Position numbers and translations under genes: made by a program. Shown here piece after piece: positions 1-64,000 of a DNA stretch of 64,000 bases. The stretch covers positions 857 through 64,856 of the forward strand of contig CAYZYE010000003.1 in the NCBI GenBank assembly GCA_964481205.1, read 5' to 3'. Within the stretch, counting starts at the first letter, position 1. The number at the start of each line of letters is the position of its first letter. The stretch is from an uncultured Anaerolineae bacterium. GTDB taxonomy: Bacteria > Chloroflexota > Anaerolineae > JAFGEY01. The notes beneath the pieces are model-generated. The model had not been told where the DNA came from. It was given only the letters and a program-made list of their open reading frames with translations, and did no database searches.

Positions 1-440
1 TTTACGTGGTCGGCTACGACCCGCCGCCGGACATTTTGGAGCGGCACAATGGCCGGGATGTGTTCATCGTCGGTTTTGCCGAATCACTTGCCCCCTGGTA
101 CCGGGCGGCGACGGTGTCCGTCTCGCCGCTGCTGGTTGCAGGCGGGCTGCTGCAAAAAGTGATCGACGCGCTGGCCGTGGGCGTGCCATTGGTCGCCACG
201 TCGGTGTGCAACCACGGCGTGGGCGCCACCCCCGGCGAGCACCTGCTGCTCGCCGACGACGCGCCGTCCTTTGCCGACGCCGTCGTCCGCCTCTTGCAAC
301 ACAAAGCGGAACGCGAGCGCCAGAGCCGGGCCGGAAAAACGTTCGTCGAGGAGCGATACAATCTGGAAAAATCGCTTTTGCACTGGGAAACAACCTGGCT
401 CGAACGCCTGGACGCCCCCAGAGCACCAACAATGAGGTAG
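1..440 (+). CDS. Glycosyltransferase family 1 (GT4-like), C-terminal fragment; the 5' end lies upstream of the window
   Basis: The frame is open from the window edge. The C-terminal Rossmann-like region (VFIVGF...SVSPLLVAGGL...) resembles the GT-B C-domain of GT1/GT4 enzymes. Confidence 0.55.
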   Translation, partial: YVVGYDPPPDILERHNGRDVFIVGFAESLAPWYRAATVSVSPLLVAGGLLQKVIDALAVGVPLVATSVCNHGVGATPGEHLLLADDAPSFADAVVRLLQHKAERERQSRAGKTFVEERYNLEKSLLHWETTWLERLDAPRAPTMR

Positions 441-444
441 AAAC

Positions 445-1041
445 ATGATCGAATCGGGCTTTGACATCTGGACGCTGGTCGCTTACCTGGGGCTGGGACT
501 TTTGATCTGGGGAGGCTTTTGGGTGATCATGCCGGGCGTCTATGGCACACCGGGCACAATGTCGCGGCCGGGGTTGATCCGCGCGGCGCTCAAACTGGCC
601 GAGGTCAAACCCGGCGATAAAGTCTATGATCTGGGCGCCGGCGACGGGCGCGTGGCGGTCATGGCCGCGCGCGAGTTTCAGGCGCACGGCGTCGGCGTCG
701 AGATCGACCCGGCGCACTGCCTGGTGGCGTGGGGGCGAGCGTTGTTGAGCGGCGTGATCGGGCGGGTCTCGATTCGACAAAAAAACCTGTTCGACGCCAA
801 ACTCGATGACGCGGACGTGGTCTTTGTATACCTGACGCCGGCCTTGATCGAACGGTTGCGTCCACAATTGATCCTCAAACTGCGCCCCGGCGCGCGCATT
901 GTCAGCGTCTACTTTCCCATCGAAGGATGGAAGCCGGTCGACGTTGATATTGGCTACCTGGTTTTCGCGTACCGGACACCATCCGAGCCGGGCAGCGTGG
1001 ACGATTTCCTCAAAGAATGGAGCCGCCGCCCGCCCCAGTAG
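445..1041 (+). CDS. Class I SAM-dependent methyltransferase with N-terminal TM helix
   Basis: DLGAGDGRV motif I (GxGxG) with a downstream acidic motif. A hydrophobic N-terminal segment is present. It starts 4 nt after the upstream GT stop. Confidence 0.65.
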   Translation: MIESGFDIWTLVAYLGLGLLIWGGFWVIMPGVYGTPGTMSRPGLIRAALKLAEVKPGDKVYDLGAGDGRVAVMAAREFQAHGVGVEIDPAHCLVAWGRALLSGVIGRVSIRQKNLFDAKLDDADVVFVYLTPALIERLRPQLILKLRPGARIVSVYFPIEGWKPVDVDIGYLVFAYRTPSEPGSVDDFLKEWSRRPPQ

Positions 1042-1079
1042 ACGCGGGTTTCTACCATAATCTTTTGTTCAGCGGCCGG

Positions 1080-1685
1080 CTAGAGCGCGCCCACGCCCAT
1101 CAGCGCGCCCATTAGCACAAACGCCGCCGCCGATACCCACAACAATACGCGCGCCGGAACCAGCCGGCACAGCCCTTGCCCACCGGCCACGCCGATCGCC
1201 GTCACCAACGTCAGCGCCAGCGCGCCGCCGGCAAAGACCGGCCATGGCGATCTGGCTTTGCTGGCCAGGCTAAACACCGCCAACTGGGTTTTGTCGCCGA
1301 GTTCGGACACAAACAACAGGCTCAACGTCCAGGCAAACACCTTCCAATCCCAACCGCCGCCCGCGGCGTTTACGCCGCCGCACGCACGCGCCTGCTCGTC
1401 GTCGCGCGCCGACCTGGACGCTTCGCGCGCGATCAGCAGCCCCATCACGACAAAAGCCAACGCCGCCGCCACGCGCAAGACGAGGGCCGGAATAAAGCGG
1501 CTGACAATCTGTCCACCCACAGCGCCCAGCAGCGTCACCAGCGTCAACGCCAGACTGGCCCCGGCAAAAACCGCCCACGGACGGCGGTACTTGCAGGTCT
1601 GCGTCACCACGGCCAACTGGGTCTTGTCGCCCAATTCGGCGACAAAGACCAGCCCCAATGCCGAAAACAAGGCGCTCCAATCCAT
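1080..1685 (-). CDS. GDT1/TMEM165 (UPF0016) family cation (Ca2+/Mn2+)/H+ antiporter-like membrane protein
   Basis: Two internal repeats each carry the signature E-L-G-D-K-T-Q motif (VAELGDKTQLAV and VSELGDKTQLAV), consistent with a 2x3 TM topology. Confidence 0.8.
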   Translation of the reverse strand: MDWSALFSALGLVFVAELGDKTQLAVVTQTCKYRRPWAVFAGASLALTLVTLLGAVGGQIVSRFIPALVLRVAAALAFVVMGLLIAREASRSARDDEQARACGGVNAAGGGWDWKVFAWTLSLLFVSELGDKTQLAVFSLASKARSPWPVFAGGALALTLVTAIGVAGGQGLCRLVPARVLLWVSAAAFVLMGALMGVGAL

Positions 1686-2885
1686 TCAGCCCTGCCCCCC
1701 ATCGATCGCCGGCGACGCAGCCTGGCTGCGTTTCGCCATCCAGCAGGCGATCAGGCTGGAAATCGGCCCGGCAAGCATCAAACCGATGCCGCCGACCAGG
1801 GTGCGGACAATTTCTTCGACAAACACCTCGCGGTTGAGCGAAAACCCCAACGGCTCCTGGTAGATCATGAGCAGCAAAAAGAGAGGCAGCGACGCGCCGA
1901 CATAGGCCAGCATCAACGAGTTGACCATCGAGGCAAAATGATCCACTCCCACCACCATGCTGCGCCTGAACAACTCGCGCCGGGACAAGTCGGGGTTTGC
2001 CCCGGCCAACTCGAACACGGTTGAGGAAAGGCCAATCGTAATATCGTCGAGCATCCCCAGCGCGCCCAGGATGATCCCGGCCAACGCCAAACCACGTGGA
2101 TCGAGTTCAACCTGCGTCGCCACCACCAAAAAGCCCATCGACTCGTCGCTCAAGCCGCTGAGCGCAGTCCAGGCCACAAAAATCGCCGCCAACAGCCAGG
2201 TCAACACCAGGCTCACACTCAGCCCCAACACGGCCGCATGAGTCTTGTTCTTCCAGCCGTAGACAATGTACAACGACGGGGCCATCAAAATCACCGCGCC
2301 GACAATGCTCACTCCCACCGGGTCTTGCCCGGCCAGAATGCGCGGCAGAATAAAACGCACCAGCACCAGCACGCTAAAGGCCAACCCAATCAGCGATCGC
2401 AGCCCCGTCCAACGCCCGACGCCTATGGCGACCAGGGCAAACGCGATGACCAGAACCCAGAGCGAAAAGTGGCGATCGACGCCGCTGATGTAAAATTGGT
2501 CGCCGGATGGTCCCTCGCTGTGCTGCACCACCACGCGCATTCCGCGCCGGAGCTGGCTGGACTTGGTCGAGAGGTACATGCCCCCATGTTCCACCTCGAT
2601 AACCTGACCGGCCATCTCGCCCGATGTGATTTTCACCTGAATCAGCTGCACGTGCTGCGCGCCAAAGTCCGTTTCAATTTTTTCCTCGGCCAAGATTTGC
2701 ACCACCTGGCCGTTCATAGTTTGCGTCTGATCAAAAGCAAGAACGTCGCCGGTCGATTGCGCCAATGGGGGCAATTCGGGCGGCACAAAAAGAATGCTGC
2801 CCACCACAACGAGTCCCAAAACCCCCAAAACAATCCACAATACACGATCGCGGGTCAAATTCAACCGCGCCAAAAAGGTTTTCAT
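1686..2885 (-). CDS. YibE/F family multi-pass membrane protein
   Basis: The N-terminal signal anchor is followed by a periplasmic domain, then about 8 TM helices typical of YibE/F. The gene abuts the GDT1 gene (stop at 1686, next start at 1685). Confidence 0.55.
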   Translation of the reverse strand: MKTFLARLNLTRDRVLWIVLGVLGLVVVGSILFVPPELPPLAQSTGDVLAFDQTQTMNGQVVQILAEEKIETDFGAQHVQLIQVKITSGEMAGQVIEVEHGGMYLSTKSSQLRRGMRVVVQHSEGPSGDQFYISGVDRHFSLWVLVIAFALVAIGVGRWTGLRSLIGLAFSVLVLVRFILPRILAGQDPVGVSIVGAVILMAPSLYIVYGWKNKTHAAVLGLSVSLVLTWLLAAIFVAWTALSGLSDESMGFLVVATQVELDPRGLALAGIILGALGMLDDITIGLSSTVFELAGANPDLSRRELFRRSMVVGVDHFASMVNSLMLAYVGASLPLFLLLMIYQEPLGFSLNREVFVEEIVRTLVGGIGLMLAGPISSLIACWMAKRSQAASPAIDGGQG

Positions 2886-2953
2886 ACAATGTTTCTCCCA
2901 AACTTGCGTTCAGCGCCAAACACTCGCCACGAGCAGGGCGTCGAGGAAAGCAT

Positions 2954-3907
2954 TTAATCGAGTGCGACCACCTCGCTTTTGATCTCGCCCTGATCGACCG
3001 TCACCTTGATATAGTGGTAAAACGAGTCCGGGTGCTTGTCCTGATACAACGGCGCGCCGGCTCCGCCGGTGATAATGTACACCGTGCCATTCCGCTCCTG
3101 CCGGCTGTAAGCATGGATATGACTGGTAAACACGCAATCGACCTGGTATTTTTCCATCAATGCCATAAATTCGTCCCGGTTGGAATACAAAATGTGACCG
3201 CTTTCGTCGGGATCAAAGGGCGGATAGTGCATGACGACCACCCGGAGCGGGCGATCGGTCGCGGCCAGGTCTTGATCGATCCACGCCAACTCGTCCTGCG
3301 AGAGGTGCCCCGAAGCGCTGTTCGCCAGCGTAAAATGCACCGTATCCACATCAAACGAATAATGCGCCGCCGGCGCGCCGCTGAACGCCAAATAATTGCC
3401 CAACGTTTGCTCTGCATCCAGGTCATGATTGCCCGGAACCGGATAAAAACGCAGCGGAAAATCGGCCATCAATTTTTGAAAAGCCTCGAAATTGCGCTTG
3501 CTGCCATAGTCCACCAGATCGCCGGCGTGGATCAAAAACGCATTGTGATCCTGGACGATTTTATCCAGGATTTGTTGATAGACCCCGGTGTTGCGGCGAC
3601 TGTCGCCGGCCACGGCGAATGACCAGGGCCGCCCCGGTTCGATGTCGAGCGGTTTCGGCATCGGCGCTGCGACCGCCGGCGCCGGGGAGGGCGTTGGCGA
3701 GGGAGCAAATGTCGCAGTTGCAAACGGCGTGACCGTTGCCCCAGGCGTCCAGGTTGGAGGCCAGGTCGGCGTCGGCGGCGTGGGCGGGTGGCTCAAAATG
3801 GGGCCGAGCAAGCTGAGGATCATGCTGAGAACGACGATGGCCGACATGCCATAGGCGACCTTTTGAATGACGCTTTTGCCTTGTTTCCGAGTCATAAGAA
3901 CAAACAC
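2954..3907 (-). CDS. Membrane-anchored calcineurin-like metallophosphoesterase
   Basis: GDxxDxG / GNHD motifs (IHAGDLVDYG ... VPGNHD). An N-terminal TM helix and a PTPPTPTWPPTWTP linker are present. Confidence 0.75.
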   Translation of the reverse strand: MFVLMTRKQGKSVIQKVAYGMSAIVVLSMILSLLGPILSHPPTPPTPTWPPTWTPGATVTPFATATFAPSPTPSPAPAVAAPMPKPLDIEPGRPWSFAVAGDSRRNTGVYQQILDKIVQDHNAFLIHAGDLVDYGSKRNFEAFQKLMADFPLRFYPVPGNHDLDAEQTLGNYLAFSGAPAAHYSFDVDTVHFTLANSASGHLSQDELAWIDQDLAATDRPLRVVVMHYPPFDPDESGHILYSNRDEFMALMEKYQVDCVFTSHIHAYSRQERNGTVYIITGGAGAPLYQDKHPDSFYHYIKVTVDQGEIKSEVVALD

Positions 3908-3972
3908 CTCCCTGAATTGGAATCGTGCGCATTATACCATCGCTCCATATCGACGGCAAACAAAGGCGCGGC

Positions 3973-4818
3973 TCACGGGGCAGGTATTTCTCGAAACAAG
4001 ACCTGGGCCTCGACGCCAAGTGATTTGAAACCAAACCACTCGTACAGACGACGCGAGCGATGATTGTCTTGTTGTGTGTTGAGCGTAATCCCAAAAACGC
4101 GCCGTTCGCGGCAAAAGCGAATCACGTCGGCCAGCAGGCGCACCCCAATTTGCCGCCCTTGCCATTGGGGGTACACAGCCAGCCGCGACAGATGGCCGTG
4201 CCGGCCGATCAGGTTGGCATAGGCATAGCCGACGATTCGACCGTCCACCTGCGCCGCGACAAAATAAGGCAAATCGGCGTATATGCGCGTTAAACTCTCC
4301 TGGGTACATTGCCACACAGGGGCAAAAGCCGCGCGATCGATCGCGACGATGGCGGCAAAATCGGCGGGGGAAACCGGAACCAGGCGAACGCCGGCGTTGC
4401 CGGCCGAGGGCACGCCAAAATCGGTCTTTTGAAGAGTGATGACCCGGTTTTCGAGGTGGAATCCGTGCGCCAACAATCCGTCGATGAGCCAATTTTCCAC
4501 GCCGATAAAAACCAGCGTATCGACCTTTTTTGCCCGCATCGACGCCGCGATGACGGGCAGCAAGCGAGGCAACACATCCGGCAACGCCCATGTATCATCC
4601 AGCCCGAAAACGCGAATTTGAGCCACCGTTGCCGGCTCGATGAACACACCGCAGACACAGAGCAAATCCCGATCGCGCATACACAGAAAAAACGAGTGTT
4701 GGGCAACGACGGCGGGCAATTGTTCCCAGGGAACGCGCAAAACAAGGCGCGTTATTTTCTCTAAAAAATGTTCGATTTGCGCATAATCGGCGGAAACGCC
4801 GGTGCGGACAGAGAACAT
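3973..4818 (-). CDS. GNAT family N-acetyltransferase (tandem GNAT-like halves)
   Basis: The C-terminal acetyl-CoA binding motif is Q/RxxGxG/A-like (WQGRQIGVRLL ... RLYEWFGF). The start was chosen at the ATG at 4816-4818 with a GAGAGG RBS. The longer ORF-track start lacks an RBS. Confidence 0.65.
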   Translation of the reverse strand: MFSVRTGVSADYAQIEHFLEKITRLVLRVPWEQLPAVVAQHSFFLCMRDRDLLCVCGVFIEPATVAQIRVFGLDDTWALPDVLPRLLPVIAASMRAKKVDTLVFIGVENWLIDGLLAHGFHLENRVITLQKTDFGVPSAGNAGVRLVPVSPADFAAIVAIDRAAFAPVWQCTQESLTRIYADLPYFVAAQVDGRIVGYAYANLIGRHGHLSRLAVYPQWQGRQIGVRLLADVIRFCRERRVFGITLNTQQDNHRSRRLYEWFGFKSLGVEAQVLFREIPAP

Positions 4819-4916
4819 CACAACCTCTCGAGATATCGATCGCATCCTGATGAGCCAACGAAACAAAAAAAGGGCCAAGGGCACAAGCCTTTGACCCCCA
4901 AAAACGACGACCAGGT

Positions 4917-6239
4917 TTACTCCTTTTGCATCGTCACCGTAATCTGCCACGGATCGTCACTGTCTTGCGGCACCAGCATCTTGTCGACCACGGGAGTGTA
5001 CCCCTTGGCCACGGCAAAGACATGGTACGTTGTGCCCCGTTTGACGCCGACATTCATCTTGAAATTGCCTTCGGCATCGCTTTGCGCCGTATCGTAAATC
5101 AACGATTTGTCATTGCCACTGTCCAAAAACTCTTTGACCGTGACCCCTTCTTTGAGGACGACAAAAAGTGCGTTAGGAATGCCGCGCTTGGTATCGCTGT
5201 CGCGGACCGTTCCGACGATCAACACCTCGTCGTCGCCGCCGTCGCCGCCCGGATCGCCGCTTGTGATCTCAAAGGAGGCCCACATGTGTTCCAACGTCGA
5301 GACCACGTTCTCCCACTGATCCTGAACGACAACAATGATCACACTGTACCCGCGCGAAGCGGTCACTTGGCTGAACAAAATGCCGACAATATCGACGCCA
5401 TTGTTGTCATATTTGAACAAGATGCTATGCCAGCCATCGTCCTGGCTCTTTGAGTCTTGTTTTTGCGCATTAGACAGATTTTGCGACAGCTTGTCATAGA
5501 TCGCTTCGGCCTCTTGTTCGGCGTTGGCCGCCGGATCGGCATTGATCGTCACCAATACCAAAGCCGTGTCTTGAGGATGGGCAAACTGCACCCCCGAATC
5601 GCCTTCTTTGACCAACCAATCTTGGGGATGGTCGATCGAAAAGCCCAGGCCTTCGTTGGTATAAGACGAAAACTGGCCGGCATCGCCCCCGCCGCCATCG
5701 CCTTTGCCCTTGCCGGGCGGCGGCAAACTGACCGCGCTGATCACGACAAAATCACGCGACTCGATCACGTGACCGTCCAGGTTCACCTCGACCGAATAGT
5801 CGCCGGGCGTCCACCGGCCTTGCGGCTCCAACGACAGGCCGACAAACGTATCGCCGACAATGCTGTCTCGCTCGGTCAAACCGACAAAAGTGTCGGCCTG
5901 GTACCATCGCGCCGCGACAACGTTTTCGGCTTTCATATTGACAACCTGGATCGAGAGGACAAAGGGGTCGATCTCGCTAAAGGTATTGGTCTCGGCAAAG
6001 GGCCGTTGATCGTCGGTCAGGCCGCGACACAAGCTAACACCGACTATTTCCGGTTTTGCTTCTGGCGCCGGCGTGGCCGTAGGCGGCACTGGCGTGGCCG
6101 TAGGCGGCAGCGGCGTGGCCGTAGGCGGCACCGGCGTGACCTCTGGCTCTTTTCCACCGACCTTGATACAGGCCAACAACATTATTGCCAACAGGGCAAT
6201 GGTTCCTGCTAATATCCATTTTCTCGTTCGATTGGACAT
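4917..6239 (-). CDS. Lipoprotein with Pro/Thr repeat linker and C-terminal carboxypeptidase-regulatory-like beta-sandwich
   Basis: Lipobox LLAC. (PPTATP)x3 repeats. The C-terminus (GTVRDSDTKRGIPNALFVV...DAEGNF) resembles a CarboxypepD_reg fold. Confidence 0.5.
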   Translation of the reverse strand: MSNRTRKWILAGTIALLAIMLLACIKVGGKEPEVTPVPPTATPLPPTATPVPPTATPAPEAKPEIVGVSLCRGLTDDQRPFAETNTFSEIDPFVLSIQVVNMKAENVVAARWYQADTFVGLTERDSIVGDTFVGLSLEPQGRWTPGDYSVEVNLDGHVIESRDFVVISAVSLPPPGKGKGDGGGGDAGQFSSYTNEGLGFSIDHPQDWLVKEGDSGVQFAHPQDTALVLVTINADPAANAEQEAEAIYDKLSQNLSNAQKQDSKSQDDGWHSILFKYDNNGVDIVGILFSQVTASRGYSVIIVVVQDQWENVVSTLEHMWASFEITSGDPGGDGGDDEVLIVGTVRDSDTKRGIPNALFVVLKEGVTVKEFLDSGNDKSLIYDTAQSDAEGNFKMNVGVKRGTTYHVFAVAKGYTPVVDKMLVPQDSDDPWQITVTMQKE

Positions 6240-6254
6240 GGCTCCAAGCTCCTT

Positions 6255-7379
6255 TCAGTCTTCCGGCATGGGCATAATGCCCTTGGTACGCCAGTGACGG
6301 ACATCGATCAACATGGTTTGGTATTGGAATTTGACCCAGTTTGCCTGCCCGGCTTCGAGCGCGTCTTCAAAAGTCAGCCCCTGGCCGAGGACGGTGGTTT
6401 CGACAAAGATGTACTGGTGCGAACCGTCGCTGGTTTCGCAGGCCACAAATGCATGCCCCGGCACGAGCACAATCAAAGGGTTCATATCCATCGCCTCGAT
6501 CGCTGCGGCGTACAGCGTAGCCGTTTCGATACAGTTGCCCGCCTGTTGGGCGATCGTCTCGGCCGGCAAGCGAACGCGCTGGACAAAGGTCTTTTCGGTG
6601 CTGGCCAGCGATACCGGCGTGTTGACGTAGCGGATGCGGTAATCGTCATTGAGCACGCGATAAATCGCCGCCAGCTGGGGCAAAACGCCTCGTTCACCAG
6701 CCTGATAACCGTAAATGGCTTCGCCGGGCATGTACTGCGTGGCGTCGCGCAGCAGCTTTTCCACCGCCGGCGAGGCCGGCGTCACCCAGGCGGCGACGTA
6801 TTCTCGAAAATCGCCGACCAGCTCGCCATTCTCATCGACGATCACCACGACGAGATCGCGTTTGGACATCATATCGACGGTAATCGACTGCTCATCAAGC
6901 AATTTCTCATCGCCATTTTCCAAAAAAGTCAGCTTGTAGTGAAAAGACGCCGACTGCCCCTCGTTGAGTTGGTTGCGCGCCCCGGTTTTCATGATCGGCG
7001 TCTGTTCGACCTCGACCGACTGGCCGGCAGCCAAATCCAGGGTGTCGATGGCCTGCTCGGTAAACCCTTCGATCTCGGACACGAGTTTGACCTTGACCAC
7101 CTGCTCACCCTGATTGGTCAGGGTAAAAATGGCAAAGTTTTGTTGCTTGGCCGTCTTGCCCAACAAGTGATAGATCGCGGTCGGCACCTTGTTATAATAC
7201 TTGACGCTGACATTGACCGTTGGCGGCGGCGGAGCGCTTTCCAGCGTCGGTGTGGGCGGCGCGGGGGTCGGCAGCGGGTTCTCTGAAACGTCCGGCTCAA
7301 TGTTGACGCATGCCAGCATCAACGTCGCCAACACCGCCACCGCCCAGGACAGCCTGTTCAAACGTCCTGTCTTGCGCAT
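6255..7379 (-). CDS. Lipoprotein with C-terminal Cys/His (transglutaminase/papain-like?) motif
   Basis: Lipobox LMLAC. A Pro-rich linker. C-terminal GNCIET...PGHAFVACE spacing is reminiscent of a Cys-His catalytic core. This is a weak call. Confidence 0.45.
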   Translation of the reverse strand: MRKTGRLNRLSWAVAVLATLMLACVNIEPDVSENPLPTPAPPTPTLESAPPPPTVNVSVKYYNKVPTAIYHLLGKTAKQQNFAIFTLTNQGEQVVKVKLVSEIEGFTEQAIDTLDLAAGQSVEVEQTPIMKTGARNQLNEGQSASFHYKLTFLENGDEKLLDEQSITVDMMSKRDLVVVIVDENGELVGDFREYVAAWVTPASPAVEKLLRDATQYMPGEAIYGYQAGERGVLPQLAAIYRVLNDDYRIRYVNTPVSLASTEKTFVQRVRLPAETIAQQAGNCIETATLYAAAIEAMDMNPLIVLVPGHAFVACETSDGSHQYIFVETTVLGQGLTFEDALEAGQANWVKFQYQTMLIDVRHWRTKGIMPMPED

Positions 7380-7392
7380 GATCCGCCCCTTT

Positions 7393-8019
7393 CTATCCCG
7401 GCGTCACCAGGGCCAAAAAACGCTCAAAATCGTCGATGGCCTGATCGTACACGCTTTCATCGGCCAACAAAGTGATCACATAGGTTGCCGCGCCATGTTG
7501 AAAGACATAATCGACGCCGTGCAGCACAACGGGTACCTGAGAGTTGAGCAAATCGGGATTGACATATACATAGGCAAAGTGATTGCGGTAGGTCTCCCGG
7601 CCGCGCCACTGGATCGTCTCCCCCTTGATAAACTTGAACAATTCTTGTTCCTGAATCCGCGCCTGATTCAACGCGCGCGCCATATCCTCGTTGGAATCTG
7701 AATTGGCAAATTTTTGCACCGAGATGGTCGTGCGAAAACGCGCGCCCGCGCCGGGGTCGGTGATGGTCAGAATCGTGGGCGCAGAGACCTGTTCTCGAAT
7801 CCAGTTGTGGCCATAGCTGGCCTGAAACCCATCTATGTTGATGTGAACAGCGCGCGCTTGCGCGCCGGCCTTGACGCCCCAGGCGACGATCAGCGCAACG
7901 GCAACGATGACGATGACCAAGAGTTCTGCATAACGGTCGCGCGGTGTAGCCCCGGCTTTTCCTTCGACTATGGTTTCAGCATTTGCCTTAACCGCCATTA
8001 GACTGCTCCTTTCTGGCAC
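7393..8019 (-). CDS. Hypothetical membrane-anchored protein
   Basis: One TM helix (LLVIVIVAVALIVAWGV) followed by a soluble domain. No recognisable motif. Confidence 0.4.
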   Translation of the reverse strand: MPERSSLMAVKANAETIVEGKAGATPRDRYAELLVIVIVAVALIVAWGVKAGAQARAVHINIDGFQASYGHNWIREQVSAPTILTITDPGAGARFRTTISVQKFANSDSNEDMARALNQARIQEQELFKFIKGETIQWRGRETYRNHFAYVYVNPDLLNSQVPVVLHGVDYVFQHGAATYVITLLADESVYDQAIDDFERFLALVTPG

Positions 8020-8024
8020 AAATA

Positions 8025-8990
8025 TCAGGCGCTCGCGCTCTGTGTTTGTTCAGCGTCGATGCCTGATAGCGTGATCTCGTTGGCCCGCCGCATCAAGTAC
8101 CACAGCACGGCAAAAGTGGCAATGGCCACCACCGCCGCCAGCAGCAAACCAAGCCAGGGATTGACGTCGAGTCCCACCTGCGTCACCTCGCCTCGCGCCC
8201 AGGTGAACAAGCCATTGAGGACCGCCGCGCTGACAACGCCCAGCGACTGCCACCACACCGGCTCGACCTCGAATTTGGCCCGCCCCAAAAAATAGCCCGT
8301 GATGCCCGAAAAACTCGCCTGCGCCAGGGTGGTCACGGCGATGCGAATGATGCCCATATAGAGATCAACCCCACCGTTGGCGATGACATAGTTGATGTTG
8401 AGCATCGCTGCAAACCCCAACCCGGCGGCCGTGCCATACACCACACCGTCGATGCGCTCGTCGAATTCGGGCGTCATATAGACGCTATAACGCACCGCCG
8501 CGTACTTGAGGAATTCTTGCACCATACCGATCACCAGGATGCTGCCAACGATATGGGTGAGGGTATTGGTGGACAGCCATTCGCCAACCTGAAAAAGTTG
8601 GTTGATCACCGGAATGGCGATGGCATTGCACAGCAACATACCCAGGATAAAAACACCGATGACATACTGCTTGGGTTCCGGTTCCAGGCGGTCTTGACGG
8701 TAAAAGAACACCATCCAGATCACCGCCGGAATGAGAGCCAACACGATGCCGCTCCAAATCAAAGCCGCGCCGTCCAGTTTTGGTTTGGTCAACCAGACGA
8801 GCAAGGCGACCAGGACCACAAAGATCAACACTGCCCCGATCTCAACCACGCCCGATGCCCAAAGTCCCTTGTGTTCTTTGGTCACGTTGGCATAGTGATC
8901 GGGGCAGTACAGTCGGCCACCCAGCGTTTTGGCCTCATCGCCCAACGGCTTGTGACACACGCAGCAAATCCGTCCTCCTGTCGACATCAT
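8025..8990 (-). CDS. PrsW-family intramembrane metalloprotease with N-terminal zinc-ribbon
   Basis: The N-terminus is CCVCHKP...CPDHY (zinc ribbon). Multi-TM core carries an EExxK-like QEFLK, FxxxE and HxxxxxxG motifs. The ATGATG start follows an AAGGAGG RBS. Confidence 0.6.
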   Translation of the reverse strand: MMSTGGRICCVCHKPLGDEAKTLGGRLYCPDHYANVTKEHKGLWASGVVEIGAVLIFVVLVALLVWLTKPKLDGAALIWSGIVLALIPAVIWMVFFYRQDRLEPEPKQYVIGVFILGMLLCNAIAIPVINQLFQVGEWLSTNTLTHIVGSILVIGMVQEFLKYAAVRYSVYMTPEFDERIDGVVYGTAAGLGFAAMLNINYVIANGGVDLYMGIIRIAVTTLAQASFSGITGYFLGRAKFEVEPVWWQSLGVVSAAVLNGLFTWARGEVTQVGLDVNPWLGLLLAAVVAIATFAVLWYLMRRANEITLSGIDAEQTQSASA

Positions 8991-9056
8991 CAGTCCTCCT
9001 TTGCTTTGCGGGGAATTGGGGTAGATGCAAACGAACAGATCCATTGTAACAAGGTT

Positions 9057-9464
9057 TCACGGTCTTGTCAATGACTTGTCACGCTCCAACGCCATCACCA
9101 TGGCAATGGCGTTTTCGCGGCTGTGCGAGAGGCTGATCGCCCACCGGTCCAGACCCAGCTCTTGGGCCAGCTGGCAAGCTCTGCCGTAGAGAATCACCTC
9201 TGGCTGGCCGCGCAAGTTATTGCGCACCTCGATCTCGGTCCAGCTCAAGCCGCCGCCCCAGCCGACGCCCACGCCCAGCGCTTTGCCAACCGCTTCTTTG
9301 GCCGCAAAGCGCGCGGCCAAAGAGGCCATCTTGCCCCGGCAATACGCGATCTCGTCCGCCGTGTACACGCGGCGCAAAAAACGCTCACCCCAGCGCTCGA
9401 CCGCGCGCGCCAGGCGCGGAATCTCGATTATATCGACGCCAACGGCCAGTGGGACGGGTTGCAC
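9057..9464 (-). CDS. acpS: Holo-[acyl-carrier-protein] synthase
   Basis: GVDIIEIPR motif and length about 135 aa, typical of AcpS 4'-phosphopantetheinyl transferase. Confidence 0.85.
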   Translation of the reverse strand: MQPVPLAVGVDIIEIPRLARAVERWGERFLRRVYTADEIAYCRGKMASLAARFAAKEAVGKALGVGVGWGGGLSWTEIEVRNNLRGQPEVILYGRACQLAQELGLDRWAISLSHSRENAIAMVMALERDKSLTRP

Positions 9465-9491
9465 GACTTGCTCCTGGTATCAGACAATGTT

Positions 9492-10778
9492 TCAGGCCGG
9501 GGCAACGCCCATCGCTGCGGCCACTCGCTGCCCCAATTCGACGGCAAAGTTGGTGCCGCGGTCCCACGGGTAGACGTGGTGCAGACAGGCCCAATAGAGA
9601 TTGGGCAGCACGGGCGTCTCGGCCAAAGGGATCTGCTGCGAATGGTTGACTCTGGGCACGGGCTGCGCATAAGGCTCGCTAAACGCCCACCTGGCTCGCA
9701 CCCAGTCGTCGTCAAAATCGGGACGGACTCGGAGCAGCGCCGGCCGGTAACGGTCATACAATTCTTGGGCCGAAAGACCCATTTCGGGCGCATCTGCGGC
9801 CACATAATCGCCCAGGTAGACAATGATGTCGCCATGATAGTGCGCCTTGTCCTGATAATTGGTGTGCTCGACCATCGACAGGCAAGGAAATTCGCCCTGT
9901 GGCAAATTGAGCCAATACGTGCCCCCGGTGAGAATCGAACGTTTGAGCGCCAGGATCAGCACCACCGCTCCCGTCGATTGAAAGCGGTTCCCATCTCGAT
10001 AGCGATCCGGCAACTGGGCGACCATCTCGGTCAGTTTTCGGGGCGATGTCGTGGTCAACACGCGGTCGAACGTCTCGACGACGCCATCGGCCAGAGTCAA
10101 AGTCACCTGGCCGTCTGCCTGGGTGATCGCGCTGACGGGACGGCCAAGGCAGACCTGACCGCCGCACTCTTGCACAGCCTGAGCCAGGCGGTCGATAAAA
10201 ACCTGAAATCCCCCCTCAAAGTAGCCAAGCTGCGGGGTGCGGGCCGCGATACGCGCCCAGAACCAGGCCATATTGACCCGATCAAAGTTGGCCTTGAACT
10301 TGCCGCGCAGCATCGGCTCCCACAACTCGCGGTAGGTCCGCTCGCCCAACGCGCGACGCAGCCATTGATGCGCGGTGACATGTTCCAGACGAACGCCATT
10401 TCGCACCAGGTAGCGCAAATAGGCGATCACCACGCCGGCGCGGATATTGAGCCAAAAAGGCAAATTGGGGTACCGGGCCACGGCGATCGGGTTGTCATAA
10501 ATGTATGGCTGCCCGTTGACCCACAGCGACGTTTTGGGACTGGAAAAGGTCAACGGCGTGTGCAGCTCTTGCGCCAGAGCCACAATCTCTTTGTCGCCGG
10601 CAAAGATGTGACGATAAAATCGATCCAGCGTCCAGTCCCATCCGGCAACGCGGAAACCCGAAGACAGCCCGCCGGCGATGGATTCGGCCTCGTATACGAT
10701 CACGCGGTGCCCCTGTTTGCTCAATTCATACGCGGCGCTGAGGCCGGTGATGCCCGCGCCGACAATGCCTATTTTCAT
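9492..10778 (-). CDS. FAD-dependent oxidoreductase (amine oxidase/phytoene desaturase-like fold)
   Basis: N-terminal dinucleotide motif MKIGIVGAGITGLSAAYEL. The ATG at 10776-10778 is preceded by a GGGAGGGG RBS. Confidence 0.7.
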   Translation of the reverse strand: MKIGIVGAGITGLSAAYELSKQGHRVIVYEAESIAGGLSSGFRVAGWDWTLDRFYRHIFAGDKEIVALAQELHTPLTFSSPKTSLWVNGQPYIYDNPIAVARYPNLPFWLNIRAGVVIAYLRYLVRNGVRLEHVTAHQWLRRALGERTYRELWEPMLRGKFKANFDRVNMAWFWARIAARTPQLGYFEGGFQVFIDRLAQAVQECGGQVCLGRPVSAITQADGQVTLTLADGVVETFDRVLTTTSPRKLTEMVAQLPDRYRDGNRFQSTGAVVLILALKRSILTGGTYWLNLPQGEFPCLSMVEHTNYQDKAHYHGDIIVYLGDYVAADAPEMGLSAQELYDRYRPALLRVRPDFDDDWVRARWAFSEPYAQPVPRVNHSQQIPLAETPVLPNLYWACLHHVYPWDRGTNFAVELGQRVAAAMGVAPA

Positions 10779-10867
10779 ATCCCCTCCCAAAACCGTAAAA
10801 CCATATCCCACCCATTTGGGCAATTCCAGAAAAATAATTGTCCCAGATTAGCATAAAATAAACAAAT

Positions 10868-10972
10868 TTATGGAATTGCTCGAGCTTTTCCAGTCCGTTT
10901 CAGAGGCAACCTGGGCAACAGGCGCCAGTGCTTGCGAGCTTGTTTGAAAACCGGAAAAGCCTTACTGCCCGG
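10868..10972. repeat. Inverted-repeat arm downstream of the LuxR-Kelch gene
   Basis: Its reverse complement (CCGGGCAGTAAGGCTTTTCCGGTTTTCAAA...AACGGACTGGAAAAG) matches 12376-12447 (CCGGTCAAG..GGAAGGCTTTTCCAGTTTTCAAAA...AGCGGACTGGAAAAAC). Confidence 0.5.
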
Positions 10973-12326
10973 TGACGCCCGGTATGTACAAGACATAGAG
11001 CGCCCGGTACGCCTTGTTGACGTCGAGGATGCCGTCGTGCCAGCCGCCCAGAGCATAGAGCGTCACGCCGTCTGTAGCGACGCCCATCTCGTACCACTCT
11101 TGAAGAAATGGCGATTTGAACCCTTGCCAGACGCCCTGGGCGGGATTGGCGTCGGCGGGCGTAAAAATCTCATTGTCCAGGACAAAACTCGACCCCAGTC
11201 CCCCGCCCACAATGTGCATTTTGCCATTGATCTCTACGGCGCCAATGCCCCCTCGCGGGCTGTTCATCGACGGGCAGGCAGCCCATTCGTCGGCGTTGGG
11301 ATCATAGACCTCGCAAGTCGCCAGTTCCGACTCGCCATCGTACCCGCCAACAACATAGATGTGATCGTTGAGCGTCACGGCAGCGCCATAGCCGCGCGGC
11401 GTGAGCATCCCGGCCAATTCGGCCCACCGATCTTGCTGCGGGTCATAGCGATACGAGCCGGCCAGCGGCGCCCGGCCATCCCACCCGCCAAACAAGTACA
11501 GATCGCCGGCATACGCCGTCGCGGCATAAGCGCAGGCCGCCTGCGGCATCGACTGCGCCGCGCGCCAACTCCCCAACGCGCCGTCGTTTGGATCGTATAC
11601 CTGGAGAGTGTTGGTTACTGTATCATCAGACAGCATGCCGCCGGGAAGCAGTATCTTGCCGCGCAACGAGACCGCTTGCACGTTCGATACGGCTGTGATC
11701 TGGGGCGCGCCGCTGACCCAGGTGTTGGTCTGAATATAATAGATCTCGACCGCATCGCTGACGCCGTCGGCGGTGACGCCGGCGATGGCGAAAATGCGAT
11801 GGTTGTCATAGACGACGGCCAATTTGCTGCGCGGCGTCGGCATCGGGGGCAACGTTTTCCAGCGGTCGCCGGACAATGCCGGCGGTTGCCGCGCCGGGGT
11901 CGGCGTGTCTGGCACGGGCAGTGGTTTGAGCGGGCGCGGGCGCGTGACCCATACGCCGAGGGCAATCGCCAGGGCGGCAATGAGCATATAAACGCGCTTC
12001 CAGCGCGCCAGCGGCGGCGCAACCGGCGCGGAGACGGGCACGGCGTCCCGGACAACCTGGGGCGAAACAGATTCCGGTGTCTCCGGCTCGGGAGCAGGCG
12101 TCTCTGGAATGCCCAGTTTCACCCAACCACTCTGAATCGCCACCATCGTTGCCTCGGTGCGCGAGCGGACGTTCAACTTGGCATAGATGTTGCGCAAATG
12201 CACCTTGACCGTGTTGGGACTGATGTGCAATTCCTGGGCGATCTCGCGGTTGCTCAATCCCTGGCTCAACAAATGGAGCAACTCTAATTCGCGTTCGCTG
12301 GGTTGTTCGATCTCTGTTTGCGACAT
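10962..12326 (-). CDS. LuxR-type HTH regulator fused to a TM helix and extracytoplasmic Kelch beta-propeller
   Basis: The N-terminus is LSNREIAQELHISPNTVKVHLRNIYAKL (GerE/LuxR HTH). A Pro-rich linker and one TM follow. Repeated YxxxG/W Kelch blades fill the C-terminal 300 aa. Confidence 0.7.
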   Translation of the reverse strand: MSQTEIEQPSERELELLHLLSQGLSNREIAQELHISPNTVKVHLRNIYAKLNVRSRTEATMVAIQSGWVKLGIPETPAPEPETPESVSPQVVRDAVPVSAPVAPPLARWKRVYMLIAALAIALGVWVTRPRPLKPLPVPDTPTPARQPPALSGDRWKTLPPMPTPRSKLAVVYDNHRIFAIAGVTADGVSDAVEIYYIQTNTWVSGAPQITAVSNVQAVSLRGKILLPGGMLSDDTVTNTLQVYDPNDGALGSWRAAQSMPQAACAYAATAYAGDLYLFGGWDGRAPLAGSYRYDPQQDRWAELAGMLTPRGYGAAVTLNDHIYVVGGYDGESELATCEVYDPNADEWAACPSMNSPRGGIGAVEINGKMHIVGGGLGSSFVLDNEIFTPADANPAQGVWQGFKSPFLQEWYEMGVATDGVTLYALGGWHDGILDVNKAYRALYVLYIPGVTGQ

Positions 12327-12375
12327 AGATTATCTTGGATTTCCGTAAAAATCCACACCCTCGCCTTTTTTCGGC

Positions 12376-12447
12376 CCGGTCAAGTGTGGAAGGCTTTTCC
12401 AGTTTTCAAAATGTCCCCTTTGAAGCGGACTGGAAAAACCTGGGCAA
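12376..12447. repeat. Inverted-repeat arm upstream of the LuxR-Kelch gene
   Basis: See the partner arm at 10868-10972. Confidence 0.5.
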
Positions 12448-13902
12448 TTACATAAAATGAATGATTGCGACGTGCGACGTGTGTTCGGTTATTTTGGCGC
12501 GTTCATCGACGCGCCAGCCGCAGACCCAAATGATCTCGCCGTCCTGCCCGATCAGCAAGGGAACGAGGTCGCGCCACCAGGCGGTCAGCCGGGCGTTGAC
12601 CAGCAACTCACTGACCAGCTTTTGTCTGCCGCCCATACCGAGCGGGCAAAATCTGTCGCCGGCGCGCCGCCGCCGCAGGAACGCCGACCGGCCAACCACG
12701 CCGGCGTCGAGAAAAGCGCGCCAGGGATCGACGTTTTGTTCCCAATCCGGGGGCAAACGATCGACCGGCACAATGTTTACCTCGACCCGCCCACTTGGCG
12801 GCAGCAGCGTCACGCCGGGGATAGTCAGCGCCAGGCGCTCGACCGTCAACGCCGGAAAATCGGGCGGCGGCACCAAGCCGGCCTCGGCGATGAACAGCCG
12901 GGTATAACCCACGGTCAAGACAACGCGGCGCGGCAGCGTCGCTTGCGCGCCAACGGCGCCTCGATGCGCCACCCGCACCGCCGCATCGACATGCTCGAAA
13001 TTGACATCGCGCAGGTTGCGGCGCAAATGTTGCACGGCGCGGCGTATCATCGCGCGCTGCAAAGAAACGTGCCAGGTCTGCCAGACGGCCCGGTCAAAGA
13101 CGACGACGCGATCACTAACTTGGGCCGTTTTATCCCAGGCATCGTCACGCAGCGTACACAACAGGTCATAATCGTCGCGGATCACCTGGGCGCTGCGACG
13201 TAAAATGACCCGCAGGTTGGGCTTGTACGCCTTTTCGAGATGCGGCAGCAATTCGTGACGCAGTTTGTTGCGATAAAATGTCGTGTCCAGGTTGGAGCGA
13301 TCGCAACGCGGTTGTAAATCGTGCGCCCGGCAGTACCGCTCAATGTCGGCGCGGGGCGTTTGCAGCAGCGGACGGATCAACCATCGCTCTTTCCCAGACG
13401 TCGATGGCGAGAGCAAACGCAGATCGGCCAATGGCGTTGCGGGCAGCATTCCGCGCAGCCCGGCCAGCCCGGCGCCGCGCAACCAGTGCATCAGGATGGT
13501 CTCACTCTGATCGTCAGCATTGTGGCCCACGGCAATGCGCGCGGCCTTGATCTCGCGCGCCGTCTCGAACAAAAAGGCGTAACGCACGCGGCGCGCGGCC
13601 TCTTCGATGCCCAGTTGGCGCTCGCGGGCGACGGCGCGCACATCGCGGGACTGGACGGTACACGGAATGCCCAACTGGGCGGCGAAATCGGCCACAAATT
13701 GAGCGTCGGCCTCGGCGTCGGCGCCACGGATGAGATGGTTGAGATGGGCAACGTGCAATGTGATGCCCAACTCTGCCTGGCAGGCATGCAACAAGTGCAT
13801 GAGACACAACGAGTCCGCCCCGCCCGACACGCCCAAGAGCACCGTGTCGCCGGGAGAAACAAGCCGTTCTCGATGAATAAAGCGGATCACATCGCGCCGC
13901 AT
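12448..13902 (-). CDS. tilS: tRNA(Ile)-lysidine synthetase
   Basis: PP-loop SGGADS (VLLGVSGGADSLCL). The ATG MRRD start at 13900-13902 was verified in the DNA. The longer ORF-track N-terminus was not used. Confidence 0.85.
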   Translation of the reverse strand: MRRDVIRFIHRERLVSPGDTVLLGVSGGADSLCLMHLLHACQAELGITLHVAHLNHLIRGADAEADAQFVADFAAQLGIPCTVQSRDVRAVARERQLGIEEAARRVRYAFLFETAREIKAARIAVGHNADDQSETILMHWLRGAGLAGLRGMLPATPLADLRLLSPSTSGKERWLIRPLLQTPRADIERYCRAHDLQPRCDRSNLDTTFYRNKLRHELLPHLEKAYKPNLRVILRRSAQVIRDDYDLLCTLRDDAWDKTAQVSDRVVVFDRAVWQTWHVSLQRAMIRRAVQHLRRNLRDVNFEHVDAAVRVAHRGAVGAQATLPRRVVLTVGYTRLFIAEAGLVPPPDFPALTVERLALTIPGVTLLPPSGRVEVNIVPVDRLPPDWEQNVDPWRAFLDAGVVGRSAFLRRRRAGDRFCPLGMGGRQKLVSELLVNARLTAWWRDLVPLLIGQDGEIIWVCGWRVDERAKITEHTSHVAIIHFM

Positions 13903-14039
13903 AAAGCTCTCACTTGGGTTGCAATAAAATCTCACGTCTCGCGCAAGTAGGGCAATTGCCCGTATGTCGGGAAATATAAATGCTTTCGTCTCGTTCTTAC
14001 GCTCTGCGTGGGAGCGTCCGGCCATTCCATCTGCTCCTG

Positions 14040-14235
14040 CCGGATCTGGCGATCCGGCAGCCGAACAAGATAAATGCGACCAGCCTCGCCTCGCCGTTTT
14101 TGGCCTGGATTTGGCAATCCAGGCCGAGCAAACCGTGGCCGCGGAATCCCCATTCCGCCGTCACCCTATGACCCCCAAATTGAAATGGGTGTGTTTCAAA
14201 TAATTTGGGCGTCCGTAGCATAGCCCCTTGTGGGC
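14040..14235. repeat. Cluster of REP-like hairpin repeats, upstream of the 14326 ORF
   Basis: Hairpins CTGCCGGATCTGGCGATCCGGCAG, GGCCTGGATTTGGCAATCCAGGCC, CGGCGGAATCCCCATTCCGCCG. A ~55-bp block GGGTGTGTTTCAAATAATTTGGGCGTCCGTAGCATAGCCCCTTGTGGG also occurs inverted at 50100-50165. Confidence 0.65.
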
Positions 14236-14280
14236 GCGGCCGGCGCCGTCCGTATACGGCGGCGCATTTTGCTGCCTGAC

Positions 14281-14300
14281 CAAAAAACTGCTATACTGGG
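14281..14300 (+). promoter_or_regulatory. Putative sigma70-like promoter (TTGCTG-17 nt-TATACT) for the 14326 ORF
   Basis: The hexamers were read directly. The spacing is 17 nt. Confidence 0.3.
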
Positions 14301-14325
14301 GGCATCGCTACACTTGGAGGTGGTT

Positions 14326-14847
14326 ATGAGCCAGTTGCTTTATCTCGACGCCGGCCAGACGGTCACTTTTGAACTTGAAAACGCGGTGCCGATCTTGCGC
14401 GAGCGCTATGCCTCGCCGCAAGCGGGCGTGATCGAACTGCGCGGCTTTTTCAACCCCAAAGCCTATATGGAAACGCTCGACGGCGTGCGCTATCGCATGC
14501 TCTCGGCGAAACACGACAAGCGATACCCGGGGCAAATCGCTTACCCGGTCGTGCGTTTGCCGGACAAAACCGAGCTTTTTCGTCTCTTGACGCCGACGGT
14601 CGCCTTGAAAGAAAAACGAGGGCCGGCCAAATTGCGCTTTACCACCGTGTTCGACGACCAGGCCTACATTTTCAAGCGCTCGACGCGGCTGGGACGGGCA
14701 TTTGAAATCTGGGATGGGATGGAGATGCACCGCGTGGTACAGCGAGAACGTGCGCCCAAGTTGATCCTGGACTCACTCGTGTTGATCGAGGCGCCGGCGC
14801 TGCTGGTCTTGCTTTTGCCCTGGTTCGACAGCCAGTTTCTGAATTAG
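14326..14847 (+). CDS. Hypothetical protein (174 aa)
   Basis: The ATG at 14326 has a GGAGG RBS 5 nt upstream and a putative TTGCTG-17-TATACT promoter. No recognisable domain. Hairpin repeats lie on both sides. Confidence 0.4.
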   Translation: MSQLLYLDAGQTVTFELENAVPILRERYASPQAGVIELRGFFNPKAYMETLDGVRYRMLSAKHDKRYPGQIAYPVVRLPDKTELFRLLTPTVALKEKRGPAKLRFTTVFDDQAYIFKRSTRLGRAFEIWDGMEMHRVVQRERAPKLILDSLVLIEAPALLVLLLPWFDSQFLN

Positions 14848-14924
14848 CGCCGCGTCTATCGGCGATCATTCGCACTTGCACAAACCCGCATAGTCCGCCC
14901 ATCCAGACGAATGTATTTCACTTT

Positions 14925-15060
14925 TGGGGCGAAACCGGGCCTCGGAATAGGGATTCCGAGGCTGCGGATTGGACAAACCGTGGCGGCGGAATCCCCACCT
15001 GTGGCGGCGGAATCCCCATTCCGCCGTCACCCCCTGACCCCCAAAATCGAATACACCCAG
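14925..15060. repeat. Second REP-like hairpin cluster, downstream of the 14326 ORF
   Basis: CTCGGAATAGGGATTCCGAG and a tandem GTGGCGGCGGAATCCCCA(CC/TT)... repeat the motifs of 14040-14235. Confidence 0.6.
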
Positions 15061-15092
15061 CGCCGTCTGTTTACGACGGCGCAGAATTACCT

Positions 15093-16514
15093 CTAGTATG
15101 CGTTCTTGTTCGACCCAAAGGCGAAAAAGGTTCTGAGCAGAATCTTGATGTCCAACCACAACGACCAATTCTCAATGTACCACAGGTCGTACTTTATTCG
15201 TTCGGGGATCGACGTATCTCCGCGCAAACCATTGACCTGCGCCCAACCGGACATACCACCCTTTTCACGGTGCCGGTCCATATAGCGCGGAATGCTGCGC
15301 CGAAACTGCTCGACATAGATCGGACGCTCCGGTCGCGGCCCGACCAGACTCATTTCGCCCAAAAAAACATTGATCAGCTGTGGCAATTCGTCCAGGTTGG
15401 TGCGTCGCAGCAACTCGCCCAATTTGGTGCGGCGAGGGTCATCCCCGGTCGTCCAACCGGGGCCATCCTGCTCGGCGTTTTGCCGCATCGACCTGAACTT
15501 GATCATCCAAAACGGCTTTCCGTCCAACCCCATCCGCTCTTGAGCATACAAAACCGGGCCGGGCGAGTCGAGTTTGATCAGCAGGGCAATAAACAACAAA
15601 AAAGGCGAGATCACGATCAGCCCCACCGTAGCGCCGACCAGATCCATCGCGCGTTTGAACCCCTTTTTCCAGCCGTGCATCTCTACGTCATGCACGGTGA
15701 GCAAGGGCAAACCGTTCAAATCGCCGATGCTCATCTCTGAGGCCATAATCTGGAACAAGTCGGGGAAAATTTTAATATTGACGCGCCCACCGCGCTCACA
15801 CAAGGCAATGATCCGCAACAATTCCTCGTGACGTTCTTCGGGTTCGCCCACAATCACCTCGGCGATGTGGTGAGCGCGAATCAGCTCTGGCAGCTGCTCT
15901 ACCGTCCCGATGACCGGCACGCCCTGAATACGCCGCCCCGGCTCGCCGTTGACCACCCCCACCAGTCGATACCCCGTTTCGGGAGAGGCGACGAGTTTTT
16001 GGACGATCATTTGCCCCACCGGGCCGCTGCCCACAACCAGCACGTTTTCTTGCGACCAGCCACGACCGCGCAAAAAAGCGCGCCCCCGGCGGTGCAAGAT
16101 GCGCCCGCCGCCGACCAGCAAGATGGACAGCAGCCAGGCATAAATGACCATCCCGCGCGAATAATCCAGTTCGAGCAACGTGTTCTTGAAAATCAGCGAA
16201 GTGCAGGCAATGGCGAGCAGCGTGCCGATCGAGACGGCGCCGGCGGTCGAGGCGAACTCGTCCACCCACGGCTGCGCGCGCTGGTCGCGATAGAGACTGT
16301 AAAAAAAAGCCGTGATCAGCACCGACAAAATTTGCACGACCATCATCCCCAAATATTCTCGAAAAGCGCCAATATGTTCGGGCGGCGCCGGCCAGTGGAT
16401 GATCAGCCGCAAATAGTAGGCCATATAAAAAGCCACACCGATCAAGACGGCGTCCATCAAGACCAGGGTGATCGTGAACCAGGTATCGGCATGCGCCTTG
16501 ATTCGTTGCATCAT
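15093..16514 (-). CDS. Exopolysaccharide/O-antigen priming polyprenyl glycosylphosphotransferase (bacterial sugar transferase family)
   Basis: The C-terminal Bac_transf signature is [12 protein letters not shown]...KFRSM...[10 protein letters not shown]...SLVGPRP. Multi-TM N-terminus. The ATG at 16512-16514 forms an ATGA overlap with the upstream GT2 stop. Confidence 0.85.
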
Positions 16515-17449
16515 CTTTCCTGCTCCGCAACAACGACTGGCGCCCTGCCGCCGCGCACGACCTCGGCCGCCATCGCCCAGCCGCCTTTGAGAAAAATGCC
16601 CAGAACAATGAGCCAGCCAAACCAAAAAGGCGTGCTCGCGGCATAGTGCTTTTGATAAAAGAGATACATTGCGCGATAAAATTCATAGCGCGCCTTGCGG
16701 CTGTGCCGGCTCGACGCGCCTTTATAATGCAACACTTGAACGTCGGCCTTGTAATAGATTTGCCACCCGGCTTGCTTGATCCGAAAAGCCCAATCCAGGT
16801 CCTCGCCGTACATGAAAAACGTCTCGTCGAGCAGGCCAACTTGATCGATGGCCTGGCGACGCACGAGCATAAACGCGCCATTGACCGCATCGACCGGCGT
16901 GGACAGTGACGGGTCGAGATAGGTCATATTGTAACGGGCAAACCGCTCGCTCTTGGGAAAGAGTTTGCTCAAGCCGAGAATGTGATAGGCCGACACCACA
17001 GGCGACGGAAAAGCACGCCGGCACGCCTTGTCGAACGAACCGTCCTGGCGAACCAGACGCGGCCCGGCCGCGCCGACATTGGGATGGGCGTCCAAATAAG
17101 CAATCATTTCACTCAACGCCGTGGGCGGCAGCCGCGTATCGGGATTGAGCAACAACGCATAGCGCGGGCGGGCGTCGCCAGTTGGCGACGCTTTGCCCGG
17201 ATTGTCAAAGCCAAAGGCGCGCAGCCCCAGATTGTTGGCATAAGGATAGCCACCGTTGGTCTCGCTGGCGATCAACTCGACCTGCGGAAATTCGGCCTCG
17301 ACCATCTCGCAGCTATTGTCGCCGGAACAATTGTCGATGACGCAAACCCGGTACGTGAAATCCCCCTCGCTGTCGTAAATGGACTGCAAACAGTCCCGCA
17401 GCAAGCGCGGAGTTTGATAATTTACGATAATAATTGCCAAATCAAGCAT
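16511..17449 (-). CDS. Glycosyltransferase family 2
   Basis: IIIVNYQTP...DNCSGD (DxD) GT-A motifs. Confidence 0.8.
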   Translation of the reverse strand: MLDLAIIIVNYQTPRLLRDCLQSIYDSEGDFTYRVCVIDNCSGDNSCEMVEAEFPQVELIASETNGGYPYANNLGLRAFGFDNPGKASPTGDARPRYALLLNPDTRLPPTALSEMIAYLDAHPNVGAAGPRLVRQDGSFDKACRRAFPSPVVSAYHILGLSKLFPKSERFARYNMTYLDPSLSTPVDAVNGAFMLVRRQAIDQVGLLDETFFMYGEDLDWAFRIKQAGWQIYYKADVQVLHYKGASSRHSRKARYEFYRAMYLFYQKHYAASTPFWFGWLIVLGIFLKGGWAMAAEVVRGGRAPVVVAEQER

Positions 17450-17583
17450 ACCAAAAATATTGTCCAGTCACCATACAATTTTATCAATGTCATTGCAAGT
17501 ATAGAGCAACTGAAATATTGTACTCAAAACCCGCCTTCCAGGCAAAATCGCCGCGCAGCGAGGCGCGCCGCCGTCAGGCGCAC

Positions 17584-19065
17584 CTATTCGACAGGCTCGT
17601 CCTGCCCAACCACCAACCGCTGCACCTGCTCCCAGCAGCGCACGATCTGCTGCATCTCTTTCCGGCTGTCCGGCGCTTCGCCGTAATGCACGCGCACATA
17701 GGCCTCGGTGATCGTATCGACCGCTTCGCGCCCCTCTGGAAACGCCCGGTACAACGTGCGCCGGTGCTCATACGGCGTCGTCGCCGGCCGGCGTGGATGG
17801 CCGGCCTCGGCGGCCAGGTCGACCATACTGGCGTAAATCTTGCGGATCGACGCCGCCGAACGCTTTTTACGGTCGCCCAGTTGAGACATCCAGGCGCGTA
17901 CATTGTCCAACCCTTGCCGCAAACTGTTTTTCAAATCATCGACCAGGTCTTGCGCCGACCACACCGACTCGCGGTCGAGATCGTCTTCCTTTTCGCGCTC
18001 TGCCATCAACCGACGAATCATCCTCGCCACCAGCAGCAAACCGCCCACCAGCGCGAGCGCGATCAAGATCGAGTTACAATACGAAAACCACTCGCGAAAA
18101 TCCTCGGCGCCCTGATCGAGAATCGGGCTGAACATCGGCGACGCAAACAATGTCTCATCCTGCCCGCTGCGGTTCCGCTCGACCAAATGAATCAGATCGA
18201 CCAGCCATTCGAGCAATGGGTAAAACAAATAAAACAACACACCGATGCCATACCAGGCTATCTGCCTGAAAAAGTCAATCGCCGGCCGCAAGCGATTGAG
18301 CAGCGCCGTCAAAACCTGCCTGGAGAACAAAGCCGCCAGGAGCAGCGCCAACCCCAAACTGCTCAACGAAGAACCGATCAACACCGCCACCCACTGCTTA
18401 CTACCCAGCGAACTGTCGTGGATGCCACCCACCTCCAACATACGCGCCAGAGCAATGCTGATCAAACCAAAAACAAAACAAGCGGCCACAGCGCCGATCA
18501 AATTCTCGCGCTGGCCCAACATGGCAACCAAAAAATAGGCCAGCAAAACAACAATCCCAACCCGAAAATGGAACCCGACCTGCCGCACATCGTACCCCTT
18601 GCGGCTCAAAACGATCCCCCGCCACCAACACACAAAAAGCACGCCAATGACCACCAGATCGGGCGGCAACCCCACCATGGCGCTAAAAAGCCGGTCCGTC
18701 GAAGCGACCAACCATCCCAGGTCGCCCAACGCATAATCGCCGTACAAAACCAGGCGGAGCGTCGCCACGATGGTCAAAATCATCAACCCGGCGACAACCG
18801 CCTGCCGTCGGTCAGCAGTCAGCGCGGTACGATTGAGCAAACTGGCGCACAAATAAGGCACCCACATCAACGCGCACATTCCCAAAAACGAAATCGCGTG
18901 TACCCGATTCTGCGCCAGCGCATTGAACAACAAATACCAGGGATAGATCACGCCGGCTTCCATCGCCGCCAAACTGAGATACAACAACTCTTCAACCCAG
19001 TCAATGCCGGCCCAGCGAATCGAGGTCAAATCGCGCCAAAAACCGCCCTGTTCAGCCGCGTTCAC
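17584..19065 (-). CDS. Multi-pass membrane protein with C-terminal DUF4129-like domain
   Basis: About 10 TM helices, then a cytoplasmic tail with a TPYEHRRTL motif typical of DUF4129. It overlaps the DUF58 gene by 14 nt. Confidence 0.55.
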   Translation of the reverse strand: MNAAEQGGFWRDLTSIRWAGIDWVEELLYLSLAAMEAGVIYPWYLLFNALAQNRVHAISFLGMCALMWVPYLCASLLNRTALTADRRQAVVAGLMILTIVATLRLVLYGDYALGDLGWLVASTDRLFSAMVGLPPDLVVIGVLFVCWWRGIVLSRKGYDVRQVGFHFRVGIVVLLAYFLVAMLGQRENLIGAVAACFVFGLISIALARMLEVGGIHDSSLGSKQWVAVLIGSSLSSLGLALLLAALFSRQVLTALLNRLRPAIDFFRQIAWYGIGVLFYLFYPLLEWLVDLIHLVERNRSGQDETLFASPMFSPILDQGAEDFREWFSYCNSILIALALVGGLLLVARMIRRLMAEREKEDDLDRESVWSAQDLVDDLKNSLRQGLDNVRAWMSQLGDRKKRSAASIRKIYASMVDLAAEAGHPRRPATTPYEHRRTLYRAFPEGREAVDTITEAYVRVHYGEAPDSRKEMQQIVRCWEQVQRLVVGQDEPVE

Positions 19066-20479
19066 CCGACATCCCTTCCTTCCAGGCCGACCACCCGGTC
19101 AGCACAGCATCGCGCCGCATCACGTCATCGAGCTGCTGCACCGCCGACGTCTGCACCGGATAATAAGCCGACATCGCGTCGGGCAAATGGTAAGTCAAAA
19201 TCCGGTCACTCAACAACGGATCGGGCGCCTTTTTGTCCAACGAAATCAACACCAAACGTCGTCCTGCATCGTGCAGACTTAGCAACGTGGTACTCAACTC
19301 TTTGGAAACAATCGCCGTGACCACGATCAACGTGGCCCCCCAGGGCAAACGCGGACTCGAGCGGCTCAACAATTGAGCGATGCTCTGCGTTGCCACCGGC
19401 GTCACCGCCGCCAACGCCTCCAAAATGCGCGTCAGCTGCTGCGGATCGCGCCCCGGCAGCACCTTGATCGGCTGGTCGGAACGCGGCACCGAACCATTGG
19501 CCATCAAACCGGTCACATACCGCCTGCCCACCGAAAAACTGCTCACCGAAGCGGCCACACTGATACACCGCTCCAACAAATCGGGGATCGTCCCCATCCA
19601 ATACCGTTCCAGCGTAGCCACATTGAGAAAAACCATCACCGTAAACGAAGTGGTCGGTTCGTAAACCTTGACCTGCAACTCTTGCCGCCGCGCCGTCGCC
19701 TTCCAATGAATGTGACGAAACCCATCGCTGGGAAAATGATCGCGCACCCCAATCGTCCGCGAAGGGTCTTCAAACATCCGCTGCCGCGCCTTGGTCTCGC
19801 CAAAAGGATCCTTGGGCGGCAGCCCCAACTCGTCGATCGGCAGCACCCGGGGGTAAACAATCAACCAGTGATAGCGGGGAAAAAAATACCGGCTCTTGAA
19901 AATACCAAAAATATCGCCGCTGGTCATCCGCGCCGGGCCGATCCGGTAAAATCCACGATGCTCACACAAAATGCGATAATGGAGACGCACACGCTCGTAC
20001 CAACGCAGCGAAAAACTGTTCTCCAACACCATCCGTTCCGATCCCGAGGCCGGATGCAAATCCTTTTGCTTTTCTGCCAACCCCAGATTCTCCGGCCACT
20101 CGTCCTGAACATGCAACCAACCCAACGGCAGCAACTTGCGGTTCTCCACCGTCAGCGTCAGCTCGACCGTCTCGCCGATAAAAGCGCGGCGCGGCGACAG
20201 TTGGCGCGCGTACAATACGCGGCGCAAAGCAAAATGATTCCACAGGCGGGCAATGGGCAACACAGTCAAGAGCAGCACGCCCAACAAAGTCAGCCCCACC
20301 TGGCGCGAAAACAAACCAATCAGCAAACAAAGAATCGCAAAAGCGATCCAGGCGTCATTGAACAAGGCGCGATCGTCTAGCGACTGCGTCTTAGCCGGCT
20401 GACCGCCGGCCAACGATTCGTCTGCCGCGCCCTCTGGGGGATGCCGCGTTTGCTGCTTTGCTCCCATCGTCTCGACCAT
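19052..20479 (-). CDS. DUF58 domain protein (vWA-like), MoxR partner
   Basis: Two N-terminal TM helices. The DUF58 core motif DGFRHIHWKATARRQELQVKVYE is present. Confidence 0.8.
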   Translation of the reverse strand: MVETMGAKQQTRHPPEGAADESLAGGQPAKTQSLDDRALFNDAWIAFAILCLLIGLFSRQVGLTLLGVLLLTVLPIARLWNHFALRRVLYARQLSPRRAFIGETVELTLTVENRKLLPLGWLHVQDEWPENLGLAEKQKDLHPASGSERMVLENSFSLRWYERVRLHYRILCEHRGFYRIGPARMTSGDIFGIFKSRYFFPRYHWLIVYPRVLPIDELGLPPKDPFGETKARQRMFEDPSRTIGVRDHFPSDGFRHIHWKATARRQELQVKVYEPTTSFTVMVFLNVATLERYWMGTIPDLLERCISVAASVSSFSVGRRYVTGLMANGSVPRSDQPIKVLPGRDPQQLTRILEALAAVTPVATQSIAQLLSRSSPRLPWGATLIVVTAIVSKELSTTLLSLHDAGRRLVLISLDKKAPDPLLSDRILTYHLPDAMSAYYPVQTSAVQQLDDVMRRDAVLTGWSAWKEGMSGERG

Positions 20480-20483
20480 CGCT

Positions 20484-21422
20484 CTAGAGCGTTTCCACCG
20501 GCGCCGGCACCAAATCGACCACTTCCATTACCACCTCTTCTGGCGTGCGACCGCGCAGCCGCGTCTGCGGGCTAATGATCACGCGATGAGTCAGCACACA
20601 AGGCGCAAGCGCCTTGACATCGTCGGGAATGACAAAATCGCGCCCCTGGATGGCCGCGCGCGCCTGCGCGGTGCGATACAACGCCATCGTACCACGCGGG
20701 CTGGCCCCAAGCGCCACCGCACTGTGCTCGCGGGTAGCGCGCGCCACCCGCACGGCATACTCACGCACCGAATCCTCGACGCGAACCCGGCGCACGGCGC
20801 GCTGCAACTCGATCAACTCTTGCGGCTCGGTAACGGCCTGCAAATCATCGAGCGGATCGGCGCGCTCAAAACGGAGCAAAATATCACCCTCCTCCTGCTC
20901 TGTCGGATAGCCGAGCTTGACCTTGAGCAAAAAACGGTCCACCTGCGCCTCCGGCAGTGGAAACGTACCCTCCAATTCGATCGGGTTCTGCGTCGCCAGC
21001 ACCAAAAACGGACGCGGCAGCATCATCGTCTTGCCATCCACCGTCACCTGTCGCTCCTGCATCGCCTCCAGCAGCGCCGACTGGGTGCGCGGCGTGGCGC
21101 GATTGATCTCGTCGGCAAGCACAATCTGCGACATCACCGGCCCGGCGCGGAACTCGAATTCCTGCTGTTTCTGATTAAAATAATAAATCCCGGTCACATC
21201 GGAAGGCAGCAAGTCGGGCGTAAACTGGATGCGCTGAAACGAACAACCCAGCGACCTGGCCATCGCCTTGGCCAGCGTCGTCTTGCCGATGCCGGGCACA
21301 TCTTCCAGCAACACATGCCCCTCGCACAACAGTGAAATCAACAACAACTCGATCACCTCGTCCTTGCCAATGATGACCTTTTTTACATTTTCAGCAATAC
21401 GCCTCGCGGCCTCTGCAATCAT
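20484..21422 (-). CDS. moxR: MoxR-family AAA+ ATPase
   Basis: Walker A DVPGIGKT, Walker B VLADEINRA, and a MoxR-type C-terminus. Confidence 0.9.
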   Translation of the reverse strand: MIAEAARRIAENVKKVIIGKDEVIELLLISLLCEGHVLLEDVPGIGKTTLAKAMARSLGCSFQRIQFTPDLLPSDVTGIYYFNQKQQEFEFRAGPVMSQIVLADEINRATPRTQSALLEAMQERQVTVDGKTMMLPRPFLVLATQNPIELEGTFPLPEAQVDRFLLKVKLGYPTEQEEGDILLRFERADPLDDLQAVTEPQELIELQRAVRRVRVEDSVREYAVRVARATREHSAVALGASPRGTMALYRTAQARAAIQGRDFVIPDDVKALAPCVLTHRVIISPQTRLRGRTPEEVVMEVVDLVPAPVETL

Positions 21423-22339
21423 ATCTCCTCACTTTTCGTTGGCGACAACTTGTCTGCAAGCGCCTTGAAATCATCCACCTCGTAAAATCCAGGCTCGTAC
21501 AATCGATCCAACACCGTCAACAATTCCGTCTCGAAATCACCCAAAGAGATGGGAATTCCAGAAACATTCAAATGCCCCAACAACGCAGACACCAACTCGT
21601 GCCCGCCCATCTCCTCGATATATCGGCCTTGCTCCCAAAAATCGCAATGCGTACACCTGTCCAAATTTCGATCATAGCATCGATCGATGTGCAAGTCGTC
21701 AAACTCGGCTGCCTGGCAAAACGTCTGGCAATCGGCGCACAGCCTTGCGCACTCTTGATGCAAATACTCGAGCCAGACCTGACGATCTGGATACCGCGCC
21801 GGTCGCAAGGGACGACGGCGATCGGGATGCAAAAAACGCAGATCAACCAACTCTTTTTTTCGACCCACCAATTGCCAATAAGTCAGCCAGCCCACAAAAT
21901 GCTCCACCATCGGACGCGCCAACTCTTGCATCAACAAATCCACTTGCGACGCCAATGTTGGTAACGCAGCCGACCTGGGAATGTATGAACATAGATTTTC
22001 AAACACCTGGGCAACCACTCGAAAATCCAACAAATAGTTTTCAATTTCGTGCCGCCGCCAGATGAAACGCCGCGAATCAGAACGCCACGAATCATCTGCA
22101 ACCTGGCGAGACCGATAATTGCGATCCTCAATCGTAAAAACGCGATCCAACGACTCGCCCAAACCATCGCCCCGCAACCGAGAACGCTCTCGATAATGTT
22201 CGGCCACGCTGCGAAGACTGGCGTCGCCACAAGCCGGGTAGAGCATCACCTCCAAAGCAAACTTTTGAACCACCAACATATTCAGCACGCGATCATCGAG
22301 TCCGCCACGGCGTCCTTCACAAATCAGCACATTCCCCAT
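21419..22339 (-). CDS. AriB-like DUF4435/TOPRIM-type protein (putative PARIS effector) with Cys-rich C-terminal region
   Basis: The N-terminus is VLICEGRRGGLDDRV (TOPRIM-like EG motif). A central HEIENYLLD motif. Seven Cys in CARLCADC...CYDRNLDRCTHC. Lower GC than the flanks. Its stop forms an ATGA overlap with the moxR start. Confidence 0.5.
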   Translation of the reverse strand: MGNVLICEGRRGGLDDRVLNMLVVQKFALEVMLYPACGDASLRSVAEHYRERSRLRGDGLGESLDRVFTIEDRNYRSRQVADDSWRSDSRRFIWRRHEIENYLLDFRVVAQVFENLCSYIPRSAALPTLASQVDLLMQELARPMVEHFVGWLTYWQLVGRKKELVDLRFLHPDRRRPLRPARYPDRQVWLEYLHQECARLCADCQTFCQAAEFDDLHIDRCYDRNLDRCTHCDFWEQGRYIEEMGGHELVSALLGHLNVSGIPISLGDFETELLTVLDRLYEPGFYEVDDFKALADKLSPTKSEEI

Positions 22340-22344
22340 ACCCC

Positions 22345-23454
22345 TTATCTCCTGCCTCGTCGATCGCCGAGATCGCCCAGATCAATGATCGCGTCGCCGG
22401 GCACATTATCGCGCAAATAAGCTGAATGTGTGGTCACGATAAACTGATTATCGATCCCCATTTTGGGGAGCAAATTGAGCAGTTTTCGCTGCCATAAAGG
22501 GTGTTGATGAAGTTCGATCTCGTCTATCAGGACGATAGAGCGATTGATGTGCTCTGTGACCATTTTGATCAAAAACAGCAACATCATTTGCTCACCACTG
22601 CTTAGACCATCATATTTATACTCGTATTCGCCCTGGCGAAAACAAAGGTCGAGTTCATCCTGTGCATTTCTTACCGCACCCACAAGTTGGTGAGGCTTGC
22701 AAACCTGATCGTACCTGGATTTGATCAAAGAAAATTGATCTGACCTGGTGTCTTGCGCCGACGGAAACGCCGATTTGACAGCCAAAGCCAGCAAGATCGT
22801 GCGCGGGTCTGTGGTATACCGGCGATCCGGCCAATCTTGAATGCTCTCTTCAGGTATCGAGTATTGAATAATTTTCCAAATATCTCGCTGAATCACCTTG
22901 CCCATGCCGGTACGCTGTTGATCAAAGACAAACACACCGCCAACACGGCTGAACCATTCCAGCCCCACTCGTTCCGTAGACAGCAGCCGGGCCGCGGTCG
23001 CTCGCCCCTTGAGCAAATTGCAACCGTGGCTTGGATCGCACTGGATATGAAAACGACTCCCCTTATATTGTGATGACGGAAAATCCCAGGTGACTTGGAC
23101 AACCCGATCATCTTGCACCTGTCCCTCCGGCTCTTCGGCCAGCGAGAACAAACGTCGGACCGCATCGATCTCGTCTTGAGAAAAATGAATCGTGCTTGTC
23201 ACCCGCGCGCGAACCGCGCCACGGCGAACGAGCGCCCTCGATCCTAAAACAAAACCGGATCGTAATGGCACCGGTCGCAGTTCAGTCGCAAGCCCCACGC
23301 CGGCCGCAATCGCGTCCAGAATCGTCGTTTTGCCACTCGTGTTTGGCCCGACAATCACCGATACATCGCGCACACGCCCTAACGAATCGGTGAAATCCAA
23401 TTCCAGTCTCTCGATGTGCCTGAAATTCTCAATCACCATTTTAGCTATCTTCAT
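22345..23454 (-). CDS. AriA-like ABC/AAA_21-type ATPase (putative PARIS sensor ATPase)
   Basis: Walker A GPNTSGKTT, ABC signature LSSGEQ, Walker B VLIDEIELHQHP, H-loop TTHS. Lower GC. Its start overlaps the mnmG stop in an ATGA overlap. Confidence 0.75.
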   Translation of the reverse strand: MKIAKMVIENFRHIERLELDFTDSLGRVRDVSVIVGPNTSGKTTILDAIAAGVGLATELRPVPLRSGFVLGSRALVRRGAVRARVTSTIHFSQDEIDAVRRLFSLAEEPEGQVQDDRVVQVTWDFPSSQYKGSRFHIQCDPSHGCNLLKGRATAARLLSTERVGLEWFSRVGGVFVFDQQRTGMGKVIQRDIWKIIQYSIPEESIQDWPDRRYTTDPRTILLALAVKSAFPSAQDTRSDQFSLIKSRYDQVCKPHQLVGAVRNAQDELDLCFRQGEYEYKYDGLSSGEQMMLLFLIKMVTEHINRSIVLIDEIELHQHPLWQRKLLNLLPKMGIDNQFIVTTHSAYLRDNVPGDAIIDLGDLGDRRGRR

Positions 23455-25388
23455 CTCGGCGTCCCTCTCTCCAGATACACCAACAAAATCGTCACATCGG
23501 CCGGGTTGACGCCGGCGATGCGCGTCGCCTGCCCCACCGACAGCGGGCGGTAGCGAATCAACTGCTCGCGCGCCTCGTTGCGCAACCCTGGAATTGCACG
23601 GTAATCAAAATCGGGCGGAATGCGACGCCTTTCCAGCCGCGCCATCCGCTCCACCTCTACCTGCTGGCGGGCGATATAGCCCGCGTACTTGGCCTCGATC
23701 TCGACCTGCCCGGCCGCCGAAGCCGAAAGCGCCTGATCGGGCGGCGCAACCTGGCGCAGCAGCGCGTAACTCGCTTCAGGACGGCGCAGCAGCGACAGTG
23801 CGTTGAGACCATCATCGATCGGCGCGATCCCGGCCCCGGCCAAAGCCCGGTTCACCTCTGCGGTAGGGCGCAGCCAAACCCGTTCCAGCCGCGCCAATTC
23901 CTCGCCGATGGCCGCCCGCTTGCGCTCGACGGCATCATACCGCTGGCGCGAAACCAAACCGACCTCGTAACCGATCGGCGTCAAACGCAGATCGGCATTG
24001 TCCTGCCGCAACAACAGCCGGTACTCGGCGCGCGAGGTCATGATCCGGTACGGCTCGGCCTGCGGCTTGGTGACCAAATCATCGACCAGCACGCCAATAT
24101 AAGCCTGATCGCGTCGCAGCAACAACGGCGCTTTGCCCTGCACATACAATGCGGCATTGATCCCGGCCACCAGCCCTTGCGCCGCCGCCTCCTCATAACC
24201 CGACGTGCCGTTGATCTGGCCGGCGTGGTACAGCCCTTCGACATGTTTAGAGGCCAGCGCGCCGTCAAACTGCCCGCCCGTGACCGCGTCGTACTCGATC
24301 GCATAGCCGGGACGCATGATCTCGGCCTCGCGCAGCGCCGGAATTGTGCGCAGCGCGGCAATCTGCACCTCCTCCGGCATCCCGGTGAACAGCCCTTGCA
24401 CATACACCTCGCTCGTCAGCCAGCCCTCCGGCTCGAGAAAAAAGAGATGACTCGCCTTGTCGGGAAAACGCACCAACTTTTCCTCAAAAGAAGGGCAATA
24501 ACGCGGCCCGGCCGCCTCGATCGCCCCCGGCGTGACCAACGACCGATCGAGGTTGGCGCGCATCACCCGGTGCGTTTCTGCATTGGTGCGAATGGTATAA
24601 CAAGGCAGCTGCGGCCGCCACGCGGTCTGTTTCCCCAACGGATAAACTGGGTTGGGCGGCTGCCGCATAAAGTAGGGACAGCGCAGATCCGAATCCGGGT
24701 CGGCATCGGGCGACTCGTAACTGAAATACAACGGCTCCTCGCTGCCCGGTTGAAACCCGGTTTGGCTAAAATCGATCGTCCGCGCGTCGATGCGGGGCGG
24801 CGTGTTGGTCTGCAAGCGCGTCAACGTATAGCCCAGCCGGGCCAACGACGCCGACAGCTTGTTGGCCGGAAACTCGGCCGCCCGCCCCGATGGAAAACGC
24901 TGCCGCCCGCGCATCACCTTGGCAGCCAGGAACGTGCCCGTGGTCAACACCACCGACCGCGCCCGGTATTCATACCCGGTGTAGACGCGCACGCCGCACA
25001 CACGCCCGTCCTTTTCAAGCACATCGGTGACACGCGCCTGCTTGAGCTGCAAATTCGGCGTCGATTCCAACGTGTGCTTGAGCTGCACGGCATAGTGCCG
25101 CTTGTCCGACTGCGAGCGCAACGCCTGCACCGCCGGTCCTTTGGACACATTGAGCAAGCGAATTTGCACAAAATTGGCGTCGACGGCGCGCGCCATCTGC
25201 CCGCCCAAGGCATCGATCTCGCGCACAATGTGCCCTTTGCCCGGCCCGCCGATGCCGGGATTGCACGGCATTTGAGCGATCAAGTCCAAATTCATCGTCA
25301 ACAACAATGTGCGCGCGCCCATCCGCGCGGCGGCCAACGCCGCCTCACAGCCGGCATGCCCGGCGCCCACAACCAATACATCATACAT
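23451..25388 (-). CDS. mnmG: tRNA uridine 5-carboxymethylaminomethyl modification enzyme
   Basis: YDVLVVGAGHAGCEAALAAARMG FAD motif. Collinear with the MnmG/GidA family along its 645-aa length. Confidence 0.9.
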   Translation of the reverse strand: MYDVLVVGAGHAGCEAALAAARMGARTLLLTMNLDLIAQMPCNPGIGGPGKGHIVREIDALGGQMARAVDANFVQIRLLNVSKGPAVQALRSQSDKRHYAVQLKHTLESTPNLQLKQARVTDVLEKDGRVCGVRVYTGYEYRARSVVLTTGTFLAAKVMRGRQRFPSGRAAEFPANKLSASLARLGYTLTRLQTNTPPRIDARTIDFSQTGFQPGSEEPLYFSYESPDADPDSDLRCPYFMRQPPNPVYPLGKQTAWRPQLPCYTIRTNAETHRVMRANLDRSLVTPGAIEAAGPRYCPSFEEKLVRFPDKASHLFFLEPEGWLTSEVYVQGLFTGMPEEVQIAALRTIPALREAEIMRPGYAIEYDAVTGGQFDGALASKHVEGLYHAGQINGTSGYEEAAAQGLVAGINAALYVQGKAPLLLRRDQAYIGVLVDDLVTKPQAEPYRIMTSRAEYRLLLRQDNADLRLTPIGYEVGLVSRQRYDAVERKRAAIGEELARLERVWLRPTAEVNRALAGAGIAPIDDGLNALSLLRRPEASYALLRQVAPPDQALSASAAGQVEIEAKYAGYIARQQVEVERMARLERRRIPPDFDYRAIPGLRNEAREQLIRYRPLSVGQATRIAGVNPADVTILLVYLERGTPR

Positions 25389-25392
25389 TTAT

Positions 25393-26670
25393 CTAGCTCG
25401 CCTGAATCTTTTGAATCGTCTCCAACATAAAAGCATCCGTCTCGGTCATCCCCGGACGGTTCAGCTGCCCCAGGTAGGCAAACGTCTCTTCGATCGTCTT
25501 GGCGACGATGCCATCGCCCTCTGGAACGTACACACCGTCGCAGGCCAGGTAGGCAAACTGGATCGCCGCCGAGATTGCCGTGCTGATCTTGTACGCGCAA
25601 GACACTTTGGCCCCGTCGCACAACACCCCCGCAAACGTGCCCAGGGTAGACTGCATCGCGTGGGTCATCGCCACATAATCGCCACCCAGCAGCCAGGTTG
25701 TCGCCGCTGCCACGCCGGTTGACGCGGCCACGGCCGCGCCGCAAAACACGGTCAACCGTTCGGTCAGACTCTTGATGTAAATGGTGATCACCGAGCTGAT
25801 CGCCAGCGCGTGAGCCAGCCGGGTACGCCCAACTTGCAAATCCTCGGCGACAGACAACACGCCCAGGAAATTAGTGATCCCCTGGTTGCCGCTGCCGGTC
25901 ACGGCGATCACCGGCACCACCAGACCGAGCATCCGCGCCTCACTGGCCGCGCCGGTGAGCGCCTGCGCCTTGGCCGCCTGGGCAAAAGGCGCCGGCAGAT
26001 CCTTGGAACGCCGCCACAATGCCGGGCCAAACTGCATCGCCTCATTTTCGATGCCCGACATGGCCGCTTGTTTGTTGATCTCGGCTGCCTCGATCAAAAA
26101 CGCCAACCGATCGGCCGCGATCGTCTCGATCAACTCGACCAGCTCTTGAATCGAATACCCGGCAAACGCATGTTTGACCGCGCCACCGGTGACGACATCA
26201 TCGACAAAAGTCTTGACGCCATTCCTGGACACCTCGACAATGTGCGAGTAATCGTGCTGGGTAATCGCCGCCGCGCGGTCGTCGCCGGCAAAAACCTGGG
26301 CGCGAATGTACAACACATCGGGCAGATCGGCATAACCAGCCTCGATCCGCCCTTGGTCCAACAACCTGGTCGCCCGCGCAATGGCCTCATCATCCACATA
26401 GTCGAGGATCGCCAACCCGGCCTCGCTGTGATCGATCACCGCGCCCAACGCCGACGCCCACAGCAAACCACGCTTGTCCAGCCCCGGAATGCCGACATTG
26501 ATCGCGTTCTTGTAAAGACTGGGACTGACCGTCACCACAACTCTTTCCGGCGTCCGTCCCAACTCTCGCGTTGCGCGAGAAACGGCCAGAGAAATGCTGA
26601 CCGGATCCGTACACCCCGTCGTCCGCTCGATCTCGCTCATTAAAATTTGAATCAATTCATCTTTATCCAT
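25393..26670 (-). CDS. UPF0597 / serine-dehydratase-like L-cysteine desulfidase family protein
   Basis: GSGNQG motif (SDH_alpha-like). The ATG MDKDEL start at 26668-26670 was verified. Confidence 0.6.
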   Translation of the reverse strand: MDKDELIQILMSEIERTTGCTDPVSISLAVSRATRELGRTPERVVVTVSPSLYKNAINVGIPGLDKRGLLWASALGAVIDHSEAGLAILDYVDDEAIARATRLLDQGRIEAGYADLPDVLYIRAQVFAGDDRAAAITQHDYSHIVEVSRNGVKTFVDDVVTGGAVKHAFAGYSIQELVELIETIAADRLAFLIEAAEINKQAAMSGIENEAMQFGPALWRRSKDLPAPFAQAAKAQALTGAASEARMLGLVVPVIAVTGSGNQGITNFLGVLSVAEDLQVGRTRLAHALAISSVITIYIKSLTERLTVFCGAAVAASTGVAAATTWLLGGDYVAMTHAMQSTLGTFAGVLCDGAKVSCAYKISTAISAAIQFAYLACDGVYVPEGDGIVAKTIEETFAYLGQLNRPGMTETDAFMLETIQKIQAS

Positions 26671-26755
26671 ACCTGTCACCCCATTGTGGCATTCACACTC
26701 TTGACCTTGATCATCTCTCAAACCCCGCAAGTATAACCCAGTTTGAACAAAGACG

Positions 26756-28417
26756 CTAATCGCCAAAATTCGACTGCCGCCCCACGGCGTGCCGGTAGGT
26801 TTTGAACCCGCCGTTCAAATTGACGGCGTCAAAACCGCGCTGGGTCAACATCCGGCAGGCGTAATAGGCCCGCTGCCCGGCGTGGCAATAGACAACCACC
26901 CGTCGATCTTGGGGAACCTCGTCCAAACGGTCGCGCAGCTGCGCCAGGGGGATGTGAACCATGCCCTCGATATGGCCGGCCTTCAACTCGGCCGCGTCAC
27001 GCACATCCAGGATAAAATCCCTGTCCTGTTCCAGCGAAGCGACATCATCCCAATCAATGGTCTTGACATCGCCGCGCAACATATTGGAGGCGACAAATCC
27101 GACCATGTTGACCGGGTCGCGCGCCGAACCAAAAGGCGGCGCGTAACACAACTCCAATTCTTCCAGATCGAACGCCGTCAACCCGGCGCGCAGCGCGGTA
27201 GCCACCACGTCGATGCGCTTGTCCACGCCATCCCCACCGACAATCTGCGCGCCCAACAGCCGGCCATCCGGTGCAAAAAGCAACTTGAAGGTCATCGACG
27301 ATGCACCAGGATAATATCCGGCGTGATTGGCCTCGTGAATGATCGCACTGCGGTACTCGATACCGGCCCGCTCCAACTGCCGGCCGTTCATCCCCGTTGT
27401 CGCCACCGTCAAGTCGAAAACCTTGACAATCGACGTGCCTTGCACCCCTTTGTAGCGCACCGCCCGCCCGGCGATGTGATCGGCGACCAACCGCCCCTGC
27501 TTGCTGGCCGGCCCGGCCAGCGGCAAATTGGTCGGCTGGCCGGTGAGCAAATGCGTCACCAGCACCGCGTCGCCGATGGCATAAATATCGGGGTCAGAGG
27601 TTTGCAAATGCTCATTGGTGGCAATCGCGCCTCGCGCGCCGAGGGTCAGACCGGCAGCCTGCGCCAACTGCCCTTCGGGTCGCACGCCGATAGCCAAAAT
27701 GACCATATCGGCGTCGACGCGGCTGCCGCTCGACAAGGCCACGCGCAAACCGCCATCCACCTGCGTGATCGCTTTGAGGCCGTCGCCAAGCGCCAGCCGC
27801 AACTTTTTGGCCTGCAAATGATAATGCACCAACGCCGCCATTTCGAAATCCAGCGGCGCCATCACCTGATCCATCATTTCGACCAACGTCACCTTGACGC
27901 CCAGGTGCTCCAAATTTTCGGCCAACTCGATGCCGATGAAACCGCCGCCCACGACCACGGCGCGTGAGGGATGTTTGCGATCGATAAACCCCTTGATCGC
28001 GTCCGTATCTGGAATGTTGCGCAACGAGAACACGCCGCCCAGGTCGCAGCCGGGCACAGGCGGCTTGAAAGGCGCCGCGCCGGGAGAGAGGATCAATTTG
28101 TCATACGCTTCCGTGTATTCGAGACCGGTTTTGCGATTTTTGACCAGCACCACCTTGTTCTGACGATCGATCTCGAGAACCTGATTGTCGACACGGGCAT
28201 CGACATTGAACACCGCCTTGAATGCCTGCGGCGTCTGCACCAGCAATTTCTTTCGCTCCTTGATCACACCGCCGATATAGTACGGCAGCCCACAATTGGC
28301 AAAAGAGAGATATGAACCGCGTTCCAGCAAAACGATCTCGGCATATTCATCCATACGCCGCAAACGCGCCGCGGCACTCGCGCCGCCGGCCACACCACCC
28401 ACGATCACCACCTTCAT
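26756..28417 (-). CDS. CoA-disulfide reductase / NADH oxidase-like pyridine nucleotide-disulfide oxidoreductase with C-terminal rhodanese domain
   Basis: MKVVIVGGVAGGASAA FAD motif. Redox-active SFANCGLPY Cys. C-terminal VVVYCHAGQRAYYA rhodanese loop. RBS GGAGGG. Confidence 0.8.
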   Translation of the reverse strand: MKVVIVGGVAGGASAAARLRRMDEYAEIVLLERGSYLSFANCGLPYYIGGVIKERKKLLVQTPQAFKAVFNVDARVDNQVLEIDRQNKVVLVKNRKTGLEYTEAYDKLILSPGAAPFKPPVPGCDLGGVFSLRNIPDTDAIKGFIDRKHPSRAVVVGGGFIGIELAENLEHLGVKVTLVEMMDQVMAPLDFEMAALVHYHLQAKKLRLALGDGLKAITQVDGGLRVALSSGSRVDADMVILAIGVRPEGQLAQAAGLTLGARGAIATNEHLQTSDPDIYAIGDAVLVTHLLTGQPTNLPLAGPASKQGRLVADHIAGRAVRYKGVQGTSIVKVFDLTVATTGMNGRQLERAGIEYRSAIIHEANHAGYYPGASSMTFKLLFAPDGRLLGAQIVGGDGVDKRIDVVATALRAGLTAFDLEELELCYAPPFGSARDPVNMVGFVASNMLRGDVKTIDWDDVASLEQDRDFILDVRDAAELKAGHIEGMVHIPLAQLRDRLDEVPQDRRVVVYCHAGQRAYYACRMLTQRGFDAVNLNGGFKTYRHAVGRQSNFGD

Positions 28418-28446
28418 CAAACCCTCCCCGTTTGTCGAAAAAAACA

Positions 28447-28530
28447 GCAAAAATAACCATCCCCCGTTGCTCTCGCCGGATTTGGCAATCCGGACCGGGC
28501 AGGCCGGGACAATTTAAACTCGGGAACTCG
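28447..28530. repeat. ~75-bp direct repeat copy 1 (CGTTGCTCTCGCCGGATTTGGCAATCCGG...AATTTAAACTCGGGAACTCG)
   Basis: A second copy lies at 28722-28800. It shares the GGATTTGGCAATCC hairpin with 14101-14124. Confidence 0.65.
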
Positions 28531-28721
28531 AGCCCAACATGATCGGATGAAGGGATTATACTCTGCTTTGAACCCCCTGACAAGAAAAATTTGGCGATCG
28601 GGTTGCCGTCCAACCATGCGCAGATTTAGATTTGTGGTATAATTTGCTGCGCTCGACCAGCCCTGCTCTGGGCTGCGTTTGAATGCCCATCGAGCGCGAT
28701 AAGGCGTTTCCAGAAAAACAA

Positions 28722-28800
28722 CCAGCGTTGCTCTCGCCGGATTTGGCAAGCCGGGCAGACTGGGACAATTTAAATTCTGGAACTCGGCAATCAAAGTTCT
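28722..28800. repeat. ~75-bp direct repeat copy 2
   Basis: The same block with small substitutions. Confidence 0.65.
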
Positions 28801-28844
28801 GAAATGCTCGACGTGGTCGTTCAAAAACCTCTTTTTCAGGAAAC

Positions 28845-30044
28845 TTGGAGATTGGATTGAACAAAGCACCGACTTGGGTCCGTTCCGGCCTGGACGTCCT
28901 TTTGAACGAACGCCCCGGCCTGCTTGGCGACGCGCGCGTCGGATTAGTGACCAATTCGAGCGCGATCACGGCCAACGCAACGCCGATCATTGACGCGCTA
29001 CGCCCGGTGTGCAACCTGGTCGCGCTCTTTGGCCCCGAACACGGCCTTTACGCCCATGCCGCCGACGGGGCCGCCGTTTCATCGACGGTCGATGCGCAAA
29101 CGGGGTTGCCGATACACAGCCTTTATGGCCTCGCTAAAAACGGCCGCGCCAAAAAACCAACCGCCGACATGCTGCGCGGCATCGATCTGCTGCTGTTTGA
29201 CATTCAAGACGTCGGCGCACGTTTTTACACCTATATCTGGACAATGAGCTATGTGCTCGAAAGCGCCGCCGAACATGGCGTCCCGCTGATCGTCCTCGAC
29301 CGCCCCAACCCCATCGGCGGGCAAATCACCGCCGGCCCGGTCATCGAACCAGGGTTCGAGTCATTTGTGGGGCGCTATTTGCTCCCGCTGCGGCATGGCC
29401 TGACCATGGGCGAATTGGCCCGGCTGTTCAACACCCAACGCGGGTTGAACGCCGACCTGACCGTCATCCCGGCCCAGTGGTGGCGACGCGCCATGTGGTT
29501 CGATCAGACCGGCCTGCCCTGGGCGCCGCCATCGCCGGCGATGCCCAAACCGGAAACCGCCGTCGTCTACCCCGGCACGTGTCTGCTGGAAGGGACCAAT
29601 GTCTCGGCCGGACGCGGCACGGCCACGCCGTTCGAGCTGCTCGGCGCGCCGTGGATCGACGGCCACCGTCTGGCCGACGCGCTCAATGCAAGATCGCTGC
29701 CCGGCGTGCGCTTTCGCCCCACCTTTTTTACGCCATCGGCGGCCAAATACGCGGGCCAAACGTGCGGGGGCGTTTTTCTGCACGTGCTCGATCGTTCAGT
29801 CTGGCGGCCCCTGCAAACCGGACTGCACATCATCGCCGCCATTCGCGCGCTCTGGCCCAGCGACTCGAGGTGGCTGGAATCAAGTTGGGAAGGACGCCCG
29901 GCGCACCTGGACTTGCTCATCGGCAACGGCTGGGTGCGCAAACAACTCGACGCCGGCGTCGCCATCGAGCAGATCACCGAACGCTGGCAAAACGCGCTGG
30001 CGCGATTCAACAAACTGGCGCAAAAGTATTTCTTGTATACCTAG
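28845..30044 (+). CDS. DUF1343 family exo-beta-N-acetylmuramidase (NamZ-like)
   Basis: Length and conserved blocks (GLVTNSS...LFGPEHG...FDIQDVGARFYTY) match DUF1343. Confidence 0.75.
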   Translation: MEIGLNKAPTWVRSGLDVLLNERPGLLGDARVGLVTNSSAITANATPIIDALRPVCNLVALFGPEHGLYAHAADGAAVSSTVDAQTGLPIHSLYGLAKNGRAKKPTADMLRGIDLLLFDIQDVGARFYTYIWTMSYVLESAAEHGVPLIVLDRPNPIGGQITAGPVIEPGFESFVGRYLLPLRHGLTMGELARLFNTQRGLNADLTVIPAQWWRRAMWFDQTGLPWAPPSPAMPKPETAVVYPGTCLLEGTNVSAGRGTATPFELLGAPWIDGHRLADALNARSLPGVRFRPTFFTPSAAKYAGQTCGGVFLHVLDRSVWRPLQTGLHIIAAIRALWPSDSRWLESSWEGRPAHLDLLIGNGWVRKQLDAGVAIEQITERWQNALARFNKLAQKYFLYT

Positions 30045-30057
30045 GAGCATACCGTAT

Positions 30058-30909
30058 ATGACCATCTGGCAAGCCTGCATCCTCGGCCTGATTCAAGGCG
30101 CAACCGAATTCATTCCCGTTTCCAGCTCGGGACACCTGACCCTGATCCCCTGGCTGTTCAATTGGGAATTCGATCCCGTACTCAAGAGCGCGTTCGACGT
30201 ATTGACCCACTGGGGCACGCTGGTCGCCGTCATTGCCGTATTTTGGCGCGATCTGTGGGCGCTGGCGCTGGGCGGGCTGCGCACGCTGGGCGGACTGCGT
30301 CACGGCGGCATCGCCGGCGTAATCGAGCAAACGCGACACGACGTGCAGGGCCGGCTCGCCTGGCTGATCGTCATCGGCTCGATCCCGGCGGCCGCGCTCG
30401 GCGTGGCGCTGGAAGACTTTTTCGAGTCATTGTTCGGCGCGCCGCGCGTCATCTCGATCCTGCTGCTGGTCACGGCCGGACTGCTGGCGTTTTCAGAGTG
30501 GAAAAGCGCCCAGGGGCGCAAACTGGAAACCTTGACCTGGCTCGATGCCGTGTTGATTGGGTTGGGGCAAGCCACGGCGATCGCGCCGGGCATCTCGCGT
30601 TCTGGCGCCACCATGGCCGCCGGCCTGATGCGCGGCATCGAACGAGGCGTCGCGGCGAGATTCAGCTTTTTGTTGAGCGTCCCGGTCATCGTCGGCGCCG
30701 GCGTGTGGCAACTCAAAGACCTGTTTGCAAACAGCGAATGGACGGCCAACCTGGGGCCGCTGCTCGCCGGCTTTGGCATCGCCGCCATCGTAGGCTATGT
30801 TTGCATCCGTTTCCTGCTCAACTATTTGCGCCAGGGCAAATTGTACGTCTTTGCGATCTATTGCGCGCTGGTCGGCACAACTTGCCTGATCGTCTCGCTG
30901 ATCCGATGA
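30058..30909 (+). CDS. uppP: Undecaprenyl-diphosphate phosphatase
   Basis: QGATEFIPVSSSGHL motif. 8 TM. The ATG at 30058 was verified. Confidence 0.9.
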   Translation: MTIWQACILGLIQGATEFIPVSSSGHLTLIPWLFNWEFDPVLKSAFDVLTHWGTLVAVIAVFWRDLWALALGGLRTLGGLRHGGIAGVIEQTRHDVQGRLAWLIVIGSIPAAALGVALEDFFESLFGAPRVISILLLVTAGLLAFSEWKSAQGRKLETLTWLDAVLIGLGQATAIAPGISRSGATMAAGLMRGIERGVAARFSFLLSVPVIVGAGVWQLKDLFANSEWTANLGPLLAGFGIAAIVGYVCIRFLLNYLRQGKLYVFAIYCALVGTTCLIVSLIR

Positions 30910-31751
30910 AACGCGCTTTTGGTTTGTTCTTGCTGCTGACATTTTTGTGCGGGGTTGGAACCGCCGCCTGCCAGACGCCCGCCCCGCCGGCGCCGCCAAC
31001 CCCGACGCCCCCCACCATCGAACTGACCATCGCCGGATCGAGCGAAATGACCCCACTGCTGGCCGCCCTGATCGCCGCCTTTTATCTCCGGCACACCGAC
31101 GTCGAGATCGCCTTTCAAGCCGTCAACTCGACCTTTGGGCTGGATCAGGTGCGCCAGGGAACGGCAGCGCTGGGCGCCGTCGCTGCTGCGCCGCCCGAAA
31201 ATATGTGGGCCGCGCCGATCGCCCTCGACGCCGTCGCCGTGATCGTCCATCCCGACAACCCATTGCGCAACCTGACGGCGGCGCAAATAGAGCTGATTTT
31301 CAGCGGGCAAAAGTGGCGCTGGCACGAATTGGACATTCAACTGCCCCAGGATGAGATCATTGTCATCAGCCGCGAAGAACAAAGCGCAACCCGCGCCTTC
31401 TTTCAGGCGCGGATGATGCGCAACCTTGACGTCACCACAACGGCCATCGTGATGCCGGGCAGCACCGCCGTCATCGACTTTGTGGCCGCGCACCCCAACG
31501 CGATCGGCTATGTGTCGCAGGGTCTGCTCACCGCAAAAGTCAAGCCGGTCCGCATCGAAAACCTTGCCCCGGCGCAGTCCCAAATCGCCGCGCAAACCTA
31601 CGCCCTGGTGCGACCCTGGTACCTGGTCGCGCCACAAGAACCAAGCGGCGCGATCCGGCAGTTTGTCGACTTTTGCCTCAGCCCAGAAGGACAAAAGATC
31701 GTCGCGCAAAACTATGCGCCGGTGAGACCCGGCCACTCCAAGGGAGATTAA
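30906..31751 (+). CDS. PstS-family (PBP) phosphate-binding lipoprotein
   Basis: Lipobox LCGVGTAAC. Type-2 periplasmic binding fold blocks. The ATG overlaps the uppP stop (ATGA). Confidence 0.6.
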   Translation: MKRAFGLFLLLTFLCGVGTAACQTPAPPAPPTPTPPTIELTIAGSSEMTPLLAALIAAFYLRHTDVEIAFQAVNSTFGLDQVRQGTAALGAVAAAPPENMWAAPIALDAVAVIVHPDNPLRNLTAAQIELIFSGQKWRWHELDIQLPQDEIIVISREEQSATRAFFQARMMRNLDVTTTAIVMPGSTAVIDFVAAHPNAIGYVSQGLLTAKVKPVRIENLAPAQSQIAAQTYALVRPWYLVAPQEPSGAIRQFVDFCLSPEGQKIVAQNYAPVRPGHSKGD

Positions 31752-31757
31752 CCACCG

Positions 31758-32303
31758 ATGAGCATCGAAAACTATGTTTCAGAACTGGCAACAATGCTGG
31801 GTCGTCTGCCCGTTTCCGAGATCGAACAACTGATCCAGGTTTTGCAAGAGGCGCGCGACCGCGGCAGCCAGGTCTTTGTCATGGGCAACGGCGGCAGCGC
31901 GGCGACCGCCTCACACATGGCCTGCGATCTGGCCAAAGGCGCGACGGTTCCGGGCAAACCGCGCTTTCGCGTGATCGCCCTCACCGACAACATTCCATTG
32001 ATCACCGCCTGGGCCAACGACGCAGCCTACCAGGACATTTTTGCCGAACAGTTGCGCAATCTGCTCGAACCCGATGACGTGGTGATCGGCTTGAGCGGCA
32101 GCGGCAACTCGGAGAACGTGCTGCGCGCGATCCGCCAGGCCAACGACATGGGCGCGTTTACCGTCGGGCTAAGCGGCTTTGACGGCGGCAAACTGCACCC
32201 CATCGTTGATCTGGGCATTCACATCGAAAACCACTGCATAGAACAGGTCGAGGACATTCATCTGATCATCGAGCACGCCATTGCCGTCGAGCTGAGAAAA
32301 TAG
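31758..32303 (+). CDS. gmhA: SIS-domain phosphoheptose isomerase
   Basis: VFVMGNGGSAATASH and GLSGSGNS SIS motifs. 181 aa. Confidence 0.7.
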   Translation: MSIENYVSELATMLGRLPVSEIEQLIQVLQEARDRGSQVFVMGNGGSAATASHMACDLAKGATVPGKPRFRVIALTDNIPLITAWANDAAYQDIFAEQLRNLLEPDDVVIGLSGSGNSENVLRAIRQANDMGAFTVGLSGFDGGKLHPIVDLGIHIENHCIEQVEDIHLIIEHAIAVELRK

Positions 32304-32456
32304 CAGCCGTTCCACGCGGACATTGATGATCTAGATATTCCAGACCAGCAACTTTTTGTAGCGGGATTTTTCATCAGCTTTCTGCCGCCGACGGTTGACG
32401 ACCTCCTTTTTGTCTTGCATGCATCTTGCCAGAATCAGCCGTCGCGCCATATGAGG

Positions 32457-32543
32457 CCGCTGAAAACCCAGCATTAACCAAGGACACCGAGATCGCCCCA
32501 TATTGGTGAATATCAGCGGTGTCAAAAGATGTTTTATTTCTTT
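32457..32543. repeat. Intergenic repeat family R2, copy 1 (CCGCTGAAAAC...GTGAATATCAGCGGTG...GATGTTTTATTTCTTT)
   Basis: Shared blocks with 57876-57985 (same orientation) and 38693-38833 / 53021-53115 (inverted). Confidence 0.65.
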
Positions 32544-32703
32544 ACGATCTTGGGTTCTTTTGAGATGTTTTTCAGCATATTCCTATGACAGCACCACGCA
32601 AGCGATCAAGTTGACAGCACAAGCAAAGTAACGATAATAAGGACATTGACCAACATCCGGGCGCAGCCCACCAGACCCGCACACGTCGGATCAGCAAACG
32701 TAT

Positions 32704-35286
32704 ATGAAACCCAAAGACCTGCTTGTGTTAGCCATTGCCTTGCTCCTTCTCTCCACACTCATCGGGGCAGCGATACTGATCTACCTTTCCCGCAACCCCG
32801 TCGAGCGGACGCCGGCTGCCATCGCTACACCAACAACATCGCAAAAAACCGAATACACGCCAGACGGGACATCCACCCCCGGCCGGCCTTCGCCCACGCC
32901 TGCCCCCGATCATCTGCCGTCGCTGGTCACGCCAACTTGCACATCCACCGCCACATCGACCTCGACGCCCGCGCCCACCGCCACACCGACCTCGACATGG
33001 ACGCCGACCTGGACGCCTTCGCCCACGCCAGAGCCGGCCGCGCGGCTGGCAAACGCGCATCGCGCCAGGCGCAACGGCGATTACCGACAGGCAATATCTG
33101 AATTTCAAATCGTGTTGGAAACGCCGGACGCGGAATGGGAAGCGGTCGAAGCGGCGTACCAACTTGGCGTCTGCGCCTACCTGGACGGCGACGCGCCAAA
33201 CGCGCAAGCCTATCTGGAAAGCTTTATCTTGCGCTACCCCGACGACCAGCGTGTCAACGCGGCGCACTTTTACCTGGCCCAGACATTCGACAACCTCCGG
33301 CAGTACAAAGCCGCCATCGAACAATACACCACCTACCTCGCCGGCCAAGACATCCTCGCCGACCTGATCTACCGGCGCATTGGCGACGACCAGGCCGCAC
33401 TTGGCGAATACGAGGCCGCCATCGCGGCCTACAAACTCGCCTTAGGGCAGACGCTCGATCTGGGGCAACAATACGATGTGCAAGAAACCATCGGCCTGAC
33501 CTGCAACGCCTGGGGGCGCTACGACGAGGCCATCCATTGGTTCCGCAGCGTCATCGATCGCTCCGAAAACGTCTACCGGCTGGCCAGGCTCTGGTACCTG
33601 ATCGGACAAACGCACCGCCTGGCCGGGCGAGAACCGGAGGCGCGGAACGCCTTTGCCCAGGCCGTCAACGGCGACCCACGCCCCGGCTATGCACACCTGG
33701 CGCTCGTCGAATTGGTCAACGCCGGCGTGCAAATCAACGAATATCAACGTGGTTTGATCGATTATCATGCCGGCAGTTACGCCGCCGCCATCGCCGCGTT
33801 CGACCGCTATATCGAATCGACGCCCAATTACAATAGCGACGTACATTACTACATCGCCAAATCTCACCTCAACACCGGCGCCGACGCTCTGGCGATCCGG
33901 GAATGTGAGCAAATGATCCGCGAATATCCGCCCACCGCGCCTCACTGGGGCAACATGTGGCTGCTCAAAGGCCGCGCCTTGTACAACCTGGGCCAGGTCG
34001 ATCAAGCAACGCAAACCTACCTCGACTTTGCCACCCAATATCCCGACCACCCCCTGGCCGCGCAGGCGCGCTGGAACGCCGCGTGGATGCTCGAACGAGA
34101 AGAACGCTTTGCCCAGGCCGCCAATGTATACACCGATCTGGCCAACGAACATCCCAATGATGAGCAAGCGCCGCCGGCCCGTTTCCAGGCCGGCATTTGC
34201 CGCTACCGGATCGACGACCTGGACGCCGCGCTGCAAGACTGGCAAACGCTGATCGACGCCTATCCCGCATCCGATCAGGCTTTACGCGCTCAATATTGGC
34301 GGGGCAAAGTCTTGTGGCAGCGCGGCGAGGCCGAACAAGCGCGGGCGCTGCTACAAACGCTGGCCGAAACCCATCCCCGGAACTATTATGGCCTTCGCGC
34401 TGCGCATTTGCTCGAAAACGACGGCGCGCCGGTCGCCTGGCCCAAAACACCGCCTCGCCTGCACCTGACCTTTGACGAACCGGAACAAGCGCAAGCAGCC
34501 GCCAGTTGGCTGCGTACCTGGGCCGGACTGCCGGAAAATCAAGACCCCACGACGATCTCGGACACGTTGGCCCAAGACATCCGCTTTCGACGCGGAATGG
34601 AACAGTGGTCGTTGGGACTGTACACCCACGCGCGCGACGAATTCGAGAGCTTGCGCAAAGACCTGAACCAAGACCCGCTGCAACTCTACCAACTCGCCTT
34701 TCTGACCCGCGACCTGGGTCTTTATGCCACATCGTTGCGCGCCACAATCAACGTGGTCGTCCTCGCCCCCGAAGCCGCCATCCTCGACATGCCCACGCTC
34801 GTCCAGCGCATGGCCTTTCCCACCTATTTTAGCGATCTCGTGCTGGCCGAAAGCGCATCGCAAAACATCGACCCGCTGCTCATGTTTGCGCTGATCCGTC
34901 AGGAAAGCGTCTTTGACGACCAGGTCGAATCTTGGGCCGGGGCCATTGGCCTCACCCAAATCATCCCCGACACGGGACAGTGGATCGCCGAAATGATGCC
35001 CTGGCCCGAATACAACACCTCGCTGCTGCGACGCCCCTACCTGAACATCCACTTTGGCGTCTGGTTCATGCAGCGCATCCTCAAACAAACCAAACAGGAC
35101 GTAATGTCGGCACTCGCCGGGTACAATGGCGGGCCCAGAAACGGCGCGCACTGGTTGGAACAATCCCACGGCGACCCCGACCTGCTCGTCGAAATCATCA
35201 ACTATGACGAACCGCAAAACTATGTGCGCCAGATTTACCGGCACTATGACATGTATGTTCGCCTGTACGGGGAAACAGATCGCTAA
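32704..35286 (+). CDS. Membrane-anchored TPR-repeat soluble lytic murein transglycosylase (SLT domain)
   Basis: N-terminal TM. Thr/Pro-rich linker. About 12 TPR-like repeats. C-terminal SLT catalytic block ALIRQESVFD...GAIGLTQIIP. Confidence 0.75.
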   Translation: MKPKDLLVLAIALLLLSTLIGAAILIYLSRNPVERTPAAIATPTTSQKTEYTPDGTSTPGRPSPTPAPDHLPSLVTPTCTSTATSTSTPAPTATPTSTWTPTWTPSPTPEPAARLANAHRARRNGDYRQAISEFQIVLETPDAEWEAVEAAYQLGVCAYLDGDAPNAQAYLESFILRYPDDQRVNAAHFYLAQTFDNLRQYKAAIEQYTTYLAGQDILADLIYRRIGDDQAALGEYEAAIAAYKLALGQTLDLGQQYDVQETIGLTCNAWGRYDEAIHWFRSVIDRSENVYRLARLWYLIGQTHRLAGREPEARNAFAQAVNGDPRPGYAHLALVELVNAGVQINEYQRGLIDYHAGSYAAAIAAFDRYIESTPNYNSDVHYYIAKSHLNTGADALAIRECEQMIREYPPTAPHWGNMWLLKGRALYNLGQVDQATQTYLDFATQYPDHPLAAQARWNAAWMLEREERFAQAANVYTDLANEHPNDEQAPPARFQAGICRYRIDDLDAALQDWQTLIDAYPASDQALRAQYWRGKVLWQRGEAEQARALLQTLAETHPRNYYGLRAAHLLENDGAPVAWPKTPPRLHLTFDEPEQAQAAASWLRTWAGLPENQDPTTISDTLAQDIRFRRGMEQWSLGLYTHARDEFESLRKDLNQDPLQLYQLAFLTRDLGLYATSLRATINVVVLAPEAAILDMPTLVQRMAFPTYFSDLVLAESASQNIDPLLMFALIRQESVFDDQVESWAGAIGLTQIIPDTGQWIAEMMPWPEYNTSLLRRPYLNIHFGVWFMQRILKQTKQDVMSALAGYNGGPRNGAHWLEQSHGDPDLLVEIINYDEPQNYVRQIYRHYDMYVRLYGETDR

Positions 35287-35668
35287 CCCACGCGGAGGGT
35301 TTAATCATCCCCGCCTGCTCGGCGAGAGGCCACGTTACAGACACCCAAGATTGTCGCGCTGCAATCCTATTGGACAAAGAGCAAGACGATGAACAAGGGA
35401 AAACGTCCACATATTGTGATTTTCAACCCCGATCAATGGCGCGGTGATGTGCCGCAGCAAAGAGTTCAAGTACGTGCGCCGGCTGTACGAGCAAGACGAA
35501 CTGTACGACCTCTGCGCCGACCCGCAAGAATTGCACAATCGCATCGACGACCCGGCGCTTGGCGACATTCTGGCGCAGCTCAAAGAGCGGCTGCTGACCT
35601 TTTACCTCCAAACCGCCAATGTCGTACCGCATGACACGGACTTGAGAAGATAATCGCGAGGTGACAAA

Positions 35669-38440
35669 ATGCGTACAAACGATCGTTCGTCCCTTTTGTA
35701 CCGCCAAATTTGCTTTTACATCGCCGTATCCATTGTCGTGACGGCGTTGGCGCTGCTCACCCCATCGACGCCGCATGCCGGCGCACCGCCCATTTTGACC
35801 CCGACGCCCGGCCCCACGCGGCCTCCACGGCGCGATTACGACCCGCCCGCCCCGCCGGAGCAGCTCTCGTCCAGCGACGCCTCGCCGGTCAACGCCGCCG
35901 AGGTCGGCGGATACCCCCGCCTGGTCAAACTGTGGGGCGGCGGCGACGAGCGCGAGATCGGCTTTTATGCTCATTATGACATGATTGTCAATGCCACGGC
36001 CTTTACCAAAACCCAGATCAGCTATTTGCACAGCCTGAACCCCAACTTGATCATGCTCTACTCTGGAACAGGCACCTATGACACGGACGACGGGCCGTTG
36101 GGCAGCCAGTGGGTCAACGCATCGCCCGGCACCTGGCAGTACGATTGTTTTTTGCGCGGCGCCAACGGTCAAATCCTCCGCGTGTACGAATGGGGTCACG
36201 GAATGTTTAACATGAGCGACAATGACTGCACCGACGCGATTGTCGATCACCTGGTTTCGCAGTTCGACCCGGACGTATACGACGGCGTGTTTTTTGACCG
36301 GATCAACGAGCGGATCACCGTCATCATCAACGGCATCGATCTCGATCACAATGGCACGGTAGATGACGCCGATTGGGTCGATCGACTATATTATACCGGG
36401 ACGCAGCGCTTTTTGAACCAGGTGCGAACCAGATTGGGCGCGCTGCTCGGTCACGAGACAATCATCGTCGGCAATGACGCGCCGCTGCCATACACCCCGC
36501 AGCTCAACGGGCGTGAATACGAGTTGAACGTGCGCGACATCCTGGACGCCAACAAAGACTGGATGTGGTTTCGCTACAATTACGAACAGTGGATGCAGGC
36601 ATCGCGCCAACCGGGGCTGACGATGGTAATGTCCAACCCGCCCACCTGGTTCCGCGCCAAATACGGGTTGCGACCTTATGTCAAGATACGCGGCGCGATG
36701 CGCGAACAGATCGCCGCCTATTACCAACGCATGCGTTTTGGGCTGACCACGGCGCTGCTCGAAGGCGGAACGTACAGTTTCGAGTTTGGCGACACCTGGC
36801 ACGGCAACGCCTGGTGGTACGACGAGTTCGACGGCGCGGGGTTGGGCAAAGGATACCTGGGACAGCCGCTTGGCGAGGCGTACCCGGCCGCCGGGCCGCT
36901 GATGACGCCCAACCTCTTGTTGAACCCCGGCTTTGAAGCGCCGTGGCCCGCGTCCTGGACGTTGCAAACGACAGGCGGCGCGCAAGCCACGCTGCACACT
37001 GCGCCCGTGACGGCGACCACATTGTCGCCCGTCGCGGCGCGCATCACCATCACCACGGCGGCGCAAGCCGACAATGTCCGCCTGGAACAGGCCAACCTCA
37101 CCTTGATCAAAGGCCAGGCCTACACCATGTCTTTCTGGGGCAAAGCGCCGCGCGCGCATTGGCGCGCCAACGTCAAACTGCACGCCCCCGGCGGCCTGGG
37201 GGCGTTGTACGGGCTGGATGACTATGTCGAGCTTGGCACAACCTGGCAGCAGTACTGGCTGCCGTTTACCGCCTCGTCGACGGCGGTGGATGCCATCTTG
37301 ACGATCGGCGTGGGCAACGCCTGGGGCGGCGATGTGTGGATCGACGAGGTCAACTTGCAGGAAGGCGTTTTGCCGCCGCTGTTTCGCCGCGATTTTGAGC
37401 ATGGCATCGTACTGTGCAACGCCGATAGATCGCCGCAAACAATTGATTTGACGGGCGAGGGGTTGCGCAAAATCGACGGCAAGCAAGCGCCGTTGGTACA
37501 GATTTTGATCGACGACGCTGAACAGTCGAGTGACACGTTCATCAAATATGGCGGCTGGGGCGGTCAAACGGCGGGGCATGACGAATGGGGTTCGACCTAC
37601 CACTATGCGCTGACCACCGGCAACCCAGATGGCTTTTTGAGCAAAGCCGTCTGGCGACCGACGATTTCGCACGCCGGCGATTACACCGTCTCCATTTGGC
37701 TGGCGCCGCACGAAAATTGCACGGCCACAGTGACGTATACCGTTCAATACCACGGCGGGAGTGCCTCGATGGCCGTCAACCCGGTGGTCACAGAACCCAC
37801 CTGGGCGGTATTGGGGTCGTATCCCTTTGCCGAGGGCGCGCACAATGCCGTGACCCTGACCAATTACACGCAGAGCAGTTGGGTTGTCGCCGACGTGGTC
37901 AAGTTCGAGTCGGCGGCGCGTTACAATGACGGCGCCGAGGTAACGGCGGTGACGCTGGCCGGCCAGGATGGGATCATTTTGCTGGGCGAGCCGGCGATCA
38001 AAAAAGTCGATTTTGACAAAAGCGCCAACCGTCCAAGCGTCCAACCGGGTGAGGTGGTGACTTTTACCCTGGTTTTTGGCCTGACCGGAACGCAGACGCA
38101 GACGATGCAGGCGCGGATGATCGACCCCAACCCGGCGCCGGCGTTCCTTGATATTTTGACCCGAACGATCGCCGGCGGCGCCGTCTATAGCCCGGCCATC
38201 GACGCCGTCGTCTGGGAAGGAGAACTCGGCGTGGGAACCGCCCCGATGTCGGTGACATTTGGCGTCCGGGTTGCCGGCGCGCCGTCGATCTGGGATCGAT
38301 TTGTGGTCAACCAGGCGGCAGTGCGGGATTTGGCGCAGCCCGGCGGCGCGCCTGTAGCCACGGCGTTCACATCCGTCCGTATTATTTCAAATATTATCTT
38401 GGAACCGCGAGCTTTTCTCCCGACGGTTCAAAAAAAGTAG
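35669..38440 (+). CDS. Large secreted protein with putative glycoside-hydrolase-like N-domain and C-terminal DUF11 repeat
   Basis: Signal/TM, then a Pro-rich segment. The C-terminal 130 aa resemble the DUF11 surface-protein repeat common in Chloroflexi. The catalytic assignment is weak. Confidence 0.5.
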   Translation: MRTNDRSSLLYRQICFYIAVSIVVTALALLTPSTPHAGAPPILTPTPGPTRPPRRDYDPPAPPEQLSSSDASPVNAAEVGGYPRLVKLWGGGDEREIGFYAHYDMIVNATAFTKTQISYLHSLNPNLIMLYSGTGTYDTDDGPLGSQWVNASPGTWQYDCFLRGANGQILRVYEWGHGMFNMSDNDCTDAIVDHLVSQFDPDVYDGVFFDRINERITVIINGIDLDHNGTVDDADWVDRLYYTGTQRFLNQVRTRLGALLGHETIIVGNDAPLPYTPQLNGREYELNVRDILDANKDWMWFRYNYEQWMQASRQPGLTMVMSNPPTWFRAKYGLRPYVKIRGAMREQIAAYYQRMRFGLTTALLEGGTYSFEFGDTWHGNAWWYDEFDGAGLGKGYLGQPLGEAYPAAGPLMTPNLLLNPGFEAPWPASWTLQTTGGAQATLHTAPVTATTLSPVAARITITTAAQADNVRLEQANLTLIKGQAYTMSFWGKAPRAHWRANVKLHAPGGLGALYGLDDYVELGTTWQQYWLPFTASSTAVDAILTIGVGNAWGGDVWIDEVNLQEGVLPPLFRRDFEHGIVLCNADRSPQTIDLTGEGLRKIDGKQAPLVQILIDDAEQSSDTFIKYGGWGGQTAGHDEWGSTYHYALTTGNPDGFLSKAVWRPTISHAGDYTVSIWLAPHENCTATVTYTVQYHGGSASMAVNPVVTEPTWAVLGSYPFAEGAHNAVTLTNYTQSSWVVADVVKFESAARYNDGAEVTAVTLAGQDGIILLGEPAIKKVDFDKSANRPSVQPGEVVTFTLVFGLTGTQTQTMQARMIDPNPAPAFLDILTRTIAGGAVYSPAIDAVVWEGELGVGTAPMSVTFGVRVAGAPSIWDRFVVNQAAVRDLAQPGGAPVATAFTSVRIISNIILEPRAFLPTVQKK

Positions 38441-38466
38441 ACAGACGGCGCTGACCCAAGAACTTG

Positions 38467-38592
38467 GAGCTGTTCAATTCTAATTTGTGACTAAAGTCAC
38501 CGCTGGTGAGGACTCGTCGCCGTAGGGGGACGACCAGCCAACGGCTCACCCAACGCGGTTTCAACCGCTGGATTGTAGAATTGAACAGCCCT
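38467..38592. repeat. MITE-like element copy A (~125 bp) with perfect 15-bp terminal inverted repeats GGCTGTTCAATTCTA
   Basis: Read directly. It contains the internal hairpin GTGACTAAAGTCAC. An inverted copy lies at 42262-42430. Confidence 0.8.
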
Positions 38593-38692
38593 GCCCAAGA
38601 ACTATTGCGCCCAATTTTCCGCTCCCGCCGGCGGGGATTTGTCAATCCCCTTGGGACAAAAGCACAAATAGTCTCGGAGCGTGCTGCCCCCC

Positions 38693-38833
38693 AGCGCACA
38701 CCTGCCAACCGCAGAGATCGCCGAGAGCGCAAAGAGACAAGACATCAGCGAATACCGCAGAACACCGCTGGTATTCACAAATACAAGATAACCTCTGTGT
38801 CCTCTGCGGTTAATCTCGAGTTTTTCAGCGGTC
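38693..38833. repeat. R2 family copy 2 (inverted orientation), abutting the DUF881 gene stop
   Basis: CACCGCTGGTATTCACAAATAC...GTTTTTCAGCGGTC is the reverse-complement image of copy 1. Confidence 0.6.
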
Positions 38834-38835
38834 TC

Positions 38836-39504
38836 CTAGTTGATCGGTTCTGCGTATTCAAAGCCGGTCTGCGAACGGCAAACGGGCAAAACGAGCCGCT
38901 TTTTTTGCTCGCTTTGCAGAACGAGGTTGGGAGAAGCGTGTCGCAAGAGGTCGACGACGCCGCCCGGACGGAGGATCGCCGTTTCCAGGGTGCTTGGGTC
39001 GCCGATGGCTTGAAAGCGAAAGGGTTGGCGGATCGGGTATCCGTCGAGGATCAGTTGATCGTCGTTCAGGGTCAACACCGATTGCGCAACCAGCCGCTGC
39101 TCGTTCAAGGCAATAGCTTCGGCGCCGGCGTTGCGCAGCTCGTTGATCAGGTCTTGCAGATCGAGGACACTTGCGGGGCCGTCAATGACCAGCTCGATGC
39201 CCGGGCCGGAAACTTCGATCTCGCCATTGACAATCTTGACCCGGTTCATTTCTTCAACCAACTCTTCGAGCACCGTGCCACGCTTTTTTTCCTCATACGC
39301 GGCCAACTGCGTTTGCAGTGATTCGACCTCGCCGCGCAGGTTTTGGTTGGCGTTGACCAGCTCGCAGAGCAAAACCGCTCGATCATCGGCGTTGAACGTC
39401 ACCGCCCGCGCGCGGTTGTGCGTGCGCATCTGGGCGACGATCAAAACGCCAATGGCCAGGGTCAGACAACATTGACCGATTTGAGAAAAAATGCTGCGTT
39501 TCAT
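38836..39504 (-). CDS. DUF881 family protein (YlxW/YlxX-like, division-associated)
   Basis: N-terminal TM, coiled coil, and a conserved GPG(I/V)EL(V/I)IDD...GAEAIA(L/V)NG...GDP block. Confidence 0.7.
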   Translation of the reverse strand: MKRSIFSQIGQCCLTLAIGVLIVAQMRTHNRARAVTFNADDRAVLLCELVNANQNLRGEVESLQTQLAAYEEKKRGTVLEELVEEMNRVKIVNGEIEVSGPGIELVIDGPASVLDLQDLINELRNAGAEAIALNEQRLVAQSVLTLNDDQLILDGYPIRQPFRFQAIGDPSTLETAILRPGGVVDLLRHASPNLVLQSEQKKRLVLPVCRSQTGFEYAEPIN

Positions 39505-39558
39505 GCTCGACTCGGCTGTTTAGCACTTGGGTGGATTTGGAATGTCCCGTCTGTAAGG

Positions 39559-40290
39559 CTATTGGCTTCCGGGCTGGGCAAAAGATTGGGGGATGCTGCC
39601 CCGATAAGCCGGGATCGTCATCGACTCGACACGGATGAACTCGAGCCGCAGGCCAAACCGGTCGGCGCGGGTTTTGATTTTGCGCAAATAGCCCGGATTG
39701 TGCAAAAAGTCTTGCAGCCGTACCACATCGCCGATGGCGTTGATCTGGTATGGCGGAGAGAGGCGCGTGTCGTTCACCAACACCGTCGCGCCGACGCAAT
39801 AGATTGACGAGTTGTTGACGATGCGTTCGCCGTTGACGGCAATGGCCTCGGCGCCGGCCATCCACAAGATATTGATCACATCGCGCAGGTCGTAATCGTG
39901 AACCAGGGCATTGTTGGCCTCGCCGCTGCCTGTCGTTGACGGCCCATCGTCCAGGATCACCTGGACGCCGGCGCCGCGAACGCCGGTCAACCCGGCATAC
40001 GCCTTTTGCAAGAGCAATTCGGCTTGTATCTCTTGCAGCATCAAGGTTTTGCCGGCCGCGTGCTGTTGCCGCTCGTCGAGTTCTCGGCGCAGGTCCGAGA
40101 TGACCCGTTTGAGTTCCTGCTGTTCCAATTCAAGCTGCTGAATGGTTTGCTCGATCTGATTGGGCGTGTGAAACCGCTGCGCGGCGGTCGTCGGCCACTG
40201 CACACTCACCAACACGCCGAGCAAAAGCGCGGCAATCAGCATCGAAATCTGTTTGGCTTTCACCGAATCCCTCTTGCGCCTGATAAACAA
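39559..40290 (-). CDS. DUF881 family protein (paralog), probable TTG start
   Basis: Same conserved blocks as the neighbouring gene. The first codon, read from the DNA, is TTG. Confidence 0.65.
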   Translation of the reverse strand: MFIRRKRDSVKAKQISMLIAALLLGVLVSVQWPTTAAQRFHTPNQIEQTIQQLELEQQELKRVISDLRRELDERQQHAAGKTLMLQEIQAELLLQKAYAGLTGVRGAGVQVILDDGPSTTGSGEANNALVHDYDLRDVINILWMAGAEAIAVNGERIVNNSSIYCVGATVLVNDTRLSPPYQINAIGDVVRLQDFLHNPGYLRKIKTRADRFGLRLEFIRVESMTIPAYRGSIPQSFAQPGSQ

Positions 40291-40320
40291 AAAAATGCAC
40301 CCAACGGTGCATTTTTTTCA
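40287..40320. terminator. Bidirectional A-tract/hairpin/T-tract terminator between the lipoprotein gene and the DUF881 gene
   Basis: AAAAAAA-TGCACC-CAAC-GGTGCA-TTTTTTT was read directly. Confidence 0.4.
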
Positions 40321-40342
40321 AACAAAGCGTCCATACAAAATG

Positions 40343-40858
40343 CTAGGGCTGGGTAATGAGCAGATCATAGTTTTTCTGATTGTCCAGCAGCCGGGTTTCG
40401 CCCGGTACGGGCAGCACGTGTACGCTCAAGTGATATTCATAGCTGAATGGAATGTCGGTGTCTTTGAAATGAAAGAGCTTGATTTCCCCCGGCGCGATGG
40501 CGTCGATGACGCCTTGTTTTTCCAAAAAGGGCTTTTCGTCCTCTTTGCTCAGTTGAACCTGGACGGTAATGTTTTGTTCTGCGCGGATCCCGGTGTTTTC
40601 TACGGCAACCAAAAGCGTGATTCCCTCTCCACGCTTCCTGCGCTCCATAATCTTGTCGTATTCCAGCGGTGGATCGAAATCGACGGCCAACACCGCCATC
40701 CCATGTTCTTCAACCTTGCTTTTTTCAGAATCCGTGTGCGATGCGGGAGCCGCCGGCGTGCGATCAACCACCTGGATTTTGATGCACCCACTTTGAGCGA
40801 TGGTTGCCAACACCAAGATCATGAACACGGCAATGTTCAATTTCTTGCTGGATGGCAT
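40343..40858 (-). CDS. Hypothetical lipoprotein
   Basis: The ATG at 40856-40858 has an AGGAGG RBS. Lipobox-like IAQSGC. No known domain. Confidence 0.5.
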   Translation of the reverse strand: MPSSKKLNIAVFMILVLATIAQSGCIKIQVVDRTPAAPASHTDSEKSKVEEHGMAVLAVDFDPPLEYDKIMERRKRGEGITLLVAVENTGIRAEQNITVQVQLSKEDEKPFLEKQGVIDAIAPGEIKLFHFKDTDIPFSYEYHLSVHVLPVPGETRLLDNQKNYDLLITQP

Positions 40859-41038
40859 ATCAACCTCCTGTGTAACGGTCTGGCCTATCGCCATCGAGAG
40901 TGTTGTCAGTCATATCGACGCAGCTATATGCTCACTTGGCACGTTGGCTTGCGCAAAACCCTCCAGACAGGCGAACCGCTACCCTAAAAACCCGAACGAT
41001 CATACTGACAATGATCATACTGCAAATAACCAGATTTG

Positions 41039-42223
41039 TCAAACCGGCGGCGATACGTGAAAATTGCGTGAATTTTTCCCCGCTTTGGGTTTGCCGATCA
41101 CCAGCAACTCGTGCGTGTGGTTGGCCTTGTACACGCGGTTTTCGCGATCGATGTCGGCGCGGAAGCGTTTGAATTTGATCCGCCGCAGCTCGACCCCGGT
41201 GCAAAATGTCTCAAACAGCGCCAACAGCCGGTCCTCGGCGAGCAGCCCCTCATTGTTGTACGAAAAGAGCACATAGTCCGAGTTGATTCGCTCAAAAAGC
41301 CGCCTGAATCCGGCCTCGACAGCGCCGCGCATACAAAACACGGATCGCTGCACCTGCGCGCTGCGCAGGCCGGTCACGCCGCGCGGCTCGAACCGCTCCA
41401 GGTCCCAGCGGGCGATCGTTTCCAGAACATGGTAATTGGCGGCATACTGGCGTTGGTTGTACGGCGGGTCAATGTAAATGAGGCGCAGTTGGCCGGGGTG
41501 AAAGAGATCGAGCAGCGCGGCACTGTCCCGGCAAAAAACACGGTGGTGTTCAGCGGTGTGATGAGATGGAATGGGCTGCAAAGCGATCATTTTGAGCGGC
41601 TTTTGCGCCGACTTTTTGATCTGTTTGAGGTACGCGCCGTACACCGACGCGGTGTTGGCCACGCGGTCGGCGGACTCGATCAGGCAGGCAACGAGCCACG
41701 CCTGATCTCGCGCCGAGATCAGCCCCTCGTCGCGCCATGCCTCGATCTGGTCACGGATGGCCTGGATGCGCAGCCCATTCTCTTGCGCATAGTACATTCG
41801 CCCCGCCGCGCCGCCCTGACAATAGGCCTCGTAAAACGGCCCGCGCCGCCCCGGCAGTTGGCTCAGGTAGCTCAAGACGCGCGTGCAGGGCAAATCATCG
41901 ACCGGCGCGCCCCGGTTGTCGATCGAATAAGCGAGAATGTCGTCCAGGGGAACGCCAGAGACGCGCTTGCGCCAGCGCGGGTCGCGCAGCAACGTCTCAA
42001 AAGCCGGAAACGCATTGTGCTCGATCAAGGCGACATTGGTCACATACGAGTAATATTGCCAGTCGTTGGCAAAAGTCATGTGCCCGCGTCGCTTGAGCAG
42101 CTGGGCGACCGCGCCCGTCCCGGCAAAGAGATCGAGGGCCGCGCCGTCGCGCGGCACGCCGTACTCGTCCAACGACCGTTCGATTTCGGGCAGCAAACTG
42201 TATTTTGAGCCGATATAATTCAT
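41039..42223 (-). CDS. Dam-family (D12 class, alpha group) N6-adenine DNA methyltransferase, orphan
   Basis: Motif X MNYIGSKYSLLP, motif I LDLFAGTGAV, motif IV IYIDPPY. No adjacent nuclease-like gene. Confidence 0.8.
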   Translation of the reverse strand: MNYIGSKYSLLPEIERSLDEYGVPRDGAALDLFAGTGAVAQLLKRRGHMTFANDWQYYSYVTNVALIEHNAFPAFETLLRDPRWRKRVSGVPLDDILAYSIDNRGAPVDDLPCTRVLSYLSQLPGRRGPFYEAYCQGGAAGRMYYAQENGLRIQAIRDQIEAWRDEGLISARDQAWLVACLIESADRVANTASVYGAYLKQIKKSAQKPLKMIALQPIPSHHTAEHHRVFCRDSAALLDLFHPGQLRLIYIDPPYNQRQYAANYHVLETIARWDLERFEPRGVTGLRSAQVQRSVFCMRGAVEAGFRRLFERINSDYVLFSYNNEGLLAEDRLLALFETFCTGVELRRIKFKRFRADIDRENRVYKANHTHELLVIGKPKAGKNSRNFHVSPPV

Positions 42224-42261
42224 GGTTGCCCGTTCTGCTTGCCCACGAGGGGCGACGGCCA

Positions 42262-42430
42262 GGGCTGTTCAATTCTACAATCCAGCGGTTGAAACCGCGT
42301 TGGGTGAGCCGTTGGCTGGTCGTCCCCCTACGGCGACGAGTCCTCACCAGCGGTGGCGTCCACGCAGGTGGGACGCCCGGCCTTGGCCCGCCAGCGGTGA
42401 CTTTAGTCACAAATTAGAATTGAACAGCCC
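42262..42430. repeat. MITE-like element copy B (inverted; carries a 44-bp internal insertion relative to copy A)
   Basis: The reverse complement is identical to copy A apart from the insertion CGGGCCAAGGCCGGGCGTCCCACCTGCGTGGACGCCACCGCTGG. Confidence 0.8.
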
Positions 42431-42457
42431 TAGGGCGACGGCGCAGCCGGCCTTGTA

Positions 42458-45400
42458 TTACCGACCTGGTTTCTTGATCACGCGGATGTGCGCCGGCTCG
42501 CGCCGGGTGATCGCGCCCGGATTGGCGAGGTCAAACGCCCAGGTGGGCTGCGTTTGAACGGCGGCGACCATCACGCCCTGGAGGTGATAGTGAAAATTCA
42601 ACGGTTGTTCTGCCGACAGGTTGGTCAGGTAGACCCGCATCTGCCCGCCGGCCTGCCTGTAACCGGCAATGACGTTTTCCTGGAGCAGACGATCCCACTC
42701 GGCGGAAATGAGCGCCGCGCCCGGCGGCAGTCCCAGATTCAGGACGACGAGCGGCGCGACGCCGGGGCGGTTGAGCATCACACCGACGGTGGCGGTGATC
42801 GTCTCGCCCAAACCCATCGCGGCGCGATCAAAACTGTACGCCAGCGAGACGACCTCTTCTTCCGGCGAGGGCAGTGGCGCCTGCGACCAGGGCAAAACGT
42901 ACCCGGCAACCAGTTGGTAAAAGATCGGCCCGCCCTGCACCTCGATCCTGACGTCATTGTATCCCTTGGCCAAATCGTCAAAATTGAAAACATAGACGGT
43001 CACGGCTTTGTCGCTTCCGGCCGGGATGGTCACGCTTTCCGACAGATCGACCTTGTCCGAGCGGAGCGCCCCGACCGCAACGCGGACGGTCGCTGCTTGC
43101 GACGGTTGCGCGTCTTGCCATCCGGCGTCGACGGCGGCGGCCAGCGCACGCAGCGCCCAATGGGTCGCCGTCGGCGATCCCCAGGCCCCAAAAGCGTCGC
43201 GGCTGTAGGCCAGCGCGGCCAACCCCTGCCGCGCCGCGTCCACATCTGGCCTTGCGCGCAACAAGGCCCAGACCGCCAGCGCGGTTTGCTCGACCTCGGC
43301 CGCTGCCCCCACTGCGCCGTCAAAGGTTGGCAACCCGCTGCGCCAGATGGCCCGATCCTCGTCCATTTCGGCCATCTCGATCAAGCGCGAGACGGCGCGT
43401 GCGAGAACGGCGTCGTCGATCTCGCCATCTTGGGTCGAATCGCCGGCCGCCGCCCGGTAAGCGACCAGCGCGTGAACGGTCAGCGCCAGCGTATAGGCGT
43501 CTTGCGCCTGATCGGCATAGCGCGCCAAATGCTCGACCGCGGATTTTGTCGCCGGCGCGCCGCCATAACCGGCGTCGATCAGCGCCCAGGCGATATAAGC
43601 GGTAAAAGGCAACTCGGGGCGAGGCAGCCGCTCCCAACCGGGTGGCAGCGTTGCCGCGCGCCACATGCCGCCGGGGGTTTGGCGCTCGATCAACCACCGC
43701 GCGGCGTGATCGACGACCTGCGGATCGACCCAGGTCAGCCCGGCCAGGTCGGAAAGGCAAAACAATGTGGACGCCGTTTGCACCAGGTCGCCGTCGCCTC
43801 GGCCAAGGAGCGAAAACCCGCCCGCCCCGGCCTCAAAAGCCAGCAAATGTTGATAGTTGGCCGCGGCCGCGCGTTTGATCTGCGCGTCGAGGGGCGGGGA
43901 CAGCCTGCCGCCGGCGGCCAGGCGATCGCGCAGCAGCGCCAGATGCCGGGTTTCGGCCACCAGGTGGGTGAGGGTGTCGCCGGAAAAAGTCGTCGGGTAG
44001 AGCGCCGGCGTGGAGACCTGCGTCGGCGAAAACACCTGATGAGACACCCAGCGATCCAAGTTCTTGTGCGCCAGCGCGCTTTGCAAACCCTCTTGCAACA
44101 TGCTCGCCCAACCGGGATAAATTTTGACGGCGATCAAGGCTGTGTCCGGGCGCGCGCTCCAGGGAATACGAATTTTGTACGTGTCCGTCTCGCCGGTTTG
44201 CCGGTTGTAACGACGGACGATGGGTTTGCCGTCGGGCAAGACGCGCACCGGGTGGGTGATCACCCGACCGGCGACGGAAGCAGTGATCTCGATACTTTGT
44301 TGCCCCGGCTGGCGCGCCGAAAGTGGCGCAACAAGCGCGCCCACACCGAGAGGGGGCAGTTGAATCACCTGTGGCTCGATCTCTGGAAACAGCGGCGCGG
44401 CGTGTGCGTTCTGGGCGATGGTGAGATGAATCGTTTGTGAAACCGCCGCGTGGTTCCGAATCATGATCGGCGCGGCCAATTCGTCGCCGGCGGTGAGCGT
44501 ATCTGGAAGTAAAGCATCAATGCTCAACGGTGTATAGACATTCAACTCGATCTGCGCAACGCCTTGCTCGCCCTGCCGGGTCGATGCCAGGACGACAAGG
44601 CGCGAGGTCGCGTCGACGGGTATGTCAAGCGCGGCCTTGCCCTGCTCGTCGGTGACGGCCGGCTGCCAATAGAGCGTTTCCCAGCCGGGGCGAGGAGCGG
44701 CCCACAAAGTTGTCAGAGACTGCGCCGGCGGCAGGGCAACGGTTCCGGCGAATGGCGGCGGCGCGTCCGCTTGCACGGCGCTGAGGTCGATGTCCAGATC
44801 GGGAATGGGCGGCTGCTCGACATGCGCGGCCTGGGCCGATAGCACGACGCCGATCGCGCCGGCGATCAGCAGGCACATGGCCGCAAACGCGGCGCCGGCG
44901 GCGACCGGCGCGCGGCGGCGCCGCAGTCCCAAACCCAAGATGTACAGACTCGTCGAGGCGAGGACGAGCGCCGACAGGAACGCCGCGCTGTGCTGCGCGC
45001 CGGGCATACCGTCCTGGGCCAGCGTCTTGCACAATCCCCAACCGAGCGCCAGAGCTGCGACCAGCAGCGCCGGTACGGTTTGCGCCCAGCCGTCGCGTCG
45101 ATCCCAGCCAAAGACGGCGAGCGCCGTCAGGATGCCCAACCAGCTCAAGCCCAGGACAAGGGCGAACCCCGGGCCAAAGAGGAGGGGGCCAAAATGAGCC
45201 ATCAATATCGCGCCCAGCGCCGCAAAAGGAAAAACCAGGAGGCCGCCCGGCGCGTTTTTGAGCCAAAAGCCGGCCGTGGGCGGCGATTCGAGGCGCCGCG
45301 TTTGCAGCAACACGACGAGCGACAGCAGTGCGGCCAGCCCGGCGAGGGCAACGACCAATCGCGCGGACAGAAAGACGTATTGTGCGCGGCGGTGGGCGCG

Positions 45401-47419
45401 CGCGGCAGCGACGCCGGAAAACTGGCGTTTGATCTGCGCCGGCGCCGGCTTGGGGCGGCTGAGCACGCCGGCGCGGCGGATCGAGATGCGCGGCGGCGCA
45501 CTCGCGGCGCGGCCGGCGGGGTCGAACCACATCTGGGGCGGTTCGGACCGCGTTGGCAGCATGCGATCTGTCGCGCCGATGACGGCCACACTCAACGCGC
45601 CGGGGACGCCCGGCCCTGTGGCGCGGGTGATTTGCAGATCAATGATCGCCCTCTCGCCCGGCGCATAGACCTGCCGTCCGGCTTGAATATGAACGTTGAT
45701 CCGGCGAGCGGGGAGGATGGATATGGGTCTGGCATCCTGTACCAATGAGCCGTCGGCGAGCAAGGCATAAGCGTGCAGGATGAGCGCGCCCGGCGGCGCG
45801 GCGTCGATCGTAAAATGGCCGTGTCCGTCGATACAAGACGTATCATACGTGGCGAACAATGTCCCGGCACTGAACAGATCGAGGTACAGGGCGGGCGCAT
45901 CATTTGGGGCCAAGAGATCGACCTCGATCTTGTCGCCCTGGTCATAGACCGTTTTCGTCGGGCGGAGCAGCAGGTGAAACAGCCCCGGTTCGATGCTCAG
46001 GTTGGCCGTCGCCGCCCCGGTTTGGCCGTCTGCGCTCTGCGCCGTCACCTGCAAAGTGATCGCCTGGTCGCCGGCGGGAAGGTAATGCCATTGCGCCAGG
46101 CCGTCGGAATCGGTTTCCAATTCGACTTGCGCGCCGTTGGCAGCGACCGTCAGTGTGCAACGCGCGGGGCGTCCATCGAGAGTCATAGCGCGCAAATAGA
46201 CAATGTTGTCGAGGCCGGGTTTGAGTTGCGTGCTCTCGGCAAAAACACGAATGTCGATCGCTTGCGCGGCGATGAGGCGTTGGACGCGGCGCTCGACAGC
46301 GCGCCACCCGTCGGGCGTCACGGCCTGGACTGCCAATGTCAGGGCGGTCTGCCCGCGTCCCTGGGCGGCGGGCAGGTCAAAGGCAAAGGACAACGCGCCG
46401 GTCTCGCTGCCGGTTGCAGCAATGGGGGGCAGGTCTTGCGGCGCAGCGCCTTGAATTTGCGGCCGGATGAGGAACTGGGTGCCAGAAATGGGACGTTTCC
46501 AGCGATCGGCGGCCTGGACCGTCCCCTGAACGCGCTGCCCGTACAGGTAATAAGGCCGGTCAAGTTGAATGTCCAGGTATATTAAAGGTGGTGTATCTAG
46601 TTCGACATCGACAAGCTGTTCGGCAGTGATCGGCGCCAGATCGCCGGCGTTCAGGGCGGCGACAACGCGGTACGCGCCGGGGCTGATCTGCTCGGCCAGA
46701 GCAAAAGAGGCCGTCGCCAGGCCGTATTCGGTGGTGGTGAGCGTTTCGCTCCACAGCAGGTTTTCCCTGGCGTCGAACAGCGACCAGGTCAGAGGGCAGC
46801 CGGCCAGCGGCGCGCCGGTCATCTCGTCGCCGGCGAACAGACGCACATAGATCGATTGCCCAGGATGATAGCGGACATTGTCGGTGTTCAGGTCGAGGCG
46901 GAGGCGACGTTCGATGACGACGGGCTGGATGACTTGTTGTGCGCCAACCGGCCCCGCGACATCAACGACCAGATTGTACTGCCCCCGGGCGTTGGCCGGT
47001 ACGTCGAAATGCGCCAGCGCCGTGCCCTGGGCGCCGGTCTGGGCGACAAAGATCGGATCGGGCACGCTGCCCCCGTCGAGCGGCGACAGCGCCACGCGCA
47101 TTTCGGCGCCGGGGAGCGGCCGGCCGGCGCCGGGGTCATAGAGGATGGCGCGGATCGATCCTGGCGCGCCGGAGGTCAAGGCGTTCGAGCCGATGACGAG
47201 CAGCTCTTGGCGGTCGGGTGGCGCCGGTGTGTAGGCCGGCAGGGGCGGGTTGGGCAGTGAGGCGGCGTCGCGCAGCGGCCACAGCGCCCACGCTGTCATG
47301 GCGAGGACGGCCAATTGGAGATAGATGAATCGTCCTCGCCAAAAAAGGCGCAGGCTGCGTTTCCAGAGTGAGGGGTTGTGGTTGGTGGGTTCAGGGTTCA
47401 TGGTATAAACTTGCGACAA
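42458..47419 (-). CDS. Alpha-2-macroglobulin-like giant envelope protein with internal multi-TM insertion (thioester-less)
   Basis: N-terminal signal anchor and repeated MG-like beta-sandwich segments. A C-terminal alpha/alpha-toroid TED-like region. No CxEQ thioester was seen. About 6 hydrophobic helices lie at residues ~690-880. Confidence 0.6.
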   Translation of the reverse strand: MSQVYTMNPEPTNHNPSLWKRSLRLFWRGRFIYLQLAVLAMTAWALWPLRDAASLPNPPLPAYTPAPPDRQELLVIGSNALTSGAPGSIRAILYDPGAGRPLPGAEMRVALSPLDGGSVPDPIFVAQTGAQGTALAHFDVPANARGQYNLVVDVAGPVGAQQVIQPVVIERRLRLDLNTDNVRYHPGQSIYVRLFAGDEMTGAPLAGCPLTWSLFDARENLLWSETLTTTEYGLATASFALAEQISPGAYRVVAALNAGDLAPITAEQLVDVELDTPPLIYLDIQLDRPYYLYGQRVQGTVQAADRWKRPISGTQFLIRPQIQGAAPQDLPPIAATGSETGALSFAFDLPAAQGRGQTALTLAVQAVTPDGWRAVERRVQRLIAAQAIDIRVFAESTQLKPGLDNIVYLRAMTLDGRPARCTLTVAANGAQVELETDSDGLAQWHYLPAGDQAITLQVTAQSADGQTGAATANLSIEPGLFHLLLRPTKTVYDQGDKIEVDLLAPNDAPALYLDLFSAGTLFATYDTSCIDGHGHFTIDAAPPGALILHAYALLADGSLVQDARPISILPARRINVHIQAGRQVYAPGERAIIDLQITRATGPGVPGALSVAVIGATDRMLPTRSEPPQMWFDPAGRAASAPPRISIRRAGVLSRPKPAPAQIKRQFSGVAAARAHRRAQYVFLSARLVVALAGLAALLSLVVLLQTRRLESPPTAGFWLKNAPGGLLVFPFAALGAILMAHFGPLLFGPGFALVLGLSWLGILTALAVFGWDRRDGWAQTVPALLVAALALGWGLCKTLAQDGMPGAQHSAAFLSALVLASTSLYILGLGLRRRRAPVAAGAAFAAMCLLIAGAIGVVLSAQAAHVEQPPIPDLDIDLSAVQADAPPPFAGTVALPPAQSLTTLWAAPRPGWETLYWQPAVTDEQGKAALDIPVDATSRLVVLASTRQGEQGVAQIELNVYTPLSIDALLPDTLTAGDELAAPIMIRNHAAVSQTIHLTIAQNAHAAPLFPEIEPQVIQLPPLGVGALVAPLSARQPGQQSIEITASVAGRVITHPVRVLPDGKPIVRRYNRQTGETDTYKIRIPWSARPDTALIAVKIYPGWASMLQEGLQSALAHKNLDRWVSHQVFSPTQVSTPALYPTTFSGDTLTHLVAETRHLALLRDRLAAGGRLSPPLDAQIKRAAAANYQHLLAFEAGAGGFSLLGRGDGDLVQTASTLFCLSDLAGLTWVDPQVVDHAARWLIERQTPGGMWRAATLPPGWERLPRPELPFTAYIAWALIDAGYGGAPATKSAVEHLARYADQAQDAYTLALTVHALVAYRAAAGDSTQDGEIDDAVLARAVSRLIEMAEMDEDRAIWRSGLPTFDGAVGAAAEVEQTALAVWALLRARPDVDAARQGLAALAYSRDAFGAWGSPTATHWALRALAAAVDAGWQDAQPSQAATVRVAVGALRSDKVDLSESVTIPAGSDKAVTVYVFNFDDLAKGYNDVRIEVQGGPIFYQLVAGYVLPWSQAPLPSPEEEVVSLAYSFDRAAMGLGETITATVGVMLNRPGVAPLVVLNLGLPPGAALISAEWDRLLQENVIAGYRQAGGQMRVYLTNLSAEQPLNFHYHLQGVMVAAVQTQPTWAFDLANPGAITRREPAHIRVIKKPGR

Positions 47420-48140
47420 AGCCTGTGCCCCGGTAGATCGGGGCGATGCGCCACAAGTCGATTTGGGCGCAGAAATGGACGTCTTGATCGTAGCCCAGGT
47501 CGATCAATCGCGACGCTGCTTTCGAGGAGAGGAACAGTTCCAGGCTGGTCGCGGCGTCGACGGGCGGCAATGGCGTTTTTGTCGCCGCACCCAGGGCAAC
47601 AAGTCGATGCGCGATAATGTTTAGTGAAAAGGTATCTTCGATGGCCGGTCGTTCGCCAATGCCCGCAGCGACCAGGGTGATGGCGCTGCCGCGCGCGCGC
47701 GCCAGGTGCAGCGCAGTCCGGGCGACGGCAGCGGCGTTGACCAATGCGCCGGTCAGCACCGCCGCCGCGCCCTGGAGCGCGGCATGGGTGCAGCGCGTGC
47801 CGTTCGATGTGGTCAGCACAAGTGTCTTGCCGGCGATCTGGCGGCGATTGGCCCAGATTTCGGTGGGCGAGTTGCCAAAGTGCAAGTTTGGCACTCGGAC
47901 CCCGCCGCGTTCGCCGGCGACGATTGTGTCCGGGTCGGTCAGATAGGCCGAGGCTTGCTCGACGGTCAGCGCCGGGATGACTGCCGTCGCGCCGGCGGCC
48001 AGCGCGGTGGGGATGGTGGCGCTGGCGCGCAGGGCGTCAATGATCACGACGACATCGCCCCGCGCCGCGCCGCGTTGTGCCCCCGCCGCGCCCAACTCGC
48101 TCCAGACATGGATCGCGTCTCGGTGTGCGCTCATTTTCAC
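47391..48140 (-). CDS. comB: 2-phosphosulfolactate phosphatase family protein
   Basis: The N-terminal VVIIDALRASATI and full-length collinearity match the ComB family. Confidence 0.75.
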   Translation of the reverse strand: MKMSAHRDAIHVWSELGAAGAQRGAARGDVVVIIDALRASATIPTALAAGATAVIPALTVEQASAYLTDPDTIVAGERGGVRVPNLHFGNSPTEIWANRRQIAGKTLVLTTSNGTRCTHAALQGAAAVLTGALVNAAAVARTALHLARARGSAITLVAAGIGERPAIEDTFSLNIIAHRLVALGAATKTPLPPVDAATSLELFLSSKAASRLIDLGYDQDVHFCAQIDLWRIAPIYRGTGFVASLYHEP

Positions 48141-48535
48141 CCGGCCACGATTTTGATCGCTACCCGGCGGGTGCGCGGCCCGTCAAATTCGGCCAAATAG
48201 ATGCCCTGCCACGTTCCCAGCGCGAGCCGCCCGTCGAGCACGGGCACAAAGTGGGCAAAGCCGGTCAGGCTGGCTTTGATGTGCGCCGCCGAGTTGCCCT
48301 CTAGATGTTCGTATCCGTCGCGCCAGGGGACGATTTTGTCCAATTCGCGGAGGATGTCGGCGCGGACGGCGGGGTCGGCGTTTTCATTGATCGTCAGCCC
48401 GGCGGTGGTGTGCGGGACAAAGATGTAGCAGATGCCCTGCCGGATGCCGCATTGCGAGAGGACGCGCTGCACCTGGGAGGTGATGTCGACAAGGCAGGCG
48501 TGGGCCGGCGTGGGCACCGATATTTGTTCGAGCAT
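48137..48535 (-). CDS. YjbQ/UPF0047 family (secondary thiamine-phosphate synthase-like) protein
   Basis: HTTAGLTINENADP...GTWQGIYLAEFDGPR conserved blocks. 132 aa. Confidence 0.8.
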   Translation of the reverse strand: MLEQISVPTPAHACLVDITSQVQRVLSQCGIRQGICYIFVPHTTAGLTINENADPAVRADILRELDKIVPWRDGYEHLEGNSAAHIKASLTGFAHFVPVLDGRLALGTWQGIYLAEFDGPRTRRVAIKIVAG

Positions 48536-48541
48536 CGTGGT

Positions 48542-49912
48542 TTACCTTTCTGCTGCGCGGGGATCGACCAGGGGCGCGCCGATGCGGGTGATCGTGGAGG
48601 CGGCAATGTTTTTAGTCGCGTTGCAGGTGTCGATCACCAGTGAGGCGTGTTGGACAATCCAGGCATAGTCGTATTGGGTGTGTCCGGTGACGATGACCAC
48701 GGCGTCCTGGCGGGCCAACAGATCGGCGCTCAATGGCTGCGAGGTCATTGCGGTCTGGCGCGGGTGAAACACGTCTTGCCCAACGCTGTATCGAGGCACA
48801 TACGGGTCGTTATAGATGACTTGGGCGCCGGCGTTCAACAACAGTTCGATGATTCGCTCGGCCGGGGAGTTGCGCGCGTCGTCGATGTCGCGTTTGAAAG
48901 CCACGCCCAAGACCAGGATGCGCGCCTGGTTGAGGGGATGGCCCCGCATGCTCAGTGCGCGGCCAATGCGTTCGACGACGTGGTAGGGCATCGACTGGTT
49001 GACCTCGGCGGCCAGCTCGATGAATTTGGTGTAAAAGTCAAACTCGCGCGCTTTCCAGGACAAATAGTATGGATCGACGGGGATGCAGTGCCCGCCGACG
49101 CCCGGCCCCGGATGGAAGGACATAAAGCCAAATGGTTTGGTTGACGCGGCTTCGATCACCTCCCAAAAGTCAATGTTCATTCGTTCCGAGAGCAAGGCCA
49201 ACTCGTTGACCAGGGCAATGTTGACGCTGCGGAAAATGTTTTCGAGCAGTTTGGTCATCTCGGCGGCGCGCGGCGTCGAGACGGTCAACACTTGCGGGGT
49301 CAGTTTGGTGAACAGGTCGGCGGCCAGTTGGGCGCAGTGGGGGGTAAGCCCGCCGACCACTTTGGGCGTGTTTTTCACACTAAAGGTCTTGTTTCCGGGG
49401 TCGATCCGCTCTGGTGAAAAAGCGAGGTAAAAGTCTTGCCCGGCGCGCAGGCCGGTGGTCTCGAGGATCGGTTGTACGACCTCTTCGGTGGTGCCCGGAA
49501 AGGTGGTGCTTTGCAGCACGACGAGCTGGCCGGAGCCAAGCCGGGGGGCAATGCCGCGCGCCGCCGATTCGACAAAGACCAGGTCGGGCGCTTTCATGGC
49601 GTCAAAGGGAGTCGGTACGCAGATAAAGACGACATCAATGTCTTTGATCACGTCGTAATCGGTGGTGGGGTGAAACAGGTTTCGCGTCACCAGATCGGCG
49701 ACGGTTTCGCCGGGCACGTCGGGGATGTAGCTTTTTTTTGCGATTAACGTAGAGATTTTACGCTCGTCTACGTCTAATCCGACGACATCATAGCCGCATT
49801 GGGCGAACCCTGTGGCCAGGGGCAGGCCAACGTATCCCAGGCCGAGCACGCATATCCGGGCGCGGCGGGCCGCGATCTTGGCCTGGAGTTGTGCAAACAG
49901 TTGGTGCGACAT
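48542..49912 (-). CDS. Nucleotide-sugar dehydrogenase (UDP-ManNAcA/UDP-glucose 6-dehydrogenase family)
   Basis: N-terminal NAD motif ICVLGLGYVGLP. A catalytic Cys region. The ATG MSHQ start at 49910-49912 was verified. Confidence 0.85.
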   Translation of the reverse strand: MSHQLFAQLQAKIAARRARICVLGLGYVGLPLATGFAQCGYDVVGLDVDERKISTLIAKKSYIPDVPGETVADLVTRNLFHPTTDYDVIKDIDVVFICVPTPFDAMKAPDLVFVESAARGIAPRLGSGQLVVLQSTTFPGTTEEVVQPILETTGLRAGQDFYLAFSPERIDPGNKTFSVKNTPKVVGGLTPHCAQLAADLFTKLTPQVLTVSTPRAAEMTKLLENIFRSVNIALVNELALLSERMNIDFWEVIEAASTKPFGFMSFHPGPGVGGHCIPVDPYYLSWKAREFDFYTKFIELAAEVNQSMPYHVVERIGRALSMRGHPLNQARILVLGVAFKRDIDDARNSPAERIIELLLNAGAQVIYNDPYVPRYSVGQDVFHPRQTAMTSQPLSADLLARQDAVVIVTGHTQYDYAWIVQHASLVIDTCNATKNIAASTITRIGAPLVDPRAAER

Positions 49913-50099
49913 GGGCGTTCCTCCGGTGGGCAGGTCGATAATTGGCGGGTGGTTCAAATGGGGGTCAGTATAGATGAAAACGCCGGTCAAGTCAAACGCT
50001 CGCCGGTCAGGGCAATCGCATCTTGACTGGCTGGGCGCCAAAACGGCGGTTCAAAGGCCAATAAGCGCATAAAAACGTACCGACGGGAGCAGCTGCTCC

Positions 50100-50165
50100 A
50101 CCCACCCACAAAGGGCGATGCTACGGACGCCCAAACCATTTGAAACACACCCAATGAAACACTCC
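50100..50165. repeat. Inverted copy of the 55-bp block seen at 14185-14235
   Basis: The reverse complement reads GGGTGTGTTTCAAATGGTTTGGGCGTCCGTAGCATCGCCCTTTGTGGG. Confidence 0.6.
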
Positions 50166-50246
50166 CAGTTGGCATGATTGCCCACTCTGTGGTAAACTGC
50201 GCAAATTGTTTACCACTCGCGCCCGTCGGCGCCGCAAGGAGAAAGC

Positions 50247-51692
50247 ATGCCCGAACAAACAGAGAAACCCCAGGCTCGCAAAATCAAACTCGAAGACCAG
50301 GCGTCGAAAACCAGACACACGATCACCATCGACGGACAAAAGATCGACTATACGGCAACCGCCGGCACGATGGCGTTGAAAAGCCAGGAAGGCGAGGCCC
50401 AGGCGTCAATCTTTTACGTCGCCTATACGCGCGACCAAATAGAGGACAGGCGCCAACGCCCGATCACCTTTTCGTTCAACGGCGGCCCCGGCTCTTCCTC
50501 GGTGTGGCTGCATTTGGGGCTGCTCGGCCCACAGCGCGTGGCGCTGACCAACCCAGACGGCCACCCGCTGCCCCCGCCGTTCAAACTGGTCGAAAACACA
50601 TCCTCGCTGCTGGACGAGACCGATCTGGTCTTTATCGACCCGGTGAGCACCGGCTACAGCCGCGCCGCCACAGAGGACAAGGCCAAAACATTCCACAACT
50701 TTGAAAAAGACATCGAATCGGTGGGCGAGTTCATTCGCCTGACCACAACGCGGCTCAAGCGTTGGGCGTCGCCCAAATACCTGATCGGCGAGAGTTACGG
50801 CACCACGCGCGCCGCCGGGCTGGCCAACTTTATGCAGGAACGATACGGCCTGTACCTGAACGGGATCATGCTCATCTCGTCGATCTTGAACTTTCAAACG
50901 GCGCGCTTTACCCCAGGCAACGACCTGCCCTACATCCTCGTTTTGCCCACGTTGACTGCCGCCGCGTGGTTCCACAACAAGTTGGCGCCGGATTTGCGCC
51001 AGGATCTGCGTAAAACGCTGGATGAGGTCGAAGCATTTGCGCGCACCGAGTACGCAGCGGCGCTATTTCGCGGCGCGTCTTTGCCGGCAAACGAACGCGC
51101 CGCGATCGCGCAACAGTTGGCGCGATACACCGGCCTCTCGCCCCAATACGTCGAACAAGCCAACCTGCGAATCAATGTCTCGCGCTTTACCAAAGAGCTG
51201 CTGCGCGATCAGCGACAGACCGTCGGCCGCCTGGACACCCGCTTTACCGGCGCCGATCGCGACGCCGCCGGCGAACAGTTCGAGTTCGACCCCAGTCTGG
51301 CCACCATCACCGGGCCGTATACCGCCGCCCTGAACGATTACGTCCGCCGGCAGCTCAAGTTCAAGAGCGACCTGCCGTATGAAATTTTGACCAACCGCGT
51401 GCAGCCGTGGGACTATGGCAAATTTCAAAACCAATACGTCGATGTGGCCGAATCGCTGCGCAAAGCAATATGTCAAAACCCCGCGCTCAGAGTCTTTGTC
51501 GCCAACGGCTATTATGACCTGGCCACGCCCTATTTTGCCACCGAATACACATTCGACCACCTGGGTTTAGAGCCGGCACTGCAAAAAAACATTTCGATGG
51601 CATATTACCAGGCCGGGCACATGATCTATATCCACGAACCATCGTTGATCCGCCTCAAAAAACATCTTGCTGCCTTTGTGCAAAACAACTGA
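50247..51692 (+). CDS. Peptidase S10-like serine carboxypeptidase
   Basis: GGPGSSS and a GESYGT catalytic-Ser motif. Confidence 0.65.
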   Translation: MPEQTEKPQARKIKLEDQASKTRHTITIDGQKIDYTATAGTMALKSQEGEAQASIFYVAYTRDQIEDRRQRPITFSFNGGPGSSSVWLHLGLLGPQRVALTNPDGHPLPPPFKLVENTSSLLDETDLVFIDPVSTGYSRAATEDKAKTFHNFEKDIESVGEFIRLTTTRLKRWASPKYLIGESYGTTRAAGLANFMQERYGLYLNGIMLISSILNFQTARFTPGNDLPYILVLPTLTAAAWFHNKLAPDLRQDLRKTLDEVEAFARTEYAAALFRGASLPANERAAIAQQLARYTGLSPQYVEQANLRINVSRFTKELLRDQRQTVGRLDTRFTGADRDAAGEQFEFDPSLATITGPYTAALNDYVRRQLKFKSDLPYEILTNRVQPWDYGKFQNQYVDVAESLRKAICQNPALRVFVANGYYDLATPYFATEYTFDHLGLEPALQKNISMAYYQAGHMIYIHEPSLIRLKKHLAAFVQNN

Positions 51693-51727
51693 CTATTGTT
51701 GAACCAATTACACGAGGAGAATGAACA

Positions 51728-52996
51728 ATGCCCCCGATCAGTGAGCAAAACATCAACCAACACTCTCGCCCCTCCGAGTTGAAAATCACCGACCTGCGTG
51801 TGGTCAACCTCAGAAACCTGCCCATGCGCCTGTCCTTGCTCCGCATCGACACCAACCAGGGCATTTCGGGCTATGGCGAGGTGCGCGACGGTGCGAGCAA
51901 CACATTTGCCCTGATGCTCAAAAGCCGGCTGCTCGGCGAAAACCCTTGCAACATCGACAAGTTGTTCCGCAAAATCAAGCAATTCGGCAATCACGCGCGT
52001 CAGGCCGGCGGCGTGTGCGGCATCGAAATGGCCTTGATCGACCTGGCCGGCCAAGCCTACGGCGTCCCCGCCTATATGCTTGCCGGCGGCAAATTCCGCG
52101 ACAAAATCTTGTGCTATGCGGACACGCACAGCGAACCCAATGGCCGCGAAATGGGCAAACGCCTCCAGGCGCGGATGGAGCAAGGGTTCAAATTTTTGAA
52201 AATGGATGTGGGCATTCGCCTGCTGCGCAACATTCCCGACACCCTGATCGCGCCGCCGGATATGCTCAATCGCCACGACGTGATGCACCCCTTTACCGGC
52301 ATCCAGATCACCGAAAAGGGCATCAATGCGCTGTGCGATTATGTCGCCGCGGTGCGCAAACAAGTCGGCTATGAAATCCCCCTGGCTGCCGATCACTTTG
52401 GTCACATCGGCCTGGAATCGTGCATCCGCCTGGGGCAGGCGCTCGACCAGTTTACGCTGGCCTGGTACGAGGATATGCTCCCCTGGCAATTCACCGCCCA
52501 GTACGTGCGCCTCTCCAACTCGGTACAGACGCCGATCTGCACCGGCGAAGACATCTATCTCAAAGAGGGATTCGCACCGCTGCTCCAGGCGCGCGCCGTG
52601 TCGATCATTCACCCCGACCTGGCCTCATCGGGCGGCATCCTGGAAACAAAAAAGATCGGCGATATGGCCCAAGAACATGGCGTGGCAATGGCGATGCACA
52701 TGGCCGGGTCGCCCATTGCGGCGCTGGCCGCCGTCCACTGCGCAGCGGCGACCGAGAATTTTCTCGTCCTCGAAAACCACTCGGTCGATAACCCCGAATG
52801 GGACGAGATCGTCACCGGCTTGCCCCGCCCTTTGATCCAGGACGGCTACATCGCCGTGCCAGAGACACCCGGCCTGGGCTTGACGGGCATCAATGAAGAA
52901 CTGGTGCGCAAATACACCGACCCCGGCGCCCCAGGCTACTTTGAACCAACCGACGTCTGGGACGCCGAACGCTCCTGGGATCGCCGCTGGAGTTAA
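51728..52996 (+). CDS. Enolase-superfamily sugar-acid dehydratase (mandelate racemase/muconate lactonizing family)
   Basis: An N-terminal capping domain and a barrel with conserved K-x-K and metal-binding D/E/D spacing. 422 aa. Confidence 0.75.
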   Translation: MPPISEQNINQHSRPSELKITDLRVVNLRNLPMRLSLLRIDTNQGISGYGEVRDGASNTFALMLKSRLLGENPCNIDKLFRKIKQFGNHARQAGGVCGIEMALIDLAGQAYGVPAYMLAGGKFRDKILCYADTHSEPNGREMGKRLQARMEQGFKFLKMDVGIRLLRNIPDTLIAPPDMLNRHDVMHPFTGIQITEKGINALCDYVAAVRKQVGYEIPLAADHFGHIGLESCIRLGQALDQFTLAWYEDMLPWQFTAQYVRLSNSVQTPICTGEDIYLKEGFAPLLQARAVSIIHPDLASSGGILETKKIGDMAQEHGVAMAMHMAGSPIAALAAVHCAAATENFLVLENHSVDNPEWDEIVTGLPRPLIQDGYIAVPETPGLGLTGINEELVRKYTDPGAPGYFEPTDVWDAERSWDRRWS

Positions 52997-53020
52997 GAAC
53001 GCGCTGAAAAACTCGCCAGC

Positions 53021-53115
53021 GCACCCGCTCACCGCCGAGATCGCAGAGAAACAAAACACCTGGAAACACCGCAGATATTCACAAACACAGAATAATCTTG
53101 GCGTCCGTGGATTGA
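53021..53115. repeat. R2 family copy 3 (inverted orientation), upstream of the histidine kinase gene
   Basis: GAGATCGCAGAGAAACAAAAC...CACCGCAGATATTCACAAACAC is shared with copy 2. Confidence 0.55.
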
Positions 53116-53161
53116 CTTGATCCGAAAATAGAATTGGTTTACATCAAACGCCGGCGGGAGA

Positions 53162-55513
53162 TTGGGCAACATGAAAAATATACGGGCCATTAGCCTTGGA
53201 ATGCTAATCAATATGCTGGGAGGATACGCACTGACACTCGCCTTGCTCAGTTGGCTGATTCTCAAACTTGGAGTCAGCGACAGCATCCTATCCCTGCTGG
53301 TGATCCCCAACATCATTGCCGCCTTTTTTCACGGCCGCTGCGTGTACCTCCCGATGCACGCGACAGCAGCGCTCCTTGCGCTCTGGCTTGTACCCCAGGT
53401 CTCCCAAGACCGGTACACGTCCCTGCCCGTGATTGCGGCCGGCACGTTCAGCAGCCTGATCGTATCCGAAATCATTCACGCACTTGTCGCGGCGCGCAAA
53501 CGTGTAGAAAAACATCTGCGAGAAAGCGAAGCCAGGTTTCGCAGCGTGATCAGGCAATCTTCAGACGGCATTGCCCTCATCGACGAACAAGGCGCCGTCA
53601 TCGAGTGGAACCACGCACTGGAACAAATGACCGGTTTGAGCGCCCAGCAGGCGTTAAATACTCCCTTGTGGGAGATCATCCTTCGCCTGACCCCGCCGCC
53701 CAAGATCACGCCCCAATACAGCCAACAATTGAAAACCTGGACCATCAAAGCGGCCAAGACCGGTCATTGGCCCTGGGCCGGTCAGGTAGTCGAAAACGAA
53801 TACGTCCGCACAGATGGCGCGCTGCGAATCTTTCAAGTCAGCGGATTCCCCATCCAAACCGCGCACGGCTTTACCCTGAACGGTATCGTGCGCGACGTGA
53901 CCGAACACCGGCAAGCGGAAAAAGAGATTCAAGCGCGCCAGCAGTACCTCGAAGGCGTTCTTGTCGCCACACCAGACGCCATTGTCACCCTCGACGCGGC
54001 GCACCGTGTGGTTGAATGGAATCCGGGCGCCGAAAAACTATTCGGTTACCAGGCACAAGAGGCCAGAGGAAAAAACATCGATCATCTGGTCACCCGCCCC
54101 GACGTTTGGGAACAAGCAACTCGATTGACGCAAATGACACTCGACCACAAAGCAGTCAAGGCAACAGAAACCGTTCGCTATCGCCAAGACGGTTCGCCGG
54201 TCAATGTGATTGTACGCGGCGCACCGATCATCCTGGAAGACGAACTGATCGGCGTGGTCGCCGCATATGTCGACATCAGCGAACGTGTTCGGGCAGAAAA
54301 CGCGCTGCGAGAGAGCAAAGAACGATACAGAACACTTTTTGAAGCATCTACAGATGCCATCTTGGTCGAAACGCTGAACGGCAAAACCATCGACTGCAAC
54401 AAGACAGCTTGCGAAATGTACGGCTATACCAGGCAAGAAATGTCTCGACTTGACGTTACCGACCTGGTACCCAAAGGCACGTTGCAACAGATCATCGATT
54501 CGATCAGAACAGAACTGGCGCACGGCTATGCGCGGATCAGGGTCCAGAGCAAAAAAAAGGACGGCACTGTCTTTCCCACCGAAGCCACGCTCACGCTGAC
54601 CACCATCAACGGACAACAACGCGCCGTGGTCTTTGTTCGTGACCTCACCGAACACCTCCGCGCCGAAAAAGCAATGCTCCAGAGTTCGCGTATGGAAACC
54701 GCCGCCCGCCTGGCCGGCGGCATTGCCCACGACCTGAACAACTTGATGGTGGGCGTATTGGGCAATGCCGAGCTGCTCGAGTTGGAACTCGTTCATCTCG
54801 GTAACAAAACACGTCAACGCGAAGTGCAAGACATGTTGGCGACCATTGCCGAGTCGGCACAACAAGCGAGCAAATTGGCGCAACAACTCTTGGCCTATGC
54901 GCGAGGGGGCAAATACCAGATCAAACAAGTCAACCTCAATGACACAATCAGAGACGTGCTGCGACTGCGAGCCTGGGAGTGCGACCTCCCGCCCGGCGTC
55001 CAGATCGAACGTCGAATGGAAGCAAACCTGTGGCCGATTCTGGCCGACGAGACGCAGATCAGCCAAATGCTGCTCAACCTGCTCACCAACGCCATCGAAG
55101 CGATCGATGACAATGGGCACATTACCATCACCACGCACAACTTGGTGGTCGATGATGCATTTTGCCTCGCGCACCCGGACCTCGAGCCGGGGCCCCATAT
55201 CTACCTATCCGTACAAGACACCGGGTGCGGCATCAGCCCCGAGGTACTGGCCAAAATATTTGAACCATTCTTTACCACCAAATTCCAGGGCCGAGGACTG
55301 GGCCTGGCTGCGGCCTATGGCATCGTCAAGAACCATGGCGGGGACATTTCTGCCCACAGCGAACAGGGACACGGCGCAGCATTCCACATCTATCTACCCG
55401 CAGCCAATCACAAAACCGCTCACCCAGCAGAGCAAGTCGCCAGGCCGGCCCGAAACCAAATGCACAAAAGCGGCAGCGACATTGACCTGAGCAAAAATTT
55501 GGAAACAAGATGA
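53162..55513 (+). CDS. Sensor histidine kinase (TM sensor, 3 PAS domains, HisKA, HATPase)
   Basis: H-box GGIAHDLNNLM. N, G1 and G2 boxes. Repeated PAS blocks. Confidence 0.85.
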   Translation: MGNMKNIRAISLGMLINMLGGYALTLALLSWLILKLGVSDSILSLLVIPNIIAAFFHGRCVYLPMHATAALLALWLVPQVSQDRYTSLPVIAAGTFSSLIVSEIIHALVAARKRVEKHLRESEARFRSVIRQSSDGIALIDEQGAVIEWNHALEQMTGLSAQQALNTPLWEIILRLTPPPKITPQYSQQLKTWTIKAAKTGHWPWAGQVVENEYVRTDGALRIFQVSGFPIQTAHGFTLNGIVRDVTEHRQAEKEIQARQQYLEGVLVATPDAIVTLDAAHRVVEWNPGAEKLFGYQAQEARGKNIDHLVTRPDVWEQATRLTQMTLDHKAVKATETVRYRQDGSPVNVIVRGAPIILEDELIGVVAAYVDISERVRAENALRESKERYRTLFEASTDAILVETLNGKTIDCNKTACEMYGYTRQEMSRLDVTDLVPKGTLQQIIDSIRTELAHGYARIRVQSKKKDGTVFPTEATLTLTTINGQQRAVVFVRDLTEHLRAEKAMLQSSRMETAARLAGGIAHDLNNLMVGVLGNAELLELELVHLGNKTRQREVQDMLATIAESAQQASKLAQQLLAYARGGKYQIKQVNLNDTIRDVLRLRAWECDLPPGVQIERRMEANLWPILADETQISQMLLNLLTNAIEAIDDNGHITITTHNLVVDDAFCLAHPDLEPGPHIYLSVQDTGCGISPEVLAKIFEPFFTTKFQGRGLGLAAAYGIVKNHGGDISAHSEQGHGAAFHIYLPAANHKTAHPAEQVARPARNQMHKSGSDIDLSKNLETR

Positions 55514-57795
55514 TCGAGAAAACCAGGGTAAAAAACACACTTGACAGGCATCACATCTGGCATTGGCTCATTGAGCCTGCGCGCGCCATCCGGGGGAACA
55601 AACAACGTAAAGACGCCCGGCTGCTCTCGCTGCTACTCCTGACACTCGTGCCGGTGACACTCGTCCATATATGCACCGTTGCCCTTTTCACCCACTCGCC
55701 GCGACTGCCGGTATTTGCACTGATGGCTTTGATCTTGATAGCGGGGTATGCGTTGAGCAGAACCAGGTACTATACCGGGGCCGTCATACTGACGATCGTC
55801 TCTTTGATCGCGCTGGTCATCATATCTTTAGAAATGGAAACAGACCGAGGCGAGCTGCCCACACGTGCGCACATTGTCTGGCTGGCACTGACGGTCATCG
55901 TCAGCGGCCTGTTTCTCTCCCCCCGGAGCACGATCATCGTGTCGAGCATGCTGCTGGCCGGGATTCCCTTATTACCACTCGTCATCCCCCAGCTACCGCT
56001 TCAATCCGTCATCGGCGGCTGGGGATTTGTACTCACCGCATCGTTGTTGGTCATAATCACACTATACCACCGCAACCAATCCCCCACCGACATCGCCGGC
56101 CGCAAACGCGCCCAAGAATCCCTGGCCCGCCGCGCGCAAGAGATGGCCGCGCTCAACCGCGTAATGCAAGAAATCGTCCGGCTGCAAAGCCTGGACACGC
56201 TGCTCGATCACATCACCGCAAGCGCCTTGCACTTGCTGGGCCGGCAAAGCGGTGGCATTTCGCTATACCGCCCTGATCGTAAAGCGCTGGAATGGGTCGT
56301 CAACGTTGGAGAAGAACTGGCCCCAATCGGATTTACGCAACGCAAAGGAGAAGGCCTGGCCGGCAAGGTGTGGATCACAGGCCAAGTCCAAACCGTTCAC
56401 AATTATGATGAATGGGCCGGCAAACTGCCCCATCACCACAACCTGAAAGCAACCGTAATCAGCGTCCCCATTCAACGCGATGACGAGTTTCTGGGCGTGC
56501 TCACCATCGCCGACAGCTCGCTGATCCCGTTTGACGAATACGAGATCAGCATCCTGTCCCAATTCGCCATCCAGTCGGCGATCGCTATCCAGAACGCACG
56601 CCTTTACGAACAAGCGCAGCAAGAGATCGCCGAACGCAAGCGCGCCCAAGAATCACTGAACGCCTCATTAGCCGCGCAGCGCGAATCCGAGCAAATGCTG
56701 CGCCTGATTTTCGAAAGCGCGTTCGATGGAATCAGCGTCTATGAAGAATTTGCCGACGGTCGCCCGCGCAAGCTACTCGACTGCAACGCGCGCTACACTG
56801 CAATCGCCGGGCGAAGCAAAACGGAACTATTGCGCATTGGCGACCCCCGGCCGATCCAAACCGGCATCGATCAAGTCATCGAGATCGGTCAGACAAAACG
56901 ACTCAATGGTCTGGAAACCTATCGCGGACGTTTCTCCTGGCAACGGCCCGACGGGCAAGAAAACATTATCGAATACGCCGCCGTGCGCATCCACACTCAG
57001 GGACGACAATTGATCGTTGGCATAGACCGCGACATTACAGAACAGACACACGCCGCACAAGAACGTCAAGCCCTCATTGCCGAACTGGAAACCAAGAACG
57101 CTGAACTGGAAACCAAGAACGCCGAGTTGGAACGCTTTACCTACACCGTCTCACACGACCTGAAAAGCCCACTGATCACGATCAAAGGCTTTCTCGGCTT
57201 TCTCGAACAAGACGCCCGCAGCAACAACATTGAGCGGCTGCGAGGCGACATCGAGCGCATTGCCAATGCCGCCGACAAGATGCAACTGCTGCTCGATGAT
57301 CTGCTCGAACTTTCGCGCATTGGGCGGTTGCAAAACCCCATAGAAACCATGGCGCTCGCCGACGTTGCCCGCGACGCCGCCGAACTCGTCGCCGGAGAAC
57401 TCGCCGAACACGGCATCCAGATCGACATTGCCGACAACCTGCCCACCGTCATCGGCGACCGGCCCCGCCTGCGCGAAGTGTTTGAGAACCTGCTGGGCAA
57501 CGCCGCCAAGTTTATGGGCAACCAACCGCAGCCGAGGATCAAGATCGGCGCACGGCAACAAGACGGGCAAATGGTGTTCTATGTCAGCGACAACGGCATC
57601 GGCATCGAAGCGCAATACCAGGAAAAAGTCTTTGACCTCTTTGAAAAACTCGATCCCGACAGCGAGGGCACGGGCATCGGCCTGGCCGTCGTCAAACGAA
57701 TCATCGAAACGCACGGCGGACACATCTGGATCGAATCAAAAGGCGTTGACCAGGGCACTTGTTTTTGCTTTACCCTCCCCCAGCCCAAACCATAG
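55510..57795 (+). CDS. Sensor histidine kinase (multi-TM, GAF, PAS, HisKA, HATPase)
   Basis: H-box TYTVSHDLKSPL. GAF block. A tandem ELETKNA coiled-coil repeat. Its ATG overlaps the upstream stop. Confidence 0.85.
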   Translation: MIEKTRVKNTLDRHHIWHWLIEPARAIRGNKQRKDARLLSLLLLTLVPVTLVHICTVALFTHSPRLPVFALMALILIAGYALSRTRYYTGAVILTIVSLIALVIISLEMETDRGELPTRAHIVWLALTVIVSGLFLSPRSTIIVSSMLLAGIPLLPLVIPQLPLQSVIGGWGFVLTASLLVIITLYHRNQSPTDIAGRKRAQESLARRAQEMAALNRVMQEIVRLQSLDTLLDHITASALHLLGRQSGGISLYRPDRKALEWVVNVGEELAPIGFTQRKGEGLAGKVWITGQVQTVHNYDEWAGKLPHHHNLKATVISVPIQRDDEFLGVLTIADSSLIPFDEYEISILSQFAIQSAIAIQNARLYEQAQQEIAERKRAQESLNASLAAQRESEQMLRLIFESAFDGISVYEEFADGRPRKLLDCNARYTAIAGRSKTELLRIGDPRPIQTGIDQVIEIGQTKRLNGLETYRGRFSWQRPDGQENIIEYAAVRIHTQGRQLIVGIDRDITEQTHAAQERQALIAELETKNAELETKNAELERFTYTVSHDLKSPLITIKGFLGFLEQDARSNNIERLRGDIERIANAADKMQLLLDDLLELSRIGRLQNPIETMALADVARDAAELVAGELAEHGIQIDIADNLPTVIGDRPRLREVFENLLGNAAKFMGNQPQPRIKIGARQQDGQMVFYVSDNGIGIEAQYQEKVFDLFEKLDPDSEGTGIGLAVVKRIIETHGGHIWIESKGVDQGTCFCFTLPQPKP

Positions 57796-57875
57796 ACCCA
57801 GGCACAACCCGGCCGTTTTGACAAATTTACAAAACTGATCCACAATCCGAACCAACACCAAATCATCCCAGGAAG

Positions 57876-57985
57876 CCGCCGAAAAACCCAAGATTAACCA
57901 AGGACGCTTCGGATAAAGTCAAACCGCGAACGCAGAGATCAAAGTTTGTGAATATCTGCGGTGCTACTGGATGTTTTATTTCTTT
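57876..57985. repeat. R2 family copy 4 (same orientation as copy 1), upstream of the hybrid kinase gene
   Basis: CCGCCGAAAAACCCAAGATTAACCAAGGAC...GTTTGTGAATATCTGCGGTG...GATGTTTTATTTCTTT. Confidence 0.65.
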
Positions 57986-58095
57986 GCAACCTCGGCACTC
58001 TGCGATCAGGAACTCGATCAGCACGCTCCTAGATGAAAATTCCATCTTGGAGAACGACAAAAACTTTTTATCAAGACTCGCCACAAGGGCAAACT

Positions 58096-60246
58096 ATGAT
58101 CAGACTCTTGTTGGTCGAAGACGATGCTGCACACATTGAACTGATCCGGCGGGCCTTTGACGATTCGACATTACCCGCCGAATTGATCATTGCCCACAGC
58201 ATCACCCAGGCCAAAACAATTCTCAACTCGATATCCCTCACGCCGCCCGATCTAATGATCACCGATTGGCGACTGCCCGACGGGCAAGGCATCGAACTCT
58301 TGAACCACCTCGGCGACCCGCCGTGCTGCCCTGCCGTCGTCATGACCAGCCACGGCAACGAGCAAGTTGCCGTCGATGCAATCAAGGCCGGCGCACTCGA
58401 CTATGTGGTCAAATCAGTGGAAACATTTGCCGATATGCCCCACATTGCAGAACGCACCCTGCGCGAGTGGGAACACATCACCGAACGCCAACACGCCGAA
58501 GAAAGAATCCAACACCTGAATGCCGTATTGGACGCCATTCGCAGCGTCAACAAACTCATCACCAGAGAGAGAAACCTGGAAAACCTGGTCCAGGGCGTCT
58601 GCCACAACCTGGTACAAACCCGAGGCTATCAATACGCCTGGCTGGTCCTCGTTGACGAAAACGGGTATTCCCCAATCGGCAACACGATCATTGGCGCCCA
58701 GGCCGGCCCGCAAAAACAACCCGCCTCCACGGCCAAACCACCTGCTCAAACCTATGACCCGCCGCTGCCGCTGCCCAACTGGATTCGCCGGACACTAGCC
58801 GCCCCGCAAGCAAAAACAATCGTCGTTCACCCCAACCACCACAAGGGACACCACTCTTTTTTCGTCAAACACAGCAGCGAAGAGATGCTGGTACGCCAAC
58901 TGCGCTACAAAAATGCGGTCTATGGCATCCTGGCGGTTTCGATCCCCGACAACCTGGCAACCGACCAGGAAGAACAAGAACTGTTTCAAGACGTTGCCGA
59001 AGACATCGCCTTTGCCCTATACAGCATCGAACAAGAACAAGCCCGAAAACGATTCGAGTCACAATTTCTCCAGGCACAAAAAGTCGAAACGATTGGCCGG
59101 CTGGCCGGCGGCATTGCCCACGACTTTAACAACCACCTCACCGCCATTACCGGCTACTCGGAACTGCTCCTGACCCAATTTGACAGGCACGACCCCAAGC
59201 GCCGCGACATTGAAGAGATACTCAAGGCCGCAGAACATTCGTCGGCGCTCACCCGCCAACTGTTGATCTTTAGCCGCAAACAAGTGCCCCAACCCAAACA
59301 GATCGACCTCAACACCGTTGTCTCGGACATGAAACGTATGCTCCGGCGACTGGTTGGCGAAAACATTGAAATGCACACCCTGCTGAACGCCCAGGGACAA
59401 ATTCAGGCCGATTTGGGGCAAATCGAACAAGTCCTGATGAACCTCGTCGTCAACGCCTGCGAGGCGATGCCGCTGGGCGGCCAACTGACCATCGAGACGA
59501 AAAACGTCCAGCTAGACGCGCAAAACATGACCGTTTTTGAACAACCGCCCCCAGCGCAACCAGAAACCACCGCACCAGCGCCGGACACCCGCCCCAAACC
59601 ATACGTGATGCTCCAGGTACGCGACACCGGCGTCGGAATGAGCAAAACAGTCCAATCACACCTCTTTGAACCCTTTTTTACAACCAAAGAAGAGGGCAAA
59701 GGAACCGGATTGGGACTGGCAACCGTCGATGATATTGTGAAACAAAACGGCGGACGGGTCTGGTTTTCAAGCAAACTGGGCCAAGGCACCGTTTTCCGAA
59801 TCTATTTGCCCAGGATAGACACGACAAGATCAGCCGCCGGACCATCCGGCGATCAATTCACCGCGAGCAACCAAACCATCCTGGTTGTCCAGGAACAAGA
59901 CTCGATCCGCGCTTTGACGCAACGCCTACTCGAACGCCAGGGATACAATGTCTTGGAAGCATCCAACGCCGATAACGCGATCATCCTTTGCGACCACTAT
60001 GACGCCAAAATCGACCTGCTGATCACCGACATTGTCATTTCGGGCAGCATGAACGGGCCAGAATTGGCCGGGTACCTGTCCATCTTGCGACCGGAACTGG
60101 ACGTCCTCTACACGTCGAGTTACACCGATACGGCAACAGCGCGCACCGTCCTGGCGCAAGGCCTGAATTTCATCCAAAAACCCTTTACGCCCGCGGCCCT
60201 GGGACGTCAGGTACGCCAGATTCTAGACCGCGCCTCCAATCCCTAA
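58096..60246 (+). CDS. Hybrid histidine kinase (REC-GAF-HisKA-HATPase-REC)
   Basis: N-terminal LLLVEDD...ITDWRLPDG receiver. H-box GGIAHDFNNHL. C-terminal receiver with LLITDIV. Confidence 0.85.
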   Translation: MIRLLLVEDDAAHIELIRRAFDDSTLPAELIIAHSITQAKTILNSISLTPPDLMITDWRLPDGQGIELLNHLGDPPCCPAVVMTSHGNEQVAVDAIKAGALDYVVKSVETFADMPHIAERTLREWEHITERQHAEERIQHLNAVLDAIRSVNKLITRERNLENLVQGVCHNLVQTRGYQYAWLVLVDENGYSPIGNTIIGAQAGPQKQPASTAKPPAQTYDPPLPLPNWIRRTLAAPQAKTIVVHPNHHKGHHSFFVKHSSEEMLVRQLRYKNAVYGILAVSIPDNLATDQEEQELFQDVAEDIAFALYSIEQEQARKRFESQFLQAQKVETIGRLAGGIAHDFNNHLTAITGYSELLLTQFDRHDPKRRDIEEILKAAEHSSALTRQLLIFSRKQVPQPKQIDLNTVVSDMKRMLRRLVGENIEMHTLLNAQGQIQADLGQIEQVLMNLVVNACEAMPLGGQLTIETKNVQLDAQNMTVFEQPPPAQPETTAPAPDTRPKPYVMLQVRDTGVGMSKTVQSHLFEPFFTTKEEGKGTGLGLATVDDIVKQNGGRVWFSSKLGQGTVFRIYLPRIDTTRSAAGPSGDQFTASNQTILVVQEQDSIRALTQRLLERQGYNVLEASNADNAIILCDHYDAKIDLLITDIVISGSMNGPELAGYLSILRPELDVLYTSSYTDTATARTVLAQGLNFIQKPFTPAALGRQVRQILDRASNP

Positions 60247-60304
60247 AAACCGCCACAAAACCCCTGTCCGGGGTCGGCTCAGTCTGTCTAGCCACGAGAA
60301 AACA

Positions 60305-61171
60305 ATGCAGACCCTTGCCTGGAGATCAAACATCCTGCTCTTTTTAACGGCCATGATCTGGGGCTTTGCCTTTGTCGCCCAGCGAGTGGGCATGGACTTT
60401 GTCGGCCCTTTTACCTTCAACGGCCTCCGCTTTGCCCTGGGCGGCATCTCGCTACTGCCGCTATTGTGGCTACACCGCTCGCGCCCGACGCACAACGCCC
60501 CCAAAACCGCGTTATGGGGCGGCGCACTGGCCGGCCTGATCCTCTTTATGGGCGCCACATTGCAGCAAATAGGGGTCATTTACACCACCGCCGGCAAAGC
60601 CGGATTCATCACCGGGCTATACGTCATCCTGGTCCCATTGATCGGCCTGCTATGGAAACAACGTCCCGGCGCGGCAACCTGGCTTGGCGCCGGCCTGGCC
60701 GTCGTGGGCATGTACCTGCTCAGCGTCACTCGCAACCTGACCATCTCGTTTGGCGACGTTCTGGTCTTGATCGGCGCCTTTTTTTGGGCCGCCCACGTTC
60801 ACCTCATCGGCTGGTTGACAAAAAAAATCGATCCGCTACCCCTCTCACTGTTTCAATTTGCCACCTGCTCGGCACTGAGCCTCATCGCCGCCCTGCTCAC
60901 CGAACCCATCCCCGCGTCAGGCGTCGAACAAGCCTGGCTCCCCATCTTGTACGGCGGACTGCTCTCCGTGGGAGTAGCCTATACCCTGCAAGTGATCGGA
61001 CAACAGCACGCGCGCCCGGCACACGCGGCAATCATCCTCAGCCTGGAAGCTGTCTTTGCCGTCACCGGCGGCTGGATCATCCTGGGCGAAACCCTGTCCT
61101 GGCGCGGCCTGCTCGGCTGCGCCTTGATGCTGGCCGGCATGCTGGTATCACAGCTCAACAAGCCGGGCTAG
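60305..61171 (+). CDS. EamA/DMT-family transporter
   Basis: Two EamA halves giving 10 TM. 288 aa. Confidence 0.8.
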   Translation: MQTLAWRSNILLFLTAMIWGFAFVAQRVGMDFVGPFTFNGLRFALGGISLLPLLWLHRSRPTHNAPKTALWGGALAGLILFMGATLQQIGVIYTTAGKAGFITGLYVILVPLIGLLWKQRPGAATWLGAGLAVVGMYLLSVTRNLTISFGDVLVLIGAFFWAAHVHLIGWLTKKIDPLPLSLFQFATCSALSLIAALLTEPIPASGVEQAWLPILYGGLLSVGVAYTLQVIGQQHARPAHAAIILSLEAVFAVTGGWIILGETLSWRGLLGCALMLAGMLVSQLNKPG

Positions 61172-61391
61172 CCACGCGATCCCTTGATCAATACCATCGA
61201 ACCTGGTGAAAAAACGTCAAGAAACATCGCCGGAATTCAAACCCAGGCGAGCATCTTGACGTTCTTGGTGCTCCATCTTGTTTTTCAGCAGAGCCAGGTA
61301 TTTTGCCAAACGCCGCCGACTTGCCTTTTCTGCTTTCTATGCTACAATGCCCGCCGGGGAACGAGATCGCACCGCGCGTACCCCGTCCTGC

Positions 61392-61462
61392 GGTAAAAAA
61401 ACAAGGGCGTGTTTCAAAATGAAACACGCCCAAAAGAGAAAAGCCCCTTGCGGGGCTTTTCA
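61392..61462 (-). terminator. Tandem stem-loops forming an intrinsic terminator downstream of flp
   Basis: Plus-strand hairpins are AAAGCCCCTTGCGGGGCTTTT and GGGCGTGTTTCAAAATGAAACACGCCC. On the minus strand the second is followed by TTGTTTTTTT. Confidence 0.6.
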
Positions 61463-61510
61463 AATAAATAGGTCACTATCACTTGGAATAAATAAATGTT
61501 CGTTCTGAAA

Positions 61511-61657
61511 CTAGATGGCGCCGACGATGTTGGAAAAGACGTTGCCGATAATGGGACCCAACAGCAACAGGATGGCAATAACAACGATGGCAACGAGCAC
61601 CAAAATCAAAGCGTACTCTACCAAGCCCTGACCCTCTTCACGTGGAAGGAATAGCAT
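61511..61657 (-). CDS. flp: Flp/Fap-family type IVb pilin precursor (48 aa; not in ORF track)
   Basis: Translates to MLFLPREEGQGLVEYALILVLVAIVVIAILLLLGPIIGNVFSNIVGAI. It has the Flp signature G/xGxxxxEY with the processing-site Gly. The region is AT-rich. Terminator hairpins lie downstream. Confidence 0.65.
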   Translation of the reverse strand: MLFLPREEGQGLVEYALILVLVAIVVIAILLLLGPIIGNVFSNIVGAI

Positions 61658-61847
61658 CTCTTGTCACCTCCTTTTCGATCTAAATTTGACAGAGTTGAAA
61701 TTTTGATTTACCTTGTTTGCACTGGCGAAAATAAACAATCTCTATCAGCATCTACAAGACATTATACCCCAAAAAGAGCTTTCGATCAAGGGTTTTCTGT
61801 AAAGAAAACGTAAATTCCGGGTTAGAATTTTCTTACCACCGAGAACA

Positions 61848-63080
61848 ATGAGCAAACAAGACATTATAGAATTACAAATAGATACAATGGCAAATGGCGG
61901 CCGCGCGCTGGGCCGTTACCAGGGCAAAGTCATCTTTGTATCGGGTGCGATCCCCGGCGAAACCGTGCGCGCGCGAGTGACCCAGGTGCGCAAACGCTGG
62001 TCGCAAGCCCACGTGGTCCGTGTACTCGACGCATCTCCGCACCGCATCGAGCCGCCGTGCCCGTACTATGGACGGTGCGGCGGATGCCATTTGCAGCACA
62101 TTGCATACAACGCGCAACCAGATTACAAACGCCAGGTGGTGGTCGAACAACTGCGCCGCATTGGACACATCGAGCGCCCCCCCGTCGAGCCGGTGATCGC
62201 CATGAACGAACCATGGTTCTACCGGAATCACGCCCAATTCTCGATCAGCGAATCGGGCCACCTGGGGTTCCAGGCCGCGCGCAGCCACGACGTTATTGCC
62301 GTCGATCGCTGCCTGCTCTTGCATCCCCTCCTCGACGAACTGCACAAAGCGCTAGACATCGACTGGCCCGAGTTGGAGCGACTCTCCCTGCGCGCGGGCA
62401 TCCGCACCGGCCAAAGAATGTGCATCCTGAAAACCAAAACCGGCCAGGCACCCGAACTAACCGTCGATTTTCCGCTCTCTTGCGTGCTCCAAGACCACGA
62501 CGGCCAAGATCGTGTTTTGATCGGCAAAGGCACTTACGACGAAGTGCTGCGAGAAAAAACGTTTCGCGTTTCGGCGGCGAGCTTTTTCCAGGTCAACACG
62601 GAACAAACAGAGGTCATGCTGGACGTGATCGAGCAATACCTCGATCCACAGCCGGAAGATGCGCTGCTAGACGTATATTGCGGCATCGGGACGCTCAGTC
62701 TGCCGTTTGCGGATCGAGTGGCGCGGATCATCGGCATCGAGGAAAACCAGACGGCAATTCAAGATGCGCTTGTCAACGCCGGCGACAGCGATCACGTCAC
62801 CTTGATCCCCGGCAAGGCGGAACGCATTTTACCCCAACTGGACGAAAAAATCAGCAAAGCGATCCTCGACCCGCCGCGTCAAGGATGTAAACCCCAAGTC
62901 CTGACCGAGATCATGCGCTTTGCCCCCAGCCGCATTGTCTATGTCTCATGCGATCCAACCACCCTGGCGCGCGACGCCGCGCAATTCACCGCCCAGGGCT
63001 ACACATTGACCCAGGCGCAGCCGGTCGACATGTTCCCGCAAACATATCACATCGAGATCGTGACCCTGTGGCAGAAATGA
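61848..63080 (+). CDS. rlmD: 23S rRNA (uracil-C5)-methyltransferase, RlmD/RumA family (TRAM + 4Fe-4S + MTase)
   Basis: TRAM N-terminus. Cys cluster CPYYGRCGGCHLQH. SAM motif DVYCGIGT and a DPPRQG catalytic block. Confidence 0.85.
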   Translation: MSKQDIIELQIDTMANGGRALGRYQGKVIFVSGAIPGETVRARVTQVRKRWSQAHVVRVLDASPHRIEPPCPYYGRCGGCHLQHIAYNAQPDYKRQVVVEQLRRIGHIERPPVEPVIAMNEPWFYRNHAQFSISESGHLGFQAARSHDVIAVDRCLLLHPLLDELHKALDIDWPELERLSLRAGIRTGQRMCILKTKTGQAPELTVDFPLSCVLQDHDGQDRVLIGKGTYDEVLREKTFRVSAASFFQVNTEQTEVMLDVIEQYLDPQPEDALLDVYCGIGTLSLPFADRVARIIGIEENQTAIQDALVNAGDSDHVTLIPGKAERILPQLDEKISKAILDPPRQGCKPQVLTEIMRFAPSRIVYVSCDPTTLARDAAQFTAQGYTLTQAQPVDMFPQTYHIEIVTLWQK

Positions 63081-63096
63081 GCACGAAAGGCGCTGC

Positions 63097-63768
63097 ATGA
63101 ACAAACTTGGCTTGTTCCTGGAATGGAGCTACAAACTCGACAACCACTACCTGGGCCAGGTATCGCTGCGCAACAGCCTGTGGTTCCCGATCGTGCTTTT
63201 CCCGGCCCTGGCGTTGTTCAAACAAACATCGTGGTGGATCGCCGCCCTGGTTTCGATAACCGGCATCCTGCTTTACGCCGGCGTCGCCATAGCCAAAAAG
63301 CGAGGCTATCTGATCTTTGAGCCGTCGCCTCTGGAGCGTGTGAGCGTCGCGCAAACGCCGCTCAAGGCCGATGAACAGATCCACGGCTGGGCGTCGGGGC
63401 GCGTTGCCGTCGCGGGAAACGAAAAACTCGTGCTGGGCGAAAAGGCCCAACTGTTATTTGTACCCACGCGCGAACACATTGTAATGGTCAAACTCGAACG
63501 GACGCGATTCTTGCTGCTGGCTCGCTCAAGCCGGGGCGAAGAAGGTTGGTGGTATGCGTTCATCAAACCGAAACAAGTGCTCAAAGTGGAAACAGGACGC
63601 ATTGCTCATGGGCTGAAAACGCGCCCTGCTCTGGCCCTGACCTATCGATCAGGGGAAAAAGCGGGACAAAAAGAAACGCTTTACTTTGCCTGCGCCGGCG
63701 TCGCCGGCCTGTGGCGCATCATCGACGATCTGCGCATCGACGTCGCCCCCCACGCCTTCCACGTCTAA
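63097..63768 (+). CDS. Hypothetical membrane protein
   Basis: Two predicted TM helices. Its 3' end overlaps a convergent GNAT fragment by about 120 nt. Confidence 0.35.
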   Translation: MNKLGLFLEWSYKLDNHYLGQVSLRNSLWFPIVLFPALALFKQTSWWIAALVSITGILLYAGVAIAKKRGYLIFEPSPLERVSVAQTPLKADEQIHGWASGRVAVAGNEKLVLGEKAQLLFVPTREHIVMVKLERTRFLLLARSSRGEEGWWYAFIKPKQVLKVETGRIAHGLKTRPALALTYRSGEKAGQKETLYFACAGVAGLWRIIDDLRIDVAPHAFHV

Positions 63769-64000
63769 AACCTCCTGCTGCCAATCTTGTTTCTCCAAAA
63801 TCATATCGTAAAACAGCATACGTTTATGATAGCCGGTCGTTTTGAAAAAACACTTTAGGTGCCGGTACTCGGGCCTTTGGAGAAAAGAAATATCCTCGTA
63901 ACCGCCCAACCCCTTGTACCCCGACCCAACGCGCTTAAAGCCGCACTTGTCGTAACACCGAAGCGCCCGCGTATTGACCGCAGCCACATCGAGCGCCAAC
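63649..64000 (-). CDS. GNAT family acetyltransferase, C-terminal part; the 5' end lies beyond the window
   Basis: The conserved GNAT C-terminal block is LDVAAVNTRALRCYDKCGFKRVG. It is truncated by the window edge. Confidence 0.45.
   Translation of the reverse strand, partial: LALDVAAVNTRALRCYDKCGFKRVGSGYKGLGGYEDISFLQRPEYRHLKCFFKTTGYHKRMLFYDMILEKQDWQQEVLDVEGVGGDVDAQIVDDAPQAGDAGAGKVKRFFLSRFFP

Follow-up and report, generated by a model that had tools for sequence, protein, structure and literature searches.

Architecture and insertion site of the cassette

The 64-kb window (the whole stretch of DNA analysed, from an uncultured Anaerolineae bacterium) carries a two-gene cassette on the minus strand between mnmG and moxR. 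The upstream gene (22345..23454) encodes a 369-aa ABC (AAA_15/AAA_21) ATPase, a candidate 'AriA-like' sensor or scaffold with a PtuA-like fold. After a gap of 5 nt, on the same strand and separated by a stop codon, a second ORF (21419..22339) encodes a 306-aa AriB-like protein with a TOPRIM and a helical domain, the candidate nuclease effector (hereafter, the partner). At each end the cassette overlaps the flanking gene by ATGA: upstream, the stop codon of mnmG with the start codon of the ATPase gene (23451..23454, minus strand); downstream, the stop codon of the partner gene with the start codon of moxR (21419..21422, minus strand). The first-pass annotation had described both ORFs, the sequence motifs of both proteins and the two overlaps; all are present on the minus strand, and the motifs were verified by translation. 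The overlaps also mark the insertion boundaries: cassette-free relatives diverge after 'VYLER' of MnmG, and in cassette-free loci moxR matches from residue 1. The C-terminal tail of the partner, LSPTKSEEI (21422..21448, minus strand), reaches the moxR start and runs ~8 residues beyond the end of most homologues, which stop at about '...ADRL(x)' in the alignment.

The low GC content claimed for both genes is confirmed and lies well outside chance expectation. GC in the cassette is 0.516, compared with 0.590 for the window; a 2,036-bp stretch with lower GC is found at 0.16 % of positions in the 64 kb, and the minimum for any such stretch (0.513) belongs to one that overlaps the cassette. GC3 is 0.56, compared with 0.71–0.78 in six neighbouring genes. 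More broadly, GC falls below that of the flanks in 14/16 cassette loci, clearly so in the window.

Close relatives of the host provide the corresponding empty sites. In the closest of them (L118; MnmG 86 % identical), mnmG is followed after 26 nt by moxR-DUF58-DUF4129 with no cassette, and three further loci (L048, L050 and L061) are also cassette-free, with mnmG–moxR spacers of 38–104 nt. These empty sites, together with the low GC and GC3, back the proposal of horizontal acquisition, and the cassette is inserted into the short mnmG–moxR spacer of this bacterium. The ATGA overlaps are no sign of a functional tie to mnmG or moxR: these two genes lie next to each other, 26–104 nt apart, in the cassette-free relatives. 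Rather than a conserved mnmG/moxR housekeeping module with native GC, the comparison returned empty sites and foreign GC.

A search for mobile-element boundaries gave none: direct or inverted repeats do not flank the cassette junctions, the 64-kb window yielded no tRNA gene, and the annotated neighbourhoods showed no integrase. In 28 homologous loci only one tRNA gene was found, 3.5 kb from the cassette. Matches to promoter and terminator consensus sequences, which might have indicated that the cassette has its own, occurred at the level expected by chance, and Rfam returned no match over the whole window.

Conserved motifs and predicted folds

The ATPase encodes a complete motif set on the minus strand, each motif containing residues that are invariant across 35 homologues: a Walker A motif, GPNTSGKT (G36–T43, 23326..23349; invariant G36, P37, N38, G41, K42 and T43), a Q-loop region, FDQQR (F177–R181, 22912..22926; F177, Q179 and R181), an ABC signature, LSSGEQ (L284–Q289, 22588..22605; S285, S286, G287 and E288), a Walker B motif, VLIDE (V308–E312, 22519..22533; D311 and E312) and an H-loop, TTHS (22423..22434; T341, H343 and S344). 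A check against Pfam, suggested at first pass, placed both AAA_15 (86.5 bits) and AAA_21 (71.2 bits) above threshold. Judged by these residues, the domain matches and a PADLOC match to AriA (3.8e-26), the ATPase is likely to be catalytically competent and of the right kind for an AriA-like role. It is indeed short for an AriA, as had been remarked (369 aa compared with 464 aa in E. coli AriA). The long AriA-type coiled-coil four-helix bundle is missing from the predicted model, which has in its place only ~65 residues of short, lower-confidence helices (190–251).

The partner returned nothing significant when its sequence was searched directly against PDB, Pfam, NCBIfam and PHROGs; its relationship to AriB is seen only by profiles and structure. 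The AF2 model (pLDDT 93.8) predicts a fold of the AriB type, with a TOPRIM domain at the N terminus and a bundle of helices at the C terminus, and in a Foldseek search of the PDB only AriB chains were significant (E value 6.2e-5, prob 1.00). AriB was also ranked first in a profile search against PDB sequences.

The active site of AriB comprises E26, D30, D88, E90 and E122 (PMC10802264). In the partner, the TOPRIM glutamate motif C7-E8-G9 (22313..22321, minus strand) aligns with 'EG' of AriAB and is almost invariant (E8 in 127/128 family members, C7 in 126/128); E8 appears equivalent to AriB E26, and D15 to D30. The profile alignment to AriB sets the acidic motif D72-R73-N74 (22118..22126, minus strand) on D88-R89-E90, with D72 and R73 present in all 128 members. 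The RHEIENYLL motif (R96–L104, 22028..22054, minus strand) aligns with 'GHSLENYFF' of AriB and 'RHEIENYLLD' of AriAB, and here E100, placed on AriB E122, is found in 127/128 members and H97 in 124/128. Overall, E8, D15, D72 and E100 are conserved in 119–128 of the 128 members, and the equivalent of E90 is N74 in this protein.

Seven Cys residues (C197, C201, C204, C208, C221, C229 and C232; 21644..21751, minus strand) form a patch on two predicted helices of the C-terminal domain (186–209 and 215–230), which the first-pass annotation took as a hint of an added zinc-binding module. The residues are real but unconserved: the family median here is one Cys, and at five of these seven sites no more than 5/128 homologues have Cys. 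A zinc module is therefore rejected as a family feature, and the patch is peculiar to this one protein.

Relationship to PARIS and other defence systems

PADLOC matched the partner itself to the fused AriAB model only (1.6e-7), over 54 residues (aa 66–119); among aligned family members, it matched AriAB in 31/31 (best 9.4e-16) and AriB in 10/31, and no other defence family. When HHalign was used to compare the family profile with a merged AriAB of bona fide status (L039; PADLOC AriAB 2.9e-138, DUF4435 33.5 bits), it returned a match of 96 % (E value 4.8e-9) in which CEG..D, DR(N/D)Y and RHEIENYLLD are aligned; the family profile falls on the DUF4435 half of this protein. The fold match unique to AriB, the PADLOC matches and this profile alignment support the suggestion that the pair is related to PARIS AriA/AriB.

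The Pfam DUF4435 model itself gave no match to the window partner even at E≤1, and only 2 of the 31 family members match it (best E value 0.01). Distant members reach OLD-like_TOPRIM at 23.5 and 24.0 bits (gathering score 23.2) and DUF4435 at 3e-5 and 20–24 bits, under its gathering score. The DUF4435/TOPRIM relationship expected at first pass held for the AriB fold and for OLD-like_TOPRIM in distant relatives, but not for DUF4435 in the protein itself. The original PARIS rule requires adjacent, co-directional genes for AAA_15 (at least 32 bits) or AAA_21 (at least 27 bits) and DUF4435 (PF14491, at least 27 bits) (Rousset et al. 2022). The adjacent ATPase is present, but the locus fails this rule because DUF4435 is absent at threshold, and this fits the earlier reading of a divergent, undescribed variant.

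Among known systems, PARIS (OLD-like class 4) comes closest, above all the clades with merged AriAB and the two-gene clade that is sister to them. As in PARIS, a gene for an AAA_15/AAA_21 ABC ATPase is directly followed by a gene for a protein of ~300 aa, the motif series EG...D / DRx / HxxENY common to AriB and AriAB is present, and the only PADLOC models matched by the partner and its family are those of AriAB and AriB. PARIS differs in reaching Pfam DUF4435, in an AriB that is only 13–16 % identical to the partner, in having E90 where Asn is found here and in the coiled-coil bundle of E. coli AriA, which forms the hexamer and holds the Ocr binding site (PMC10802264).

Other ATPase–nuclease systems resemble the cassette in part. 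In OLD class 1/2 (P2 Old, Thermus/Burkholderia OLD and Gabija GajA), the two domains are fused rather than encoded by two genes, and their likeness to the partner is much weaker than that of AriB; Gabija also has a GajB-type UvrD helicase, whereas the cassette is flanked by mnmG and moxR, with no helicase among its neighbours. AbiL (AbiLi/AbiLii), RloAB and MADS3-4 share the general two-gene logic, and the ATPase matches the PADLOC models AbiLi (8.5e-19) and mad3 (1.4e-16); however, the partner has no RloB, DUF4276, AbiLii or mad4 match in Pfam or PADLOC, and RloB and AbiLii were also not found in 31 relatives (E≤1).

The ATPase itself leans towards PtuA of Septu and retron type I-A. PtuA is its best PADLOC model (1.2e-28, compared with 3.8e-26 for AriA, with PtuA models scoring as well as AriA or better) and its best NCBIfam match, retron PtuA chains are its top PDB sequence matches, and in fold it resembles Septu/retron PtuA more than the single AriA of solved structure, so the name 'AriA' is owed mainly to the partner. 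To our knowledge, a structure has been solved for just one of the eleven AriA clades, which counts against reading the locus as a Septu/retron-I-A-type machine with a swapped effector. In such a machine, a PtuA-like ATPase oligomer would control an AriB-like TOPRIM nuclease instead of PtuB, the logic of sensing and regulation would be that of Septu and not the PARIS scheme of a trigger protein binding a coiled coil, and the system would still be anti-phage, though of another lineage and control. AAA_15/21 ATPases do combine with many different effectors (Burman et al.). Nevertheless, we consider this origin rather unlikely. The PtuA-versus-AriA HMM ranking is uninformative as a classifier, as in the bona fide merged AriAB, too, a PtuA model (5e-31) outranks those of AriA (1.1e-25); the NCBIfam match to PtuA, at 79.5 bits, stays far under the 500-bit cut-off; and the ATPase profile aligns with AriAB at 98.7 % probability. 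PtuA is partnered by the HNH nuclease PtuB, whereas the AriB-like partner here has no HNH match in Pfam or PADLOC, and neither a reverse transcriptase nor an ncRNA is nearby.

A PARIS-like pairing of the two genes is found well beyond this host. At ~30 loci, the ATPase gene lies immediately upstream of the partner gene on the same strand, with overlaps or few-nt gaps between the two also in other loci, and identity to the window proteins co-varies between the two genes (r=0.74, 25 loci), as reported in the literature for the co-evolving ariA and ariB. Carriers of the pair belong to Chloroflexota, Acidobacteriota, Myxococcota/'Deltaproteobacteria', Planctomycetota, Firmicutes and Armatimonadota. 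The clade is chromosomal, mostly from uncultured Chloroflexota, Planctomycetota, Acidobacteriota and Myxococcota, and has one cultured carrier, Fimbriiglobus ruber. Homologous cassettes occupy unrelated genomic contexts, mostly among housekeeping genes and not in defence islands, and neither mnmG nor moxR was found within 8 kb of the ~30 homologous loci. Several cassettes adjoin tRNA-related genes (TilS, GluRS/GlnRS and GlyQS); a search for enrichment of such neighbours, mnmG included, by tblastn against all loci yielded no further cases, and the observation is anecdotal. Carriage by phages or plasmids was rejected, as searches of IMG/VR (viral contigs), INPHARED (phages) and PLSDB (plasmids) yielded no copy; PARIS, by contrast, is often carried by viruses or satellites.

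This absence from the phage and plasmid collections, the tight two-gene layout and the scatter among housekeeping genes would also suit a selfish toxin–antitoxin-like addiction module with no dedicated anti-phage role, in which the ATPase neutralizes a TOPRIM toxin and the cost of loss keeps the pair in place; PARIS itself acts as a type II toxin–antitoxin pair (PMC10802264). However, all known relatives of the same architecture (PARIS, OLD, Gabija, AbiL and MADS) are defence systems, and the full invariant ATPase motif set exceeds what a simple antitoxin needs, making pure addiction improbable, and the two roles are not mutually exclusive.

Proposed function and significance

We consider that the cassette, acquired horizontally, is probably an ATPase–nuclease module of two genes that is PARIS-like (OLD-family 'class 4'-like) and belongs to a distinct, unannotated clade, with a function that we infer from its relatives. 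The missing DUF4435, the restriction of the PADLOC match in the partner to aa 66–119, the short ATPase, N74, the absence from the phage and plasmid collections and the mostly housekeeping neighbours argue against this reading. In PARIS, an AriA6–AriB3 complex releases AriB when triggered by Ocr, and the AriB dimer cleaves tRNA-Lys (PMC11464382, PMC10802264, PMC12409363). By analogy, the ATPase may oligomerize and keep the AriB-like TOPRIM protein inactive in toxin–antitoxin fashion, until a phage-derived cue, with ATP binding or hydrolysis, releases it. The released protein would then dimerize and cleave nucleic acid (RNA or tRNA being the most plausible, as with AriB) at a metal site formed by E8, D15, D72, N74 and E100, and the cutting would stop growth and abort the infection. 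Complex formation, trigger, substrate and anti-phage role are each proposed on this analogy. The sensing step probably differs from that of canonical PARIS, because the modelled ATPase is without the long coiled-coil bundle to which Ocr attaches in the E. coli system.

The putative metal ligand N74 raises the question of whether the nuclease can cut at all. In AriB, replacement of E90 by Ala abolishes defence (PMC10802264), and this substitution-sensitive position, the unusual, lineage-specific Cys content and the extension of the C-terminal tail into moxR might together mark a decaying or catalytically dead remnant. This is very improbable: both ORFs are intact, the remaining catalytic and motif residues are all conserved and the fold is predicted with very high confidence. 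Furthermore, position 74 is Asp in 67, Asn in 59 and Glu in 2 of the 128 family members, and the recurrence of Asn in otherwise well-conserved proteins suggests a functional residue.

Scarcely credible, and already largely refuted by the empty sites, is a housekeeping RNA/tRNA-processing pair working with mnmG or moxR. On this view, the ATGA overlaps at both junctions of a co-directional gene string would stem from a functional link within an operon, the TOPRIM protein would have an action like that of M5 RNase (to which AriB-type TOPRIM domains are structurally close; PMC10802264) and the TilS, GluRS/GlnRS and GlyQS neighbours would fit. It is rejected because mnmG-moxR-DUF58-DUF4129 is retained cassette-free in the closest relatives and ~30 homologous loci lack mnmG and moxR within 8 kb; the foreign GC and GC3, the patchy taxonomic spread and the failure of tRNA-gene neighbourhoods to recur beyond those few loci also stand against it.

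Returning to the PARIS-like reading, a bolder form of it, which we advance only tentatively and hold to be doubtful, is that these loci represent a hitherto overlooked sister clade of PARIS with at least 115 clusters at 50 % identity. Chromosomal and not phage-borne, its members would combine a minimal PtuA-like ATPase, devoid of the coiled coil that binds the trigger, with a nuclease of AriB fold in which a metal ligand is often Asn, sense infection otherwise than by Ocr-type binding to the coiled coil, maybe cut another target, and escape the original Pfam-based rule and probably current finders. PARIS-type immunity would then be under-counted in Chloroflexota, Planctomycetota, Acidobacteriota and Myxococcota.

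If the PARIS-like reading is true, PARIS-type ATPase–TOPRIM immunity extends to phyla for which cultured genomes give poor coverage, and current censuses would under-count it because the clade escapes the defining Pfam DUF4435 model. The minimal ATPase, without the Ocr-binding coiled coil, would offer a natural comparison for separating the parts of AriA that sequester the nuclease from those that sense. The empty-site comparison indicates that a defence-type cassette can enter a tight string of housekeeping genes and gain ATGA overlaps; operon-like packing therefore gives no evidence of a housekeeping function. Finally, Fimbriiglobus ruber, as a cultured carrier, makes the clade testable.

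The mnmG–moxR interval and the inserted cassette

The cassette consists of two minus-strand ORFs, an ATPase gene (22345–23454, 369 aa) and, after a gap of 5 nt, the gene for its partner (21419–22339, 306 aa). It is flanked by mnmG (23451–25388; Pfam GIDA, 1.9e-144) and by moxR, encoding a MoxR-type AAA_3 ATPase (20484–21422; AAA_3, 1.1e-65), downstream of which Pfam identified DUF58 and DUF4129 genes. ATGA stop/start overlaps occur at both outer junctions (mnmG/ATPase and partner/moxR). The GC content of the cassette is 51.6 % vs 59.0 % for the window, with almost no 2-kb stretch across the 64 kb falling lower, and its GC3 is 0.56 vs 0.71–0.78 in six neighbouring genes. Translation of both ORFs recovered every motif quoted in the first-pass annotation, whose ORF positions, overlaps and low GC were likewise confirmed in the window; the observation is therefore real and chance is excluded.

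All named MnmG matches at 69–86 % identity belong to Anaerolineae or Chloroflexi. In the closest relative (GCA_016929205.1, MnmG 86 % identical), mnmG is followed after 26 nt by moxR, DUF58 and DUF4129 with no cassette, and three further metagenome contigs (MoxR 80–84 % identical) have mnmG–moxR spacings of 38–104 nt; the cassette is therefore an insertion, peculiar to this lineage, into a short spacer. The operon-like packing had appeared puzzling; however, the ATGA overlaps follow from this tight landing site, aided by a short C-terminal tail of the partner that is absent from most homologues, and they do not argue for a housekeeping role. The insertion is marked by no repeats, by no tRNA gene or integrase, and by no promoter match above chance level.

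The string mnmG-moxR(AAA_3)-DUF58-DUF4129 is common to the window (17584–25388) and the closest Anaerolineae relatives (cassette-free site L118, 1–5836), placing a MoxR/DUF58 (BatA-like) module directly downstream of a tRNA-modification gene. A sigma-70-like match (TCGCCA-16-TATGAT, 21418–21445, minus strand), of a kind occurring here at chance frequency, lies in the C-terminal tail of the partner immediately upstream of moxR and could be a moxR promoter kept from or made by the insertion. Elsewhere in the window, a ~76-nt element is present in two direct copies (28455–28530 and 28716–28786; 87–89 % identical, 256–261 nt apart), intergenic between the genes at 26756–28450 and 28845–30044; it returned no match in Rfam.

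The ATPase and its partner protein

The ATPase exceeds the Pfam thresholds for AAA_15 (86.5 bits) and AAA_21 (71.2 bits). Across an alignment of 35 homologues (51–69 % identity), the Walker A (G36–T43), Q-loop (Q179), signature (S285–E288), Walker B (D311, E312) and H-loop (H343) residues are invariant; selection is therefore maintaining the protein as a working ABC ATPase. Its PADLOC scores are near-equal for PtuA (1.2e-28), AriA (3.8e-26) and AriAB (4.9e-26). This ranking is compatible with a PARIS affiliation, as the bona fide merged AriAB of locus L039 (704 aa; PADLOC AriAB 2.9e-138) is itself matched better by a PtuA model (5e-31) than by the AriA models (1.1e-25); the ATPase profile aligns to this AriAB with a probability of 98.7 %. 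Some ATPases of the family (L115, 6684–7997; P0248 and P0269) are longer, at 437–451 aa, with an extra segment matching Pfam IF2_N (PF04760).

The partner was more elusive. Single-sequence searches of Pfam, NCBIfam, PHROGs and PDB sequences returned no match, and the DUF4435 hit anticipated by the first-pass annotation was thus missing from the Pfam search; the sole single-sequence match was to the PADLOC fused AriAB model (54 residues, 1.6e-7). None of the 59 clusters of its family (90 % identity) is annotated, and an exhaustive profile search gathered 115 clusters (50 % identity) at E < 1e-30 and 878 at E < 1e-3. Deeper comparisons are consistent and specific, and they identify the partner as a TOPRIM protein of AriB fold whose branch has diverged too far for PF14491 to match. 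Firstly, among 31 aligned family members, all matched the PADLOC AriAB model (best 9.4e-16) and 10 matched AriB, with no other defence family detected. Secondly, a profile search of PDB sequences ranked AriB top, but at a sub-significant E value of 0.21, aligning D72-R73-N74 with D88-R-E90 and HEIE100NY with HSLE122NY. Thirdly, when the family profile was compared by HHalign with the DUF4435 half of the L039 AriAB (33.5 bits to DUF4435), the probability was 96 % over 105 columns (E value 4.8e-9), and the motifs CEG..D, DR(N/D)Y and RHEIENYLLD were paired. Finally, some remote relatives within the family attain the gathering score of OLD-like_TOPRIM and come close to that of DUF4435. The first-pass reading of a divergent PARIS-like or ABC-ATPase/TOPRIM pair is supported. 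The merged AriAB of L039 (6555–8669, Verrucomicrobiia MAG) bears an identical RHEIENYLLD, while the AriAB copy of L043 (6664–8675, Chloroflexia MAG) is apparently two ORFs, through a frameshift or a natural split.

Counted over 128 full-length members, the site is strongly conserved at both its N-terminal (C7, 126; E8, 127; D15, 119) and central residues (D72 and R73, 128 each; H97, 124; E100, 127; N101, 119). One active-site position differs notably: the equivalent of AriB E90, whose substitution by alanine abolishes defence (PMC10802264), is Asn in the partner and D, N or E in 67, 59 and 2 of the 128 members; this even D/N split, where conservation is otherwise strong, hints that Asn may be tolerated.

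A cysteine patch in two helices of the C-terminal domain (residues 197–232; 21644–21751, minus strand) had been suggested to form an added zinc-binding module. Its seven cysteines are spaced i/i+3–4 (C197, 201, 204 and 208 on one helix; C221, 229 and 232 on the next helix and turn) but are unique to the partner, the closest homologue (63 % identity) having two in this stretch and the family a median of one, which rules out a conserved zinc module. The patch might be a metal site, a redox site or mere drift.

Pairing, hosts and neighbourhoods

At each of the ~30 loci whose sequence extends far enough upstream, the partner gene is immediately preceded, on the same strand, by the ATPase gene. Identities range over 30–62 % for the ATPase and 23–48 % for the partner and co-vary (r = 0.74, n = 25). 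Most carriers are MAGs, from Anaerolineae/Chloroflexota, Acidobacteriota, Myxococcota/'Deltaproteobacteria' and Planctomycetota (Gemmataceae), together with one Heliomicrobium and one Armatimonadia; the one cultured carrier is Fimbriiglobus ruber (partner WP_088253016.1, annotated 'hypothetical protein').

Neighbourhoods of the homologous cassettes are mutually unrelated (TilS and PEPCK; radical SAM and RlaP; hydrolase, DinB and RadA; FtsW and GluRS; Memo and sulfatase; TPR and CN-hydrolase; MutS) and are not defence islands, and mnmG/moxR was found near none of the cassettes at the ~30 loci. Cassette GC is below that of the flanks in 14/16 loci. Together with the cassette-free mnmG–moxR sites of close relatives, the low GC and unrelated neighbourhoods uphold the earlier proposal of horizontal acquisition. 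No copies were found in IMG/VR, INPHARED or PLSDB, a point on which this clade is unlike canonical PARIS.

Several independent insertions adjoin genes for tRNA modification or for aminoacyl-tRNA synthetases, or sit within ~2.3 kb of such genes: mnmG in the window (23451–25388), TilS (L001/L116), GluRS and GlnRS (L113, 8995–12292) and GlyQS (L114, 1574–4584). AriB being a tRNA-cutting enzyme, this proximity is curious; a tblastn search for further cassettes adjacent to tRNA-related genes returned no more cases. Small toxin–antitoxin-type genes lie no more than a few kb from several homologous cassettes (PIN_3, L001 12729–13214; PemK, L116 10874–11218; DUF433, L005 1475–1819), with no recognised multi-gene defence system seen beside these three. 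In F. ruber (L117, 12842–14575), a gene for a 577-aa AAA_21-methyltransferase fusion ~2.8 kb downstream of the cassette, past mutS, could be another defence-type gene.

Relation to PARIS and a candidate mechanism

The cassette matches PARIS in architecture, ATPase motifs and AriB fold, and we consider it highly probable that the pair is a PARIS-related ATPase–TOPRIM module. It departs from the original PARIS rule (an AAA_15 or AAA_21 match together with ≥27 bits to DUF4435) in lacking such a DUF4435 match. Other systems fit less well: it lacks the RloB match of AbiL/RloAB, the fused nuclease of OLD/Gabija and the HNH partner of Septu. It is best described as a divergent PARIS-like clade rather than a categorically new system.

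In PARIS, AriB is sequestered by a hexamer of AriA, which can hold as many as three monomers at its head–head interfaces. Ocr binding and ATP turnover free AriB; it then forms dimers that cleave tRNA-Lys, and translation stops (PMC11464382, PMC10802264, PMC12409363). By homology, the ATPase would keep the partner inactive until a phage cue led to its release, whereupon the partner would cut RNA or tRNA. On this analogy, we lean slightly towards an abortive-infection or toxin–antitoxin-type defence acting through sequestration and release; that the target is a tRNA is possible but rather doubtful. The sensing step probably differs from that of E. coli PARIS, since the four-helix coiled-coil bundle by which AriA hexamerises and engages Ocr (PMC10802264) is missing from the ATPase, whose model has only ~65 residues of short helices, partly low-confidence, at this position.

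Resting on prediction and homology, the finding is solid; it overturns nothing, and slightly broadens the range of sequences and hosts known for PARIS-type systems.

Follow-up and report, generated by a model that had tools for sequence, protein, structure and literature searches.

The window, a stretch of 64,000 nucleotides from an uncultured Anaerolineae bacterium, contains two copies of a short element in opposite orientation with four genes between them. We conclude that these copies are very probably separate insertions of an ISAs1-type MITE, and not the ends of a mobile cassette. A MITE is a non-autonomous derivative of a DDE transposon, under about 600 bp in length.

The boundaries of the element were fixed from its target-site duplications. 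Copy A, the short form, is 129 bp long and lies on the plus strand at 38465–38593, with terminal repeats at 38465–38482 and 38576–38593. Copy B, the 173-bp long form, lies inverted on the minus strand at 42260–42432, with terminal repeats at 42260–42277 and 42415–42432. Both copies had been recognized in the original prediction as an inverted pair with terminal inverted repeats, and they were placed correctly at 38467–38592 and 42262–42430, although these limits are 2 bp too narrow on each side, or 1 bp at the right end of copy A. A perfect terminal repeat is indeed present; it is not the predicted 15 bp, but 14 bp in copy A (GCTGTTCAATTCTA) and 17 bp in copy B. The left end of copy A is TGGAGCTG, compared with TAGGGCTG in the family consensus, and the consensus terminal repeat is 18 bp at both ends (YAGGGCTGTTCAATTCTA). 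All copies of the element have a perfect 14-bp core, and this 14-mer occurs four times in the 64-kb window versus 0.19 occurrences expected by chance.

The two copies had been described as identical except for a 44-bp insertion. That indel is present, but two terminal bases also differ, and these are the sole differences; outside the indel, the sequence enclosed by the 14-bp core repeats is 100% identical in the two copies. The additional 44 bp of copy B lie at approximately 42344–42387, an ambiguous position because the same 9-bp direct repeat, CACCGCTGG, borders the indel on both sides. The internal hairpin of the original prediction, GTGAC-TAAA-GTCAC, is found in copy A at 38487–38500. At 129 or 173 bp the element has no coding capacity and is read through by spurious open reading frames only.

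Exact 10-bp direct repeats abut both ends of each copy. Copy A is flanked by CCCAAGAACT at 38455–38464 and again at 38594–38603, and copy B by GGGCGACGGC at 42250–42259, on the methyltransferase side, and at 42433–42442, on the A2M side. The chance of one such exact 10-bp match is approximately 1e-6. The duplications differ between the copies, and a comparison of CCCAAGAACT with GGGCGACGGC, the outer flanks of the pair, gives 0 matches in 10 positions. The reconstructed empty sites read ...GCGCTGA-CCCAAGAACT-ATTGCG... for copy A and ...GCAGCCGGCC... / GGGCGACGGC for copy B. These direct repeats had been overlooked in the original prediction.

All four genes predicted between the copies are present, each on the minus strand. 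They encode a D12-class N6-adenine DNA methyltransferase (41039–42223; PF02086, E=2e-30), a putative 183-aa lipoprotein with no Pfam match and a lipobox-like ...AQSGC motif in its translation (40343–40894), and two DUF881 paralogs (39559–40290 and 38836–39504). A promoter-like site is located between the methyltransferase and lipoprotein genes at 41042–41014. Copy A sits where a glycosidase-like gene and a DUF881 gene converge with their 3' ends. Copy B occupies the short spacer between an A2M-like gene, whose stop codon lies 25 bp upstream of the element, and the methyltransferase gene, whose ATG lies 37 bp downstream of it, with 36 nt in between. The closest named homologs of the methyltransferase are from Chloroflexota/Anaerolineae MAGs. 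At one homolog (L027) a DDE_5 transposase gene adjoins the methyltransferase gene, and the 14-bp repeat core has no match at this locus.

The methyltransferase gene is the last of a conserved array that comprises genes for UDP-glucose dehydrogenase, YjbQ, ComB, the A2M-like protein and the methyltransferase. Positions 49891–41081 of the window are collinear with positions 760–9143 of contig L022, straight across the site of copy B. Neither L022 nor a second relative, L103, has an element at the A2M-like/methyltransferase junction, and in both the stop codon of the A2M-like gene overlaps the methyltransferase start. Since the array is kept in relatives with this overlap, copy B landed inside a conserved gene array. 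Synteny without the repeats, which had been raised as evidence that would count against a mobile block, was therefore found at the copy B boundary, the boundary tested. For copy A, a search with the 222-aa DUF881 protein and the 923-aa flanking protein returned no exact record, and no other contigs spanning copy A or empty-site allele were recovered.

We then asked how widely the element is dispersed. A 20-mer from its left end matched 17 metagenome contigs, 13 of them from metagenome Ga0256846, which thus holds the element at 13 or more loci. Twelve of these 13 contigs carry full or contig-truncated copies, and the remaining one (L008) carries a 44-bp remnant. Nine complete copies lie outside the window, each in different flanks. 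Exact 10-bp duplications border four of them (L010, L012, L013 and L015), a duplication matching at 9 of 10 positions borders L018, and 9-bp duplications border L005 and L019; the complete copy in L007 has no recognizable duplication. Identity of the dispersed copies to copy B ranges from 88 to 100%, and the copy in L010, at a separate locus, is 100% identical to copy B over 174 nt. As evidence that would count against it, the original prediction had named a dispersed repeat, which is what the 13 Ga0256846 contigs with distinct flanks and the two window copies amount to, and a lack of target-site duplications, which does not hold, with one pair at each window copy.

The short form, from which the 44 bp are deleted, is present both as copy A and at a separate locus, L015, the latter with its own 10-bp duplication, and so the short form has itself transposed, as has the long form. 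Two independent short-read assemblies that carry the identical methyltransferase gene break off inside copy B, as expected of a repeat. With a 23-mer from the left end, no match was found among species-representative genomes, so that neither the source genome nor a near relative with the element is one of them. Three AT-rich metagenome matches (L003, L006 and L009) have 23 nt in common with the left end; they fall within long open reading frames of low-GC organisms, no transposase lies near them, and we regarded them as unrelated or as due to chance.

The full 18-bp terminal repeat, CAGGGCTGTTCAATTCTA, also borders insertion sequences of approximately 1.2 kb in other genomes. This 18-mer matched at least 74 genome loci, and inverted pairs of it border IS-sized elements of 1200–1231 bp at four of these loci, all in other genomes (L101, L038, L049 and L076). 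The element at L101 (3846–5045), from an Anaerolineae MAG, contains a transposase gene at 3930–5030 whose product matches the ISAs1-family transposase model NF033564 with 216 bits (cut-off 70 bits), and also PF13808 and PF01609. Among the matches listed, the repeat directly encloses an ISAs1-type transposase at 17 of the 74 loci. The L101 insertion sequence has no recognizable duplication. Past the approximately 20 terminal bases, the interior of the MITE has no similarity to it, and thus the MITE is not a simple deletion derivative of any insertion sequence that we saw. Four sister MITEs (L054, L073, L031 and L035) have the same repeat, unrelated interiors and exact 10-bp duplications. The exact 18-bp ISAs1-type end is common to several phyla and is the source of several MITE families with unrelated interiors.

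Members of the ISAs1 family (ISfinder) have ends beginning CAGGG... and a direct repeat of 8–10 bp, and we defined the family here from this general knowledge together with one published example, ISArsp11. That insertion sequence has ends CAGGGCTG..., an inverted repeat CAGGGCTGATGC... and a 10-bp direct repeat (PMC6305408). The window element, with ends C/TAGGGCTG and duplications of 9–10 bp, fits these features. An association with IS630/Tc1 or IS5 transposases had been suggested; the CAGGG... end, the length of the duplications (9–10 bp) and the transposases that the same repeats enclose elsewhere point to ISAs1 instead.

Together these data suggest that the MITE would be moved in trans by a DDE transposase of the ISAs1 family whose gene lies elsewhere in the genome, with each insertion creating a 9–10-bp target-site duplication. 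Movement in trans had been proposed in the original prediction, and the terminal repeats and absence of coding capacity agree with it. Neither the 64-kb window nor the Ga0256846 contigs retrieved contain an ISAs1 transposase gene; such a transposase presumably exists, or existed, in the same genome as the MITE. On this reading, copies A and B are independent insertions into intergenic DNA, probably functionally neutral, that bracket four genes simply because they landed close to each other; the 3.7-kb segment neither arrived as a unit nor has inverted since. Two copies of the same subfamily within 3.8 kb are more clustered than a sparse random scatter, and local hopping or some site preference may lie behind this.

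It is unlikely that the element is instead, or has turned into, a structured RNA or a regulatory module that is positioned at operon boundaries and influences methyltransferase expression, acting for example as an attenuator, promoter or RNA-stability hairpin. The predicted folds are stable, at -90.6 kcal/mol for copy B (z = -7.5) and -57.5 kcal/mol for copy A (z = -5.7), but most of this stability is owed to the 18-bp stem of the terminal repeats, a feature general to MITEs. The position of copy B, 37 bp from the methyltransferase start and splitting genes that are translationally coupled in relatives, would suit such a role, and the Correia and ERIC intergenic repeats are known to affect transcript fate. 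We found no Rfam match at the gathering threshold, nor with the cut-off relaxed to E<=1, however, and no sigma-70-like promoter or intrinsic terminator inside either copy. Compensatory change was seen in 0 of 31 consensus pairs across 15 copies whose low divergence limits the power of this comparison, and the covariation term was unfavourable (+1.22). Copies in unrelated contexts with duplications also indicate transposition and not placement. The structured-RNA alternative in the original prediction accordingly gained nothing from either the Rfam or the covariation analysis.

We also considered whether the 3.7-kb segment might be a latent composite or invertible unit, open to an ISAs1 transposase or RecA, or whether copy B has rewired methyltransferase expression; we regard this as very unlikely. 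If the latent-unit reading were true, either protein could relocate or invert the segment, including its solitary Dam-like methyltransferase gene. No sign of movement as a unit, of flipping or of rewired methyltransferase expression was seen, and the evidence contradicts only the version in which the unit moved in the past.

That version holds that a 4-kb MITE-bounded composite transposon brought the methyltransferase, lipoprotein and DUF881 genes to the site. Near-identical inverted copies do bracket the four genes, much as two inverted terminal-repeat copies flank a few genes in known composite transposons (integron mobilization units, Tn10-type), gene-carrying MITE-bounded units are known elsewhere, and in more distant relatives the methyltransferase is found in varying genomic contexts. 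A composite transposon that moved as a unit, however, has one outer duplication, whereas each window copy has its own matched 10-bp pair; one pair per copy, with outer flanks that share no position, argues against a composite. Unlike the boundary of a composite transposon, that of copy B cuts a conserved gene array, since the five-gene collinearity with L022 passes its site and the overlap of the A2M-like stop with the methyltransferase start recurs in L022 and L103. The GC content of the segment is not sharply set apart from its flanks, the promoter-like site at 41042–41014 suggests that the genes form more than one transcription unit, and there is no sign that the lipoprotein and DUF881 genes are cargo. 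Composite movement in the past is thus largely refuted, and with it the cassette structure of the original prediction; we would give it hardly any credence. A recombination switch in which the inverted copies flip the segment has the slightest chance of all: 129 bp of essentially identical inverted sequence do lie 3.7 kb apart, but duplications still matched on both sides of each copy imply no net inversion since insertion, the same methyltransferase-side junction occurs in two other assemblies, and all four genes would merely change strand with no obvious switchable promoter.

Like the ISAs1-family insertion sequences (ISAs1, ISEc1/H-repeat and ISArsp11), the window element has ends that start CAGGGCTG and a target duplication of 9–10 bp; unlike them, it is only 129 or 173 bp long, has no transposase and has an interior unrelated to those of the insertion sequences found, and is therefore a non-autonomous passenger and not an insertion sequence. 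With other bacterial MITEs (the Correia elements of Neisseria, the MaeMITEs of Microcystis and MITEAba12) it shares a length under 600 bp, terminal inverted repeats, target duplications, a multi-copy, intergenic and non-coding character, and folding into a long hairpin. It differs from them in repeat sequence, in its 10-bp duplication and in host; Correia elements, for example, duplicate TA. In Microcystis, hundreds of MITE copies are found beside ISAs1 and other insertion sequences (PMC2779907). Our literature search found no description of an ISAs1-derived MITE, which is weak evidence that none exists.

What looked like a mobile methyltransferase cassette is, on this reading, two unrelated insertions of a small repeat, and the methyltransferase should therefore be treated as a resident chromosomal gene. 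The analysis also documents an active-looking family of ISAs1-type MITEs in a lineage that probably belongs to the Chloroflexota and is known from metagenomes only, an element that helps repeat annotation and explains contig breaks in such MAGs.

Each of the two repeat copies was flanked by an exact 10-bp direct repeat, CCCAAGAACT around copy A (38455-38464 and 38594-38603) and GGGCGACGGC around copy B (42250-42259 and 42433-42442). With these as its limits, copy A spans 38465-38593 (129 bp) and copy B 42260-42432 (173 bp), and the terminal repeat lengthens to 18 bp, YAGGGCTGTTCAATTCTA. For each element, chance would give an exact match of 10 bp at a set offset in about one case in a million; the direct repeats are target-site duplications. 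The window sequence bore out the inverted pair as first described, its members 3.8 kb apart, but the perfect terminal repeat was 14 bp in copy A and 17 bp in copy B rather than 15 bp in both. A 14-bp core, GCTGTTCAATTCTA, stands at one end of both copies and its complement at the other; the 14-mer occurred 4 times in the 64-kb window, versus 0.19 expected by chance. When copy B was reverse-complemented and aligned to copy A, the two were 100% identical from core to core apart from a 44-bp stretch found only in copy B; the 9-bp direct repeat CACCGCTGG on either side of this stretch is the signature of deletion or duplication by slippage.

The terminal CAGGG and the ~10-bp duplication point to the ISAs1 family. 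ISArsp11, of that family, has ends beginning CAGGGCTGATGC and a 10-bp direct repeat (PMC6305408). A scan of one genome per species placed the 18-mer terminal repeat at at least 74 loci, where a uniform-base estimate gives ~35 chance matches, and the matches listed clustered in particular MAGs of Bacteroidota, Lentisphaerota, Desulfobacterota and Chloroflexota, among others. Among these matches, inverted 18-mer pairs surrounded IS-sized elements of 1200-1231 bp at four loci, and an ISAs1-type transposase gene lay directly inside the repeat at 17 of 74. The IS-sized element of one Anaerolineae MAG (L101, 3846-5045) encodes a 366-aa protein that matched NF033564, the ISAs1-family transposase model, with a score of 216 bits (cut-off 70), and also PF13808 and PF01609. 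Small elements with the same 18-bp repeat, unrelated interiors and exact 10-bp duplications were present in an Anaerolineales MAG (L054, 4036-4197; L073, 4647-4807) and in Bacteroidales (L031, 4165-4357; L035, 6577-6800), and the exact end also occurred at L098, 7196-7578. We therefore conclude that the window element is a MITE using ISAs1-type ends. Its interior had no similarity to the insertion sequences compared beyond ~20 terminal bases. No ISAs1 transposase was found in the 64-kb window or the fetched contigs, and a transposase partner would lie in the source genome.

We also observed that the exact 18-bp end CAGGGCTGTTCAATTCTA, common to ISAs1-type insertion sequences and several MITE families with unrelated interiors, occurred among the matches listed in Bacteroidota, Chloroflexota, Desulfobacterota, Lentisphaerota and others, a conservation across phyla that appears unusually strict. 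MITEs and ISAs1 are both well known; we found no description of an ISAs1-derived MITE in the literature searched, which is weak evidence.

The original prediction had called for a search for further copies, and in metagenomes the MITE recurred at many other loci, most with target-site duplications. The left-end 20-mer matched 17 metagenome contigs, 13 of them from Ga0256846 alone. Complete copies in nine oriented Ga0256846 contigs all had different flanks; eight were of the long form, with 165 nt between repeat cores (162 in L005), and one, L015, was of the short form, with 121 nt. Exact 10-bp duplications surrounded the copies in L010, L012, L013 and L015, the duplication matched at 9/10 positions in L018 and measured 9 bp in L005 and L019, and among these complete copies that of L007 had no flanking duplication. 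Copies in L004, L011 and L016 (Ga0256846) and in L017 were cut by the contig end. Copy A and L015, whose loci are unrelated, share the same 44-bp deletion, so the deleted form itself transposed. Identity to copy B ranged from 88 to 100% among metagenome copies, with L010 identical, and two independent short-read assemblies carrying the identical methyltransferase gene end inside copy B, as is expected of assemblies at a repeat. The Ga0256846 contigs resemble the window in GC and share other short repeats with it, and the MITE-bearing contigs probably come from the same or closely related organisms.

A 44-bp remnant in Ga0256846 (L008, 1591-1634) kept the left terminal repeat and a degenerate right end, with a 9-bp direct repeat, GCGTAAGGG, on its two sides. 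It is apparently the product of an extreme internal deletion of the MITE, the duplication still in place. Three AT-rich contigs of other metagenomes (L003, 757-779; L009, 595-617; L006, 1465-1487) shared 23 nt (GCTGTTCAATTCTAATTTGTTTA) with the MITE left end, within long ORFs and with no transposase nearby, and were set aside as chance or an unrelated conserved coding motif.

Between the copies lay the genes first described: a D12-class adenine methyltransferase, a 183-aa protein with a lipobox-like signal and no Pfam match, and two DUF881 proteins. The proposal that this 3.7-kb block is a cassette or composite element failed on the separate duplications of each copy and on collinearity with a relative across copy B. 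A unit moved on its two outer ends leaves a single duplication at those ends. Here the outer flanks of the pair matched at 0/10 positions and each copy had its own matched duplication pair, which also rules out a net inversion between the copies since insertion. A relative (L022/L023), its methyltransferase 67% identical, was collinear with the window from 49891 to 41081, sharing the order UDP-glucose dehydrogenase, YjbQ, ComB-type phosphatase, A2M-like protein and methyltransferase. Neither L022 nor a second relative, L103, has an element between these last two genes; there the stop codon of the A2M-like gene and the start codon of the methyltransferase overlap (ATGA). The L103 gene upstream of the methyltransferase shows 47% identity to the window A2M-like protein. 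Copy B therefore sits within a conserved array. Taking out copy B and one duplication leaves a 51-bp spacer at this junction. The stretch collinear with L022 ends just past the methyltransferase gene rather than at a MITE. A near-consensus sigma-70-like site (TTGACA-17-TATGAT, 11/12; 41042-41014, minus strand) overlaps the very 3' end of the methyltransferase gene, ahead of the lipoprotein and DUF881 genes, and hints that the four genes do not form one transcription unit.

In several relatives, methyltransferase homologs 68-69% identical stood immediately behind a 369-382-aa protein with no Pfam match (L024, 444-1553; L026, 2867-3976; L027, 762-1910). The L024 protein weakly matched a NucS-like nuclease (E=1.5e-4, far under the cut-off) and may be a restriction partner. 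The window held no homolog of it. Instead, a large, unrelated gene precedes the methyltransferase in the window and in L022, L103 and L104; its stop overlaps the methyltransferase start in the three relatives and is separated from it by copy B in the window. In one relative (L020, 8001-11957, GCA_054920995.1) the homologous methyltransferase lies two genes upstream of dnaA, a position consistent with a solitary adenine methyltransferase that is resident, and possibly linked to replication, in some lineages.

That the copies are instead a structured RNA or functional regulatory module, as had also been suggested, is very improbable: both fold very stably (predicted z = -7.5 and -5.7), but the predicted fold is dominated by the terminal-repeat stem present in every MITE, Rfam gave no match, either window-wide at gathering score or in the region of copy B at E<=1, 0/31 consensus pairs showed compensatory changes across 15 copies (covariation term unfavourable), and the window scan found no promoter-like or terminator-like site within either copy. 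Copy B begins 37 bp upstream of the methyltransferase start, and an incidental effect of the MITE on transcripts, chiefly from this copy, is possible but unsupported.

The window carries several further short intergenic repeat families (14135-14186 and 15001-15052; 14186-14234 and 50105-50153; 28455-28530 and 28716-28786; 32503-32553, 53034-53086 and 57944-57996). One pair forms an 88% direct repeat around a 205-aa ORF (14230-14847) with no Pfam match. Several recur on MITE-bearing Ga0256846 contigs, and in L012 (518-601) one directly adjoins the MITE (97.6% over 84 bp). Just right of copy A, 29 bp at 38626-38654 are 93% identical to L005 31-59 and L018 1627-1655 and may be another small repeat near MITE insertion sites. 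The source genome appears rich in small repeats.

The closest named methyltransferase homologs belong to Chloroflexota and Anaerolineae MAGs, and the housekeeping genes of the window include mnmG and tilS. We are highly confident that copies A and B represent two independent insertions of an ISAs1-type MITE into a probable Chloroflexota chromosome.

Follow-up and report, generated by a model that had tools for sequence, protein, structure and literature searches.

A thioester-less A2M/C3-fold protein of Chloroflexota with a conserved six-helix transmembrane block at the bait-region position

Members of the alpha-2-macroglobulin (A2M) family are regarded as traps, either soluble or held by a lipid or GPI anchor, in which the bait is a free loop. 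CD109 is GPI-anchored, and C3/C4/C5 carry a helical anaphylatoxin (ANA) module inside the MG6 domain. Type I bacterial A2Ms, represented by E. coli ECAM/YfhM and Salmonella A2M, are lipoproteins with a CLEQ thioester and a soluble bait, and usually occur with pbpC (PMC4498604, PMC3328433). MagD of Pseudomonas aeruginosa and E. coli YfaS constitute the thioester-less type II, and MagD is a soluble periplasmic protein that is held at the membrane by partners from the six-gene mag operon (PMC5764988, PMC3735191). Here, we describe an A2M-like gene from a 64,000-nucleotide stretch of DNA of an uncultured Anaerolineae bacterium (the window).

The ORF list and its translation define an uninterrupted reading frame on the minus strand (42458..47419) of 1653 codons counted from a TTG. 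An ATG at 47401, six codons downstream of the TTG at 47419, yields a product of 1647 aa plus stop and is probably the true start, given that the closest homologs, P0002 and P0032, start with MNP/MNQ. The complete coding sequence from this ATG (42458..47401), to which homolog N-termini align, encodes a 1647-aa product that is 100% identical to the database protein P0001, and we use this name throughout. Residue ranges of domains, linkers and helices follow the 1647-aa form unless marked otherwise, and all feature coordinates refer to the minus strand. The P0001 gene is confirmed as a real and intact A2M/C3-fold gene. NCBIfam holds no family for P0001, and the members of its cluster are all named 'hypothetical protein'. 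The neighbouring genes encode a ComB phosphatase, a UPF0047 protein, a UDP-glucose dehydrogenase and a Dam-type methyltransferase; no pbpC or mag-type gene was found to adjoin the P0001 gene, in agreement with the preliminary description of this DNA, which had pointed out that pbpC is not adjacent.

P0001 is modelled with the A2M/C3 fold in the order MG1-6, MG7, CUB, TED and MG8. MG1 to the first half of MG6 extend over aa 60-610 (45572..47224), a region that AF2 models as all-beta with pLDDT above 90, indicating that the MG1-MG6 ring is present. Pfam detects MG2 at aa 183-255 (E 8e-16) and weakly MG4, and Foldseek aligns the N-terminal half with the C3/C4 beta chain (E ~1e-28, target-normalised TM-score 0.60-0.68). 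The second half of MG6, MG7 and CUB follow at aa 907-1139 (43985..44683), opening with an ETLYWQP motif that corresponds to FPETLxW of the relatives. This segment is modelled with pLDDT ~90, resembles A2ML1, C5 and C3 in Foldseek and contains a Pfam A2M match just below threshold (aa 915-998 in the 1653-aa numbering, scoring 20.8 bits where the cut-off is 21). The TED alpha/alpha toroid spans aa ~1140-1430 (43112..43984) and is supported by Pfam TED_complement (aa 1171-1427, E 6e-15) and AF2 helices with pLDDT above 90. The CUB return strands and an MG8/receptor-binding-like beta domain complete the protein at aa ~1438-1647 (42461..43090), with AF2 strands of pLDDT above 90 and Foldseek similarity to A2ML1, CD109 and TEP1; high confidence (pLDDT above 90) extends over aa ~950-1647 as a whole. 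A hydrophobic stretch at aa 1547-1565 was considered as a TM helix and rejected, as AF2 assigns it to an MG8 beta strand. Pfam, AF2 and Foldseek thereby agree with both halves of the preliminary assignment, which placed stacked MG domains behind an N-terminal signal anchor and a TED-like toroid at the C-terminus.

Which branch of the A2M family does P0001 resemble? The C-terminal half finds human A2ML1 as its best Foldseek match (E 2e-35), then C5, CD109, C3 and TEP1, and the alignments to A2ML1, C5, CD109 and TEP1 span ~780-880 columns. Across both halves of P0001, sequence identity to solved structures is only 13-17%. Foldseek also recovers type I bacterial A2M (4u48, E 2e-28; 5a42). Near relatives of P0001 match the eukaryote-type Pfam families MG3, MG4, A2M_BRD, A2M_recep and TED_complement, P0001 itself has no match to the bMG-type domains PF11974, PF17972 and PF17973, and a neighbour-joining (NJ) tree clusters it with eukaryote-type-like bacterial A2Ms. 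The fold of P0001 is nearer to eukaryote-type A2M/C3/CD109 than to E. coli YfhM/YfaS.

P0001 has lost the thioester. The CxEQ motif is absent from the entire protein, as the preliminary description had already noticed, and a MAFFT alignment with thioester-bearing relatives places the degenerate hexapeptide GDTLTH (aa 1141-1146, 43964..43981) on GCFEQ, with Thr for Cys and His for Gln. In the alignment and NJ tree, P0001 belongs to a monophyletic thioester-less clade of 12 members, none of which retains the Cys. The Cys column of this clade holds Ser, Thr or Ala, and the Gln is not invariant: P0001 and P0130 have His there, and P0143 has Pro. A Ser/Thr-Gln oxo-ester in place of the thioester was rejected, since several clade members carry Ala at the Cys position and some have His or Pro instead of the Gln. 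Five proteins (P0001, P0002, P0126, P0128 and P0130) have in common ~27 inserted residues ahead of the former thioester site. Pfam A2M_BRD and A2M_recep find no match in P0001, and the long branch of the clade and its loss of Pfam-detectable BRD and receptor-binding domains indicate that it may have changed function.

The two halves of P0001 are separated by an insertion of aa 611-906, which sits between AF2 strands 602-609 and 909-916 and directly after which the Pfam A2M region starts (aa 909). Hydrophobicity analysis detects a single segment near the N-terminus (aa 31-49) and six segments in the centre, within aa 680-865 (both in the 1653-aa numbering), the latter with Kyte-Doolittle peaks of 1.7-2.6, and AF2 models all seven as long helices. 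A basic juxtamembrane helix (aa 655-673) and the six-helix TM block together occupy 44825..45439, as delimited by hydropathy, AF2 and profile search, with helices of ~19-28 residues at approximately aa 674-700, 717-738, 742-766, 776-794, 805-826 and 832-859. The AF2 confidence of the block helices reaches only pLDDT 50-70, a weak point of the trap reading proposed below. An LFGPG turn between TM2 and TM3 and a W..RRD motif after TM3 are conserved, and R671, G743, G745, W754 and G756 are invariant in the clade alignment. The block occupies the bait-region/anaphylatoxin insertion point between the two halves of MG6. The preliminary description regarded the A2M architecture as interrupted by six hydrophobic helices; hydropathy, AF2 and the charge pattern given below agree on the helices, and their location is not a random interruption, as they replace the bait region inside MG6.

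Two linkers flank the block. The linker before it (aa 611-654, 45440..45571), defined by AF2, the clade consensus and its invariant columns, begins with a disordered part (pLDDT below 50 at aa 612-634) and continues with an R/K-rich part, including ...RRAGVLSRPKPAP, that is conserved within the clade. Judged from the alignment, the segment ahead of TM1 is conserved and not hypervariable, which is unusual for a bait and counts against a trap. The linker after the block (aa 860-906, 44684..44824) is Pro/Asp/Ala-rich, variable in the clade consensus and disordered (AF2 pLDDT 30-37), and it is the best candidate for an exposed bait.

The topology is deduced from hydropathy, AF2 helices and the positive-inside pattern. 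The basic N-tail (aa 1-24, MNPEPTNHNPSLWKRSLRLFWRGR, 47330..47401) is assigned to the cytoplasm from its sequence and from the zf-HC2 domain of relatives, and it precedes the signal anchor TM0 (aa 25-43, 47273..47329; Kyte-Doolittle 1.62, AF2 helix aa 12-47), which may be cleaved as a signal peptide. The N-in orientation is fixed by relatives that carry a cytoplasmic zf-HC2 domain before TM0. Within the block, the mean K+R count is 8.8 in loops 1-2, 3-4 and 5-6 versus 1.3 in loops 2-3 and 4-5, and the alternation holds in 84 of 84 proteins, so that this even number of helices has both flanks outside the cell. MG1-MG6 are thus predicted to lie outside, followed by six membrane passes, and the completion of MG6 together with MG7, CUB, TED and MG8 is predicted to lie outside as well.

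The TM block is conserved in a family that extends across Chloroflexota and is not peculiar to the P0001 gene, which answers the question of conservation that the preliminary description had left to a homolog search. An exhaustive HMMER search of 1.84 billion proteins with a TM-block profile returned 52 cluster representatives at E<=1e-3, 17 of them at E<=1e-10, with the best match besides the query at E 5e-40, and all long matches are A2M-like proteins with the block at ~aa 620-1010. A word-indexed homology search with the same profile returned one fragment only. The candidate origin of the block from a known membrane-protein family was discarded, as Pfam has no match inside it and no free-standing TM-block family appeared among the 1.84 billion proteins. 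Among 71 related loci with a complete bait window, six TM helices are present in 52 and five were detected in 2, and the remainder mostly show a two-TM hairpin. The 1+6 TM A2M architecture is common to ~55 independent Chloroflexota genome assemblies, and nearly all of 80 related loci come from Chloroflexota MAGs. P0002 has the same continuous architecture at 41% identity over 100% of the length, as do 11 further full-length clade members. The A2M/C3 fold is known; we could not find an architecture with a TM block in the bait region, or any polytopic A2M, described in the openly readable literature searched, consistent with the preliminary statement that this is not a described A2M arrangement.

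Two further features occur in relatives of P0001 only. The thioester Cys codon is TGA in 39 of 78 loci (relatives L002-L068, P0001 gene not included), and the reading frame runs on for 474-502 aa past it. A SECIS-like hairpin with GG/GU in its loop starts 11 nt after the UGA, and its synonymous sites are frozen (0-0.3 bit versus 0.7-1.7 in the Cys forms). Given the in-frame TGA at the thioester Cys and the hairpin, these relatives from 39 genomes are probably selenocysteine (Sec) forms of the A2M-like protein. General TGA reassignment was rejected because each gene of ~1650 codons has exactly one in-frame TGA and several terminate with TGA. Rfam at gathering thresholds gave no match in three TGA loci, and no tRNA-Sec was found in the flanks of the 39. 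The probable Sec relatives would use Sec to form an acyl (selenoester) warhead and not for redox catalysis; no such selenoprotein was found in the literature searched, and no Sec-containing A2M appears in openly readable literature, including the main-text terms of 2026 selenoproteome papers. Some relatives with the 1+6 TM architecture are fused to an N-terminal zf-HC2 anti-sigma domain, and in part of these anti-sigma forms the protein stops after MG7, without TED. In loci L039 and L061, an ECF sigma factor gene immediately precedes the anti-sigma form, overlapping or abutting its start. An A2M-type anti-sigma factor is likewise not described in the openly readable literature searched.

What is the biological function of P0001? 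We tentatively propose, at somewhat less than even confidence, that P0001 is tethered to the membrane as a non-covalent trap or decoy for proteases, with its bait region embedded in the cytoplasmic membrane. The N-tail would stay cytoplasmic, with TM0 crossing outward, and a foreign protease would cut one of the two disordered ectoplasmic linkers that flank the helix bundle, the variable Pro-rich linker after TM6 being the likeliest target. The cut would trigger an A2M-type rearrangement. With the thioester gone, a protease could only be captured sterically or through affinity, not covalently, and the helix bundle and TM0 would hold both cleavage fragments and any bound protease on the cell. 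Anaerolineae-type Chloroflexota are generally thought to have no outer membrane, and such retention would matter in a lineage with none to retain a soluble A2M. An A2M that is monomeric and has no thioester may be a poor trap for proteases. It also counts against a trap that no protease or partner gene was found to be kept near the P0001 gene or at its syntenic counterparts L001 and L003.

Trapping may instead have been abandoned, with the A2M frame now used at the cell surface, held in the membrane by seven helices, for structure, adhesion or organisation of the envelope. Such neofunctionalisation would fit the lost thioester, the long branch, the ~27-aa insertion ahead of the former thioester site, the A2M_BRD and A2M_recep domains undetected by Pfam and the conserved pre-TM segment. 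It would also fit the gene order with UDP-glucose dehydrogenase, UPF0047 and ComB, which is kept in syntenic loci whose proteins are 37-47% identical. However, P0001 has kept the A2M domain set complete, down to CUB, TED and MG8 and with high model confidence, as well as disordered bait-like linkers, and nothing evident connects the neighbouring genes to it in function. We consider the loss of trapping rather unlikely.

A role as a protease sensor is a serious alternative, although a rather unlikely one. The ectodomain would detect cleavage of its bait linkers, and TM0 and the block would pass the rearrangement on or make the protein accessible to intramembrane proteolysis, informing a cytoplasmic partner. 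The zf-HC2 fusions with the same 1+6 TM architecture and the ECF sigma genes adjoining them in L039 and L061 point in this direction. The anti-sigma forms without TED suggest that trapping is dispensable there, and the conserved LFGPG and W..RRD motifs exceed the seeming needs of a mere anchor. P0001 itself, however, has a cytoplasmic tail of only 24 aa, loops of 10-16 aa and no output domain; no sigma factor, kinase or regulator adjoins its gene or the syntenic loci L001 and L003, and its helices have no conserved polar or charged residues in the clade alignment. It is equally doubtful that the six-helix block and TM0 act as the membrane-spanning relay in a bacterial receptor for proteases that converts bait cleavage outside into a signal inside. 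If they do, P0001 would be a domain-minimal version of a system that is hard-wired to ECF sigma factors via a fused anti-sigma domain in its relatives, which carry a thioester or, probably, a selenoester formed by selenocysteine, and the family would amount to a system by which Chloroflexota use the complement/A2M fold for surveillance at their surface.

A frameshift or misassembly fusion of unrelated genes, or a buried soluble core mistaken for TM helices, the two outcomes that the preliminary description had named as refutations, is very improbable: its only footholds are the block pLDDT of 50-70 and a topology derived from hydropathy, AF2 helices and loop charges, whereas the architecture recurs in P0002, 11 further clade members and ~55 independent assemblies and so is no fusion artefact, the helical block with its charge alternation perfect in 84/84 proteins is not a buried core, and the split of MG6 across the block assigns both halves to one fold.

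A conserved polytopic module at the bait position means that the trigger of this large conformational machinery is linked directly to the cell membrane. If P0001 still traps proteases, as we tentatively favour, it illustrates a way in which a trap, along with its cleavage products, could be retained on the surface of cells that have no outer membrane. If it signals, it would represent a new input mechanism for envelope-stress regulation, and relatives tie the same ectodomain to ECF sigma/anti-sigma pairs. The thioester-less P0001 also provides a natural control in a series of thioester and probable Sec relatives.

Compared with type I A2M, which is proposed to trap proteases on the outer face of the cytoplasmic membrane, P0001 would act at the same location but has no lipoprotein signal, CLEQ motif, soluble bait or pbpC; the L-x-G/A-C lipobox is absent, and the N-terminus is a long hydrophobic anchor. 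Like type II MagD/YfaS, P0001 is without CxEQ and associated with the cytoplasmic membrane, whereas it has no mag-like operon and no bMG Pfam matches, and MagD has no TM block. P0001 differs from the eukaryote-type thioester proteins in its missing thioester and its extra N-terminal TM anchor, and its insertion is a six-helix TM bundle in contrast to their soluble bait loop or ANA domain. Nevertheless, P0001 shares with A2M, A2ML1, CD109, TEP1 and C3/C4/C5 the same order of MG1-6, MG6 insertion, MG7, CUB, TED and MG8. It is membrane-tethered like CD109, and its TM block and the ANA module of C3/C4/C5 are both foreign helical modules at the same insertion point.

The A2M-like gene of the window lies on the minus strand in an uninterrupted ORF (42458..47419) of 1653 codons counted from TTG. 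Translation almost certainly begins at the ATG at 47401, because the nearest homologs begin with MNP... or MNQ..., and the resulting 1647-aa product is the same as P0001, the identical database protein. Residue numbers from Pfam and hydropathy follow the 1653-aa ORF and are 6 above the 1647-aa numbering used for the rest. In the 1653-aa numbering, Pfam detects MG2 (aa 183-255, E 8e-16), TED_complement (aa 1171-1427, E 6e-15), a weak MG4 match and an A2M domain (aa 915-998) whose 20.8 bits fall under the 21-bit cut-off, and hydropathy locates one segment at the N-terminus (aa 31-49) and six strong ones in the centre (aa 680-865). The NCBIfam search of the protein returned no family. The preliminary description had listed A2M-like MG domains, a signal anchor, a TED and six hydrophobic helices, all of which are present in the sequence. 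The GC content over the gene (window 42001-48000) is ~0.65, compared with 0.56-0.61 in the flanks, and may be a simple result of an Ala/Gly/Pro/Leu-rich composition.

Two overlapping AlphaFold2 models of P0001 were built from alignments of 47 and 50 homologs. One covers the C-terminal part (aa 600-1647) at a mean pLDDT of 76.7; in it, MG7, CUB, TED and MG8 mostly exceed 90. Compared with the PDB, it matches best with human A2ML1 (E 2e-35), C5, CD109, C3, frog oocyte and human A2M, and TEP1, ahead of the Salmonella and E. coli A2Ms. The other, covering the N-terminal part (aa 1-1010) at a mean pLDDT of 77.3, is all-beta over aa 60-610 with pLDDT >90 and gives target-normalised TM-scores of 0.60-0.68 against the C3/C4 beta chain (MG1-MG6). 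These models indicate that the protein is a genuine A2M/C3-fold member and that it is nearer to the eukaryote-type branch than to YfhM/YfaS.

Where does the six-helix block reside in this fold? Both models end the N-side strands at aa 609, after which come a disordered stretch (aa 612-634, pLDDT <50) and one short strand. A basic juxtamembrane segment (aa 655-673) then passes as a continuous helix into TM1, and five further long helices extend up to aa 859. After a second disordered stretch (aa 860-906, pLDDT 30-37), beta structure restarts at aa 909, the exact start of the Pfam A2M domain. The block thus occupies the position of the A2M bait region and of the anaphylatoxin domain of C3/C4/C5, and MG6 is divided around it in the models. 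Given this placement, the block replaces the bait region and does not interrupt the fold at random.

The block recurs well beyond the window. The closest homolog, P0002 from an Anaerolineae MAG, aligns over 100% of the length at 41% identity, displays the same 1+6 pattern and likewise has no CxEQ. A HMMER profile of the block only (alignment A3), run against 1.84 billion cluster representatives, matched 52 proteins at E<=1e-3, of which 17 reach E<=1e-10 and 4 reach E<=1e-30. In every long match the block sits at approximately aa 620-1010 and, if an FPET motif can be recognised, precedes it; short matches resemble fragments, and no free-standing membrane-protein family with the block was found among the matches. 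With each GTDB species represented by one genome, a scan found 80 related loci, nearly all in Chloroflexota MAGs (Anaerolineae, Anaerolineales, Caldilineaceae, Thermoflexales and 'Chloroflexia'). The bait window is complete in 71 loci, 52 of which have six TM helices; most of the remainder show a hairpin of two helices joined by an RRRR turn. Judged from sequence, the helix number in the bait region is always even (five were detected in 2/71), a requirement if the two halves of the fold are to share one membrane side. The interpretation in the preliminary description is thus supported, and sharpened in that the block is a bait replacement conserved in a Chloroflexota-wide family. In Caldilineaceae loci (L052, L056, L063, L072 and others) and in P0006, P0010-P0013 and P0016, the RRRR hairpin replaces the six helices. 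The Caldilineaceae two-helix forms begin with a lipoprotein-type signal (LLLGC), and P0016 (from an Isosphaeraceae MAG) and P0010 have a second hairpin helix resembling a prepilin/DUF1559-type N-terminal motif (LLLPAVQSAREA...).

Loop charges indicate how the helices are oriented. Loops 1-2, 3-4 and 5-6 average 8.8 Lys+Arg versus 1.3 in loops 2-3 and 4-5 (84/84 proteins with a clean six-helix cluster), and in P0001 the three charge-rich loops contain RR, RR and RRRR, respectively. Because relatives carry a cytoplasmic zf-HC2 anti-sigma domain ahead of the N-terminal anchor TM0, the N-terminus is placed inside the cell. The predicted topology that follows from both observations is N-in, MG1-6 out, six passes, and MG6'-MG7-CUB-TED-MG8 out. 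Hydropathy, AlphaFold2 helices and the charge pattern agree on the six TM helices originally proposed, and recurrence across genomes together with the charge pattern led us to reject a gene fusion, a frameshift or a buried core.

The thioester reported missing at the outset is indeed lost: CxEQ is absent from the whole window protein, and the site aligned to GCFEQ of the relatives reads GDTLTH in P0001. In the 12 full-length clade members the Cys column is Ser, Thr or Ala, and the Gln column varies (His in P0001 and P0130, Pro in P0143); on these residues, a thioester or conserved oxo-ester is impossible in the clade. In a neighbour-joining tree of the post-bait region, the thioester-less 6TM clade is monophyletic and long-branched and adjoins thioester-bearing 2TM, soluble-bait and 6TM groups. 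An insertion of ~27 aa (…LDRWVSHQVFSPTQVSTPALYPTTF…; window 43982-44062, approximately aa 1114-1140 of P0001) directly precedes the degenerate site in P0001, P0002, P0126, P0128 and P0130 and is missing from the other clade members and all thioester-bearing relatives in the alignment.

Outside the window, the thioester Cys codon is TGA in 39/78 related loci (L002, L004, L005 with TGA at 11292-11294, L007-L025, L027-L030, L032, L033, L035, L036, L043, L048-L050, L055, L059, L060, L065 and L068), reading ...LPHG-TGA-FEQSTSATYPN..., and TGT or TGC in the other 39. Gene callers end the TGA proteins at ...LPHG, but every TGA gene stays in frame for 474-502 aa to the true stop with no second in-frame TGA. 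A hairpin (GUACGUC-GGC-GACGUAC, apical loop GG or GU) starts 11 nt after the UGA, with 97% of hairpin cells paired and two double-sided changes. Third-position entropy of its six codons is 0-0.30 bit in TGA forms versus 0.68-1.66 in Cys forms, whereas flanking codons vary freely in both. The hairpin position matches that of the bacterial SECIS, located immediately downstream of the UGA in one account (PMC1802603). The TGA relatives probably are A2Ms that contain selenocysteine and bear a selenoester as warhead. If they are true selenoproteins, it is their Sec that would form this selenoester, and selenoesters are more reactive than thioesters as acyl donors. The TGA forms constitute one clade within the Chloroflexota 6TM group of the neighbour-joining tree; L065, from a Planctomycetota MAG, differs in its downstream sequence, its bait is soluble, and its TGA apparently arose independently. 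No tRNA-Sec was found in the flanks of the 39 loci, Rfam gave no match in three of them, and the selenoprotein literature searched, including 2026 selenoproteome papers, does not mention a Sec-containing A2M family.

The N-terminal zf-HC2 domain, also outside the window, occurs in many relatives with TM0 and a 2- or 6-TM bait (P0011, P0013, P0016, P0019, P0129, P0133, P0141, P0151, P0155, P0165, P0167 and P0170), and some of these forms lack a TED, their sequence stopping after MG7. In L039 (sigma 3987-4598, A2M-like 4595-9805) and L061 (sigma 3683-4603, A2M-like 4605-9749), the A2M-like gene comes immediately behind an ECF sigma gene that overlaps or abuts it. Such relatives would be anti-sigma factors with the whole A2M ectodomain as sensor; no paper on an A2M-type anti-sigma factor was found in the literature searched.

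In the window, the A2M-like gene start overlaps the stop of a ComB-type phosphatase gene; UPF0047 and UDP-glucose dehydrogenase genes lie further upstream and a Dam-type methyltransferase gene downstream. This order is common to the window (47391-50041 and 41039-42223), L001 (5337-7908) and L003 (2708-3880), even though the A2M-like proteins of the window and the two loci share no more than 37-47% identity. A functional link of these neighbours to the A2M-like gene is not evident from the sequences. No pbpC, as noted at the outset, and no mag-type operon or regulator adjoins the gene in the window, L001 or L003. A divergent serine carboxypeptidase S10 homolog (50247-51692, +) lies about 2.8 kb upstream and is not at the matching position in L001; a 923-aa GHL15/CBM4_9/Golvesin_C protein (35669-38440, +) is encoded further downstream.

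What might the window protein do? Models and topology together show a complete A2M machine on the outer side of the cell membrane, whose predicted trigger region is the bundle between two disordered ectoplasmic linkers of ~45 aa each, and the sequence lacks a covalent warhead. We tentatively propose, at slightly under even chances, a trap or decoy for proteases that is tethered to the membrane and acts non-covalently. A foreign protease would cut a disordered linker, freeing MG6 for an A2M-type rearrangement; in soluble A2M, one account has bait retraction triggering the conformational change (PMC9352918). The variable, Pro/Asp-rich post-TM6 linker would be the better candidate, and the pre-TM segment is R/K-rich, yet conserved within the clade. 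TM0 and the bundle would hold both cleavage fragments on the cell, which would make sense in Chloroflexota, a lineage usually regarded as having no outer membrane. The long branch, the thioester loss and the loss of Pfam-detectable BRD and RBD would also suit a neofunctionalised structural or adhesive scaffold, which we consider rather unlikely. A protease sensor signalling via the seven helices is supported by the anti-sigma relatives but quite improbable for a protein with no cytoplasmic domain and no adjacent regulator.

The preliminary description held a polytopic A2M architecture to be undescribed, and we likewise found no description of one, or of a TM module at the MG6 insertion point, in the literature searched. 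On sequence evidence, the window gene belongs to a widespread and undescribed family of Chloroflexota A2M-fold proteins with a membrane-embedded bait region, and is one of its thioester-less members. Type I bacterial A2Ms include lipoproteins often paired with PBP1c, whereas the window protein has no lipobox, thioester or pbpC. Two bacterial types are distinguished in one account (PMC5764988), the thioester-bearing type I and the thioester-less type II, such as MagD with the mag operon. The window protein has only the missing thioester in common with type II. It is membrane-tethered like the TEP-fold protein CD109 and, like C3/C4/C5, carries a module of helices where MG6 is interrupted.
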